Source: Chloroflexota bacterium (GTDB lineage Bacteria; Chloroflexota; Dehalococcoidia; DSTF01; JACRBR01). From it: a stretch of 46,656 nt of DNA. The stretch is from positions 1-46,656 of the forward strand of contig JACRBR010000202.1 in NCBI GenBank assembly GCA_016213125.1. The letters run 5' to 3'. The notes under the pieces were generated by a model. It ran no database searches and was not told the origin of the DNA. It was given only the letters and a program-made list of their open reading frames with translations. This document shows, piece after piece, positions 1 to 46,656 of the stretch. Numbering within the stretch: position 1 is the stretch's first letter; every line of letters begins with the position of its first letter. Both the position numbers and the translations under genes were made by a program.

Positions 1-1230
1 GCGTTCTTCGCGCTCTACGGCGGCGCTGTCGCCGACCGCGTTCCCAAGCGCGTTGCGCTCGCCCTCGCCTACAACGTCCAGGCCGTGCTCTGCATCTTCG
101 TTCCCATCTTCTTCGGCACCGATCTCTCCTCGGTGCTCTTCCTCATCTTCGCCGTAAACCTCCTCGGCCAGCTCTCCGGCCCCAGCGAGTCCGCAGTCCT
201 CCCCCTCGTCGCCACCGAACAGCAGCTCGCGTCGGCCGCGTCGCTTGTCAGCCTCTCCTCGAACATAGGCACCGCCTTCGGCACGGCCGTCCTCGCACCC
301 ATTCTCGTGCGCGTGTTCAACGAGCAGGCCGTCTTCACCGTCTCCGGCCTCATGCTCTTCCTCGCCGCCAGCCGCGTCTTCGACCTCCCGACGGGCGAAC
401 CGGAGCACAAGCTCGATCTTCGCCGCAGACCACAGGTCAACGTCCGCGCCACCGTCCGCTGGATCGCGCACGAGCGCGCCGTCGCCACCATGATCTTCGT
501 CGCCGTCCTCGCCGGCACCGCCAGCATCGTCGTCCAGACGCTTGGCCCCCGCTACGTCCAGAGCGTCCTCGGCGTCGATCCCGCCGATGCGGTGTACGTC
601 TTCGCCCCCACCACGCTGGGCCTGCTGGCCGCGCTGTTCATCACGCCCGCTCTTGTGCGCATGTTCGGCGAACGCCCCGTCGCCCTCGCCGGATTCGCCG
701 TCATCACCGCCGTGCTCTTCGCGCTGGGCATGGTCGAACAGGTCGCCGATCTCGTGAACCCCATCAACCCGCTGCGCATCACGAGCACGTTTGGCGTCGA
801 TATCAGCCGCGATCTCGCCGCCGCCGGTTTCCTATCGATCCTGCTCGGCTTTGGCCTCGCCCTCACGCAGATCTCCGTGCAGACCTACATCAACCGCCGC
901 GTGCCGCTGCGATTCCAGGGCCGCACCTTCGCCCTGCAGAGCATGCTCAAGAACGGCGCCACGATCGTGCCCTTGCTCACGCTTGGCGCGGCCGCCACCG
1001 TCGTTGGCGTGCGGCCCGTGCTGATACTGTCGCCGTTTGCGTTGCTCGTCAGCGCCGTCTTGCTTGTCCGCCTCAGTTACAGCTTCCGCGGCGAGGCCGC
1101 GCCCGGCCGGCTCGACGTCTTGTCGTCCTACTGGGAAGAGTCAGGCGAGCCGATCTCCGACTTGGACGACCCTGGCCCCCGGCCGCCGCGCACGGAACAC
1201 CGTCACTATCGCGAACATCACCGCACATAG
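1..1230 (+). CDS. MFS-type transporter, C-terminal part (5' end outside window)
   Basis: Frame 1 is open from nt 1 (AFFALYGGAVADRVPKRVAL...) into the listed ORF 85..1230. It contains successive hydrophobic helices rich in G/A/L/V, typical of an MFS half, and has high GC3. TAG stop at 1228-1230. Confidence 0.75.
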   Translation, partial: AFFALYGGAVADRVPKRVALALAYNVQAVLCIFVPIFFGTDLSSVLFLIFAVNLLGQLSGPSESAVLPLVATEQQLASAASLVSLSSNIGTAFGTAVLAPILVRVFNEQAVFTVSGLMLFLAASRVFDLPTGEPEHKLDLRRRPQVNVRATVRWIAHERAVATMIFVAVLAGTASIVVQTLGPRYVQSVLGVDPADAVYVFAPTTLGLLAALFITPALVRMFGERPVALAGFAVITAVLFALGMVEQVADLVNPINPLRITSTFGVDISRDLAAAGFLSILLGFGLALTQISVQTYINRRVPLRFQGRTFALQSMLKNGATIVPLLTLGAAATVVGVRPVLILSPFALLVSAVLLVRLSYSFRGEAAPGRLDVLSSYWEESGEPISDLDDPGPRPPRTEHRHYREHHRT

Positions 1231-2274
1231 GACCGCCGTCACCCCGACTCCCTGGGTCGCACCGGCGCCCACCAGCACGCGTCCCTGCAGCCACGGGATC
1301 GCGATGCCTCCCGCGTTCCCCAGCGTCACCGTCGGCCAGATCGGCCCGAAGAAGAACCCCGCCCCGAACGCCGCCGCCGCGGCAAGCGCGATGTTCCCCG
1401 AAGAGAACGTCAGCACCAGTGACGCGATCCCTCCGCCCGCGCACGCCCCCGCAAGCAGCAGCGATGGCTCCCGCCCGTCCCGGAAGTACCACGCGGTCAC
1501 GAACCGCCCCGCCGCGAGCGCGCCCCAGTACCCCGCCGCGATCAGCGCCGCCCCGAACACGCCCGCGTCCGCCGTGTCCCGCGCGAACGTCGAGACCCAC
1601 GTCCCCAGCCCGAACTCCGCCCCCACGTACAGGAACAGGACTCCGCCCATGACCCACGCCGTCGCCGATGATGGAGGCTTGAACTCCTCGTCCGGCGCCG
1701 CGAACGCCCGGTGCGCGCTGACGTCCGCCAGGATCATCAGCGCCAGCGCCGCCAACAGCAGCCCGCAGATCCCCGCGTACACGATCTCGCGGTCGCCCGT
1801 CGTCGAGAGCACCGCCCCCGCCCACACGGGCCCCGCGATCGCCCCCAGCGCGAAGAAGATGTTCAGCTTGTTCAGCGCGCTCGGCACGTCGTCCGATGTC
1901 GCTGGTATGAGGATGTGCGTCCCCGCCACCACGAACCCGTCGCCGATCCCGATGATCAGCCCGGACGCCAGCACCAGCGGCCACGTCGGCGCAAACCCAA
2001 GCGCCAGCGTTCCCATCAGTTGCGCACCGAGGCCCACCGCGCACAACACCCGCGTGTCTCGCCCGTGCAGTGCGAACGCCACCAGCGCCGAAGAACCGAT
2101 CGACCCGATAAAGAACGCCGTCATCAGCAGCCCCGCCGTGTCCAGCGCGATGTCGACGTCCCCCGCCAAGAACGGCAACACCGGCCCGATCGTCGCCGCC
2201 GATACCCCCAAACAGAAGATCGCCACAAACGCCGCGATGTGGAGGAGCCGATAGCCCGGGTCGTCGTTTGTCAC
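1141..2274 (-). CDS. MFS transporter
   Basis: 377-aa ORF with a GTG start at 2274. About 12 hydrophobic segments and MFS-like loops (e.g. GRDTRVL between TM2 and TM3). Its 3' end overlaps the convergent MFS gene by 90 nt. Confidence 0.8.
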   Translation of the reverse strand: MTNDDPGYRLLHIAAFVAIFCLGVSAATIGPVLPFLAGDVDIALDTAGLLMTAFFIGSIGSSALVAFALHGRDTRVLCAVGLGAQLMGTLALGFAPTWPLVLASGLIIGIGDGFVVAGTHILIPATSDDVPSALNKLNIFFALGAIAGPVWAGAVLSTTGDREIVYAGICGLLLAALALMILADVSAHRAFAAPDEEFKPPSSATAWVMGGVLFLYVGAEFGLGTWVSTFARDTADAGVFGAALIAAGYWGALAAGRFVTAWYFRDGREPSLLLAGACAGGGIASLVLTFSSGNIALAAAAAFGAGFFFGPIWPTVTLGNAGGIAIPWLQGRVLVGAGATQGVGVTAVLCAVMFAIVTVFRARRPGARVVQVGDRLA

Positions 2275-2469
2275 TGGTGGCAGCCTATGTCTTCCCGATC
2301 CCAGGCTCTAGCCTCCCCGCCCCAGGTCGGCCGCTGGATCCTTACCGAAATGGGGCTCTATGGCAGATGACGGAGCTTCCGTGCGGTGCTCTAATCGACC
2401 AACATCGCCGAATACCCACCTGTCCCCGGCTAGAAACAACCGAGTGTGCATTCTTGAAAAGGGGGAGAC

Positions 2470-5031
2470 GTGTCCAGATTCCTTCTTGCATCCATCTTGG
2501 TCATGGCGACCCTCTTCGTGGTAGGTGCGCGTGACATGCGCAGCGCTTCGGCGGCTCCCCTCCAGTGCTTCGATGGAGAAACCACCCTGGCCGTGGACGC
2601 GTCCGGGGGTGCGACTTCGATTTCACTCGTCTCTGCCCCATCGTGGTGCTTCCCGCCCGGTGGCGGCACGCTAACCATCAACGGCGACACCTACACCTAT
2701 ACGGTGATCGCCGCCAACGTCGCGAGTGGGCTCGTGCCTGCGCTGCCGACGGGCTACGCCGCGGGCGCTCTCGTGCGCGGCCCGCTCAACATCGAGGTGC
2801 TGCAATGCCTCGGTGGTGCGCCGCCCACAGGGCCTGTGAACCCTACCGGGCCGTTCCTCTGCGGCATAAGCTCGTCTGAGACGTCCGCGCCCGTCGATAC
2901 CGTGGTCGCGGCCTATGACTTGACCATACTTCCCGCTGGCAATCGCTATTCGTCTCTGCCCCTGACGTTCACACCAAGTGGCGCCGGCGAGTGGCAGGAG
3001 GTGGTCCCGGCGTGTGGCGGTGTCTCTGCATTCAATGAATGCTTGGGAGGCAGCATCGCAGGCGACTACACGATGGTGGTGGATTCCTTTTGTACCGTTG
3101 GCGCGGATGATGTCTTTAGTGCCCCCGGCTCGAATGGTGGGGACCCGGCTCTGGAATGGCCGAAGGTCGATCCGGACGGCCTCGGCCCTATGACTGGGTG
3201 GAACAGCCACATGCTCGTGCGAACCGCCGCGTCCGCATCCCGCGGGGGTGGTGGCCTGCCCGTCGGTGGCGACAACGTATACGTGCCTGAGGTAGCCCCT
3301 CAGCCGTTGTTGGCACCCGACCCGTTCACCTTTGCTTCCCTCGATACAGTGATACTCGTTCAAATCTTCCTTGGCGGCACCGCCCCGTTCCCGCTCCCGG
3401 AGCCTATCCGTCTCCAGCAGGCGGCCTACGAATCGCCATACAAGCCGGGCCTTCTTGTCGCTGCCACGATTCTCGGCGACGATCCCAATCCCGGTACCGA
3501 TGAGCTGCTCTGTTTCGACCCGAATAGCACCCTCTCAGGCCCGCAGCATTCCTTACTGACGCGTACGGTCATCAAGACGCCAGCAACACCCGGGCTCTAC
3601 CCTCGATGGATGCTCCTCACGTCCAACCCGGACATGGGCGATGCCTCAGTAGGGCGATTCCTCGACGCCACCTGTACCAATGTTGGTGCATTCGCCGGCG
3701 CGGACTCCGATAACGACTGCCTGCCCGACGCGGATGAACCCATGCTGGCGTGCATCCTCGACTCTGACTGCGACAACGATCTCCTGCCCGACGGCGTGGA
3801 GAAGTTCAACCGCTCCTGTATCATCAACGCCGACGTTGACCTGGATGGCGCGACCGACTTCGATGAGATGTACAGCTTCACGCGCCCCGGCAATGGCCCC
3901 GACGGCTGCACGGCCAGCACGGCGTGCTCCGTGAGATATCCGACGCTGGATATCGATCCTGTGACACCCGGCGTCCAGAGCAGCCCCTTCACCGACACGA
4001 ACGATACCGACTGCGACGGCTCGAAGGACCCGCAGGATACAGGCGCCGGCTTTCCAGCGGATGCGACCGACGACGACAACTGCCCGTCGGTCTTCAACCC
4101 CCAACAGGAGAACGAAGACGCAAAGCCCGAGTATCACGGAGCGGGACCGGGCACTGGCGACAACACCAACCCCGATCAGGACTGGAAGGGCGATGCCTGT
4201 GATATGGACATGGACAACGATGGCCTGTTGAACTTTCAGGAGGCCAGGCTCCGCATCATTCCGTGGACCGGATTTAACGGTGTGTGTAGTTTCTCATCCG
4301 TCGGCGTCTTGACGCCCCTGGACCCCCTCGATGGTGACACCGACAACGATCTCATTCTCGACGGTGCGGAGTGCCGCCTCGGCAGCCGGCCCGATATGGC
4401 CCTAACGGCAGTGGCGACTTGCGTCCGGGTGCCAGTTATTGACCCCGATGGTTGCGCCCAGCCGAGATTGACGGCTACCAACGACGCCGACGGCGACGGC
4501 CTGTTCAGATTCTCTTCGTTCGACCACCCGCAGGTGGAGAACTTCTTCCGCACCCAGTCCGTCTGCTGCTTGCCGGGCGGCGGACTCATCATGGACATCG
4601 ATGGCGATGGCCTCATTGGAGTCGCGGACAAGGACTCCGATCGCGACACATTGGGGCTCGCGATGACTGGCGTGGTCCTCCAGGATGGTGTGGAAGTTAA
4701 GTTCTACGGTACGCGCCCCGGTGCCATCGACACGGACGGCGATGGCTGTCTCGATGCCGAGGAGGTTTTGGATACCAGCGGGGACCGCAAGGTCACTGCC
4801 GGCGACCAACTCGGATTCATAATCAGGAAGAACATGGCACCTGCCTTTGGCAAGCTTGACCCCGACAACGACGGCGACATCGATAATCCCGACCTCATCA
4901 ACTACGACGCCAACAAGAACAGGTCGCTCGACGCTGGTGACCAGCTCATGATGGCCGCTGTAATTGCGGCCCCGGGCGCCTGTCCGACCTCGCAGCAAGC
5001 CAGCAAGGTGCTGAACGGCTCCGTCTGGTAG
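2470..5031 (+). CDS. Secreted Ca2+-binding repeat protein (thrombospondin type-3-like repeats, C-terminal dockerin-like module)
   Basis: GTG start at 2470 behind the purine-rich aaaagggggag. Signal-peptide-like N-terminus MSRFLLASILVMATLFVVGARDMRSASA. From about nt 3700 there are at least ten Asp-rich loops: DSDNDCLPD, DSDCDNDLLPDG, DVDLDGATD, DTDCDGSKD, DDDNCPSVFNPQQENED, GDACDMDMDNDGL, DGDTDNDLILDG, DADGDGL, DIDGDGLIGVADKDSDRD, DTDGDGCLD. The C-terminal pair DTSGDRKVTAGDQLGF / DANKNRSLDAGDQLMM resembles a dockerin duplicated F-hand. Confidence 0.8.
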   Translation: MSRFLLASILVMATLFVVGARDMRSASAAPLQCFDGETTLAVDASGGATSISLVSAPSWCFPPGGGTLTINGDTYTYTVIAANVASGLVPALPTGYAAGALVRGPLNIEVLQCLGGAPPTGPVNPTGPFLCGISSSETSAPVDTVVAAYDLTILPAGNRYSSLPLTFTPSGAGEWQEVVPACGGVSAFNECLGGSIAGDYTMVVDSFCTVGADDVFSAPGSNGGDPALEWPKVDPDGLGPMTGWNSHMLVRTAASASRGGGGLPVGGDNVYVPEVAPQPLLAPDPFTFASLDTVILVQIFLGGTAPFPLPEPIRLQQAAYESPYKPGLLVAATILGDDPNPGTDELLCFDPNSTLSGPQHSLLTRTVIKTPATPGLYPRWMLLTSNPDMGDASVGRFLDATCTNVGAFAGADSDNDCLPDADEPMLACILDSDCDNDLLPDGVEKFNRSCIINADVDLDGATDFDEMYSFTRPGNGPDGCTASTACSVRYPTLDIDPVTPGVQSSPFTDTNDTDCDGSKDPQDTGAGFPADATDDDNCPSVFNPQQENEDAKPEYHGAGPGTGDNTNPDQDWKGDACDMDMDNDGLLNFQEARLRIIPWTGFNGVCSFSSVGVLTPLDPLDGDTDNDLILDGAECRLGSRPDMALTAVATCVRVPVIDPDGCAQPRLTATNDADGDGLFRFSSFDHPQVENFFRTQSVCCLPGGGLIMDIDGDGLIGVADKDSDRDTLGLAMTGVVLQDGVEVKFYGTRPGAIDTDGDGCLDAEEVLDTSGDRKVTAGDQLGFIIRKNMAPAFGKLDPDNDGDIDNPDLINYDANKNRSLDAGDQLMMAAVIAAPGACPTSQQASKVLNGSVW

Positions 5032-5056
5032 CGGGCGTTACGGTGTGGACCAGCAG

Positions 5057-5087
5057 AAAAAGAGGAGGCCCAGTGATGAGCCTCCTC
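5057..5087 (-). terminator. Rho-independent-type terminator between convergent genes (best on minus strand, downstream of the acyl-CoA dehydrogenase)
   Basis: 8-bp GC-rich stem gaggaggc (5062-5069) / gcctcctc (5080-5087) with a 10-nt loop. On the minus strand the stem is followed by UUUUU (complement of a5057-a5061). Confidence 0.6.
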
Positions 5088-5123
5088 CTAATCTCCGCTG
5101 ATCCCGCGTCTTCTGGTTACAAC

Positions 5124-6350
5124 CTAAATCAGATCCCCGCCGCAGGCCGGCGCCGTCGTCCCGTGCTCCTTGTACGCCTTCAGCAGGTTCCGCCCCACCG
5201 TCCACCGGTGTACCTCGTCCGGCCCGTCGACCAGCCGCTGCGACCGGATGCTCGTGTACCACCGCGCCAGCGGCGTGTCCTGGCTGTAGCCCAGCGCGCC
5301 GTGTAGCTGGATCGCCGTGTCCACCACCTTGTGGACCATGTTCGCCAGGTACACCTTCGCGATCGAGTTCTCCTGCCGCAGGTCCATCCCTTTCTCCGCC
5401 TTGTACGCGATGTGCAGCAGCATCAGCCGCGCGATGTACAGCTCGCTCGCGCAGTCCGCCAGCATCCACTGCACGCCCTGGCGCTCCGCCAGCGGCTTGC
5501 CGAACGTCGAGCGCTCCAGTACGCGTTTTGTCGCCATGTCCAGCGCCCGCTGGGCCATCGCGATGTTGTGCATGCCGTGACGCAGCCGCCCGTACGCCAG
5601 CCGGTGCTGACCCATGTTGAACCCCTGGCCCTCGCCGCCGACGATGTTCTCGTGCGGCACCACCAGGTCCTTGATGATGATCTCGGCGTGCCCGGCGCCC
5701 ATCATCTCGCCCAGCTCGCTCTCCGGGTTCATCGTCTTCACGTTGCGCTGGATCTGGTAGCCGGGGTTCGGCAGCTCGACGAGGAACGTGCTGAACTGCT
5801 GGTGGCGTGGCGCGTCCGGGTTCGTCTTCGCCATCACCATCGCGATGTCCGCCGCCGTCGCCCCGCTGCTGAACCACTTCTCGCCGTTCAGCACCCAATG
5901 GTCGCCGTCGCGCACGGCGCGCGTCTGCATGCCGGTCGCGTCCGCCCCCGCAGCCTTCTCCGTCATCGAGTAGCAGATGCGCTTCTCGCCGTTCAGCAGC
6001 GGCTTCAGGAACTTCTCCTTCTGGAAGTCGGTGCCGTAGGTCAGGAGCGTCAGCATGGTCGCGTCGTCCGGGCCCTGCGTGTTCATCGCCAGCGCGCCCA
6101 GGTGGCTCTCGCCCAGCTCCATCTGCACCAGCGCGTTCGCCAGCGGCCACAGCCCCATCCCGCCGTGCTCCTTCGGGATGAACGGGCACCACAGCCCCTG
6201 CGCCCGTGCCTTCGCCCGCAGCTCCCCCAGCACCTCCTTGTACGGCCGCCGCTCCAGCTCCTTCTCCGCCGGAATGCAGACCTCCTGCACAAACGCCCGC
6301 ACCCGCCCCCGCACCTCCTGCGCCTCCGCCGGAATCTCAAAGTCGATCAT
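5124..6350 (-). CDS. Acyl-CoA dehydrogenase family protein
   Basis: 408 aa. ACAD-typical segments YSMTEKAAGADATGMQT, DHWVLNGEKWFSSGA and a C-terminal helical domain (QRLVDGPDEVH). It sits downstream of an APH-type kinase, as in ACAD10/11-like pairs. Confidence 0.9.
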   Translation of the reverse strand: MIDFEIPAEAQEVRGRVRAFVQEVCIPAEKELERRPYKEVLGELRAKARAQGLWCPFIPKEHGGMGLWPLANALVQMELGESHLGALAMNTQGPDDATMLTLLTYGTDFQKEKFLKPLLNGEKRICYSMTEKAAGADATGMQTRAVRDGDHWVLNGEKWFSSGATAADIAMVMAKTNPDAPRHQQFSTFLVELPNPGYQIQRNVKTMNPESELGEMMGAGHAEIIIKDLVVPHENIVGGEGQGFNMGQHRLAYGRLRHGMHNIAMAQRALDMATKRVLERSTFGKPLAERQGVQWMLADCASELYIARLMLLHIAYKAEKGMDLRQENSIAKVYLANMVHKVVDTAIQLHGALGYSQDTPLARWYTSIRSQRLVDGPDEVHRWTVGRNLLKAYKEHGTTAPACGGDLI

Positions 6351-6534
6351 CGTCGTGCTCCTCTTCTCCTGTTCCGTACTGCCGTTTCAGTCATCTGACC
6401 TGTCTTTGCCTCGGAAGTTCCCGCTCGACACCCAGTACTGGCGGGACACCCAGTACTAGAGGGGCTTTAGCCCCTCCGAATGCAGCGGCCGGCTCCCATC
6501 CTCATGTGTGCGAGGCGCAAGCCCCCCACGTACG

Positions 6535-6674
6535 ATCCTGAGCGAAGCGAAGGATCTTGTCGCGACCATCACCATCTCCCCATGCGACAGCGCCAAAGCG
6601 CGTTCGAGCTGTCATCCTGAGCGAAGCGAAGGATCTTGTCGCGACCATCACCATCTCCAGATGCGACAGCGCCA
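6535..6674. repeat. Two direct copies of a 61-bp intergenic repeat (REP-like, hairpin-containing)
   Basis: 6535-6595 and 6614-6674 are identical except for 2 nt (cc vs ag at 6580-81 / 6659-60); offset 79 bp. Each copy contains the small inverted repeat (g)atcct-gagcgaagcga-aggat(c) with a GCGAAGC core. This produces the spurious 'SEAKDL / SLRMT' peptides seen in the ORF track. Confidence 0.85.
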
Positions 6675-6735
6675 CACCAACCTCACGCGCGATCCCCACC
6701 GCACCTCTGTGCCCTCTGTGTCTCTGTGGTGAATT

Positions 6736-7827
6736 TCAACCACCAGCCATCAGCGACTCAGCCCGCAAGAACAACCCCAGCGTCGTCGCGTGCAGCATGT
6801 CCCCCACCGCCCGCGGCGCCTTCCCCGCGTACGCCCGCGCGTTCGTCCCCTCCAGCACGATCCCCAGCTTGAAGCACGCCAGCACCCCGTACCAGTTGAT
6901 CGCCGAGAGATCGCGGTCCGACCGCTCCCCATACGCCGCCACCAGCTCCGCCGTCGTCGGCAGTCCGCCCGCTGCCGCCAGCCCCCCGCCCACCGCGCCC
7001 GCCGCAGGCCCGCCGCCGTCCTGGTTCGGCCATGTCGCCAGCAGCCATCCCAGGTCCAACAACGGGTCGCCGATCGTGCACATCTCCCAGTCCACGATCG
7101 CCACCAGTTCCGGCCCCGTGTGCGAGAACATCACGTTCGCCAGGTGGTAGTCCCCGTGGATGATCCCCGGGCGCGATGGCTCCGGCCGGTTCGCGTCCAG
7201 CCACGCCGCCACTGACTCCACGCCCGGGATCTCCGGCCCCGGGTACCCCTCAAACCTCGAGTACGACTCCAGCTCCGAGATCCAGCGCCCCACCTGGCGC
7301 TCAAGGAATCCCTCAGGCTGCCCAACGTCCCCCAGCCCCACCGCCACGTGGTCCACCGCCGCCAGCCGCGCCGCTGCGTCCGCCATCTGCAAGCCCATCG
7401 CGTGCCTGATCCCCGCGTCCGACGCGTGCAAGGCCGGCAGCCCGACGCTCGGGTTGAACCCGTTGACTGGCTCCATCAGGTAGAACACGGCGCCGCCCAT
7501 CACGGCCTCGTCCATGCACCCCGCGATGAACCCCGGATGCGGCACGTCCGTCCCCGCCAGCGCCTGCAGGAAGCGAGCCTCGCGCCGAAGCGCGTCGTTG
7601 CTCTTCGGCCGCAGGTGCGGCGGTCCGCGCCGCAGGACGTAGTCGCGCCCCCCGCGCCGGAACCGCAGCAGCACGTTCTGCGTCCCGCCCGCCAGCGTCT
7701 CCACACCCTCGAAGCCACCCTCCGGCAGCCCCCCAGCGGTCAGACCCTCGGCCGTCATCCAGCCGTCCAGCACGTCGAAGTCAATGACCTCACGTTCGAT
7801 GCCGAAGTTTGATCCGTCGCCGCTCAT
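6736..7827 (-). CDS. Phosphotransferase (aminoglycoside phosphotransferase/APH-like kinase family)
   Basis: Kinase motifs IIHGDYHLANVMF and VDWEMCTIGDPLLDLGW. Preferred start is the ATG at 7827 (MSGDGSNF...), preceded by ggaga with about 7-nt spacing. The track ORF extends to 7959, but that extension is Arg/Gly-rich and lacks an SD. Confidence 0.85.
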   Translation of the reverse strand: MSGDGSNFGIEREVIDFDVLDGWMTAEGLTAGGLPEGGFEGVETLAGGTQNVLLRFRRGGRDYVLRRGPPHLRPKSNDALRREARFLQALAGTDVPHPGFIAGCMDEAVMGGAVFYLMEPVNGFNPSVGLPALHASDAGIRHAMGLQMADAAARLAAVDHVAVGLGDVGQPEGFLERQVGRWISELESYSRFEGYPGPEIPGVESVAAWLDANRPEPSRPGIIHGDYHLANVMFSHTGPELVAIVDWEMCTIGDPLLDLGWLLATWPNQDGGGPAAGAVGGGLAAAGGLPTTAELVAAYGERSDRDLSAINWYGVLACFKLGIVLEGTNARAYAGKAPRAVGDMLHATTLGLFLRAESLMAGG

Positions 7828-7954
7828 TGAATCGTCTCCAGCGCCTGGATCTCCGCGCAGGATTTGCGCGCACGGACCCGCGCCGACCGAGGATAGCTCA
7901 AAGCGGCCCGCGCGTCCGTGCGCCCGCGTCGGTCCGCCCGCCTCGGTACGCCGC

Positions 7955-7989
7955 AGCACTAATCACTAACCACTAACTACTAAGAACCA
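7955..7989. repeat. Tandem heptamer repeat (AnCACTA x4, plus a degenerate fifth unit)
   Basis: agcacta|atcacta|accacta|actacta|agaacca read directly. AT-richer than its surroundings. Lies about 130 bp upstream of the APH-kinase start on the minus strand. Confidence 0.5.
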
Positions 7990-8162
7990 TCCTGACCGTA
8001 GCTGTCAGCAGTCCATGCCAAAGTGATCCAGCATCCTGGGACCTCCCGCGCCGTCTCCCCTACGCTCGCGCCATGCGCAACGCGAACAGCATCTTCTCCT
8101 CCGCCGCACACTCAGACGCCCGTCCGCTGGGCGCCCGTCTGTCCAGGAGGCCCTGGACCCGT

Positions 8163-8290
8163 CAATCAAACGCGAAGCTGAAACGTTTGATCGCCAGAAA
8201 TTCCTGTCAATCAATCCAATCAAACCCGAAGCTGAGATCGTTGATTGCCCGGCACCCCACCCAATCAAACCAATCAAACGCCCGAAGCTA
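8163..8290. repeat. Array of CAATCAA(AC) motifs with two stem-loops in a 526-bp non-coding spacer
   Basis: CAATCAA occurs at 8163, 8208, 8217, 8262 and 8271. Three copies extend to CAATCAAAC(g/c/gc)CGAAGCT (8163-8179, 8217-8233, 8271-8289). Hairpin 1: atcaaacg 8165-8172 / cgtttgat 8184-8191. Hairpin 2: caatcaa 8217-8223 / ttgattg 8241-8247. Confidence 0.6.
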
Positions 8291-8353
8291 CGCGCCTGCC
8301 CCCCGCGCTCCGTCGCAGATTCAGCCGCCGCGTTCAGAAAGACGAAAAATCGA

Positions 8354-9502
8354 TCAAACGGCCCCGCGCTCGGCGCCGCGCTCCCGCTCGACCAGCCGCC
8401 GCTCGTAGATCAGCCGCTCGTAGTACGAGAGCACCCGCTGCGACACACGGTCCCATCGGAAGTGCTGCGCCCGGTCCCGGCCGTGGGCCACCATCTGGCC
8501 GCAGCGCGCCGGATCCCGCAGCAGCTCGATCAGCGCGTCCGCCAGCGCCTGCGGGTCCTCCGGCTGCACCAGCAGCCCCTCCACCCCGTGCGTCAGCACC
8601 CCCGCGAACCCGTCGATGTTCGACGCCACGATGGGCAGCCCCGCCGCCATTGCCTCCAGCAGCACGATCCCCTGGCTTTCGAACCCGGTGTTCGGCGCGC
8701 AGAACACGTGCGCGCTGTGGTGGTATCGCGGCAGTTCGTCGAACGGCACGTAGCTCCGGAAGTGCACGTCGTGCAGCTTCGCCCGCCGCACCGCGCCTTC
8801 CCAGCGGTCGAACTTCCCTGCCCCCACAACGATGAGACGGCTGTCCGGTATCGCCCGCTGCACCCCCACGAACGCGCGGATCAGGTACCGCAGCCCCTTC
8901 CGCTTCTCCGGCCGCCCCACGAACAGCACGTTCTTCTTGCCGTCCATGAACTCCGGCAGCGGCGCCACGTCCTGCGCGAAGTGCTCTACGTCCACTCCGT
9001 TTGGGATCACGTTGTAGTACCCCGGGAAGTACTGCTCGATGTGCTTCACCGCCGCCGACGACACGGCGATCTTGCCGTCCAGCTTCGTCTGCCAGCGTTT
9101 GATCAACCGCCTTCCGTACACGTAGAAGAAGTTGGACTCCCGCGCCGCGTGCCACGTCCCCACGTTCACCGTCGTCGAGTACCGCAGGAACTGGATCGGA
9201 AGCTGCGGCATGAACGGCTCGTGCACGTGCACGATGTCGAACCCTTCCTCCAGCACCGCCTTCACCTTCCCCGCCGTCCGGAGCGACAGCGTGATCCGCG
9301 CGATCGACCCGCTCACCCGCAGCGGGATCGGCCGCCCGATGATCGTGATGGGACAGACGTCGCTGTGGGCCTCGCCCACCCCCGGCGCGATGATGTGCGG
9401 CTGATGACCCAACCCCACGAACTGCTCTGCCAGGTGCGCGATGTGGTTGTTCACCCCCCCGCTCACCGCCCAGTCGTACGGCGACACCAGCGCGATCTTC
9501 AT
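8354..9502 (-). CDS. pimA: GT4 glycosyltransferase, PimA-like (candidate phosphatidylinositol alpha-mannosyltransferase)
   Basis: 382 aa. As I recall it, mycobacterial PimA is colinear: MKIALVSPYDWAVSGGVNNHIAHLAE, DIVHVHEPFMPQL, IPNGVDVEHFA, VLFVGRPEKRKG, and the E-x7-E region FESQGIVLLEAMAAGLPIVAS. ATGA overlap with the upstream PHP gene. The neighbourhood contains ino1 and PatA-type acyltransferases. Confidence 0.7.
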   Translation of the reverse strand: MKIALVSPYDWAVSGGVNNHIAHLAEQFVGLGHQPHIIAPGVGEAHSDVCPITIIGRPIPLRVSGSIARITLSLRTAGKVKAVLEEGFDIVHVHEPFMPQLPIQFLRYSTTVNVGTWHAARESNFFYVYGRRLIKRWQTKLDGKIAVSSAAVKHIEQYFPGYYNVIPNGVDVEHFAQDVAPLPEFMDGKKNVLFVGRPEKRKGLRYLIRAFVGVQRAIPDSRLIVVGAGKFDRWEGAVRRAKLHDVHFRSYVPFDELPRYHHSAHVFCAPNTGFESQGIVLLEAMAAGLPIVASNIDGFAGVLTHGVEGLLVQPEDPQALADALIELLRDPARCGQMVAHGRDRAQHFRWDRVSQRVLSYYERLIYERRLVERERGAERGAV

Positions 9503-10293
9503 CGCTCGCCTGCCTTAGGCCCGTCCGCTTTCGGACGCTGCGGCACGTGGCTGACGATGAAGCTGCGGATCGTCGGCGCCCACCCCATGTTCCGGGGCGT
9601 CGCCATCATCCCCCGCCACGACTGTACGGCGATGTTTCGGTACCCCAGCTCAGACATCCGGGGCGCCCGGCCGGCTTCGCCGGATGTCGCCTTCGTCTCG
9701 ATCGCCCGTCGCAGGTCGGCTGCCGTGCGCCCCTCGAATACCGTCCGCGCGCTCCCCACCGCCGCGAGGAAGTGCGCGTCGCTACAACCCACGGCCGCCA
9801 GGTGGAATCGGTCCCGGTTCAACGCGCGCGCCCGCGCGGATGTTACCCGCCCGGCCGGGCTCATGTTGTACTCCTCGATCGCGTCGAAGTACACGCCATC
9901 GTTTCCCTTGGCGGCGGCAACCCGGTCCAGCACGCGCGTCTTGACGCTCCGCGTCAGCCACGACAGCGGATGCGGCACGATTGCGATGCCCCCCTGGGTG
10001 TGGATGGCCTCCAGAGTGGGCTCCATGCGCCTGAAGCTCGGGATCGGCTCGTCGACGAACAGCGCCACGAGATGTCCGTCCAGCGTGGTCACCTCGATGC
10101 CGCAGATCACGTCGAACGAGTACGCGCGCCGCGCGTGCAGCTCCCGCGCCTCGTCAGCCGCCCCCAATGTGTCGTGTTCCGTCACCGCGATGACGTCGAG
10201 GGTGCCCATCCTCGCGACGTGGTCCAGCAGTTCCGGCACGGTGGCCATGCCGTCGCCGTACCGGGTGTGTGTATGGAGATCGGCCGTTCCCAT
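9499..10293 (-). CDS. PHP-domain metal-dependent phosphoesterase
   Basis: N-terminal DLHTHTRYGDG and VIAVTEHD motifs typical of the PHP (polymerase/histidinol phosphatase) fold. 264 aa. Its stop overlaps the pimA-like start (ATGA at 9499-9502). Confidence 0.85.
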   Translation of the reverse strand: MGTADLHTHTRYGDGMATVPELLDHVARMGTLDVIAVTEHDTLGAADEARELHARRAYSFDVICGIEVTTLDGHLVALFVDEPIPSFRRMEPTLEAIHTQGGIAIVPHPLSWLTRSVKTRVLDRVAAAKGNDGVYFDAIEEYNMSPAGRVTSARARALNRDRFHLAAVGCSDAHFLAAVGSARTVFEGRTAADLRRAIETKATSGEAGRAPRMSELGYRNIAVQSWRGMMATPRNMGWAPTIRSFIVSHVPQRPKADGPKAGER

Positions 10294-10568
10294 GGTTGCC
10301 CATTGTAAGCCGAAGCATCGGCTGACCGGCGGTCGCCCATATAAGCGGCAAATCTCCGTACCCGGGCGTCCGGGATTTCCGTAGTCCCCACGATCCGGTC
10401 ACCTTCCGCCGCTGCGAAACTTGGCATGAAGGAGCGCCAGCGGCGGGAGTGAAGGGAGAAAGGATGGCAAATACCGCAGACCCGGCCGGTCCTCATCCCA
10501 GCGGGTGAGTGCCTCAGAAGCACCAGAGGAAAATAGACCAGCCAGGGGCTGGAAGAAGGAGCGAACAA

Positions 10569-11069
10569 ATGAGTCACCGTTCGACCGAGTTGGCCAATCA
10601 ACTGGAACAGGCCGTCGCCGAGTTCGGCAAGACGATACAAGGGTGCTCGGATGAGGCGTGGGCCGCGGCCTCCGACGCCGAGGGCTGGACCGTCGCCCAA
10701 CTGGCGCAGCACGTGGCCGGCCAGTTCCCGCTCGAGATGGAGTTCATAACCGCGGCGGCCGAAGGCAATCCGTTGCCCCCGTATACCTGGGACGACATCA
10801 ACAGCAGAAACGACGGCCGCGCGGGGCGCAATATCACGGCGGCCAAGGCGGATGTCCTGCGGGAGCTGGGATCGAACGCGGCCGTCACCGCGGCCTATCT
10901 GCGCGCGCTGACCGACGAGCAGCTTGACCATGCAGCGCCGCTGGGGCTCGCGGACGGCGCGATCGTCACCACGCAGCAGCTCATCGAAGGCGGAGTCTTG
11001 ATCGCCCATGTGACGGGGCACCTCGAGTGCATCCGAACCGCAAAGGTGCCGACGGGCGCTCGGCGGTAG
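10569..11069 (+). CDS. DinB-family protein (DinB_2 / putative thiol-dependent transferase fold)
   Basis: ATG at 10569 preceded by aaggag (10553-10558). Four-helix-bundle-like sequence with His positions (QHVAGQ, HVTGHLE) typical of the DinB/YfiT superfamily. Confidence 0.7.
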   Translation: MSHRSTELANQLEQAVAEFGKTIQGCSDEAWAAASDAEGWTVAQLAQHVAGQFPLEMEFITAAAEGNPLPPYTWDDINSRNDGRAGRNITAAKADVLRELGSNAAVTAAYLRALTDEQLDHAAPLGLADGAIVTTQQLIEGGVLIAHVTGHLECIRTAKVPTGARR

Positions 11070-11084
11070 CCAGTGCATCACGCA

Positions 11085-11116
11085 GCCGGCGGGCGGAACG
11101 CGTTCCGCCCGCCGGC
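11085..11116 (+). terminator. Perfect 32-nt palindrome (candidate terminator/attenuator between the DinB and PIG-L genes)
   Basis: gccggcgggcggaacg|cgttccgcccgccggc, a 16-bp perfect GC-rich stem starting 16 nt after the DinB stop. No T-tract follows. The track ORF start (GTG 11073) would place it inside a coding region, so I prefer the downstream GTG at 11136. Confidence 0.55.
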
Positions 11117-11135
11117 TCAGTCAGAGGGCGGTCAC

Positions 11136-11978
11136 GTGGAAGAGCTCAGTGCGAAACGTCGAGATACGAGGCTGAAGTTGCTGTGCGTCCTCGCCCATCC
11201 CGATGACGAGTCGCTCGCCATGGGGGGCATCCTGGCAAAGTACGGCGCGGAGGGCATCGAGACTTTCCTCGTTACCGCCACGCGTGGAGAGCGGGGTTGG
11301 TTTGGGCCTCCGGATGAGTATCCGGGACCAGCAGCGCTCGGCGAGATCCGCGAGCGAGAGTTGCGCGAGGCGGCGACAGTACTGGGTATCCGGCAGGTGG
11401 TCTTGCTCGATTATCTGGACGGCGAAGTCGCCGGGGCCGACCAGGGCCAGTTGGTGCGGGACATCGCGGGGCACGTCCGGCGCATCCGGCCCGACGTCGT
11501 CGCCACATTCGACCACAACGGCATCTACGGCCATCCGGACCACATCGCCGTGACGCGGGCCACAACGGCGGCCATGGTCGCAGCTGCTGTCTCGAGCTTT
11601 GATACCGGTACGGGAGATGCCCCGCATACCGTATCGAAGCTGTACCACTTTGCCTGGACGCAGGAGGTCCGGGAGGCGTTCGAGCGAGCGTTTGGTGAAC
11701 TCCGCATGGAGATCGACGGCGCGGAGCGAGAGGCAGTCCCCTGGCCCCATTGGGCGGTGTCCACCTGGGTCGATACGTCCGCGTACTGGGAAGGCGTGTG
11801 GGAGGCGATCAGGTGCCATCGATCCCAGCTACCCGGATACCAGAAACTACTGGATCTGCCACCGGAGTATCACACTACGCTTTGGGGACGGCTCACATTT
11901 CACCGCGCGTACACGCTGGTTCCAACGAACGATAAGGAAGAAGACCTCTTCGACGGCCTCCGGGAAAGGAGAGCGTGA
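11136..11978 (+). CDS. PIG-L / LmbE family N-acetylglucosaminyl deacetylase
   Basis: Zn-binding motifs AHPDDE and GHPDHIAV. Preferred GTG start at 11136 behind gaggg (11124-11128). The TGA stop (11976-11978) overlaps the start of the decarboxylase. Confidence 0.85.
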   Translation: MEELSAKRRDTRLKLLCVLAHPDDESLAMGGILAKYGAEGIETFLVTATRGERGWFGPPDEYPGPAALGEIRERELREAATVLGIRQVVLLDYLDGEVAGADQGQLVRDIAGHVRRIRPDVVATFDHNGIYGHPDHIAVTRATTAAMVAAAVSSFDTGTGDAPHTVSKLYHFAWTQEVREAFERAFGELRMEIDGAEREAVPWPHWAVSTWVDTSAYWEGVWEAIRCHRSQLPGYQKLLDLPPEYHTTLWGRLTFHRAYTLVPTNDKEEDLFDGLRERRA

Positions 11979-13504
11979 TGAGCAACCGGCTGCAGGAACT
12001 ACGCCGAGCCGTCGAGCACCAACCGCCGGGGTTCGATTGGGACGCCCGGCAGTGGCGCGAACAAGGGTCGCGCCTGTTGGAGATCGTAGCGTCAGCCTCA
12101 ACCGGCTGGGACACGCGACGTCCATCGCCAGCGGATCTGGATGGTGTGCTCGGACTGTTTGATGGGCTGGTGCCGAGCGGTGGCGCGTCCTTCGAGGAGC
12201 TGATGCAGCGACTGGAGCACGACGTCCTGCCCGCGAGCGCATACAACGGTCATCGTCGCTGGCTCGCATACATCATGGGCGCCCCGACGCCGATCTCGGT
12301 GCTCGGCGCGTTTGCGGCGGCGGCGCTGAACCAGAACACCGGCCTCTGGCGGGTGGCTCCCTCGGCGACGGCTATTGAACTGCAGACACTGCGATGGGTC
12401 GCGGAGATGCTGGGGCTGCCCCAGACGACGGAAGGCATCTTCGTGAGCGGCGGGCAGATGGCAAATATCGTCGCCCACGCGGTGCTCCGTGACGCAAAGA
12501 CGCCGTGGGACACGCGCCGATTCGGAATGCGCGGCCCGGAAGGCAGCGCGCCGCGGGTACGCATCTACGCCAGTAGCGAGCTGCACTATTGCCACGAGCA
12601 GGCGGCCGAGTTGCTCGGCATGGGGCGCGAGGCCGTGCGCAAGGTGCCCGCAGATGATCAGTACAGGATGCGCGTTGATGCGCTTGTCCAGATGATCGCA
12701 GAGGACAGGGCCCGCGGCGACGTGCCGATCGCCATCGTCGGGACCGCGGGAACGGTAGGCACGGGCGCGATCGATCCGCTGGAGCAGCTGTCCGAAGTTG
12801 CCCGCCGCGAGGACCTCTGGCTGCATATCGATGGAGCCTACGGCGCTTTTGCCGCGATGGCCGACTCCTCTCCGCCCGAGCTGCGTGCACTGGCTGCCGC
12901 GGACTCGATTGCGTGTGATCCGCACAAATGGCTCTTTTCCGCGATCGACGCCGGCATCGTCCTTGTCCGCGAGCCGGGGAGACTCGAGCGCTCGTTCTCG
13001 TTCCACGCCTCGTACCTGGAGACGGCGGCAAGTGGCGCGCAGATCGATCTGCTCGAACGATCACCGGAGAACTCGAGGCCGTTGCGCGCACTCAAGGTCT
13101 GGCTTGCGATCCAGGCGTTCGGCCGCGACGGCTACGCCGCGATGATCGACCACAACATCCGCCTCGCGGCGTATCTGGAGGAACTGGTGCGGACGACGGC
13201 GGGCCTGGAGCTCGCCGCGCCGCGACGCCTGTCCATCGTGTGCTGGCGAGTCCATCCCGCAGGTGTGGGGGCCGAGGCGTTGGACACGCTGCAAACCAGC
13301 GTGATCGCGGAGCTGGAGCGGCGCGGCATCGCGATGATCTCGAACGTGCGGCTGCGCGACGGTCACGCTGCGCTTCGCGCGTGCATCACCAACTTCCGGA
13401 CCAGTGCCGAGGATGTGGAGGACATTGTGCGGTCGAGCGCCGAACTCGGCGCCGAGATCGCGGCGAACGGGAGCGAGGCGGCCACCAAGGCTTCAAGGTC
13501 GTAA
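11978..13504 (+). CDS. Group II PLP-dependent amino-acid decarboxylase
   Basis: HIDGAYGAF and the PLP-lysine motif DPHKW. About 508 aa. ATG 11978 (or GTG 11975) behind ggaaaggagag. Start overlaps the PIG-L stop (GTGATG). Confidence 0.85.
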   Translation: MSNRLQELRRAVEHQPPGFDWDARQWREQGSRLLEIVASASTGWDTRRPSPADLDGVLGLFDGLVPSGGASFEELMQRLEHDVLPASAYNGHRRWLAYIMGAPTPISVLGAFAAAALNQNTGLWRVAPSATAIELQTLRWVAEMLGLPQTTEGIFVSGGQMANIVAHAVLRDAKTPWDTRRFGMRGPEGSAPRVRIYASSELHYCHEQAAELLGMGREAVRKVPADDQYRMRVDALVQMIAEDRARGDVPIAIVGTAGTVGTGAIDPLEQLSEVARREDLWLHIDGAYGAFAAMADSSPPELRALAAADSIACDPHKWLFSAIDAGIVLVREPGRLERSFSFHASYLETAASGAQIDLLERSPENSRPLRALKVWLAIQAFGRDGYAAMIDHNIRLAAYLEELVRTTAGLELAAPRRLSIVCWRVHPAGVGAEALDTLQTSVIAELERRGIAMISNVRLRDGHAALRACITNFRTSAEDVEDIVRSSAELGAEIAANGSEAATKASRS

Positions 13505-13560
13505 CCCTGTCAGATGCCCGGTACAGGCACAGAGCTAAGGTTGCGATCGGGTGGATGCTG

Positions 13561-14451
13561 TCAGTCGGGCCAGATCTTCTCCAGGACGCTCCACTGCCCC
13601 GGATCCTTCCTCAGTGCGATCTCGAACAGGTCGAGCAGCCGCTGCGAGTTGACCCGCACGTCCTCGTCGTGGTTACCGGAGCGAATCAGCTCCATGGGCG
13701 GACCGATGTCTGCGCGGATCTTGAATCCATCCGTGCGATACACCCAGCCCGGGAGAAGAATCGAGTTGGTGCGAAGCGCGAGATCCGCGGCCCCCGTAGG
13801 GAACTTCGCGTTCGCGCCGCAGAGTTCCAACTCGATGCCGCGCTTCTGGATGTCGCGGTCGATCAGGATGCAGAGGATGCCACCGTTTCGCAGCCAGGTC
13901 ATCGCCTCTTTGATCGCCCGGAAGCTCACGGGCTCATAGCGGTGGCCATGCTTGATGCGCAGGCCGCGCATGAGCCGATCCAGCTCCGGCGGGTGCAGCG
14001 GCTCCACCAGCGCGAACACGTGGAGGCCGATGCCCGCGAGCGCCTGCGCGGCGAACTCCGGGTTCGCGTAGTGAGCGGATGCCAGGACGACGCCCTGCCC
14101 GCGGGACTGCGCTTCCCGGATGTACTCCAGGCCACGCATATCCAGCTCTCTCTCGTAGAAAGTCTTCGTGTCCATGCCGAGCAGGCCGACGATGTCCGCG
14201 TAGTAACGTCCCGTGTTGCGGGCACAGGCACGTCCCAGGCGGTCGATCTCTTCCTCGGTAGCGCCCGGTCCAAGGACATGCCGCATATTGCTTCGGACGT
14301 TGTCGCGGATCGACCGTCGCCAATCATAGATGCGGTCGCTGGCGAACCGCGAGATCGCATACCTCCAGTTAAGCGGCATGGCCCCGATCGTGTGGATCAC
14401 CAACCACATCAGGTAGTACTTCCACTTGCTGCGGCGGGGCAAGAGACTCAT
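13561..14451 (-). CDS. Lysophospholipid/lipid A-type acyltransferase (HtrB/LpxL/PatA family), paralog 2
   Basis: 296 aa. N-terminal membrane anchor. Active-site region VVLASAHYANPE (H-x4-E variant of H-x4-D). ILIDRD and FPTGAADLALRT segments typical of the LABLAT family. Confidence 0.8.
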   Translation of the reverse strand: MSLLPRRSKWKYYLMWLVIHTIGAMPLNWRYAISRFASDRIYDWRRSIRDNVRSNMRHVLGPGATEEEIDRLGRACARNTGRYYADIVGLLGMDTKTFYERELDMRGLEYIREAQSRGQGVVLASAHYANPEFAAQALAGIGLHVFALVEPLHPPELDRLMRGLRIKHGHRYEPVSFRAIKEAMTWLRNGGILCILIDRDIQKRGIELELCGANAKFPTGAADLALRTNSILLPGWVYRTDGFKIRADIGPPMELIRSGNHDEDVRVNSQRLLDLFEIALRKDPGQWSVLEKIWPD

Positions 14452-14454
14452 CGA

Positions 14455-15339
14455 TTATGCGCCAGCGGCCCAGAGGCGGCGGAAGATGAACCACTGGTGT
14501 GGGTGCTCCCGGATTGTGGGTTCCATCGAATGCATGATGCGCAACGTGAGTTCGTGTACATCGGCCTGTTCATCTCCGGTCGGCTTGAAGTCGCGCAGGC
14601 TCGTATCGATGATAGGGTGGATGACGAGGTCATCCTGGGGGCCCCGAAGCACGACGGCGGGGACGACCCACGCGCCCGTTCGCAGGGCGATACGGGCCGC
14701 CGCCGGCGACACGAGGGCAGGTGCGCCAAAGAAGTCAACCCGGATTCCGTCCTCCTCCGAAACGATGTCTACCAGCATCGCCAGCATTTCACCCTTGCGC
14801 AACGCCTTGAACACCGTCGGGCCGACGCGGCCCCCCCCGATGACCCTCATGCCGAGCTTCACGCGCGAACCCTGGACCAGTTCGTTCATCGGCTGGTACC
14901 GGAAGGTCTCGGCAATGGCGTTCACCGGGTACCCGAACGCCGCAAGCGCGGCCGCGCCCAGATCCCAGTTGCCGAAGTGCAGCGTCGCGATAATCACCCC
15001 TCGGCCCGAATCGGCGGCCTGGTTCAGTTCATCCCACTGGTCGAAGCGAAGGCGTTCCTGGATCTCGTTCCGTGTCAGAGCCGGGTAGTGGATGAAGTCG
15101 ATGACGTACTTGCCGAAGTTACCGAACGAGCGCCGCGCGACGGAATCGACGAACCTGGCGTCGTCGCTTTGCAGTACGTGCGCCAGGTTTGCGTTCAGCG
15201 CCCTGCGGTGGCGGGGGAAGATGACCCAGTAGCAGAGGACGGCGACGCGCTCTGCGACCCAGTAGCCGGCTCGCAGCGGGAACGGCCTCGCCAGGAGGAT
15301 CGTCAGGCGGAAGAGCCAGTAGACCGTCCTGTCGAGCAC
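14455..15339 (-). CDS. Lysophospholipid/lipid A-type acyltransferase (HtrB/LpxL/PatA family), paralog 1
   Basis: 294 aa with a GTG start. Canonical H-x4-D motif in IIATLHFGNWD, plus MLVD and FFGAPALVSPAAARIALRTG. Ends 3 nt before the start of the paralog. Confidence 0.8.
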   Translation of the reverse strand: MLDRTVYWLFRLTILLARPFPLRAGYWVAERVAVLCYWVIFPRHRRALNANLAHVLQSDDARFVDSVARRSFGNFGKYVIDFIHYPALTRNEIQERLRFDQWDELNQAADSGRGVIIATLHFGNWDLGAAALAAFGYPVNAIAETFRYQPMNELVQGSRVKLGMRVIGGGRVGPTVFKALRKGEMLAMLVDIVSEEDGIRVDFFGAPALVSPAAARIALRTGAWVVPAVVLRGPQDDLVIHPIIDTSLRDFKPTGDEQADVHELTLRIMHSMEPTIREHPHQWFIFRRLWAAGA

Positions 15340-15510
15340 CTTGCCTCATCGTCCGGCGATAACGTCTTCCAGCCGAATGTAGCACCACTTCCTCCCCAGG
15401 AGCCACGCAGTGGTTCGGGGACCGGAAGTTCATATCGCCCGCGGCTGGTCCGTAGTCAGGGCGCGAGGTGCCCGCCCGGGCCTTCGACAACGTCCCCAAC
15501 GCGGTGGTCG

Positions 15511-17061
15511 CTACTCCGCTACGTACTCCAGTTCCAGGTCCTCGGCGTAGTATTCCGCTCCCAGGTGTGTGATTTGTTCCTCGCCCATCAGCCAGCGGAG
15601 CGTGTTCTTCAGCTTCGTCTGCTGAATGAACAGGTCGTGCTCCGGGTAGACCAGCGGCGCGTGCTGCGGGCTCTTGAAATAGAACGAAAGCCACTCCTGG
15701 ATACCGGCCATCCCTGCGCGCTTCGCCAGGTCCAGGAAGAGCGCCAGGTCAAGTGCCAGTGGTGCTGCCAGGATCGAGTCCCGGCAGAGGAAGTCGATCT
15801 TGATCTGCATCGGATAGCCCAGCCATCCGAAGATGTCGATGTTGTCCCAGCCCTCTTTGTTGTCTCCCCGCGGGGGGTAGTAGTTGATCCGCACCTTGTG
15901 GAAGATGTTGCCGTACAGCTCCGGGTAGAGGTCCGGCTGCAGGACATACTCGAGCACGCCCAGCTTCGACTCCTCCTTCGTCTTGAAGGACTCCGGGTCG
16001 TCCAGTACCTCGCCGTCGCGGTTGCCAAGGATGTTGGTCGAGTACCAGCCGTTCACGCCGAGCATGCGGGCCTTCAGCATCGGCGCGAGAACGGTCTTCA
16101 TCAGCGTCTGCCCCGTCTTGAAGTCTTTACCACAGACGGGAACGCCCTTATCGCGCGCCAGCTTCACCATCGCAGGCACGTCCACGCACAGGTTCGGGGC
16201 GCCGTTAGCGAAGGGAACCCCCTCCATGATCGCGGCCCAGGCGTAGAGCATCGAAGGGGCGATCTGCGGGTCGTTGGCCTCCATCGCCGCCTCCAGGTTC
16301 TCGAGGTTCGTGTGCACTTCGCTCGGCTCGAGGAAGATCTCGGTCGATGCGCACCAGACCATCACCAGCCGGTCGCAGCTGTTCTTCTTCTTGAAGTCGC
16401 GGATGTCCTTACGCAGAGCCTCGGCGGCCTCCATTTTCGTGCCCGTCTTCTTCACGTTCGTGCCATGCAGGCGCTTTACGTAATAGTCGTCGAACACTGC
16501 GGGCATCGGCACGATCGTCTTCAGGTAGTCGGCAATCGGTTCGATGTGCTCGTGGCGGTCGAGGACCCCGCACTTCAGGGCGGCCTCGTACGCGTTGTCG
16601 GGGAACGCATCCCACGCCCCAAACACAATCTGGCGGAGCTCGGCCAGCGGCACGAAGTCACGGATCAGGGGCATGCGGTTCTCGGTGCGCTTGCCGAGCC
16701 GGATCGTGCCCATCTGGGTGAGCGACCCGATCGGCGAAGCCGACCCCCGCCGCGCATGCTCCACGCCGGCGATCAGCGTCGACGCGACGGCGCCGAGTCC
16801 GACCAGCAGTACGCCCAGCTTGCCCTCTGCGGGCGCGATCTCGTGGGGTTGGTTGTGGGTGAACTCTTTGGCTTCCAAGACGATTCCTTTCTGCCGGGCC
16901 AGCGACATCAGCGGCCCGTGCCACTGCGCCGGAACCCGCCCCGTGCTGGCCCAGTGCTCGATGGTGGACTGTCGCTTGCCAAGCAGGTTGGCAAGCGCCG
17001 TTTGCCCTCCGAAGCGAGCGATGATGCGTTGTGCCGGGTTTGCGTGTCCGTCCGACTGCAC
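15511..17061 (-). CDS. ino1: myo-Inositol-1-phosphate synthase with an ~81-aa N-terminal Cro/YdaS-like HTH extension
   Basis: MIPS hallmarks: Rossmann GVLLVGLGAVAS, NGWYSTNILGNRDG, GWDNIDIFGWLGYPMQIKIDFLCRDSILAAPLALDLALF. In-frame N-terminal RIIARFGGQTALANLLGKRQSTIEHWASTGRVPAQW resembles a Cro/YdaS helix-turn-helix. GTG start at 17061. An alternative internal ATG (codon 52, 16908) cannot be excluded. Confidence 0.85.
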   Translation of the reverse strand: MQSDGHANPAQRIIARFGGQTALANLLGKRQSTIEHWASTGRVPAQWHGPLMSLARQKGIVLEAKEFTHNQPHEIAPAEGKLGVLLVGLGAVASTLIAGVEHARRGSASPIGSLTQMGTIRLGKRTENRMPLIRDFVPLAELRQIVFGAWDAFPDNAYEAALKCGVLDRHEHIEPIADYLKTIVPMPAVFDDYYVKRLHGTNVKKTGTKMEAAEALRKDIRDFKKKNSCDRLVMVWCASTEIFLEPSEVHTNLENLEAAMEANDPQIAPSMLYAWAAIMEGVPFANGAPNLCVDVPAMVKLARDKGVPVCGKDFKTGQTLMKTVLAPMLKARMLGVNGWYSTNILGNRDGEVLDDPESFKTKEESKLGVLEYVLQPDLYPELYGNIFHKVRINYYPPRGDNKEGWDNIDIFGWLGYPMQIKIDFLCRDSILAAPLALDLALFLDLAKRAGMAGIQEWLSFYFKSPQHAPLVYPEHDLFIQQTKLKNTLRWLMGEEQITHLGAEYYAEDLELEYVAE

Positions 17062-17183
17062 GCGGCCATGGTAACGAAAAAATCGTTGCCCTGCACTGGT
17101 TCGAACGGACTATTTCGGTCTGGGTTCTAGGATGGAGAACAACCTTCGACCGAAAACCTCCATCACGTCCATGCCCGACTCCG

Positions 17184-18095
17184 TCACTTCTGCGATTCCG
17201 GTGCCAGGTACGTGCTCAGGCCGGCGCGGAGAGGCGTTAGGGCGGGGTGGAGGACCTCTTGGAGGTGGGTGTTGTCGGCGACGGCGGGGTTAGTGATGAA
17301 GTCGATGGCGTCGGCGGTGAGCGGCGGGAGAGGTGGGATGCTGGGAAGCGCGCCGAGGAACTTCCCAAGGGCGGCCGGTTGGTGGAGCACGCCCTTCTTT
17401 TTGCCCTGGGCTTCGAGTGCGGTCTTCACGACCTCGTTCATGGACATGACCTCGGGGCCGCCCAGCTCGAACAGCTGGTTAGCGGCTTCAGGCCTGGTGG
17501 CACAGTCCGCAGCCACGCGGCCGACGTCGTCGATGAACACCGGCTGCATATCCTGCTTGCCATCGCCGAACATCGGGATGAACGGGAGCATCTTGCCGAG
17601 CCCCAAGAAGCGATTGAGGGACACATCCTCGGGGCCATACACCCAGGTAGGACGGAGGATGACCCATTCGAGACCCGACCGCCGAAGATAGTCTTCGGCT
17701 TCCCACTTGTAGCGGAACCAATGCTTCTCGGCGTCCTTGTCCGCGCCAACCCCGCTGATGTAGACGAAGCGGCGGACACCAGCCTGCTTGGCCGCGTCGA
17801 CCTGGTGCCGCGTGCCCTTCAGGTCGACCTCCTCGAATGTGTTGCCCTTGCCGCGATTCTCGACCGGGGAGCCAGGGAACTGCACGGCGTTGACCACGAC
17901 ATCGATGTCACGCATGGCGCCGGCAAGTGTTCCCGGCTCACGCACGTCACCGGAACGGGGTTCTACCAGGGGGCCCAGCCTCAGGCGGATCTTCTCGGGA
18001 TCCCGGCCCAAGACGGCGACCTTCGCGCCGCGCCGGACTAACTCCTTCACGATGGCCGAACCGACGAACCCGGTACCCCCTGAAACGAGGATCAT
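17184..18095 (-). CDS. NAD(P)-binding SDR-family protein (NDUFA9/NmrA-like atypical SDR)
   Basis: MILVSGGTGFVGSAIV Rossmann motif. The ATG at 18095 has aaggaga 6 nt upstream; the ATG at 18101 (MDMILV) is an alternative. The track ORF extension to 18194 is unsupported. Confidence 0.8.
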   Translation of the reverse strand: MILVSGGTGFVGSAIVKELVRRGAKVAVLGRDPEKIRLRLGPLVEPRSGDVREPGTLAGAMRDIDVVVNAVQFPGSPVENRGKGNTFEEVDLKGTRHQVDAAKQAGVRRFVYISGVGADKDAEKHWFRYKWEAEDYLRRSGLEWVILRPTWVYGPEDVSLNRFLGLGKMLPFIPMFGDGKQDMQPVFIDDVGRVAADCATRPEAANQLFELGGPEVMSMNEVVKTALEAQGKKKGVLHQPAALGKFLGALPSIPPLPPLTADAIDFITNPAVADNTHLQEVLHPALTPLRAGLSTYLAPESQK

Positions 18096-18231
18096 GTCCA
18101 TTCTCCTTCTCTCGGCGCGTCTACCATCACCATGGTATGCACTAAGAGACGCCCGGGGGACCGGCGAAGCGGCGGATCGATTGTGGAGGCGCATAGATCA
18201 CGGCATGTGTGCGGCCCCTTTATGCGGAGGG

Positions 18232-19137
18232 CTAATCTGTGACGAATGGGAGAGTCGCGTGCTCCGTCGCGGTTACGCCGCGAGTTAACTCGGCTCCAGG
18301 CAGAACATCCCGTTCACCGAGCCCGCGATCATGGCCACTGGCGAAGGACGTTATCAGGTCCATGAGGTCCACGGCGTGGTTGTTCCAGTAGTCGGGTTCG
18401 GGGGCGACGACGAGGCGGGCCTTGGAGACTTCACAGCGAAGTACTTCACCGGACGAGAGTGGATGGATCGGGTCTTCGGGCTGGGTGAAGATGATGGTCG
18501 GGTGCTGGATCTCGTGGAACTGCTCGACCGGAAGTTGCGCGCCGTCCAGAAGGAGGCCGCGGATGGCGGGTACCACGGCGGCGCGGCGTTGCGCCCCGAG
18601 GAAGCGCCGGAGCTCGGCCACGGCTGCCGGGTCTTGCATGCGGCGGCGAGCGAGCGCTTCGGCGATCCGGGCAGTCAGGGGGACGCCGAGGAGTCTGTAC
18701 GAGGTCGCGAGGGCGCCGAACGTTCTCGCCACCGGCGGCAGGTCCTCGGCGAAGGGCGGGGGAACAAGCAGCGCGAGGCGCTCGACGTCTCGCGGGTGCG
18801 CAAGAGCAAGCGCCAGCGCCGTGCCGGCGCCCATCGAACCCCCGTACACGGTAACGGGCGCGAGGCCGAGCGCGTCGATGAACGCGTGCATGTCCTCGGC
18901 GAGGGCACCCCAGCGATAGTCAGCGCGTGCGGTGGTATACCCGGACCTGCCGTGACCTCGGGCGTCGTACGCGGTGACATAGAAACCGCGCTCTGCGAAA
19001 GCATCGGCGCGCTGCCCGAGACGGTTGGCATAAGCGACCGATCCCATGAGCCCGTGCGCGACCAGAACGCGCGGCGCACCGGGGTTGCCGTGCTGCTCGT
19101 AGTACAGACTGACGCCGCGGACCGAGATGTAGGGCAC
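18232..19137 (-). CDS. Alpha/beta hydrolase
   Basis: GTG start with ggag 7 nt upstream. HG oxyanion motif (LVAHGLMGS), nucleophile elbow GGSMGAG, and ARGHGRS as in the epoxide-hydrolase/esterase-like fold. Confidence 0.8.
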   Translation of the reverse strand: MPYISVRGVSLYYEQHGNPGAPRVLVAHGLMGSVAYANRLGQRADAFAERGFYVTAYDARGHGRSGYTTARADYRWGALAEDMHAFIDALGLAPVTVYGGSMGAGTALALALAHPRDVERLALLVPPPFAEDLPPVARTFGALATSYRLLGVPLTARIAEALARRRMQDPAAVAELRRFLGAQRRAAVVPAIRGLLLDGAQLPVEQFHEIQHPTIIFTQPEDPIHPLSSGEVLRCEVSKARLVVAPEPDYWNNHAVDLMDLITSFASGHDRGLGERDVLPGAELTRGVTATEHATLPFVTD

Positions 19138-19218
19138 GACTGACTCCGTGCACAGTGTGGCGCATACCGAGGCAACAGGGGGAGGCCTTTCGGCTCGACT
19201 GGACCGCAGGCAGGGCTC

Positions 19219-20409
19219 CTAGCGATCTCCTGCAACCTGGATCACGCCATCCATCGCGAGGCGAGCGACCTCGCCATCGTCCATCCCGAGCCACTCCTTC
19301 AGGATCGGTGCCGTGGAGCCCGCCGGGGTGTCAGCGCCGCGGCCGAGGTGGATGGGCGTGCGCGAGTAGTGCAGCGGGGAGGCCGGGACGCGCAGGGTGT
19401 TACCGTCGGCGGGGAGATCGACGAACATGCCGCGCGCATTGACCTGGGGATCGGCGGCAGCCTCTGCGATGGTGTTCAGCGGTGCGATGAGGCAGACATC
19501 GCGCAGGCGCTCGATCCATGATGCGGTGGTGCCGTGGAGCAAGGTGTCGGAGATCTGCGGCTCGATCTCGGCGTGGTTCGCAGTGCGTAGCTCGTTGGTC
19601 TCGAAGCGGGGATCGCTGGCGAGATCGTCGCGGTCCAGAAGGGCGCAGAACAGCGTCCAGTCCTTCACGCCCGCGATCACGACGTAGCCGTCGCTTGTCG
19701 GGAACGCTTGGAACGGCGTGATGAGTGGATGGCGAGTACCTATTCGCTGTGGCTCCGCGCCAGTCGCGAAGTAGCGGGTGAAGGCGTTCTCGAGCAGCGC
19801 GATCTGGGCATCCAGCATGCTCACGTCGAGGTACTGGCCCTTCCCGCTGCGCTCGCGCTCGTGAAGTGCGCCCAGGACGCCGATCGCCGTGAACATGCCC
19901 GCCGCCACGTCGGCGATGGAGTAGCCGGCACGGGCGGGCGGGCCTTCGGGGTGGCCGGTGATGCTCATGAGGCCGGACATGGCCTGCACAATGACGTCGA
20001 CGGCACCGCGGCCCGCATAGGGCCCCGTCTGGCCGAAGCCAGAGGTGGAGGCGTAGACGATGCGCGGGTTGCGAGTGGCGACGGCGGCGTAGCCGAGGCC
20101 GAGCGAGGCCATCGTGCCGGGCGAGAAGTTCTCGGTTAGGACGTCGGCCTGATCGGCGAGCGCGAGGGCGAGGTCGCGGCCTTCTGGCTTCTTGAGATCG
20201 ATGCAGACGCTATGTTTCCCGCGATTGATACTGAAGAAGTAGGTGTTGACGCCGTCGACGAGAGGGCCGGGGCCGCGTTCGGCCTCCGTGATACCGACGG
20301 GCTCGACTTTACAAACGTCGGCGCCCATATCGGCGAGGATCATAGTGCCGAAAGGGCCGGCGAGCGCCCAGGTGAAGTCGAGGATGCGGAGATGGTCGAG
20401 TGGGGGCAT
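19219..20409 (-). CDS. Family III CoA-transferase (CaiB/BaiF family)
   Basis: N-terminus LRILDFTWALAGPFGTMILADMGADVCKVEP is a family signature. 396 aa. Confidence 0.9.
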   Translation of the reverse strand: MPPLDHLRILDFTWALAGPFGTMILADMGADVCKVEPVGITEAERGPGPLVDGVNTYFFSINRGKHSVCIDLKKPEGRDLALALADQADVLTENFSPGTMASLGLGYAAVATRNPRIVYASTSGFGQTGPYAGRGAVDVIVQAMSGLMSITGHPEGPPARAGYSIADVAAGMFTAIGVLGALHERERSGKGQYLDVSMLDAQIALLENAFTRYFATGAEPQRIGTRHPLITPFQAFPTSDGYVVIAGVKDWTLFCALLDRDDLASDPRFETNELRTANHAEIEPQISDTLLHGTTASWIERLRDVCLIAPLNTIAEAAADPQVNARGMFVDLPADGNTLRVPASPLHYSRTPIHLGRGADTPAGSTAPILKEWLGMDDGEVARLAMDGVIQVAGDR

Positions 20410-20503
20410 GGTTGCTGGTGGATCATGCGCGATTGCTGGACAAGGGGCAAAAGGGCGAGTAGTGTCGGCAGACAGCTGACAGCAGAAAGACGGCCGATGG
20501 CGC

Positions 20504-20980
20504 CTACACGGGGAGTGAGGGTGACGAGGGGTGACCGGGCGCGGGGGCGTCAGTCTTCGGCCAGATCGCGTACGCGATGGCGCCCCACGTGATGGCGTCG
20601 ATGATCCAGTTGGCGACTGGCAGACCGATCAGCCGCGGCCCAATATTGACGTCCGGAAAGTACGGCGCTTTGTCCAGGAGGACGTGCGAGCCCACGACCG
20701 CGGCGCCGGTGAGGGCGTCATAGATCAGGTCGCGCTCGCCCTCGACGCTCTCCGCCGCGAGGATGCCAGTCATGCCCGCCAGCATGCCGGCGGTGAGGGC
20801 GAAGTTCGGCGTGTGTGTCGGGCCACGGTGGATGTCCTTCCCGAGGATCGCCCCGATCGGCACGTCGACGTCGGGAAGACTCGCGGCGAAAAACGCGGCG
20901 GCCAGACCCAGCGGAGACCGAACGCCCATGCGCCGCGCGATCGCCATCCCCACGAACCCATGCCCAAACGGCGCCGCCAT
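20504..20980 (-). CDS. Membrane-bound metal-dependent hydrolase, YdjM/DUF457-like
   Basis: 158 aa, hydrophobic. N-terminal His (FGHGFVG), LPDVDV and HRGPTHT motifs typical of DUF457. Last gene of the minus-strand glycosylation operon. Confidence 0.6.
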   Translation of the reverse strand: MAAPFGHGFVGMAIARRMGVRSPLGLAAAFFAASLPDVDVPIGAILGKDIHRGPTHTPNFALTAGMLAGMTGILAAESVEGERDLIYDALTGAAVVGSHVLLDKAPYFPDVNIGPRLIGLPVANWIIDAITWGAIAYAIWPKTDAPAPGHPSSPSLPV

Positions 20981-21047
20981 AGATGCTCCTCCCGGGAACG
21001 CGCTTCGGGTTCAGGATACAGGACGATCGCGTCTCCGATTGAGAGAT

Positions 21048-21923
21048 CTAGGCAGCGCGTTCGTCGGCGCCGTCTTCCCCCGCAACCACCGCGAGGAACT
21101 TCACCCGTTCGGTGGCCTCCGCTCCACGCAGCATCGCGTTCACATGGTCCGCCGCCCGAAGCACGTGGAGGTCGACTCCGATGCTGTGTGCCAGGTCGAG
21201 CAGCGCATGGCTGTCCTTCGGCAGGCATTTCCCGCCGTAGCCGCGATACCCGTCGTACAGCACCTGTAGGTGCGAGTCGCCGATGCGCGCGTCGGCCCCG
21301 ACGATGTCGCGGACCACGTCGTAGTCCAGGCGCAGCCGGTCGCAAAGATCGAACATCTCATTTGCATAGCTAACCTTCACCGCGAGGAAGGAATTGGCCG
21401 CATACTTGGCAAGCTCGGCCTCGCTGGCGCTGCACACGCGCTCGAATGGCGCACGCGGAAGGAGCTTCATCACGCGTTCGGCCTCTCCGGCGCTCGTGCT
21501 GGTGCAGCCGACAATCTGGCGGTCCGGCCGGAGGAAGTCGTCCAGGGCCGTGGCCTCGCGCAGGAACTCGGGGTTGAAGAGGAATCGGTGCTGCGGAATT
21601 CGATCCTGAAGCATCTCCGTCGTCCCCGGCAGGACGGTCGATTTGATCACAACGGTCTTGCTGCCATGAAGAGACGTGACAGCCCCCAGCAGGTGCCGGT
21701 CGTCGAATCCGTATCCGGGAGTGTAGGGCGTGGGGACGCAGATGAAGACGATGTCCGCATCCGCCAACGATGCAATCGAGTCGTGGCCCTTTGGCGGGTC
21801 AAACAACCGCACCGCATGGCCCTTGCCCTCCAGGTACACCCGAAGCGCTCCACCGACTATACCTTCGCCCATGATGCCGATGGGCCGGGCGTTGCTAAGC
21901 TGCTTGCCGGCTTCGTTCCGCAT
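21048..21923 (-). CDS. UDP-glucose/GDP-mannose dehydrogenase family protein lacking the C-terminal nucleotide-sugar-binding domain
   Basis: Rossmann IGIMGEGIVGG, FNPEFLREA, and catalytic-Cys region GYGGKCLPKD. Only 291 aa, and the next gene starts 67 nt after its stop. Its 5' end overlaps the GT2 gene by 29 nt. Confidence 0.75.
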   Translation of the reverse strand: MRNEAGKQLSNARPIGIMGEGIVGGALRVYLEGKGHAVRLFDPPKGHDSIASLADADIVFICVPTPYTPGYGFDDRHLLGAVTSLHGSKTVVIKSTVLPGTTEMLQDRIPQHRFLFNPEFLREATALDDFLRPDRQIVGCTSTSAGEAERVMKLLPRAPFERVCSASEAELAKYAANSFLAVKVSYANEMFDLCDRLRLDYDVVRDIVGADARIGDSHLQVLYDGYRGYGGKCLPKDSHALLDLAHSIGVDLHVLRAADHVNAMLRGAEATERVKFLAVVAGEDGADERAA

Positions 21924-22932
21924 ATGCCTCGCTTCCCTCGCGCTCTGTTCCCAATCCCTGTGTGTGTACGACCCGCAGGCGTGGACGCTCCCGCACCGCT
22001 GGGCCAGGCTCCGACTTCATGCGAAACAACACGTCTTCGATCATGCGGCGATTCCACGAGATCGCCAGCGCCAACATGCCGGTGATTATCATCTGGCCAC
22101 CCATGAACGAAAGAGCGGTGCCGATGACGAGCGACTGGACGTGTCCCTGGCTCTGGCCGTTTGCCGCCAGGATCGCGAACCGCGCGAACGGCAGCGCCCC
22201 GGCGAAGAGCAGTAGTGCCCCGATCGAGCCGTACACCTGCATTGGGCGATATAGGAGAAAGCTCCGCAGGATCACGCCGCCGGCGCGCGCAACATGACTC
22301 GAGATGCTCTTGATCAACCTTGACGGACGGGTCACGTGGCGCGCGGCGATCGGCACGTTCGCGATGCGAAGACGCTGGTCGATGGCATTGATCAGCGTCT
22401 CGTGCGTGTACGTGTGGTCGGAGAGCACATTGAGGCGCATCGCCGCTTCCGCGGTATACGCGCGAAAGCCGGTCGATACGTCGACTCCTGGCAGGCCGAG
22501 CGCGCGCTGCATGATGTAGTTCGCAACCTTGTTGCCGTACTTGTTTGCTGCCTTCATCGGCAGGTCGTCGATGAGCCTGCTGCCGATGGTGATGTCGGCT
22601 TCGTTCGCAAGAATTGGAGCGACGAGTTCGGCGATGCGGGTTTGGTCGTAGTGGTTGTCGGCGTCGGTGTTAACGATGATGTCGGCGCCGCGCGAAAGGG
22701 CTTCCTGCAGGGCGGTCTTGAAGGCGGCAGCAAGCCCGCGGGTGACCCGGTTCGAGATGACGTAGTCCGCGCCGGCACCCAGGGCCTCCGCAACGGTCGC
22801 ATCGCGCGATCCGTCGTCGATGACCAGCACCTCAACGAAGTCAATGCCGGGGATGCTCCTGGGGATCTCCTTGATCACGTCCGCGATCGTCGGAGCCTCG
22901 TTGAGCGCCGGGATCGTTACGATGAGCTTCAT
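21895..22932 (-). CDS. GT2 glycosyltransferase, polyprenyl-phosphate sugar synthase type (GtrB/DPM1/ArnC-like)
   Basis: MKLIVTIPALNE, VLVIDDGSRD and TDADNH (DxD) motifs. Two C-terminal TM helices (GSIGALLLFAGALPF..., LVIGTALSFMGGQMIITGMLALAI), as in GtrB-type enzymes. Confidence 0.85.
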   Translation of the reverse strand: MKLIVTIPALNEAPTIADVIKEIPRSIPGIDFVEVLVIDDGSRDATVAEALGAGADYVISNRVTRGLAAAFKTALQEALSRGADIIVNTDADNHYDQTRIAELVAPILANEADITIGSRLIDDLPMKAANKYGNKVANYIMQRALGLPGVDVSTGFRAYTAEAAMRLNVLSDHTYTHETLINAIDQRLRIANVPIAARHVTRPSRLIKSISSHVARAGGVILRSFLLYRPMQVYGSIGALLLFAGALPFARFAILAANGQSQGHVQSLVIGTALSFMGGQMIITGMLALAISWNRRMIEDVLFRMKSEPGPAVRERPRLRVVHTQGLGTEREGSEAYAERSRQAA

Positions 22933-23022
22933 GGAGCCGGACTCCCTTCCTACTAGAGAGTTTCTGTAGAATCCCGGAAAGCGTGCGTTAGGAAATACCC
23001 GGCCCGCTGCCGTGCTGAACCA

Positions 23023-25065
23023 CTAATGCCCGGGGGAGGCCGCTCGATCTGTCGTGGCCAGGTCGAAGCCCGCTAGTGCCGCTTGCAGTTCCCTGTGACT
23101 CAGCCCGCTGTCGCCATCTGTCACGCGCAGGGCCCCGCCCAGCCGGTGTTCGATCTCGGCCGCGTCTAGTCCTGTGTCCCGTTCCAGGGCCGCAAGGCCT
23201 CGCGGGGTGACTGATGTTGAGTGCGAGACTGGCGCGAGCAGCGAGCGGGTCACCGAGAACGCGAACATGCGGTCTCCACTGGTCCCGGCGAAAGTGTCCA
23301 TCAGGTGGAATGCGGAGTTCGCCGCGAAGTACCAGGCATAGGCCGAAGAACTGAACGCCACGTCCTCGCCAGTCAGCACGACGTAATCGATATCGTGGGC
23401 GGCGATGTACTCAAGTAGCTCTTGCTCGCTGAGTCCCACCCAGTAGTTCTTCACTGGGAACTGCTGGAGGTGTAGCCAGGTGTCGCCTGGCTGCGTGCTT
23501 CGGATGTCGGACTCTCCCCAGCGAAACAGGTTCGATCGAGCCTCGAGTAGTGGCGCCCTCTCCGGGTCGATGTCTACGCGAACGGTAGGAAGTTGCCTGA
23601 TGTGAAAGCGCCCCTCCGTCTCGACGTGGATACCGGAGAAGTACAGCCGGCTCATTAGCACGTTTGAGCCGGCGGGCAGGTGCTCTTCCATCCACGTAGC
23701 GACGCTTCGTGTGTACGGGCTATCCCAGGATCCCGACTCGTCGCGCGCCTCCGCCTCGCGCGCGGTGACGTCGCGGAACACCGACGCCTCATGGAACACG
23801 AACGCGGCCGCCGCGATTGCCGAGGCGCCGGCGAGGACCACGGTTGCGCTGTTGTCGATCGAGAACCGCCGCAGGGCCGGCCACGCGCCCGCGGCGGCAA
23901 TCCCCAGTGCGGCGTAGGAAAGGTAGATGAGTGGAAGCGCATCGCGTAGCTGGAGCCAGTCGTTTGCGGCCAATAAGGCAAAAGGCGCGAAGAGCGCCGC
24001 GGCCGCGCAAAGCATGCGGGAGGGTTCGTCGCCACGGACCGCGCGGGCGCACACCCAGATCCATGCGACCGCGATGAGGAAGAACGGCTGCATCTGGGGG
24101 GCCACGCGGAGCATGTAGCGCGGGATTGTCGTCAGGTACTCGTCCGGGTATCCCCAGGACGAGAATGAAGCCAGCCCGTAAATCATGAAGGCGCACCAGG
24201 TGACTGAGATCAGGACTGCCGCAGGCACTGCGTATCGGGGTGACGGCAGCCGCCGTATCGCGACGGCAAACCCAGCGAACACCGCGGCGATCGACAGGAC
24301 CACCAGACCCTCGGCGAGGAGGGCACGCGGATCGCCCAGCAGGAATAGCTGGCCCGTTTGGGCGAAGAGCCAAATCCACCACGGTGCCACGGTCGCCAGG
24401 AAGACCAGTGTGAACACGGCTGCTCCGCGGAACCCGTGGCGGTGGCGCGCCGAAGGCAGCGAAAGCACGACGACGATGGCCAGCGGCAGCCACTGCACGG
24501 CGGACTCCTTGATCAAGAAGGCAAAGCCAAGGCAGAGGCCGGATGCTGCATACCACCTCCATCGTCCGGACGTCACGGCCGTGTTCAGAGCCAGAGCGCA
24601 GAGGAGCAGGAAGCTGCATTGCATCGGGTCCAGGTAGAGGGTCGTCCCAAGCTCCGAAAGGTAGGCGGAGGCGGCCGCCGCCAGGCCCGTGATCCAACCA
24701 GCGAGCTGCCCCGCCATTCGCCATGCGAGTGCCATCACCAGCACCGCGTTGAAGACGACGACGAGCTTGGCAATACCATACGCCCCATCCGAGCCAGCGA
24801 GTCTGACCGCCGGTGCCAACAGGAGCGGGTAGAGCGGGGCCCGATGTGTGATTGTGTCTCCCGACGGGTAGGTCAGCCCCTTGCCGTGCGAGATGTTGAA
24901 TGCCTCCGCCACGTACAACGACTCATCCGACGAGAGGTGCGAGGGCGACGCGATCACCAGCGGGATGAGTAGTGCAGCCATGGCGGCCAGCGCCAACGGA
25001 AGTGACACCGCGCGCGCGTGAATCCTGCTCGCTGCTCGTGGCGCGATCGCGTTCGCCCGTAACAT
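23023..25065 (-). CDS. GT-C fold membrane glycosyltransferase (PMT/ArnT-like, GT39/GT83-type) with a C-terminal soluble domain
   Basis: First extracytoplasmic loop motif SSDESLYVAEAF...THRAPLYPLLLAP (the DE motif of PMT_2/ArnT-like enzymes). More than 10 TM segments, then an ~250-aa hydrophilic C-terminal domain. Preferred start is ATG 25065 (MLRANAI...); the track ORF starts at 25101. Confidence 0.8.
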   Translation of the reverse strand: MLRANAIAPRAASRIHARAVSLPLALAAMAALLIPLVIASPSHLSSDESLYVAEAFNISHGKGLTYPSGDTITHRAPLYPLLLAPAVRLAGSDGAYGIAKLVVVFNAVLVMALAWRMAGQLAGWITGLAAAASAYLSELGTTLYLDPMQCSFLLLCALALNTAVTSGRWRWYAASGLCLGFAFLIKESAVQWLPLAIVVVLSLPSARHRHGFRGAAVFTLVFLATVAPWWIWLFAQTGQLFLLGDPRALLAEGLVVLSIAAVFAGFAVAIRRLPSPRYAVPAAVLISVTWCAFMIYGLASFSSWGYPDEYLTTIPRYMLRVAPQMQPFFLIAVAWIWVCARAVRGDEPSRMLCAAAALFAPFALLAANDWLQLRDALPLIYLSYAALGIAAAGAWPALRRFSIDNSATVVLAGASAIAAAAFVFHEASVFRDVTAREAEARDESGSWDSPYTRSVATWMEEHLPAGSNVLMSRLYFSGIHVETEGRFHIRQLPTVRVDIDPERAPLLEARSNLFRWGESDIRSTQPGDTWLHLQQFPVKNYWVGLSEQELLEYIAAHDIDYVVLTGEDVAFSSSAYAWYFAANSAFHLMDTFAGTSGDRMFAFSVTRSLLAPVSHSTSVTPRGLAALERDTGLDAAEIEHRLGGALRVTDGDSGLSHRELQAALAGFDLATTDRAASPGH

Positions 25066-25137
25066 TGGTACATCATCCTGGCACCGGTGGCGCCGTGCCA
25101 TCGGTGGTTCCCTTACAGCTTGCTCACGGCGTGCAAT

Positions 25138-25169
25138 GAGGAGAGGGTCGCATGTGCGGCCCTCTCCTC
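25138..25169 (-). terminator. Intra-operon stem-loop between the mini-protein gene and the GT-C gene (terminator/attenuator or mRNA-stabilising hairpin)
   Basis: gaggagagggtcgc (25138-25151) / gcggccctctcctc (25156-25169): a 14-bp stem with one mismatch and a 4-nt loop, located 23 nt downstream of the mini-protein stop. No clear U-tract. Confidence 0.5.
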
Positions 25170-25191
25170 ACCTGTCGCTTGTGCTTGGGGT

Positions 25192-25575
25192 TTACGCTTT
25201 GCGACCGCCCGGGATCTTGCCGCCGGCAACCATCAGGGCCGTACCTGCAGCGAGGACTGCGGCCGCGAGGCCCAGCAGCACCATCGTGTTCGCAGCGCCG
25301 TTCGTGCCGGCCGTGCCGTAGCCGGCCGAAGGCAACGTGCCCGCACCGGCCTGGTTGCCGGCGTTCGTCGTCACCGGGTTGGTCGGCGGCTCAACCGGCG
25401 ACTGCGGCGGCGTGCTCGGCGCGACGGTCGGCTGTGCCGCGACTGTGGTCGGCGTCGCATCTGTGTTGTCCGTGCCGGCGCCTGACGTCGTCGTCACCGC
25501 CATGCTTGCGATGGTCAGCCCTGCCACAACCACGGTCGCGGCGATGCCGAGCAACGCACCCTTTGTCTTCAACAT
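25192..25575 (-). CDS. Small secreted Thr/Pro-rich protein with an LPXTG-like C-terminal sorting signal
   Basis: 127 aa. Signal peptide MLKTKGALLGIAATVVVAGLTIASMA. About 70-residue low-complexity region with ~17 Thr and ~10 Pro (DATPTTVAAQPTVAPSTPPQSPVEPPTNPVTT). C-terminus: LPSAG, 12-aa spacer, 22-aa hydrophobic helix, then basic tail KIPGGRKA. Strong SD upstream. Confidence 0.7.
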   Translation of the reverse strand: MLKTKGALLGIAATVVVAGLTIASMAVTTTSGAGTDNTDATPTTVAAQPTVAPSTPPQSPVEPPTNPVTTNAGNQAGAGTLPSAGYGTAGTNGAANTMVLLGLAAAVLAAGTALMVAGGKIPGGRKA

Positions 25576-25580
25576 CCCGT

Positions 25581-25588
25581 TCCTCCTT
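25581..25588 (-). promoter_or_regulatory. Strong Shine-Dalgarno (AAGGAGGA) for the mini-protein gene
   Basis: The minus strand reads acacAAGGAGGAacgggATG. This is the best SD match I saw in the window, with 5-nt spacing. Confidence 0.65.
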
Positions 25589-25975
25589 GTGTGAGGGCCA
25601 CGTCGAACCGGCGTCCGCCGACATGCCTGACCCTGCCTGGTCTTGTGTGATGTTCGGCTACCGGCCGGGCGGTCTTGACCCCGAATCGTGGCTTCCGGAT
25701 GTTAAAGCTTCGTAAACCGGGGCTGGCCTCGAATCTGAACCCAGAATCATGGCCAAGGACGCGCCCTGTGGGGCACCTCCCTTACTGCCGGGCGGGTGCC
25801 AGCCCCCGAGACTTCTCTCAGAGGTCGATGATCGACACGAACCAGTGCCCGTGCCCCTGGGACGGAGATCCGCATGTGGCAACGACTCAGGCGCCCGGTG
25901 ATGCCGTCCACTGGCGCAGTCATACCGTGGAGGCGTGATCACGAGCGCGTACGTAACGGGCCTGGAGCCGCTGGT

Positions 25976-27049
25976 GTGACGCTCTCCGCGGTCATCGTCA
26001 GCTCGCATCCCGCCCGGCGTTGTGGGGTCGCTGACTACTCCCGGGAGCTGGTGCGCCACATGCCTCCGCATGTCCATGCGGTTCACCGTCGGCTTGACTT
26101 GCGTTCAGGGCTAATCTCGTATCTGGTGCAGTGCTTTCGGGTGTCCGCGACGCTGCTGTGCTCGCGCCCGGACGTGTTTCATCTGCAGTACACGCCGACC
26201 ACCAGCGGGCCGGCGGCGCTGTGGCTGGTCTTGCTCGCAAGGCTGCGTGGGGCTCGGACGTTCATCACGTGCCACGAGCGCCCATCAACCTACGCGCGGG
26301 TGCTACCGCGATTCGCGCGCCGCCTCTATAGCGCGTTTGAGCGAATCCTCCTGCACCTGGCCGAACGTGTCTTCGTGCTCTCGGAGGTTCATGAGGCGGA
26401 GCTCGTACGCACGTACGGTGTTCAGCCCCGGCTTGTCCATCTTGGTGTGCGGGAAGCGGCTCGTGGCCGCAGCAGGCACGCGCCGGGACCAACGCTAACG
26501 TTTGCGGGGTTCCTCAGGCCCCAGAAGGGTCTGGAGGACATCATCGAGGCCGCACCGATCATCGCCGAGCGCCTGGGAAGAATTCGAGTCCAGATTGTCG
26601 GCGCGGTCGCTTCCCGGGATCGGGCCTACGTCGACGACCTGAGGCGCACGCTGGCGGCGGTCGAGGAAGGCGAACGGTGCCAGATCGAGCTGGTCGAAGA
26701 TGCGGGGGACGCCGAGTTCGAGCGGCGCGTGCTCGTATCGGATCTGTTCGTCTTCCCATCGCGGAGGGCTTCGCAGAGCATCACGCTGAACCTTGTGCTG
26801 GAGGGCCGCATCCCGATTGTCAGCGCGGCGGGAACAGGTGTCGCCGAGATCGTGGATCAGCACCAGCTGGGGGCGATCTATGTCCCGGGTGACGCACAAG
26901 GTCTGGCTCGCGCGGTGATCGACCTGTTACGCGACGTCCACCGCTACCACATCTGCCAGTCGAACATCGCCGGATTCGCGCGGCTCACCGGCTGGCGGAC
27001 GGTCTCGCAGCAGCACGCCGATGACTATGAGGAGTTACGGGCGGCGTGA
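25976..27049 (+). CDS. GT4 glycosyltransferase
   Basis: N-terminal IVSSHPARRCGVADYSREL, and a C-terminal GT1-fold region with FVFPSRRASQSITLNLVLEGRIPIVSA (E-x7-E-like). Preferred GTG start at 25976 behind ggag; the track ORF starts at 25874. Stop overlaps the next gene (GTGA). Confidence 0.8.
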   Translation: MTLSAVIVSSHPARRCGVADYSRELVRHMPPHVHAVHRRLDLRSGLISYLVQCFRVSATLLCSRPDVFHLQYTPTTSGPAALWLVLLARLRGARTFITCHERPSTYARVLPRFARRLYSAFERILLHLAERVFVLSEVHEAELVRTYGVQPRLVHLGVREAARGRSRHAPGPTLTFAGFLRPQKGLEDIIEAAPIIAERLGRIRVQIVGAVASRDRAYVDDLRRTLAAVEEGERCQIELVEDAGDAEFERRVLVSDLFVFPSRRASQSITLNLVLEGRIPIVSAAGTGVAEIVDQHQLGAIYVPGDAQGLARAVIDLLRDVHRYHICQSNIAGFARLTGWRTVSQQHADDYEELRAA

Positions 27050-29097
27050 GAGACAGGATGAGCTGGACCGGCAGGGTGCGAATGCGCACGATCGGAGCGC
27101 TGTCGAACGGCGCACCCGGCGACGGCATCTTGCCGCATTACGATCGCAACGCCCGCCCAGTCGCGCTGCCTTCCGCGGCCACGACGTACGACGCGGCGCA
27201 CTCGGTGCGTGGTGATCGTGAGGGCTCGGTTGCGTCCGCGGCGCTATCCGGTTTGATCGAGCTGATGCACGAATACCCCGCCGCGCTTCTCGTTGGCATG
27301 TTCAACCTGGCGCTGGTGTTTCTCACGAGGATGGCCATGCAAGGATGGTACCGTAAGGCCGTCGATGCGACGACGCTGACCGCGGTCGGGACGTTCATGG
27401 TCGTCACGATAGTCGCGGTCCGGCCTGTCCGCGTCGACGCATCCCTGCTGGCCGGGTGTGCGGTCGTGGCGCTGGCTGCTCTGACAACGGGGTGGTTCCA
27501 GCACGAGGCCCTCCTGGGCGATTACGACTCCGGCAACTATGCGTTTCGAGCCGCGTACCTGGGCCGCACAGGCGACTTCGCGCCAATGTTCCTTCCCGGT
27601 TACACGGTGTATGTGTCCGTGCTCCACCATTTCGGAGGCTACGGACTGCAGCAGTGGGGTAACCCGCTGCTCCTGGCCGCCACGCTTGTCATGATCGTCC
27701 AGCTGGGCACCGTTCTCACCGCCAACAGATGGACGGGCGTGGCTGCCGCCGCGATGTTCGCCACGCACTACACAACTGTGTGGTTCGCCCGGCAGACGCT
27801 CAGCGACAACATGGGCCTCTTCCTGCTGACGTCGGCGTTGTACTTCCTCGTGGCAGGCGTCGCTCGACGCAATCCGGCGCTGGCAGCGTTCAGCCTCGTC
27901 CCCGCATCGCTGATGCTCCTCTCCCGCCCGGAGGCGCTCCTCTTCCTGATCGCGATAGCTGTCGTCCTGATCGCCTGGTGGTCGCTGATGCGGCCCAGGA
28001 CGACGTCCACCGCGGGCAATCTTGTGCCGCTTGCCCTCATCAGTTTGCTTGTTGCGGCCAACGCCGGCGCCGTGGTCCTGCACGAAACCCGCCATGGCGA
28101 AGAGCAGTACTATCGCGGCTACTTCGAAAAGGCGGCACACCTCGTCACGAATGCGGTGCCGTGGGTGCCAGCGATCGAGACGGCGCACACACCAGTGGTC
28201 GAGGAGGCGAATCCGGAGGGGCTGCCGACTCACCAGACGTACACGCTTCGCTTTGTTGGCGAGTCCTTCTACAAATACGGGCTGCACATTATCTTTGGCG
28301 CCGGATTGCTGGGCCTGCTGTTCCACCGGCGCAACATGGGTCTGGTTGTCGTGCTCCTGGGCGCCGTGTCGCCCGTCGTGCTGTTGATCATTGAACCGAC
28401 GATCTCCTGGGTGCATCCATGGTTCATGCGCCATTACTGGGAGGCGCTCTTGCCGATTGGCGCTGTCCTCGCGGGACGCTGGGTCACATCGCTGGGAAGC
28501 GCGAAGTACGGCGTGATGGCCGCGGCGGCACTCGTCGCAGCGAACCTCTGGATGTCGTGGCCGTTGCTGACCTTGTCAGACTCCCGGGGCATGCATGACG
28601 CGCTCGCCGAAACGAACGCGCTCATCGCGGACCGCGATGCCCTCGTCCTCGCCGAGCCCCAGCTGAAGTATGCAGTCGACCCGCTGCACTTTCTGTTCGA
28701 CGTGAACCAGGATCCGCCCGTGAACTTCATCGATGATGCGAGCGCTGAAAAGGTGGCGAGCCTTCTGGGTGATGCCCGCGCGCGAGACCGTACCGTTTAC
28801 CTCATCAGCCGCCACGCCCCGTCTGCGCCGTTCCCCGGGATTGAGCTGGCGGATGGCTCAAGATTCGAGCGGGATGATCTTCGATACGTCGGGGGGACGG
28901 TGTTGGACACCCGCAGGCTGGTGTTTCTCACGACAGCGGACCGGTACGCGAAGCCGGAATCGATCCCGCCCAAACCCCTGACTCAGGGCTACGCTCCGAT
29001 CGCCGAGACGGTCGGACAACTGCCGCCGCGCACGGTCAAGAAGGCATTGTACCGCTTCTACGTCTACCAGGTCATGGACCGGCAGGGGACGCCATGA
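27046..29097 (+). CDS. Polytopic membrane protein, probable second GT-C-type glycosyltransferase with a C-terminal soluble domain
   Basis: 683 aa with more than 10 hydrophobic segments. Acidic loop LGDYDSGNYAFRAAYLGRTGDF after the early TMs. About 170-aa hydrophilic C-terminus. Translationally coupled to the upstream GT4 (GTGA) and the downstream flippase (ATGA). Confidence 0.6.
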   Translation: MRDRMSWTGRVRMRTIGALSNGAPGDGILPHYDRNARPVALPSAATTYDAAHSVRGDREGSVASAALSGLIELMHEYPAALLVGMFNLALVFLTRMAMQGWYRKAVDATTLTAVGTFMVVTIVAVRPVRVDASLLAGCAVVALAALTTGWFQHEALLGDYDSGNYAFRAAYLGRTGDFAPMFLPGYTVYVSVLHHFGGYGLQQWGNPLLLAATLVMIVQLGTVLTANRWTGVAAAAMFATHYTTVWFARQTLSDNMGLFLLTSALYFLVAGVARRNPALAAFSLVPASLMLLSRPEALLFLIAIAVVLIAWWSLMRPRTTSTAGNLVPLALISLLVAANAGAVVLHETRHGEEQYYRGYFEKAAHLVTNAVPWVPAIETAHTPVVEEANPEGLPTHQTYTLRFVGESFYKYGLHIIFGAGLLGLLFHRRNMGLVVVLLGAVSPVVLLIIEPTISWVHPWFMRHYWEALLPIGAVLAGRWVTSLGSAKYGVMAAAALVAANLWMSWPLLTLSDSRGMHDALAETNALIADRDALVLAEPQLKYAVDPLHFLFDVNQDPPVNFIDDASAEKVASLLGDARARDRTVYLISRHAPSAPFPGIELADGSRFERDDLRYVGGTVLDTRRLVFLTTADRYAKPESIPPKPLTQGYAPIAETVGQLPPRTVKKALYRFYVYQVMDRQGTP

Positions 29098-30431
29098 CGT
29101 CCGATATCGCAGCACTCGGGCGGCGCAGCACAATGTTCAGAGCGGTGGCGTTCGTGGGAGTCGGCGAAGTCGCGGCCAAGGTCGGGCTCGTCGTTGCTAC
29201 CCTCGTCGTCGCCAGGACGCTGGGCGCCGATGCCTTTGGCCAATGGTCATATGCAGCCGCGATGGCGGGGGTCATCGGTCTCCTGGCCGAGGCCGGGCTC
29301 ACGAACGCATTGCAGCGCAGGATCGCGCGTGGGGATGAGGATGCGGCTAATCTGATATCGAACGCGCTCGCGATGAAGCTCCTGGCGGCGCTGGCGGCGA
29401 TCGCCGTGGTGGCGATCATCGCCGTGATAGGCCGCAAGCCGGGGCCGGTGGCGCTGAGCCTGCTGATGCTGGGCGTGTTCTCGATCGCGAATACGTCGGC
29501 GCTAATGGTGCAGGGGGTGTTCCGCGCGACGGCGTCATCACACCTCGACGCGGTTGCCCGCATCGGCCAGCAGATTGCACTCGTGGCGGCCGTCCTGACG
29601 TTGGCGACGATGTCAGCCGGAGTGATCGCGTTTAGTGTCGGTTATGCCGTCACAGGGGCGATTGGCATCACGATATCGCTATTGATCCTACACAGCCATG
29701 CTGTTCCGGTCAGAATGCGCTTCGATTTCGACGTGTGGCGCAGCCTGGCGCAAGAGGCCTGGCCGTTCTGGGTCGCGGGCATTCTCTGGATCGCATATTT
29801 TCGCGTCGATGTGGTGATCCTATCGTACCTCGGCACCGACCGGCAGGCCGGCCTCTATAACCTGGCGTACAACGGGTTTCAGGTACTGACGCTACCGTCC
29901 GCCGTTCTGGCCGGGGCGCTTTATCCATCGTTCGCGCATCTGTACAAGAACGACGTACCCCGCTTCGACCTGCTGCGCTGGCGGACGCACATTGCCTGCC
30001 TTGTCTCGGGGGCCGCGATCGCCGGCGCCGCGAGCCTGGCGGTTGGGCCGGGTATTCGTCTGATCGCCGGGACCGAGTACGAAGGCAGCGTCCTGTTGTT
30101 CCGCGTCCTGACGTTGGGACTGGTGTTTCTGTACCCCAACTACCTGATGTTCCAGACACTCTCCGCGGCCGGCCGACAACGGTTGGTGATGCTGGCTGCC
30201 GGTGTCGGAGCAGCATCGAATATCTGCTTGAATCTCGTGCTGGTGCCGGGACTGCAGGCCCTTGGTGCGAGCATCGCAACTATCAGCACCGAGGCCGTCG
30301 TCTTCTGTGTCTTGAGCGTGATGGCGTGGCGGGCTCTAGGCGTGACCGATGGGCGGGAGAAGCCGGTACTTATCGTCGTCGAGCCAGCGGGCAGAGAACT
30401 ACAGGTGCCCGACAGTCAACGCGCCGCTTGA
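29094..30431 (+). CDS. Wzx-like oligosaccharide flippase (MOP/polysaccharide biosynthesis protein family)
   Basis: 445 aa with about 12-14 TM segments. N-terminal pattern GEVAAKVGLVVATLVVARTLGADAFGQWSYA typical of Wzx/PST-family flippases. Confidence 0.8.
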   Translation: MTSDIAALGRRSTMFRAVAFVGVGEVAAKVGLVVATLVVARTLGADAFGQWSYAAAMAGVIGLLAEAGLTNALQRRIARGDEDAANLISNALAMKLLAALAAIAVVAIIAVIGRKPGPVALSLLMLGVFSIANTSALMVQGVFRATASSHLDAVARIGQQIALVAAVLTLATMSAGVIAFSVGYAVTGAIGITISLLILHSHAVPVRMRFDFDVWRSLAQEAWPFWVAGILWIAYFRVDVVILSYLGTDRQAGLYNLAYNGFQVLTLPSAVLAGALYPSFAHLYKNDVPRFDLLRWRTHIACLVSGAAIAGAASLAVGPGIRLIAGTEYEGSVLLFRVLTLGLVFLYPNYLMFQTLSAAGRQRLVMLAAGVGAASNICLNLVLVPGLQALGASIATISTEAVVFCVLSVMAWRALGVTDGREKPVLIVVEPAGRELQVPDSQRAA

Positions 30432-31534
30432 TCTTGCATGGCCGTTTCGTAGGCTGAGATCGTCAGCTCGGCACAGCGTTTCCAGCTGAAGCGCTCTGCC
30501 CGTGCCAGCCCGCCCTCGATGAGCCGTCGGCGGAGTTCGCCGTTGCACACAATCTCGATCAAGCCTTCGGCGATAGAAGGCACAGAGTGTTGGTCCACCA
30601 GAATGGCATCGTCGCCGACGACCTCCGGCAGGCTGGACGCGCGCGATGTCACGACGGGTACGCCGCATTGCATCGCCTCCAGTGCGGGCAGGCCAAATCC
30701 CTCGTAGAGCGAGGGGTAAGCGAGAGCGATCGCGCCGTTGTACACGAGAGGAAGGTCATCGTGGTCTATGTCTGTGCGACGAAGCACACGACCCGAAAGG
30801 CCCAGATCGTGGATAAGGGCATCGAGCCCGGGAAGGCCCCACGAGCGCCGGCCGACAAGTAGCAGGCTGACGCCCTGCATACTCGACCCGGCGTGCGCGA
30901 ATGCGCGGATGAGCGCCGGTACGTTCTTGCGCGGCTCGATGCTGCCCACGAACAGGAGGTAGCACCGAGGCAGCCCAAGCCTGGCGCGAGCTGCCTCGAC
31001 GGAGGCGGGAGGATGTGGCCTGAAACTCGCGCTCGCCGCGAGCGGCGTGACCGTGATCCTTCCCGGCGGCACATGAAGGATGCGCTCGATGTCCCGGCGA
31101 GAATGCTCCGAGAACGTCACGATGTGGTCGGCGCGCCGTGCGATCGCCGGGAGCAAGATGCGGTGCGCGAGCTTCGATGATAATGGCGCACCTGTGGATA
31201 CGATCGGGGTGAGGTCACCGATGGTGAGCACGCGCGCGAAACGCGATCCGCGGAGGAATGGCCCGAAGTGATACGTATCGTGCACGAGGTCGTACCCACG
31301 CTCGTCCAGCCAGCGAGGCAGGCTCCACTGACGGCGCAGGCGGCGTGGTAAGGGAACTGATCGAAGATCCGGGACGGCATTGGGGAGCCCTTCGTAGAAG
31401 GGATGCGGACCGCGGTGCACAAGCGTGACGCTTCCCGGGAGCGCTTCTATCAGCGCGCGCGAGAGATTCATCGCGTAGCTCGAAAAACCTGGTGCGTCGG
31501 CGTCGATAGAGTCGGTGAGCACAGCTACGCGCAT
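30416..31534 (-). CDS. GT4 glycosyltransferase
   Basis: Preferred start ATG 31534 (MRVAVLTDSIDADAPGFSSY...). C-terminal motif YPSLYEGFGLPALEAMQCGVPVVTS. The track ORF extension to 31801 is non-GT-like. Its 3' end overlaps the convergent flippase gene by 16 nt. Confidence 0.85.
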   Translation of the reverse strand: MRVAVLTDSIDADAPGFSSYAMNLSRALIEALPGSVTLVHRGPHPFYEGLPNAVPDLRSVPLPRRLRRQWSLPRWLDERGYDLVHDTYHFGPFLRGSRFARVLTIGDLTPIVSTGAPLSSKLAHRILLPAIARRADHIVTFSEHSRRDIERILHVPPGRITVTPLAASASFRPHPPASVEAARARLGLPRCYLLFVGSIEPRKNVPALIRAFAHAGSSMQGVSLLLVGRRSWGLPGLDALIHDLGLSGRVLRRTDIDHDDLPLVYNGAIALAYPSLYEGFGLPALEAMQCGVPVVTSRASSLPEVVGDDAILVDQHSVPSIAEGLIEIVCNGELRRRLIEGGLARAERFSWKRCAELTISAYETAMQDQAAR

Positions 31535-31693
31535 GTGCAAATCATACAAGCGAGCGGCCGCGAGTCTCGTCCGTGGCGGTCTCACAAACGCCCTGAAGCC
31601 GCCATGTAAGGCGGACGTGTAGGGGAAGTGCTGATTGAGACGGGCAGGGTGGTCCGCGATGATGGACTGACCTTCGACGTGGACAGGAGCGCC

Positions 31694-32335
31694 ATGAGTT
31701 CTTCCGGGGATGGAGCGGCTGCATTCGCGATCCCATCGTGGGGTCACTACTACGACTTCGACCTGAGCTGGTCCCACCACGCAATGAACGTGGTGCAGCA
31801 CCTGCCCCTCGTGCTTGCGGTCAGAAGGCTAAGGCCTCGGAGCGTGCTCGAGGTCGGAACGGGAACCGGATCACTCTCGATCTTCATGTCGTACTTCAAC
31901 CAGCGTGTTGTCTCAGTTGACCTGTCTCCTCGCGTGCTGGAACGCGCCCGCGGCAACAGCAAGCGCTTGCGCGGCCGGGCGGACTTCCGCGAAGGCGATG
32001 CGTTTGCGCTCGATGGCATCGCAAACGGCGCATTCGATGTCTCGGTGTCGCAAGGGTTCTTCGAACACTTCTGTGACGAAGACATCGCCTCGTTGCTGAA
32101 GGAGCAGCTTCGCGTCTCCCGGTACGCGGTGTTCAGCGTGCCCAACGAGGCCTACGGGCGGCAAGACCGCGGCGACGAGCGTCTCCTGCGACGGGAGCAG
32201 TGGGACACGACGCTGATGGCGCACGGGCTCCACATCGTGCGTTCTGGCGAGTATCGGCCGTTGTCGCGTTCTGCGCTCCTTCCAGGCGGCTGGCGTAAAC
32301 CAGCGACGATGTACCTGGCCACGGTGACGCGGTAA
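31694..32335 (+). CDS. Class I SAM-dependent methyltransferase
   Basis: Motif I VLEVGTGTGSLS, and post-I/II motifs VVSVDLS and GAFDVSVSQGFFEH. ATG 31694 sits behind caggag with 4-nt spacing. A GTG at 31628 is an alternative start. Confidence 0.8.
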   Translation: MSSSGDGAAAFAIPSWGHYYDFDLSWSHHAMNVVQHLPLVLAVRRLRPRSVLEVGTGTGSLSIFMSYFNQRVVSVDLSPRVLERARGNSKRLRGRADFREGDAFALDGIANGAFDVSVSQGFFEHFCDEDIASLLKEQLRVSRYAVFSVPNEAYGRQDRGDERLLRREQWDTTLMAHGLHIVRSGEYRPLSRSALLPGGWRKPATMYLATVTR

Positions 32336-32342
32336 CAGCGCG

Positions 32343-33464
32343 ATGATCGAATCCGCGGGTCTCCGACTCCTTTTCATCGCCCGGGCCTATCCACCCACGC
32401 TTGGGGGGATGGAGAATCTGGCTTGCAACCTGCTGCAGCACCTCCAGCGGCGCGAAGATTTGGACGTGACATCGTTGATAAACCGCCGCGGGAAGAAGAG
32501 CCTTCCGATCTTTCTGCCGTCCGCCGTTGTACAGGGAGCGAACACCGCGCGTCGCCACAAGATCGAGGCGATACATCTTGCCGATGCCCTGCTCGCGCCG
32601 GTTGGCGTGGCACTCAAGAGGCTGACCGGGTTGCCGGTGACGGCGTCGGTGTGCGGCTTGGATGTGACGTATCCAAACCGCTTCTACCAGGCGGCGATCC
32701 CGCGCGCGCTGAAGGAACTCGCCCTGGTGATGCCGATAAGCCGCGCGACCGAGGAGCAGTTGCGTGCGCGGGCGGGATTCGGCGTGCCGTCGGTGGTTGT
32801 GCCCCTCGGCATCAACCCGCTGCCTGTGTCCAACCAGGAAGCAGCGCATGACTTTCGCGCATCGATAGGCGTGGCGGCGGAGAAGCCGATCGTTCTCACG
32901 GTTGGCAGGTTGATCGCACGAAAAGGCGTCGCCTGGTTCGTGGGTGAGGTCCTTCCCCGGCTCGGCAGCGACGTGGTGTACGTCATCGTTGGGGACGGCC
33001 CGGAGCGGGATCGCATCGCCGGGGCCGCCGCTGCACAGAACGTCTCAGACCGCGTTCGGCAGATGGGCCGCGTCGATGATGCGACGCTGGCGTCCGCCTA
33101 CGCGGCAGCGGATGTCTTCGTCATGCCGAATGTCCCCGTGCCCGGTGACATCGAGGGATTCGGGCTGGTGGCTCTGGAGGCTGCGGCGGCAGGCGTCCCC
33201 GTCATCGCGGCAGATCTCGAGGGAATCCGGCAGGCGGTGCGCCACGGACACAACGGGCTGCTGGCGTCTGCGAAGGACGCCCAAGCCTGGGCCGAGGCGA
33301 TTTCCTCGCTTCTGGCGCTGCCGCCTGTGGAGCGTGAGGCGCTAGGCGCGAGATTTTCAGCCGCGGCGATGGCGGACTACAGCTGGGACAAGACGGCCGC
33401 CCGCTATGCGGCCCTGATCACGGACCTCGTCCGCGGAGAGCGTGCCGTTGCCGCAGCCGCTTAG
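32343..33464 (+). CDS. GT4 glycosyltransferase
   Basis: LLFIARAYPPTLGGMEN N-terminus. C-terminal FVMPNVPVPGDIEGFGLVALEAAAAGVPVIAA (E-x7-E). Its stop overlaps the convergent protease stop (TTAG at 33461-33464). Confidence 0.85.
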   Translation: MIESAGLRLLFIARAYPPTLGGMENLACNLLQHLQRREDLDVTSLINRRGKKSLPIFLPSAVVQGANTARRHKIEAIHLADALLAPVGVALKRLTGLPVTASVCGLDVTYPNRFYQAAIPRALKELALVMPISRATEEQLRARAGFGVPSVVVPLGINPLPVSNQEAAHDFRASIGVAAEKPIVLTVGRLIARKGVAWFVGEVLPRLGSDVVYVIVGDGPERDRIAGAAAAQNVSDRVRQMGRVDDATLASAYAAADVFVMPNVPVPGDIEGFGLVALEAAAAGVPVIAADLEGIRQAVRHGHNGLLASAKDAQAWAEAISSLLALPPVEREALGARFSAAAMADYSWDKTAARYAALITDLVRGERAVAAAA

Positions 33465-35500
33465 TTCGAGACCGTGACCGTGATCGTCACCTCTGTCCCG
33501 TTGTCCGCCCAGTCGTACGCCTTGGCCTTGATGGTGTGGGTTCCGTTGCTGAACGACATGGTGTTCCAGAGCCGGTTGAACGGCCCCGACGTGTCGTAGC
33601 CGACGTAGGCCCCGTCCACCCAGAAACGGACGATCTTGACGCCCTGTGAGTCCGTCGCGTTCGTCTGAATATCCACCATGCCACCGACGGTCGCCGAAGC
33701 GGCTGGCGCCGTGATGGAGATTGACGGAGGCGTGCTATCGGTGTTCATCACCGTCACGGTGATTACCGCGTCGGTGCCGTTACCCGCACCATCGTAGGCC
33801 CTCGCCTTGACGGTGTGCGTGCCGTTTGAGAACAGCGTCGTATTCCAGAGCCGGGAGTACGGTGCAGTGGTGTCGTAGCCGATGTACGTTCCGTCGATCC
33901 AGAAGCGAACGATGGTGACCCCGGTATCATCGGTCGCGTTCACATTCACGCTGACCGGACCGTTCACGGTCGCGCCGTTGGCGGGTGCGGTGATGCTCGC
34001 GGTTGGCGGCCCGGCGTCGGCGTTGTTGACCGTCACGCTGATCGTCGCGTCGGTGCCGTTATTCGCGGCGTCATATGCGCGGGACTTGACGACGTGACTG
34101 CCATTGGCGAACAGAGACGTATTCCAGGCGCGCGTGAACGGAGCGGTCGTGTCGTAGCCGATGTACGTGCCATCGATCCAGTACCGGACGATGGTGACAC
34201 CGACGTTGTCGCTGGCGTTCGTCGCGATGGTCACAGATCCCGAGACCGTTGCACCGCCTGTCGGTGCACTGATGCTCGCGGTCGGCGGCGTGGTGTCCAC
34301 CGTTACGATCGCGGAGGCTGCGTTTATCAACCCCCAGCCTGTGAGGTTGTCGAACCCGGCGGTTCCCATATCCGTGGCAGTGCTCAGCAGACGGCTTCGA
34401 ATCACCGCCTTGTCGGTGATGCCTGCGGAGATCAGCAAGGCGGCCACGCCCGAAGCGTGCGGCGCGGCGAACGACGTGCCGCTGCCGGTGCCGTAACCGC
34501 CCGCGTAGCCTGCGCAGGTGCAAAGCGTGCCCAGCACGCTTCCCCCAGGGGCCATGATGTCCAGCTCCGGTCCGAAGTTGCTGAACGTCGAGCGCGTACC
34601 CGCCTGATCCGTGGAACCGACGGCGATCGCGTTGGAGTAGGCGGCCGGGTACAGCACCGGACCGTTGTCGTTGCCGCTGGCGGCGATGACGACCACGCCG
34701 GCAGTCCAGGCGTTGTCTACCGACGTCTGCAGTGAGGCTGCCGCGCCGCCGCCGAGGCTCAGGTTTGCGACCTTGGCTCCGTGCGACACCGCCCAGTCGA
34801 TGCCCTGCGATACGTTGAACGAACTGCCGCTCCCCGTGCTGTCCAGCACCTTGACCGGCATGATCTTGCACGACCAGCACACGCCCGCCATCCCCGCGGC
34901 ATTGTTGGTGTTGGCGGCGATGATGCCTGCAACGAACGTGCCATGGCTGTTGTCATCAGCCGTATTGGTGGTGCCGGCGACGAAGTTAAAGCCGGCGTTT
35001 GCGCCTGATGTGAGCTTTCCGGCCAGGTCGGGATGCGTTCCGTCCACCCCGGTGTCGATCACTGCGACGATTACGCTCGCGCTTCCAGTACTGGTGTTCC
35101 ATGCGGAGGGCAGGCCGATCGCCGCGGCGGGCCACTGGTAGGGGGCGTAGAGCGAGTCGTTCGGCGTGAGAATCGCGTGCATCAGCACATCGGGCTCGGC
35201 GAACTCCACCTCGGGATTCGCTTCGAGGGCCGCCACCGCGCCGTCGACCGATTGCGCCGCGTCTGGATCCAGGAGCACGAGCCCTGAGGGCGCCGTGCTG
35301 GCGATAGGGGCGGCGTCAGCGTCCGACAGCGCCTGCCCGACCTCGCCGAGTGTGGCGGTCGGCTTGAATTTCACGATGACGTTGCCCGTTCGTTCGGTCC
35401 CGTCGGTCTGATTTCCCGCCCGAACGGGGCCCTGCATCCCCACCGGCCCGGCGAGCGCCACGACGGCCACGGCCGCCAGTCCAATAAGTCGCAGTCGCAT
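33461..35500 (-). CDS. Secreted S8 (subtilisin-family) serine peptidase with I9 propeptide and three C-terminal Ig-like repeats
   Basis: Catalytic motifs VAVIDTGVDGTHPDL (Asp), HGTFVAGII (His) and GTSFAAPHASGVAALL (Ser). Signal peptide MRLRLIGLAAVAVVALAG from ATG 35500; the track ORF start 35668 is unsupported. C-terminus has three ~93-aa repeats. Confidence 0.9.
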   Translation of the reverse strand: MRLRLIGLAAVAVVALAGPVGMQGPVRAGNQTDGTERTGNVIVKFKPTATLGEVGQALSDADAAPIASTAPSGLVLLDPDAAQSVDGAVAALEANPEVEFAEPDVLMHAILTPNDSLYAPYQWPAAAIGLPSAWNTSTGSASVIVAVIDTGVDGTHPDLAGKLTSGANAGFNFVAGTTNTADDNSHGTFVAGIIAANTNNAAGMAGVCWSCKIMPVKVLDSTGSGSSFNVSQGIDWAVSHGAKVANLSLGGGAAASLQTSVDNAWTAGVVVIAASGNDNGPVLYPAAYSNAIAVGSTDQAGTRSTFSNFGPELDIMAPGGSVLGTLCTCAGYAGGYGTGSGTSFAAPHASGVAALLISAGITDKAVIRSRLLSTATDMGTAGFDNLTGWGLINAASAIVTVDTTPPTASISAPTGGATVSGSVTIATNASDNVGVTIVRYWIDGTYIGYDTTAPFTRAWNTSLFANGSHVVKSRAYDAANNGTDATISVTVNNADAGPPTASITAPANGATVNGPVSVNVNATDDTGVTIVRFWIDGTYIGYDTTAPYSRLWNTTLFSNGTHTVKARAYDGAGNGTDAVITVTVMNTDSTPPSISITAPAASATVGGMVDIQTNATDSQGVKIVRFWVDGAYVGYDTSGPFNRLWNTMSFSNGTHTIKAKAYDWADNGTEVTITVTVSN
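33464..34290 (-). repeat. Three in-frame tandem ~279-nt repeats encoding Ig-like modules of the S8 peptidase
   Basis: Repeat peptides PPTASISAPTGGATVSG...VRYWIDGTYIGYDTTAPF..., PPTASITAPANGATVNG...VRFWIDGTYIGYDTTAPY... and PPSISITAPAASATVGG...VRFWVDGAYVGYDTSGPF.... The antisense track ORFs starting MYVPSIQ at 33882 and 34161 confirm the 279-nt period. Confidence 0.85.
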
Positions 35501-35725
35501 CGCACCCCCTAGATACGTTCGGGGCGGCCTGACCCGCACCACCCTCTTAGGTAAGTTTCGGTATCCGCCCCTAGGACCCTTAGTGGTTCTCCCTGATTTG
35601 TACGGAGCGCATCTGGGAGGCCAGCTGATTGGCGACCAAACGTTCTTGACGGGGCCGTGTAGCTTCACATTTCAGAGGCATTCGGGGGGCGACATAAGTG
35701 TCCCGGGGCTGTATGCTCGGCCCTG

Positions 35726-36391
35726 ATGCCCATATCAGGTGTGACGCTGGAATCGCCCACGAGGCTGGAGCGAAAGCGCGCGCGTAACCGCGACGCCCTG
35801 GTGGCCGCCGCGCGACGGCTCTTTACGCGTGATGGCTTCGAGGCTACGACGATAGCCGCAATCGCAGAGGAAGCTGACCTCGGTTTCGGAACCTTCTACC
35901 GCTACTTCGAGGACAAGACCGCAGCTCTACGAGCCGTGCTCGAGGAGGCCGTTCGCGAGATCGACCGCGTGCTTCGCGCTGAGGACGACGCTGACGTACC
36001 GGCTGCAGAGGCCCTGGCGCGCCTCACTGATCGCGTGGTGCGCGCGGCCGCGCGGAACCGCAGCGTCTTCGCGCTCTGGTGGGAAGTCAGCATGCATTCG
36101 GGTAAGAGCAGAAGGCTGGGACCCCCAAACACTCCTCCCCTCCCCGTTAGCCTCGCACAGGCGATCGAGGGGCTGATCGCGAGGGGAGTCGAAAGCGGCG
36201 AGTTCGCGCCCGGCGACACCGCGCTTCGTTCGGGCTTCATCGCGGGCGCGCACCTGCATGTGCTCGCTCCGCCTGCCGGGCGGCACGAAGAGCAAGATGT
36301 CATAGACGCGCTTTGCGATTTCGAGCTCCGCGCACTTGGCGTTGCGCCCGCACAAGGAACAAAGGACCGGAAGGGGAGGGCCACTAGGTGA
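35726..36391 (+). CDS. TetR/AcrR family transcriptional regulator
   Basis: N-terminal HTH RNRDALVAAARRLFTRDGFEATTIAAIAEEADLGFGTFYRYFEDK. Stop overlaps the adaptor gene start (GTGA). Confidence 0.9.
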   Translation: MPISGVTLESPTRLERKRARNRDALVAAARRLFTRDGFEATTIAAIAEEADLGFGTFYRYFEDKTAALRAVLEEAVREIDRVLRAEDDADVPAAEALARLTDRVVRAAARNRSVFALWWEVSMHSGKSRRLGPPNTPPLPVSLAQAIEGLIARGVESGEFAPGDTALRSGFIAGAHLHVLAPPAGRHEEQDVIDALCDFELRALGVAPAQGTKDRKGRATR

Positions 36392-38292
36392 CCGCGATCA
36401 ACTTCGACGACGATTTGGAACTGGAAGAGAATGCGTGGCGGGGCAGGATTGTTACAGTTCTGGTCCTGCTCACGCTCACCGCCGCCATCGGCCTCGCGAT
36501 CTGGTACTTCCGCCGGGAGGACTCCCTCAGCATAACGCGAGAGACGGAGGAGATACCGGTCACGCGAGGCACGATTCGCCAGACCCTTAGCATCACCGGC
36601 ACGGCTGACGCGGAGTTGAACAGCGACCTGGTGTTCCAGGCCTCCGGCAAGGTGGCGTCGGTCAACGTGAAGACCGGTGATGTGGTCCGCCAGGACGACG
36701 TGCTCGCCGTGCTCGAATCGGAGGACGCCGAGAACGCGGTCGCCTCCGCCCAGGCCAACGCCCGGAGCGCGCAACTGAAGCTCGATGACCTGCTTGAAGG
36801 CACAGAAGCAGCGGATGTCGCCACGGCCGAGCAGGGGGTCGCTGCCGCCCAGGCCGGCCTCACCAAGGCCCAGAACGACTACGACACACTTCTCCAGGGC
36901 GGCACATCCGCCGACGTCGCCGGGGCGCAGCAAGTTGTGAGCGCGGCCGAGGCTCAGCTGGCCACGGCGCAGGCCAATCGCGAGAAGCTGAATGACACTC
37001 CGTCCGACGCCGACATCGCTGCAGCCGAAGCTGGGGTTGCGCAGGCCGAATCCGCTCTTACTGGAGCCGAGAACATGGCTGATTCGGCCGAGAACGGCTT
37101 GGCGACGGCTGAGAGCTCGCTCAAGAACGCAGAAATTGGCTACTGCGATCTCTCTCCGATCCCAATCCCTGCGTTTTGCTCGACGCTCACGGCACCGATC
37201 TCTTCAGCTGACCAGTCTCTCATGAATGACGCTCTTGACGGCACAAACCTTTCGAAGGCCCTCGCCGTCTTGAGTGCCAACAGCGCTTATCTTAGTGCCG
37301 CAAACAGCAAAGCTTCCGCCGATGCTAGCGTCCAGTCGGCCGAGGACGCGCTCTCGTCCGCGCAGGCGAAGCTCGACGCCGCGAACGACGGACCCTCAGC
37401 GGAAGACGAGGCGGCAGCCGAAGCCGGCGTGAAGTCGGCGGAAGCTGGCCTCACAGCGGCGAAGGAGAAACTGGCGCTCGTGGAGGGCGGCGGCACCGAC
37501 TTCCAGCGCTCGACGGCTGCCGCGGCCGTCCAAAGCGCTGACGCCGCGCTCGACGCCGCGCTCGCCAAGCGAAATCAGGCGTATCGTGGCGCAGATGCCA
37601 ACGCGATCGAACAGGCGCGCCAGGCGGTGCGCACGGCGCAGCTCCAGGTCGAGGCGGCGCAGATCCGGCTGAAGAACGCAAAGATCATCGCGCCATTCGA
37701 CGGGACCGTCGGCGCGGTGAACATCAAGCAGGGCGAGTTCTTCGGTGGCGCGAGCGCGGCTGCCGAGGGCGGCGCCATTGTGCTCCTGACCCCGAATCGT
37801 CTTACGCTCAGTATGAGTGTGGGCGAGACGGACTATCGCTCCGTGAAAATCGGCCAGGGGGGTGCGGCCGTATTCGATGGCATCCCCGGCGCTGTCTATC
37901 CCTTCGCCGTCACGGAGATCGGCCTCAGCCCGACCGTTACGCAAGGCGTCGTCACGTACTCTCTAAAGGCGTCGCTTGTCGTGCTTCCCGACAACGCCAG
38001 CCCCGCTCCCGGTATGAACGCGCGTGGTCAGATCGTCACGAGTTCCAAAGAGAATGTCTTGCTGGTGCCTTCCCGAGCCATTCGCATTCGCGGCACGGAC
38101 CAGGTGGTGGACGTCAAGCGCGACAGCGGCACTGAGGAACAGGTTGTTACGACGGGGGCGAGCGACGGCGGCAACGTGGAAGTCCTGACCGGCTTGGACG
38201 AAGGGGACATCGTCACAGTTGTGACGATCAAGAGCGGAGGCGCCGGAAGCACGCCCGAGGCAGAGCCGACGCTTCCCGGCGGTGTGAGGTAG
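36388..38292 (+). CDS. HlyD/MacA-like periplasmic adaptor (membrane fusion protein) with an unusually long coiled-coil hairpin
   Basis: N-terminal TM. Lipoyl-like halves SGKVASVNVKTGDVVRQDDVLAVL and IIAPFDGTVGAVNIKQGEFF, separated by ~330 Ala-rich helical residues. C-terminal beta-barrel/MP domains. 634 aa. Confidence 0.85.
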   Translation: MTAINFDDDLELEENAWRGRIVTVLVLLTLTAAIGLAIWYFRREDSLSITRETEEIPVTRGTIRQTLSITGTADAELNSDLVFQASGKVASVNVKTGDVVRQDDVLAVLESEDAENAVASAQANARSAQLKLDDLLEGTEAADVATAEQGVAAAQAGLTKAQNDYDTLLQGGTSADVAGAQQVVSAAEAQLATAQANREKLNDTPSDADIAAAEAGVAQAESALTGAENMADSAENGLATAESSLKNAEIGYCDLSPIPIPAFCSTLTAPISSADQSLMNDALDGTNLSKALAVLSANSAYLSAANSKASADASVQSAEDALSSAQAKLDAANDGPSAEDEAAAEAGVKSAEAGLTAAKEKLALVEGGGTDFQRSTAAAAVQSADAALDAALAKRNQAYRGADANAIEQARQAVRTAQLQVEAAQIRLKNAKIIAPFDGTVGAVNIKQGEFFGGASAAAEGGAIVLLTPNRLTLSMSVGETDYRSVKIGQGGAAVFDGIPGAVYPFAVTEIGLSPTVTQGVVTYSLKASLVVLPDNASPAPGMNARGQIVTSSKENVLLVPSRAIRIRGTDQVVDVKRDSGTEEQVVTTGASDGGNVEVLTGLDEGDIVTVVTIKSGGAGSTPEAEPTLPGGVR

Positions 38293-38296
38293 CAGC

Positions 38297-39048
<752 letters not shown>

Positions 39049-39052
<4 letters not shown>

Positions 39053-40344
39053 GCATCCTTGACGTCTTCATCACTGCCCTCACGTCGATGCGCTCGAACA
39101 TTCTACGCACGCTTCTGACGATGCTGGGCATCATCATCGGCATCGCCGCCGTAATCACGGGGACGGCCGCGGGCGAAGGCGCCCAGCAGGGGGTGACGGA
39201 GCGAATCGCGGGACTTGGCAGTAACCTCATGTTCGTCCGCCCATATTCGCCCGACTCCGGCGGCGTGAACCTGCCCGGCCTGGGCCCGAGCCTTTTCTTC
39301 GAAGACTCCAAACAGGTCGTCAACGCGAAGCTGCCTTGTGTGAGCGCGATCGCCGCTCAGGCGACGATTGGCGCACCCGGTGATTTCATCGGCGCACAAG
39401 CGATCTATCGCGGCAAAAACATTGATACGTTGCTGGTCGGGACAGAGCCGACGTACCAGCAGGTCCGCAACTTCTATGTCGGCAGCGGCCGCTTCATCAC
39501 GCAGGACGATGTGGACAAGAAGGCGCTCGTGGTCGTTCTCGGGAGTGGCGTCGCCGACAAGCTCTTCGGGTCGGCCGATCCGATTGGCCAGAACATGCGG
39601 ATCTTCGCCGGGGTTGGCGGCCGCTTCGGCATCACGATCAACTTCACGGTCATTGGAGTCATGGAGGCACGCGGCGGATCAAGCGGGGCAGACGAAGACA
39701 ACCAGATCTTCACGCCGCTGCCGTCGCTTCAGGCCCGGGCGCCGGCCGGCTTCCGAAACGCTCGCGGTTACTCGAACATCGGCCAGATCAACGTCGCGCT
39801 CGCGGAGAATTGCGACGAGGACGCCGCCAAGATCGATATCGCCGCCATCTTGCGGAAAGCTCGAGAACTACCGCCGGGCAAAGAGAACGACTTCCAGATC
39901 CAGTCGCAGAAAGACGTCCTGGCGACGGCGACGGAGGTCGAGGAATCGTTCCAGATCCTGATCGCGTCGATCGCCCTCATCGCACTCGTCGTCGGCGGCA
40001 TCGGCATCATGAACATCATGCTAGTGTCGGTCACTGAGCGCACGCGCGAGATCGGCATTCGAAAGGCGGTCGGCGCGAAACGATTCGACATCCTGCTGCA
40101 GTTCCTGTTGGAGGCGCTGGTGGTGACGGTGCTGGGAGGTATCCTCGGCGTTCTTGCGGCGTGGGGCGCCACCAAGATCGCGGCGGGGTTTGACATCGGC
40201 GGCAAGGACACGAAGTACGCGATCACCGCCCAGTGGGTGATGCTGGGGCTCGGTGTCTCCGCGGTCACGGGGGTCATCGCCGGGGTCTACCCGGCGTGGC
40301 GGGCCGCCCGCCTTGACCCCATCGAAGCCCTCCGCCACGAGTAG
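39049..40344 (+). CDS. ABC transporter permease (MacB/FtsX-like)
   Basis: N-terminal TM, large extracytoplasmic domain, then a C-terminal FtsX-type 3-TM bundle with the ERTREIGIRKAVGA motif. GTGA overlap with the ATPase gene. Confidence 0.9.
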
Positions 40345-40404
40345 CGGGCGCTCTGAGCCGTCGCATGGCTGTACGCTACCCGAGCCGTCGCTAGACTAGC
40401 TGCG

Positions 40405-41226
40405 ATGCAAATCGCCGTCGTCGGCCACGCCGAGCATGTGACGATCGCCGCGGTCCCGGCGTTTCCCGCACCCGGCGACATCGTCCATCTTGACAACCCG
40501 GCTGTCATTGCCGGCGGCGGCGGCGCCATCGCGTACTTCCAGTTCGCGAGGAGTGCAGCAGACGTTCACTTCTTCACCGCCATTGGCATCGATGATGCGG
40601 CGCTACTCGTTTACCACGAGATCTCGAACGTCGGCGCTACGATACACGCCGCTCTCCGAATGGAGCCGCATACTCGCGACCTTGTGCTCGTGACGCACGA
40701 TGCCGAGCGCACGATCATGGTCGTCGGGCGGCCCCTGCATCCTGCTATCGATGACCGGCTCTCGTGGGAGCTCCTGGGAACGTGTGATGCGGCGTACTTC
40801 ACCGGAGAAGATCCCGAGACGCTGAAACTGGCACGCAACGCCAACCTGCTCGTCGTGACGGCGCGCCGCTCCCATGTCCTCGCCGCGGCGGGCATACGCC
40901 CCGACATCGTGGTGGGCAGCGTGCGCGACCCTCGCGAACACAGCCGCCTGCGCGACTATGCGGAACCGCCCCGCGCGCTCGTGCTCACTGACGGGGCACT
41001 GGGAGGCAGGATCGAGACCCGTAGCGGTGTGAGTTCGTTTCACGCCCCGAAGATCGATAGCCCTGTGGTAGGCGCATATGGGGCCGGTGACACGTTCGCT
41101 GCAGCGCTCACGTGGTACCTCGCGGCGGGGCAGGAGCTCGAAGCGTCGTGCGAGCGGGCATCGCACCACGCGGCAGCCGTTCTCACAGGCATCAATCCGC
41201 TTGAGAACCAATTGCCTTTGGCCTAA
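40405..41226 (+). CDS. PfkB-family carbohydrate kinase
   Basis: 273 aa. GGGGAIAY near the N-terminus and the C-terminal PfkB signature GAGDTFAAAL. Confidence 0.8.
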   Translation: MQIAVVGHAEHVTIAAVPAFPAPGDIVHLDNPAVIAGGGGAIAYFQFARSAADVHFFTAIGIDDAALLVYHEISNVGATIHAALRMEPHTRDLVLVTHDAERTIMVVGRPLHPAIDDRLSWELLGTCDAAYFTGEDPETLKLARNANLLVVTARRSHVLAAAGIRPDIVVGSVRDPREHSRLRDYAEPPRALVLTDGALGGRIETRSGVSSFHAPKIDSPVVGAYGAGDTFAAALTWYLAAGQELEASCERASHHAAAVLTGINPLENQLPLA

Positions 41227-41268
41227 GGCCCGCAAGCGCGACCAGCCGTCGCCCGCGGGGCGAGTTCG

Positions 41269-43515
41269 TTACAGTTTCTCCAGGGGTGCGAACGACAGCA
41301 TCAGCTTCTTGATGCCGACCTCGCCCTTGAACGCGACCGTCACTTCTTGGTCGTCCTTCACCATCTGTGACGACACGACGATGCCCTCGCCGAACCGGGG
41401 ATGGCGGACGCGTTCTCCGCCTGCATACACCAGTTCCTCGGGAACCGGCGGGCGCTCGTCCCTGCGGGCGAACTCTTCGCGGAACCGTGAAGGCCCGCGC
41501 TCGACCGCCTCGTGCTGGCTCCGCACGGCGGACCGCTGCGCAATCAACTGCTGTGGGATGTCCTTCAGGAAGCGCGACGGCGGGTTGTGCGACGACGATC
41601 CCATTCCGTATCGCTTGAAGGCCCGGATCAGGTAAAGCCGCTGCTTCGCCCGCGTCATCCCGACATAGCACAGCCGCCGCTCTTCTTCCATCTGCATCGC
41701 GTCATCGAACGAGCGAATGTGGGGAAGTACCCCTTCCTCCATCGCGGTCATGAAGACGACGGGATACTCCAGCCCCTTGGCGGAGTGCAATGTGATCAGC
41801 GTCACCCGCCCGGAGTGCGGATCGTCCGTATCCGGCACCGTGTCCGCGTCCGAGATCAGGGCCACGTCCTCGAGGAACGACACCAGCCCATGACCCGCCG
41901 AAAGCCCATCGTACTCCGACGCCACGTTTCGCAGCTCGCCGATGTTCTCCCAGCGTTCGTCGGCTTCCGCCTCGTCGAACTCGGCGTAGAGGTACTTGCG
42001 GTATCCGGTCCGTTCCAGCACACCGTCGAGCAGGGTCGAGAGATTGTTCTTCTCGGCCACGTTCTGCAACTCGGCGATCATCTCCTGGAACTCGATTAGC
42101 GTCCTTGTCTGCTTCGCGCCGATCGGACGGGCTCCAGCGCCGCTTCTTCCTGCGCCGGCGTTCTCCTGCTCGGCGATGAGCTGCAGCGCGGTGTAGGGTG
42201 GCACTTCGCGCTCCCGCGCCCACCGATCCAACTCGGATAGGGTCTTTGTGCCGATGCCCCGGCCGGGCACGTTCACGATGCGCGTGAAGCTCACGGCGTC
42301 GTGGGGATTCTGGACCAGGCGCATGTAGGCCAGGACGTCCTTCACCTCGCGCCGCTCGTAGAAACGCGTACCGCCCACCAGCGCGTACGGCACCCTGGTC
42401 CGGATTAAGGCTTCCTCCAGCGCCCGGGAGTGCGCGTTCGTCCGGTACATGACGGCGAACTCTCCGTACGGGCGCCTCTCTTCTTCCACGAGAGTGGCGA
42501 TCTCGTTCGCTACGAAGTCCGCCTCCTCGGCTTCGTCGTAGGCCTCATACGCGACAATCGGCTCGCCGCCGCCGGCCGAGGTCCAGAGCGACTTCTCTTT
42601 GCGTTGCTTGTTTCCCGCGATGACAGCGTGCGCCGCATCCAGAATGTTCTGCGTCGAGCGGTAGTTCTGCTCCAGCAGCACCGTCTTCGCGTCCGGAAAG
42701 TCACGCTCGAAGTTCAGGATGTTGCGGATGTCGGCGGAGCGCCAAGAGTAGATGGATTGATCGGGATCGCCGACCACGCAGATGTTCGGGTGCTTTCCGG
42801 CGAACAGCCGTGCAAGCTGGTACTGCGCGATGTTCGTATCCTGAAATTCGTCCACCAGGACGTGGAGGAAGCGCTCCTGGTACTTCTCCCGGAGCCCTTC
42901 GTGGTTCTGCAGCATCTCCACAACCCGCACGATGAGGTCGTCGAAATCGAGCGCGCCGTTCTCGACCAGGAGCTGCTGATACGTGTCGTACGCGCGGGCC
43001 ACGACCTCGCCGAAATAGTCGCGCGCCTGGCGGGCGTACGTCTCGGGCGAAACCAGTTCGCTCTTGGCGTGCGAGATCGCGCCAAGGATCGCCCGCTCCT
43101 TGAAGCGCTTCGTGTCGACGTTCGCGTATTCGCACGCCCGCTTCATCAACGACATCTGGTCCGCATCGTCGTAGATGTTGAACTGGCGGTTCAGGCCGAT
43201 CCGGTCCGCCTCGGTCCGCAGCAACCGCGCGCAGATGGAGTGAAATGTTCCGAGCATCAGGTCGCCCGCGGCCTCGCCGAGGTGCGCGGATACGCGCGAT
43301 CGCATCTCACGCGCCGCCTTGTTCGTGAAGGTCACGGACAGGATCCGCCACGGCGCGACACCGATGACGTCCACGAGGTACGCGATGCGGTGGGCTATCA
43401 CGCGCGTCTTGCCGGAGCCTGGGCCGGCAAGGATCAGCAGCGGCCCGGCGATCGTCGTGACCGCCTCGCGCTGTGGCGCATTCAGGTCCTCCAGGATGTG
43501 TTCCGCGGTAACCAC
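41269..43515 (-). CDS. pcrA: ATP-dependent DNA helicase PcrA/UvrD (SF1A)
   Basis: LNAPQREAV, Walker A AGPGSGKTRV, motif II VDEFQDTN, motif III VGDPDQSIYSWR, and TLHSAKGLEYPVVF. C-terminal Tudor-like RVRHPRFGEGIVV. Confidence 0.9.
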   Translation of the reverse strand: MVTAEHILEDLNAPQREAVTTIAGPLLILAGPGSGKTRVIAHRIAYLVDVIGVAPWRILSVTFTNKAAREMRSRVSAHLGEAAGDLMLGTFHSICARLLRTEADRIGLNRQFNIYDDADQMSLMKRACEYANVDTKRFKERAILGAISHAKSELVSPETYARQARDYFGEVVARAYDTYQQLLVENGALDFDDLIVRVVEMLQNHEGLREKYQERFLHVLVDEFQDTNIAQYQLARLFAGKHPNICVVGDPDQSIYSWRSADIRNILNFERDFPDAKTVLLEQNYRSTQNILDAAHAVIAGNKQRKEKSLWTSAGGGEPIVAYEAYDEAEEADFVANEIATLVEEERRPYGEFAVMYRTNAHSRALEEALIRTRVPYALVGGTRFYERREVKDVLAYMRLVQNPHDAVSFTRIVNVPGRGIGTKTLSELDRWAREREVPPYTALQLIAEQENAGAGRSGAGARPIGAKQTRTLIEFQEMIAELQNVAEKNNLSTLLDGVLERTGYRKYLYAEFDEAEADERWENIGELRNVASEYDGLSAGHGLVSFLEDVALISDADTVPDTDDPHSGRVTLITLHSAKGLEYPVVFMTAMEEGVLPHIRSFDDAMQMEEERRLCYVGMTRAKQRLYLIRAFKRYGMGSSSHNPPSRFLKDIPQQLIAQRSAVRSQHEAVERGPSRFREEFARRDERPPVPEELVYAGGERVRHPRFGEGIVVSSQMVKDDQEVTVAFKGEVGIKKLMLSFAPLEKL

Positions 43516-43613
43516 GCGACCTCACGACCACCGTAGCGCGCGCGAAAGGCGAACGCCGCTTTGTGCAACCTGACTCATCCTGATGATCGCGAGCGGCGGG
43601 AACCACCCCGTTG

Positions 43614-44135
43614 CTACGCCAACCGCGCGCCCTCGAGCGCCAGCAGTCTCGCCTTCATATCGAGCCCGCCACCGAAGCCATGCAGCCCCCCACCGCTGCC
43701 CACGATCCGGTGACACGGCACCACGATGGGCACGGGGTTCGTCGCCATGGTCCGGCCAACGGCACGGTACGCGGTCGGGCTTCCCGCGCGGCGCGCCAGG
43801 TCTGCGTAGGTCGCCACCTGGCCCCGCGGCACCTTTGCGCACTCTTCCATCACGCGCCGTCGGAAGGGCGTCATCCAGGAGAGGTCCAACTCGACGTCGA
43901 ATGCCGTCCGCTTTCCGGCCAGATACTCGTTGAGCTGCTTGATCAGCGGCTTGACCCGGCGCTCATCCGCCACGAGCCCATACGTTCCATGCAGTTCGCG
44001 TGAGAGAGCCTCGACGGCCTCGGGCATGCGTCTCGCGTCCACACCGAACTTGATGGCCGCGAGGCGCCGCCCTTCGCCCGCGACCAGCATTGGGCCGAAC
44101 TCGGTTTCGGCAATGCCGTAGTACGCGACTGCCAT
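43614..44135 (-). CDS. ogt: Methylated-DNA--protein-cysteine methyltransferase
   Basis: Active-site PCHRIV and downstream GGGL. Preferred ATG 44135 (MAVAYYGIAETEFG...) behind gggagg. The track ORF extension to 44309 overlaps the upstream gene. Confidence 0.9.
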   Translation of the reverse strand: MAVAYYGIAETEFGPMLVAGEGRRLAAIKFGVDARRMPEAVEALSRELHGTYGLVADERRVKPLIKQLNEYLAGKRTAFDVELDLSWMTPFRRRVMEECAKVPRGQVATYADLARRAGSPTAYRAVGRTMATNPVPIVVPCHRIVGSGGGLHGFGGGLDMKARLLALEGARLA

Positions 44136-44152
44136 CCATGGCCTCCCAGCGG

Positions 44153-45172
44153 CTAGTCGTTTCCGGCTCTTTTGTAGTATTGCACGCCGTCCTGAACGAA
44201 CTTGTGGAGGCGTCCCTCGAGAACCAGGTAGTCGAGGTGCGCGAGTGTCTCGCCCAGCGCCGCCCGCTGCATCCACGGTGAGAAGCTGTCCAGTGTGCCC
44301 GTCACCCACTTCACGCCGCGCGCCACTTCGAAGGCGGTCCTGGCGCTTCGTCCGACGACGGTCATCATCTCCTCAAGACGCTCATCGTGGTGCTTCTCGA
44401 TCGCGCGCAGGCGTCCGGCGAGGTCCGTGAAGCTGTACTCGTGCGCTGGCAGCACCTGCTCGACGTCCAGCTCTTCAAGACGGCGAAGCGAGGCGATGTA
44501 GTCGCCGAGCGGGTTTCCTTGCTGTTGCGGGTGCAGGCTGATGTTCGGCGTGATCGTCGGCAGTACGTGGTCGCCGGTGAGGATGAACTTCTTCTCGCGC
44601 TCTAGGAAACAGATATGACCGGGCGAGTGTCCCGGCGTCCACCAAACTTCGAACTCGAACCGCCCGATGGGGAGCCGTTCGCCTCCCCAGACCACTTCGT
44701 CCGGGTCGACCGGGTCCACGAAGGCGCGCACGGGCATCGCCGACGTCTTCAGATCGTCGCGGTTCTCCTTCGGCACGCCGTGCGTGGTGAGCCACTCGCC
44801 CATCGTCGCCAGCAGCTGATCAGGGTTGCGGTATCGCGAGCGGATGAGGTCGCGTTCGCGCTGGTGAATCACAACGGTCGCGCCGCTGCGCTCCTTCACC
44901 TGACCGGCGAGGCCATAGTGGTCCGGGTGGATATGCGTCACCAGTAGCGTCTTGAGCTTCGCGAAGCCCACGCCGGCATCGTTTAACTGCTGCTCCAGCG
45001 AGTCGAACGCCTCCGGCACGTTCCAACCGGAGTCCACGAGCGTCCACCCATCGCGTCCCTCGATGAGGTAAGGGAGCACCCAGCCCAGGGGGTTATTCGG
45101 GATGGGGACGCGGAGCTGGTACAGCCCGTCCATGACCTGGAGCGGGTACTTCGTCTCGACGGGTGCGGTCAT
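44153..45172 (-). CDS. MBL-fold metallo-hydrolase
   Basis: HxHxDH motif in LLVTHIHPDHYGLAG. Further His/Asp ligands (TPGHSPGH, LTGDHV). Preferred ATG 45172 behind ggaggg. Confidence 0.85.
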   Translation of the reverse strand: MTAPVETKYPLQVMDGLYQLRVPIPNNPLGWVLPYLIEGRDGWTLVDSGWNVPEAFDSLEQQLNDAGVGFAKLKTLLVTHIHPDHYGLAGQVKERSGATVVIHQRERDLIRSRYRNPDQLLATMGEWLTTHGVPKENRDDLKTSAMPVRAFVDPVDPDEVVWGGERLPIGRFEFEVWWTPGHSPGHICFLEREKKFILTGDHVLPTITPNISLHPQQQGNPLGDYIASLRRLEELDVEQVLPAHEYSFTDLAGRLRAIEKHHDERLEEMMTVVGRSARTAFEVARGVKWVTGTLDSFSPWMQRAALGETLAHLDYLVLEGRLHKFVQDGVQYYKRAGND

Positions 45173-45332
45173 CGCTTCCCTCCGTTCGGGGCGAGGTCGA
45201 TGCTGCGTGCTCGAGGGCAGGGTACCGCGATCAGGCGCAACGCCGTAGGGCCACACGTAACTGCGTGCCGGGGTCCGAAGCTGCTTCGCGAAGCTCTCTC
45301 AGTGAGTCAGAGAGCATGGGGGGTGCCAGGCG

Positions 45333-45905
45333 CTACGACTTCCAGCTCCCGCTCCACCCGGAGTTCCCCTGTTCGCCAGGCGCATCCGCAGGCGCGTCCG
45401 AAGTCCAGCCGCTGCCCTCCGCCGGCGGCGGTTCTTCGGAGGCCGGATGTGCCGACTCCAACGAGATGTTCGCCTCGTTGATCTGGCGCTCGGCCGCCAG
45501 CAGCGCGTCGTAGTGCGGCACCAGGGGCTGGAGCTGGGCGATCAGACCTTCGATGCGCACCTTATCCGCTTCCAGATTCGCCAGGGTGATCTTCACCTGT
45601 TGCGTCCGCTGCTCCAGTTGCGAAAGAAACTCGTCGCTCACGTCATCCTCCCGGCCACGCTCATCGCCCTCTACGCTGCGGTTCTCAAGATGCCGCCTGC
45701 GTGGTGCTTGTTCAAGGGGATGATCGGCAGGATCAGCCGGTTCCGGCAGAGAATTAACATCTCCGTGTCCCTTCTGTGCAGCATCTTCGTCGATGTTGTT
45801 GCGGCTGGGCATCAAACAGGAGAAGAGCAGGAACGACCAGAAGTCCGACAGCAGCGATAGGATCGCGCCTGTCAGCGACCAGCCGTCGTCATCGCGTTCG
45901 GGCAT
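45333..45905 (-). CDS. Hypothetical membrane-anchored coiled-coil protein
   Basis: Preferred ATG 45905 behind gagagg. One N-terminal TM (LTGAILSLLSDFWSFLLFSCL), an acidic linker, then a heptad-like segment LSQLEQRTQQVKITLANLEADKVRIEGLIAQLQ. I recognise no family. Confidence 0.5.
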   Translation of the reverse strand: MPERDDDGWSLTGAILSLLSDFWSFLLFSCLMPSRNNIDEDAAQKGHGDVNSLPEPADPADHPLEQAPRRRHLENRSVEGDERGREDDVSDEFLSQLEQRTQQVKITLANLEADKVRIEGLIAQLQPLVPHYDALLAAERQINEANISLESAHPASEEPPPAEGSGWTSDAPADAPGEQGNSGWSGSWKS

Positions 45906-45987
45906 ACCCGTACCTCTCGCGGGATCGGCAAGGGCGAGACCGTTGCCTCGCCCTCTTGACACAACAACTACAGATCTGCGTCTGCCA

Positions 45988-46656
<669 letters not shown>

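Follow-up and report, generated by a model that had tools for sequence, protein, structure and literature searches.

The locus described here raises the question of whether a small, Thr/Pro-rich exported protein is the acceptor of the glycosyltransferases that are encoded next to it. It lies in a stretch of 46,656 nt, which as a whole is referred to as the window, from a Chloroflexota genome of soil or groundwater origin that belongs to a poorly studied lineage. A first-pass annotation had proposed a self-contained operon of five co-directional minus-strand genes. All five open reading frames were recovered on the minus strand, but the cassette turned out to be larger, with the addition of GT4s, a second GT-C, a methyltransferase, a flippase-like protein and an S8 protease. 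The features are the following:

20504-20980, minus strand: YdjM/DUF457 putative membrane metal-dependent hydrolase (PF04307, E 8.5e-9)
21048-21923, minus strand: short UGDH-like dehydrogenase, 291 aa (UGDH domain matches, 2y0e alignment)
21895-22932, minus strand: membrane-anchored GT2, predicted polyprenyl-phosphate-sugar synthase (PF00535)
23023-25101, minus strand: GT-C 1, PMT_2 (PF13231, E 2.8e-11)
25135-25172, minus strand: GC-rich stem-loop, 13 + 3 bp (folding energy, shuffles)
25192-25575, minus strand: mini-protein gene, 127 aa (open reading frame list, homologue clusters)
25195-25335, minus strand: sortase-type sorting signal, mini-protein residues 81-127 (motif conservation, helix prediction)
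25582-25588, minus strand: Shine-Dalgarno AAGGAGG of the mini gene (position 6 nt before the ATG)
25874-27049, plus strand: GT4, first gene of the divergent operon (domain match; kept in L007 and L038)
27046-29097, plus strand: GT-C 2, second GT-C-like polytopic membrane protein (weak PMT_2 match)
29094-30431, plus strand: Wzx-type flippase candidate (PF01943, E 1.6e-21)
30416-31801, minus strand: GT4, accessory glycan gene that recurs with the cluster
31628-32335, plus strand: methyltransferase, accessory glycan gene that recurs with the cluster
32343-33464, plus strand: GT4, accessory glycan gene that recurs with the cluster
33461-35668, minus strand: secreted S8 protease, three Big_7 domains with PT-rich linkers between them (recurs at most 10 kb from the cluster)

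The mini-ORF is coding, given that 19 homologue clusters were found and that its substitutions relative to the homologue in L007 show a third-position bias (19/13/39 by codon position). It is conserved in a small family of 53 clusters at 50% identity, every one of 100-170 aa. The 127 residues include 21 Thr and 11 Pro and are arranged as a signal/TM helix, an invariant TTTSGAGTD, a Thr/Pro-rich disordered segment with PPQSPVEPP, and a C-terminal sorting signal. Helix prediction recovered the expected N-terminal hydrophobic helix at residues 9-27 and, in addition, a C-terminal one at 98-116. The linker is of low complexity and variable in length across the family. In the family alignment the motif PPx[S/A]P, the most conserved part of the centre, permits the replacement of Ser by Ala and is therefore not itself an obligatory glycosite.

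Judged by its sequence, the C-terminus is a sortase-type sorting signal, in which LPSAG is followed by a 12-residue spacer, the hydrophobic helix and the basic tail KIPGGRKA. LPx[A/T/S]G occurs in 66 of the 69 family members, with L, P and G invariant, and is combined in 65 of them with a tail of at least 25 residues and a terminal basic residue. The spacer is longer than in classic sorting signals, and the NCBIfam LPXTG-anchor model did not match the mini-protein, which is the only protein of the window with such a C-terminus. A sortase gene adjoins the mini gene divergently in five related loci (L022, L030, L031, L033, L034). The sortases of related loci match PF04203 (E 3.8e-26), and their best NCBIfam match is class F, with scores of about 115-127 bits that lie below the cutoff of 166 bits. 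Neither the 46.6-kb window nor the remaining loci of its subclade were found to contain a sortase gene. In L013, a mucin-like protein of 490 aa, likewise rich in Thr and encoded at a distance of 5 kb from the cluster, bears the same LPSAG signal; L034 encodes an LPSSG protein next to a second sortase. Both the sorting signal and the class-F-like sortase adjacent in related loci were absent from the first-pass annotation.

These observations bear on the possibility that the mini-protein is neither cleaved nor glycosylated but serves the GT-C complex as a subunit or regulator, inserted in the membrane as a bitopic or hairpin protein, and touches the GT-C through the juxtamembrane motifs TTTSGAGTD and LPSAGYG. 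Such a role would fit the two hydrophobic helices with invariant motifs right at the membrane boundaries, the strict adjacency of mini gene and GT-C gene in most loci, and the lack of a sortase in the window. However, the fourth position of LPx[A/T/S]G varies as in sortase signals, with a helix and a basic tail after it, the identical signal is found on unrelated larger proteins, and the sortase gene adjoins the mini gene in five loci. A low-complexity linker of varying length in a family of 100-170 aa is atypical for a specific subunit, and the strong Shine-Dalgarno sequence together with the 3' hairpin argues for a product far more abundant than the enzyme. We consider a subunit or regulator highly improbable.

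The linkage of the mini gene to the glycosylation genes was found from three independent starting points, namely the mini-protein, the GT-C and the sortase. In the synteny search proposed earlier, which started from the GT-C, homologues of the mini-ORF adjoin the GT-C, GT2 and short UGDH genes in 14 of 17 informative GTDB loci. Searches with the mini-protein revealed the linkage in every context of sufficient length (L001, L003/L008, L004/L005, L035-L039), L002 being left out because its context was too short, and searches with the sortase revealed it in L030, L031, L033 and L034. It holds across mini-protein identities down to the detection limit, and in Dehalococcoidia MAGs (loci L013, L014, L015, L017) the mini gene accompanies the three enzyme genes despite a changed gene order. 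The short UGDH gene directly follows the GT2 gene in more than 20 loci, and 14 loci within the subclade of the window have the YdjM gene linked to the cluster. In the fetched flanks of the GT-C homologues L023, L024 and L027 the mini gene was not found.

GT-C 1 comprises 692 aa (680 aa if the NCBI start at 25065 is used) and belongs to the PMT_2 family with a C-terminal soluble domain, as borne out by the PF13231 match. The previously noted DE motif of its first outer loop lies in an S-D-E-S that is invariant across 41 homologues, and the 46 homologues found are all Chloroflexota/Dehalococcoidia. In Foldseek searches its AF2 model (pLDDT 89) matched AglB, STT3, ArnT and PglB with E 1e-8 to 1e-5; the neighbours comprise lipid- or glycan-acting enzymes (ArnT, ALG9/12, AftA/B, Emb, PimE) as well as protein-acting ones, and the acceptor class can therefore not be read from the fold. 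The two C-terminal TMs ascribed to the GT2 correspond to hydrophobic helices at 237-255 and 273-291, and PF00535 matched as anticipated. The alignment of the GT2 to ArnC covers the full length and that to Pyrococcus DPMS (5mlz) the N-terminal part, the best NCBIfam matches of the enzyme are AglJ/PpgS/Dol-P-hexose transferase, all under cutoff, and it is predicted to be a polyprenyl-phosphate-sugar synthase. The proposed lipid-carrier logic of GT2 plus GT-C agrees with the homology of both enzymes.

The dehydrogenase is indeed truncated, with N-terminal and central domains only and without the C-terminal UDP-binding domain. It aligns to residues 77-313 of UGDH 2y0e and retains NPEFLxE, GYGGKCLPKD and the catalytic Cys motif; with the longest-ORF call there is a 29-nt overlap with the GT2 stop. 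The DUF457 assignment of the membrane hydrolase was correct, the family now being YdjM/PF04307. GT-C 2 matches PF13231 under cutoff (E 1.2e-3) and has about nine hydrophobic helices. Proteins of 560-630 aa with weak PMT_2 matches recur in L001, L003 and L033, a DUF2142 protein sits at the GT-C 2 position in L004, and LPG_synthase_TM stands in for the role of the Wzx-type flippase candidate in other loci.

With this gene set, the enzymes might instead glycosylate a lipid or wall polymer by GT2, flippase and GT-C, as do GtrABC, CsbB/YfhO, ArnC/ArnT or the mycobacterial PPM-dependent PimE/Mpt, in which case the same envelope locus would encode the mini-protein as a sortase-anchored wall component under shared regulation. 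The recurring GT4s, Wzx or LPG_synthase_TM, methyltransferase and second GT-C could build a lipid- or wall-linked glycan, the Foldseek neighbours of GT-C 1 include ArnT, AftA/B, Emb, ALG9/12 and PimE, and no mini gene lies near three of the GT-C homologues. Furthermore, an inositol-phosphate synthase, two PatA-like acyltransferases, a GT4 and a PIG-L deacetylase are encoded at 8.3-17 kb of the window, which suggests PIM-like glycolipids that the GT-Cs might extend; these genes, however, lie outside the conserved neighbourhood, with unrelated genes between them and the cluster. The likeness to ArnC/ArnT extends to the full-length alignment of the GT2 and to the match of the GT-C model to ArnT (E 1.6e-7), and CsbB/YfhO is a system of teichoic-acid glycosylation. 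Whereas the acceptors of ArnC/ArnT, GtrA/B/C and CsbB/YfhO are lipid A, O-antigen or teichoic acids, the conserved partner in the window is a peptide with a sortase signal, and the Arn pathway genes ArnA/B/D were not seen in the window or the fetched loci. The persistence of the mini gene with the GT-C, GT2 and short UGDH genes through several rearrangements argues against a lipid or polymer acceptor, as does the fact that a Thr/Pro-rich disordered extracytoplasmic peptide is the acceptor type of streptococcal and actinobacterial GT2 plus GT-C systems (PMC12041528, PMC5856776). We regard this alternative as possible, though rather unlikely.

The AAGGAGG of the mini gene ends 6 nt upstream of its ATG and, among four such heptamers in the window, is the only one seen directly upstream of a listed ORF start; those at 15972 and 18550 are not directly upstream of such a start, and the one at 6233 lies, by the listed start, inside ORF 5124-6350. 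In an alignment of six upstream regions, GGAGGA does not vary. The Shine-Dalgarno sequence had been called the strongest in the window; it is real and among the top five by duplex energy (-11.2 kcal/mol), but not uniquely the strongest. The stem-loop reported after the mini gene is also real and strong, with a 13-bp stem and a 3-bp inner stem. It begins 20 nt past the mini-protein stop and ends 33 nt before the GT-C ATG (33-69 nt by choice of GT-C start), and the 96-nt hairpin region folds at -38.2 kcal/mol (z = -5.1), with equally good folds in 0 of 200 shuffles. No U-tract follows the stem-loop, nor is it detected by a simple terminator scan. A strong GC hairpin just past the stop codon was present in 18 of 18 mini homologues examined, compared to 6% of random windows, and these equivalent hairpins differ in sequence. 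The stem-loop is probably a partial terminator or a stabiliser of the mRNA 3' end. Given that it trails the mini gene also where the next gene is GT2, YdjM or methyltransferase (L013, L014, L015, L017), it is a property of the mini cistron and not of the mini-to-GT-C junction.

In its strictest form, the original proposal was of a self-contained operon of five genes with the mini-protein as its dedicated and only acceptor, in which the hairpin specifically sets the ratio of substrate to enzyme. It draws on the tight linkage, the conserved hairpin and, in the window, the lack of promoter room between hairpin and GT-C start. We consider it improbable, since the conserved unit exceeds five genes, the hairpin is kept even with other next genes, L013 encodes a further Thr-rich protein with LPSAG close to the cluster, PT-rich linkers occur in the S8 protease, and the homologous streptococcal systems have many substrates (PMC12041528). 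The term dedicated acceptor was overstated in view of such Thr-rich LPSAG proteins near related clusters, and the mini-protein is probably a principal acceptor, though not the only one.

Describing the cassette as unusual also went too far, because the cnm-pgfS-pgfM1-pgfE-pgfM2 locus of S. mutans is a close precedent (PMC5856776). There, the gene for Cnm, which has a Thr-rich region and an LPxTG anchor, lies directly upstream of its own glycosylation genes, with which it is co-transcribed, and a leaky, terminator-like hairpin between them is read through (PMC5856776). The Pgf enzymes are the membrane-bound GT2 PgfS, the PMT_2-type GT-Cs PgfM1 and PgfM2 and the nucleotide-sugar enzyme PgfE (PMC5856776, PMC12041528); the window contains the corresponding set of LPSAG mini-protein, hairpin, GT-C 1, GT2, UGDH-like enzyme and GT-C 2. 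In contrast to Cnm, a large adhesin with folded collagen-binding domains, the acceptor candidate consists of signal peptide, disordered linker and anchor only. The GT-C precedes the GT2, a truncated dehydrogenase takes the place of the epimerase, and the locus includes GT4s, a methyltransferase and a flippase-like gene in addition. The phylum differs as well (Chloroflexota), and the sortase is class-F-like instead of class A. Orthology to Pgf was not detectable beyond the Pfam-family level (PgfS match, E 0.034).

In streptococci, the GT2 polyprenyl-P-glucose synthase GtrB and the GT-C PgtC2 glucosylate extracytoplasmic Ser/Thr-rich disordered regions and thereby shield them from proteolysis (PMC12041528). 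The exposed part of the mini-protein is such a region, and an S8 protease recurs near the cluster; the GtrB/PgtC2 substrates, however, are tails at the C-termini of folded housekeeping membrane proteins whose genes lie elsewhere in the genome, and here a free-standing mini-protein is encoded in the cassette. In the actinobacterial Ppm1/Pmt (GT39) system, a GT2 polyprenyl-P-mannose synthase feeds a GT-C, and Thr is O-glycosylated in Pro/Ala-rich secreted proteins. Unlike Pmt, the GT-C of the window lacks a MIR domain and matches PF13231 alone rather than the PMT family proper; Foldseek aligned GT-C 1 with Pmt1/2/4 only weakly and in part (E 4e-3 to 0.1, about 255 columns). To our knowledge, actinobacterial Pmt and its substrates are not clustered. 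Streptomyces chaplins and Actinoplanes SspA resemble the mini-protein as small or disordered surface proteins consisting mainly of a signal peptide and a C-terminal sorting signal for actinobacterial-type sortases (PMC8225981, PMC13293333, PMC13251363), but they involve class E sortases and LAxTG, without linked glycosylation genes. What class F sortases do physiologically is still reported as unknown (PMC13251363).

We hypothesize, giving it about an even chance, that the locus is a conserved Dehalococcoidia surface cassette in which an abundant disordered mini-protein is O-glycosylated outside the membrane via polyprenyl-phosphate sugars and then anchored by a sortase; the glycosylation itself we infer from gene linkage only. 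Because of its own strong ribosome-binding site and the 3' stem-loop, at which some read-through would occur, the mini-protein should far outnumber the downstream enzymes. Its N-terminal signal sequence would direct export, with probable cleavage near TSG|AGTD, leaving a mature, disordered, Thr/Pro-rich peptide of about 50 residues that the C-terminal helix would hold in the membrane. The GT2 would place a hexose on polyprenyl phosphate at the cytoplasmic face, the short UGDH-like enzyme may oxidise the lipid-linked hexose, and a Wzx or LPG_synthase_TM-type protein would flip the lipid-linked sugar. At the outer face of the membrane, GT-C 1, possibly with GT-C 2, would transfer the sugar to Ser/Thr of the peptide, and further elaboration of the glycan may fall to the GT4s and the methyltransferase. 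A class-F-like sortase would then cut LPSA|G and join the glycopeptide to the cell wall; its gene lies beside the cassette in a sister subclade and would be located elsewhere in this MAG, or be absent from it. The cassette can be likened to the streptococcal system, yet some of its parts are unusual and the lineage that it stems from is poorly studied.

The five co-directional minus-strand genes that the first-pass annotation had described at 20504-25575 were all present as ORFs in the window, a 46.6-kb contig of a Chloroflexi/Dehalococcoidia MAG with a GC content of approximately 65%:

25192-25575, minus strand: ORF of the 127-aa Thr/Pro-rich mini-protein (NCBI locus HY873_08255), no known domain in Pfam and NCBIfam
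23023-25101, minus strand: GT-C 1, glycosyltransferase of the PMT_2 family (PF13231, E 2.8e-11)
21895-22932, minus strand: GT2 (PF00535, E 3.6e-19)
21048-21923, minus strand: short UDP-glucose-dehydrogenase (UGDH)-like protein, NAD-binding and central domains only (PF03721, PF00984)
20504-20980, minus strand: YdjM/DUF457 protein (ORF and domain match)

The association of the mini-protein gene with these enzymes was approached from three independent starting points, namely the mini-protein, the GT-C and the sortase, using related loci (L numbers) fetched from GTDB genomes, metagenomes or databases. Starting from the mini-protein, the genes for GT-C, GT2 and short UGDH adjoined its gene wherever the contig was long enough, both in the contexts of the homologues P0013, P0015 and P0018 and in five loci from metagenomes, the latter recovered with a narrow back-translated pattern. 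The GT-C scan of GTDB species genomes yielded 22 loci, all from Dehalococcoidia/Chloroflexota MAGs. The combination of a small Thr/Pro-rich ORF with GT-C and GT2, for which a synteny search had been proposed, was found in 14 of these; five were cut off on the relevant side, and in three (L023, L024 and L027) no mini-protein homologue was found within the fetched DNA. Contexts were obtained for five sortase homologues (six loci), and for three of the five (four loci: L030, L031, L033 and L034) the sortase gene lay divergently beside a cluster of mini-protein, GT-C, GT2, short UGDH and GT4. Gene order varies, being mini-GT2-UGDH-GT-C in L013 and mini-MT-GT4-GT-C in L017, with the mini-protein gene on the strand opposite to the GT-C in L014 and L015, which argues that the association is held by selection and not by simple inheritance of one operon. 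We regard the functional linkage of the mini-protein gene and the enzymes as strong. Further genes found repeatedly in the cassette encode a GT4, a second polytopic protein weakly similar to PMT_2, a methyltransferase, a protein of the Wzx or LPG_synthase_TM type and a Big_7-containing S8 protease; YdjM recurs in the subclade of the window.

The mini-protein could not be assigned to a family by Pfam and NCBIfam searches, the latter giving no match at E <= 0.1 with the LPXTG-anchor models included. Its small family comprises 53 clusters at 50% identity, out of 1.84 billion representatives, and substitutions are biased to the third codon position, so that the mini-ORF, whose conservation had been in question, is under coding selection. 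All members have 100-170 aa and no passenger domain. Between two hydrophobic helices, the 58 residues from 27 to 84 include 14 Thr, 10 Pro and 4 Ser; this segment, in which Pfam recognized no domain, is predicted to be a disordered, extracytoplasmic, Ser/Thr-rich candidate acceptor region. Across the family, G-x-x-T-D directly follows the signal helix, in close relatives as TTTSGAGTD, and PPx[S/A]P[V/I][E/D]PP is conserved as a central motif; the linkers that join them vary in both length and sequence. Pilin-like polymerization was considered and rejected: residues 27-84 of the window protein lack Lys, and inspection of the homologues by eye revealed none.

The C-terminus consists of LPSAG (residues 81-85), a 12-residue spacer, which is long for a sorting signal, a hydrophobic helix (98-116) and the tail KIPGGRKA. 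Judged from sequence, the arrangement is that of a sortase sorting signal, with an LPXTG-like pentapeptide, helix and basic tail, a feature absent from the first-pass annotation. LPx[A/T/S]G occurs in 66 of 69 family members (A in 56, T in 8, S in 2), and 65 combine the motif with a tail that is 25 residues or longer and has a basic final residue; the three members without it look truncated or chimeric. LPxAG substrates of sortase are known from S. aureus (PMC3436756). An LPSxG-type C-terminus was also present on other proteins of these genomes:

L013 630-2102, plus strand: 490-aa protein whose N-domain is rich in Cys/Asp; it has a Thr-rich, mucin-like stretch of ~270 residues, ends GLPSAGDG...RRRE and is encoded 5 kb from the cluster of L013
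L034 1851-2276, minus strand: protein ending LPSSGTGG...RK, adjoining a second sortase

The motif therefore appears to serve as a sorting signal across the lineage, and Thr-rich clients of the glycosylation system probably number more than one. These other Thr-rich LPSAG proteins, together with a conserved cassette larger than five genes, weaken the strict version of the original interpretation, in which the mini-protein was the sole dedicated acceptor of a five-gene operon; the linkage itself stood.

Two further secreted proteins are encoded in the window, and the S8 protease was also found near the mini-protein cluster in L003, L004, L007, L010, L011, L013, L014, L015 and L037. The protease might itself be glycosylated as a further client, or it might be the protease that glycosylation guards against.

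33461-35668, minus strand: secreted S8 protease with three Big_7 domains and PT-rich linkers, within ~10 kb of the mini-protein cluster
2470-5031, plus strand: 853-aa secreted protein with thrombospondin-type-3-like Asp-rich repeats, no other recognizable domain and no sortase-type C-terminus

Phage capsid-like/adaptor-like genes (PF05065, GP7, SU10) in L003 (19342-20229, minus strand) and L028 (4507-5433, minus strand; 7591-8232, plus strand) seem to have nothing to do with the cluster and are possibly remnants of prophages.

The GT2 aligned end to end with ArnC and by its N-terminal part with the Pyrococcus Dol-P-Man synthase (DPMS 5mlz), its best NCBIfam matches being AglJ/PpgS/Dol-P-hexose transferase, below cutoff. 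Two hydrophobic helices were found at the C-terminus, as had been described, and by homology the protein is predicted to be a membrane-anchored polyprenyl-P-sugar synthase. For GT-C 1, no relative was found among PDB sequences. An AF2 model based on a 41-sequence alignment (pLDDT 89, pTM 0.89) gave AglB, STT3, ArnT and PglB as the best Foldseek matches (TM ~0.5, E 1e-8 to 1e-5; lowest GT-C E value 3.5e-8). The acidic motif reported for the first outer loop proved to be S46-D47-E48-S49, invariant in all 41 sequences, and the model points to a GT-C-fold transferase. GT-C 1 is not a GT39 PMT proper, since PF13231 was the only match, PMT and MIR domains gave none at E <= 0.01, and the Pmt1/2/4 structures ranked 32nd or lower with partial alignments of ~255 columns. 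The second GT-C-like polytopic protein is very divergent, with weak PMT_2, DUF6798 or DUF2142 matches, and recurs in the cassette:

27046-29097, plus strand, window (GT-C 2)
L003 6866-8599
L033 2110-3795
L001 5628-7529
L004 17634-19220

The target of the enzymes may be a lipid or a polymer of the wall and not the mini-protein. The GT4s, the flippase and the second GT-C fit such a role, lipid- and glycan-acting enzymes are among the fold neighbours of the GT-C, and a gene set elsewhere in the window (8354-17061) suggests phosphatidylinositol-based (PIM-like) glycolipids in this Chloroflexota MAG:

8354-9502, minus strand: GT4
9499-10293, minus strand: PHP phosphoesterase
11073-11978, plus strand: PIG-L-family deacetylase
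11975-13504, plus strand: PLP decarboxylase
13561-14451 and 14455-15339, both minus strand: two Lip_A_acyltrans/PatA-like acyltransferases
15511-17061, minus strand: myo-inositol-1-phosphate synthase

The short UGDH aligned with residues 77-313 of the 478-aa UGDH 2y0e, keeps NPEFLxE, and its GYGGKCLPKD aligned with the catalytic-Cys motif in the central domain. In agreement with the truncation noticed initially, the protein stops at residue 291, where the C-terminal nucleotide-sugar (UDP) binding domain should begin; that domain is lacking altogether, and TIGR03026 scored 164, below its cutoff of 190. A length of 273-291 aa is conserved among intact orthologues, with fragmented copies in some loci, and the gene always directly follows the GT2 (L003, L004, L007, L010, L011, L013-L017, L022, L025, L027, L030-L035 and L038). 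The single-sequence AF2 model (pLDDT 39) was not usable. The enzyme would be unable to bind UDP in the canonical manner and may, speculatively, oxidize a lipid-linked instead of a nucleotide-linked sugar. Mycobacterial DprE1/E2 are oxidoreductases acting on lipid-linked sugars. A conserved UGDH without a UDP-binding domain poses a separate enzymological puzzle.

The Shine-Dalgarno sequence of the mini-protein gene, AAGGAGG, ends 6 nt before the ATG and is a strong site, but it ranks among the top five of the window by duplex energy and is not uniquely the strongest, as had been claimed. The strong stem-loop proposed between the mini-protein and GT-C genes was recovered at 25135-25172 (z = -5.1). 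It lacks the U-tract or T-run that follows the stem of an intrinsic (Rho-independent) terminator; scanning with sigma-70/terminator consensus sequences gave no promoter and left the stem-loop unreported, and it may still act as a U-less partial terminator or 3' stabilizer. In all 18 mini-protein homologues examined, a strong GC-rich stem-loop lies 6-57 nt past the stop codon, a distance taken to where the best-folding 50-nt window begins, also where the next gene is not a GT-C. The hairpin sequences differ among loci, with best 50-nt folding energies of -29.8 to -40 kcal/mol; of random 153-nt windows drawn from these loci, only 6% reached -29.8. We view the hairpin foremost as a 3' end, or an attenuator, for an abundant mini-protein transcript, with the consequence of much substrate and little enzyme. 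Because only 33 nt (69 nt with the NCBI start) separate it from the GT-C ATG in the window, the GT-C operon most likely depends on read-through.

A stretch of ~130 nt ahead of the mini-protein start (window 25576-25760, minus strand) is conserved in six loci, with the blocks TTTAAC, CTCAAG, GCCGAACAT, TTCGACGTGGCCC and GGAGGA, and an upstream CCTC could pair with GGAG of the Shine-Dalgarno sequence. A conserved leader fold or anti-Shine-Dalgarno hairpin is not claimed here: the sequence is conserved, with no covariation support and no Rfam match. Rfam and tRNA scans of the whole window gave no matches.

A phmmer search with S. aureus SrtA found no sortase in the window and 27 loci. A scan for TLxTC recovered the sortase of L022 (PF04203, E 3.8e-26; AGH, TLITC and R motifs), encoded divergently to the adjacent mini-protein gene. 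The mini-protein-adjacent sortases matched class F best in NCBIfam, at 115-127 bits and under the 166-bit cutoff, and close relatives carry the NCBI name class F sortase. In the sister subclade, a class-F-like sortase adjoins the mini-protein gene in five loci (L022 4025-4681; L030, L031, L033 and L034 near 10001). No sortase was found within the window or the fetched loci of its subclade, and no HY873 locus tag was among the sortase matches listed. Alternatively, the mini-protein could belong to the GT-C complex as a subunit that is not cleaved. In the subclade of the window, YdjM/DUF457 is linked to the mini-protein gene in 14 loci (directly downstream of it in L015); YdjM and sortase are complementary, never occurring together at mini-protein loci, a pattern that is phylogenetically confounded.

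Beyond the gene assignments, we infer each step of the following mechanism, in which the acceptor role of the mini-protein is plausible. The mini-protein would be exported and then tethered by its C-terminal helix, while the GT2 would make a polyprenyl-P-hexose that is flipped across the membrane. GT-C 1, perhaps with GT-C 2, would move the sugar to Ser/Thr of the disordered peptide, and a class-F-like sortase would cut LPSAG between Ala and Gly (candidate substrate peptide: GAGTLPSAGYGT) and anchor the glycopeptide.

The closest known system is cnm-pgfS-pgfM1-pgfE-pgfM2 of S. mutans, in which a GT2, two GT-Cs of the PMT_2 type and an enzyme acting on sugar nucleotides accompany an LPxTG protein that has a Thr-rich region (PMC5856776). 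Given this precedent, the earlier statement that a cassette of substrate plus machinery would be unusual was overstated. A terminator separates cnm and pgfS, which are still co-transcribed (PMC5856776), similar to the hairpin between the mini-protein and GT-C genes, and the recurrent second GT-C-like protein of Dehalococcoidia resembles PgfM2. GtrB/PgtC2, which glucosylate Ser/Thr-rich disordered regions (PMC12041528), and actinobacterial Ppm1/Pmt are also close. New here are a candidate acceptor in the form of a free-standing mini-protein without a folded domain and the link to class-F-like sortases, a truncated UGDH and the phylum Chloroflexota. We found no description of sortases or protein glycosylation in the literature on Dehalococcoidia.

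A bolder reading, which we consider improbable, takes the mini-protein as a minimal proteoglycan core, a dedicated peptide carrier and not a usual glycoprotein. The GT-Cs, GT4s, methyltransferase and flippase would build or attach a surface polysaccharide on it, and the class-F-like sortase would join the polysaccharide-bearing mini-protein covalently to the wall. Given the missing UDP-binding domain, the short UGDH would act on the lipid-linked hexose, turning polyprenyl-P-hexose into polyprenyl-P-hexuronate. If true, Chloroflexota would attach a wall polysaccharide by a sortase-dependent route, and class F sortases, whose roles are still described as unknown (PMC13251363), would gain a first physiological role.

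On the reading of the mini-protein as a glycosylated, sortase-anchored acceptor, the cassette pairs class F-like sortases with a substrate through genetic linkage. With ~50-60 residues exposed in its mature form, such an acceptor, together with one GT2 and one GT-C, would be unusually simple for reconstituting protein O-glycosylation by a GT-C; its small size contrasts with the large, repetitive Cnm, whose glycan could not be determined owing to size and repetitiveness (PMC5856776). The envelope of Dehalococcoidia/Chloroflexota is poorly understood, most members being uncultured, and the cassette predicts a specific surface molecule for them, namely a short peptide that is glycosylated and attached through a sortase.
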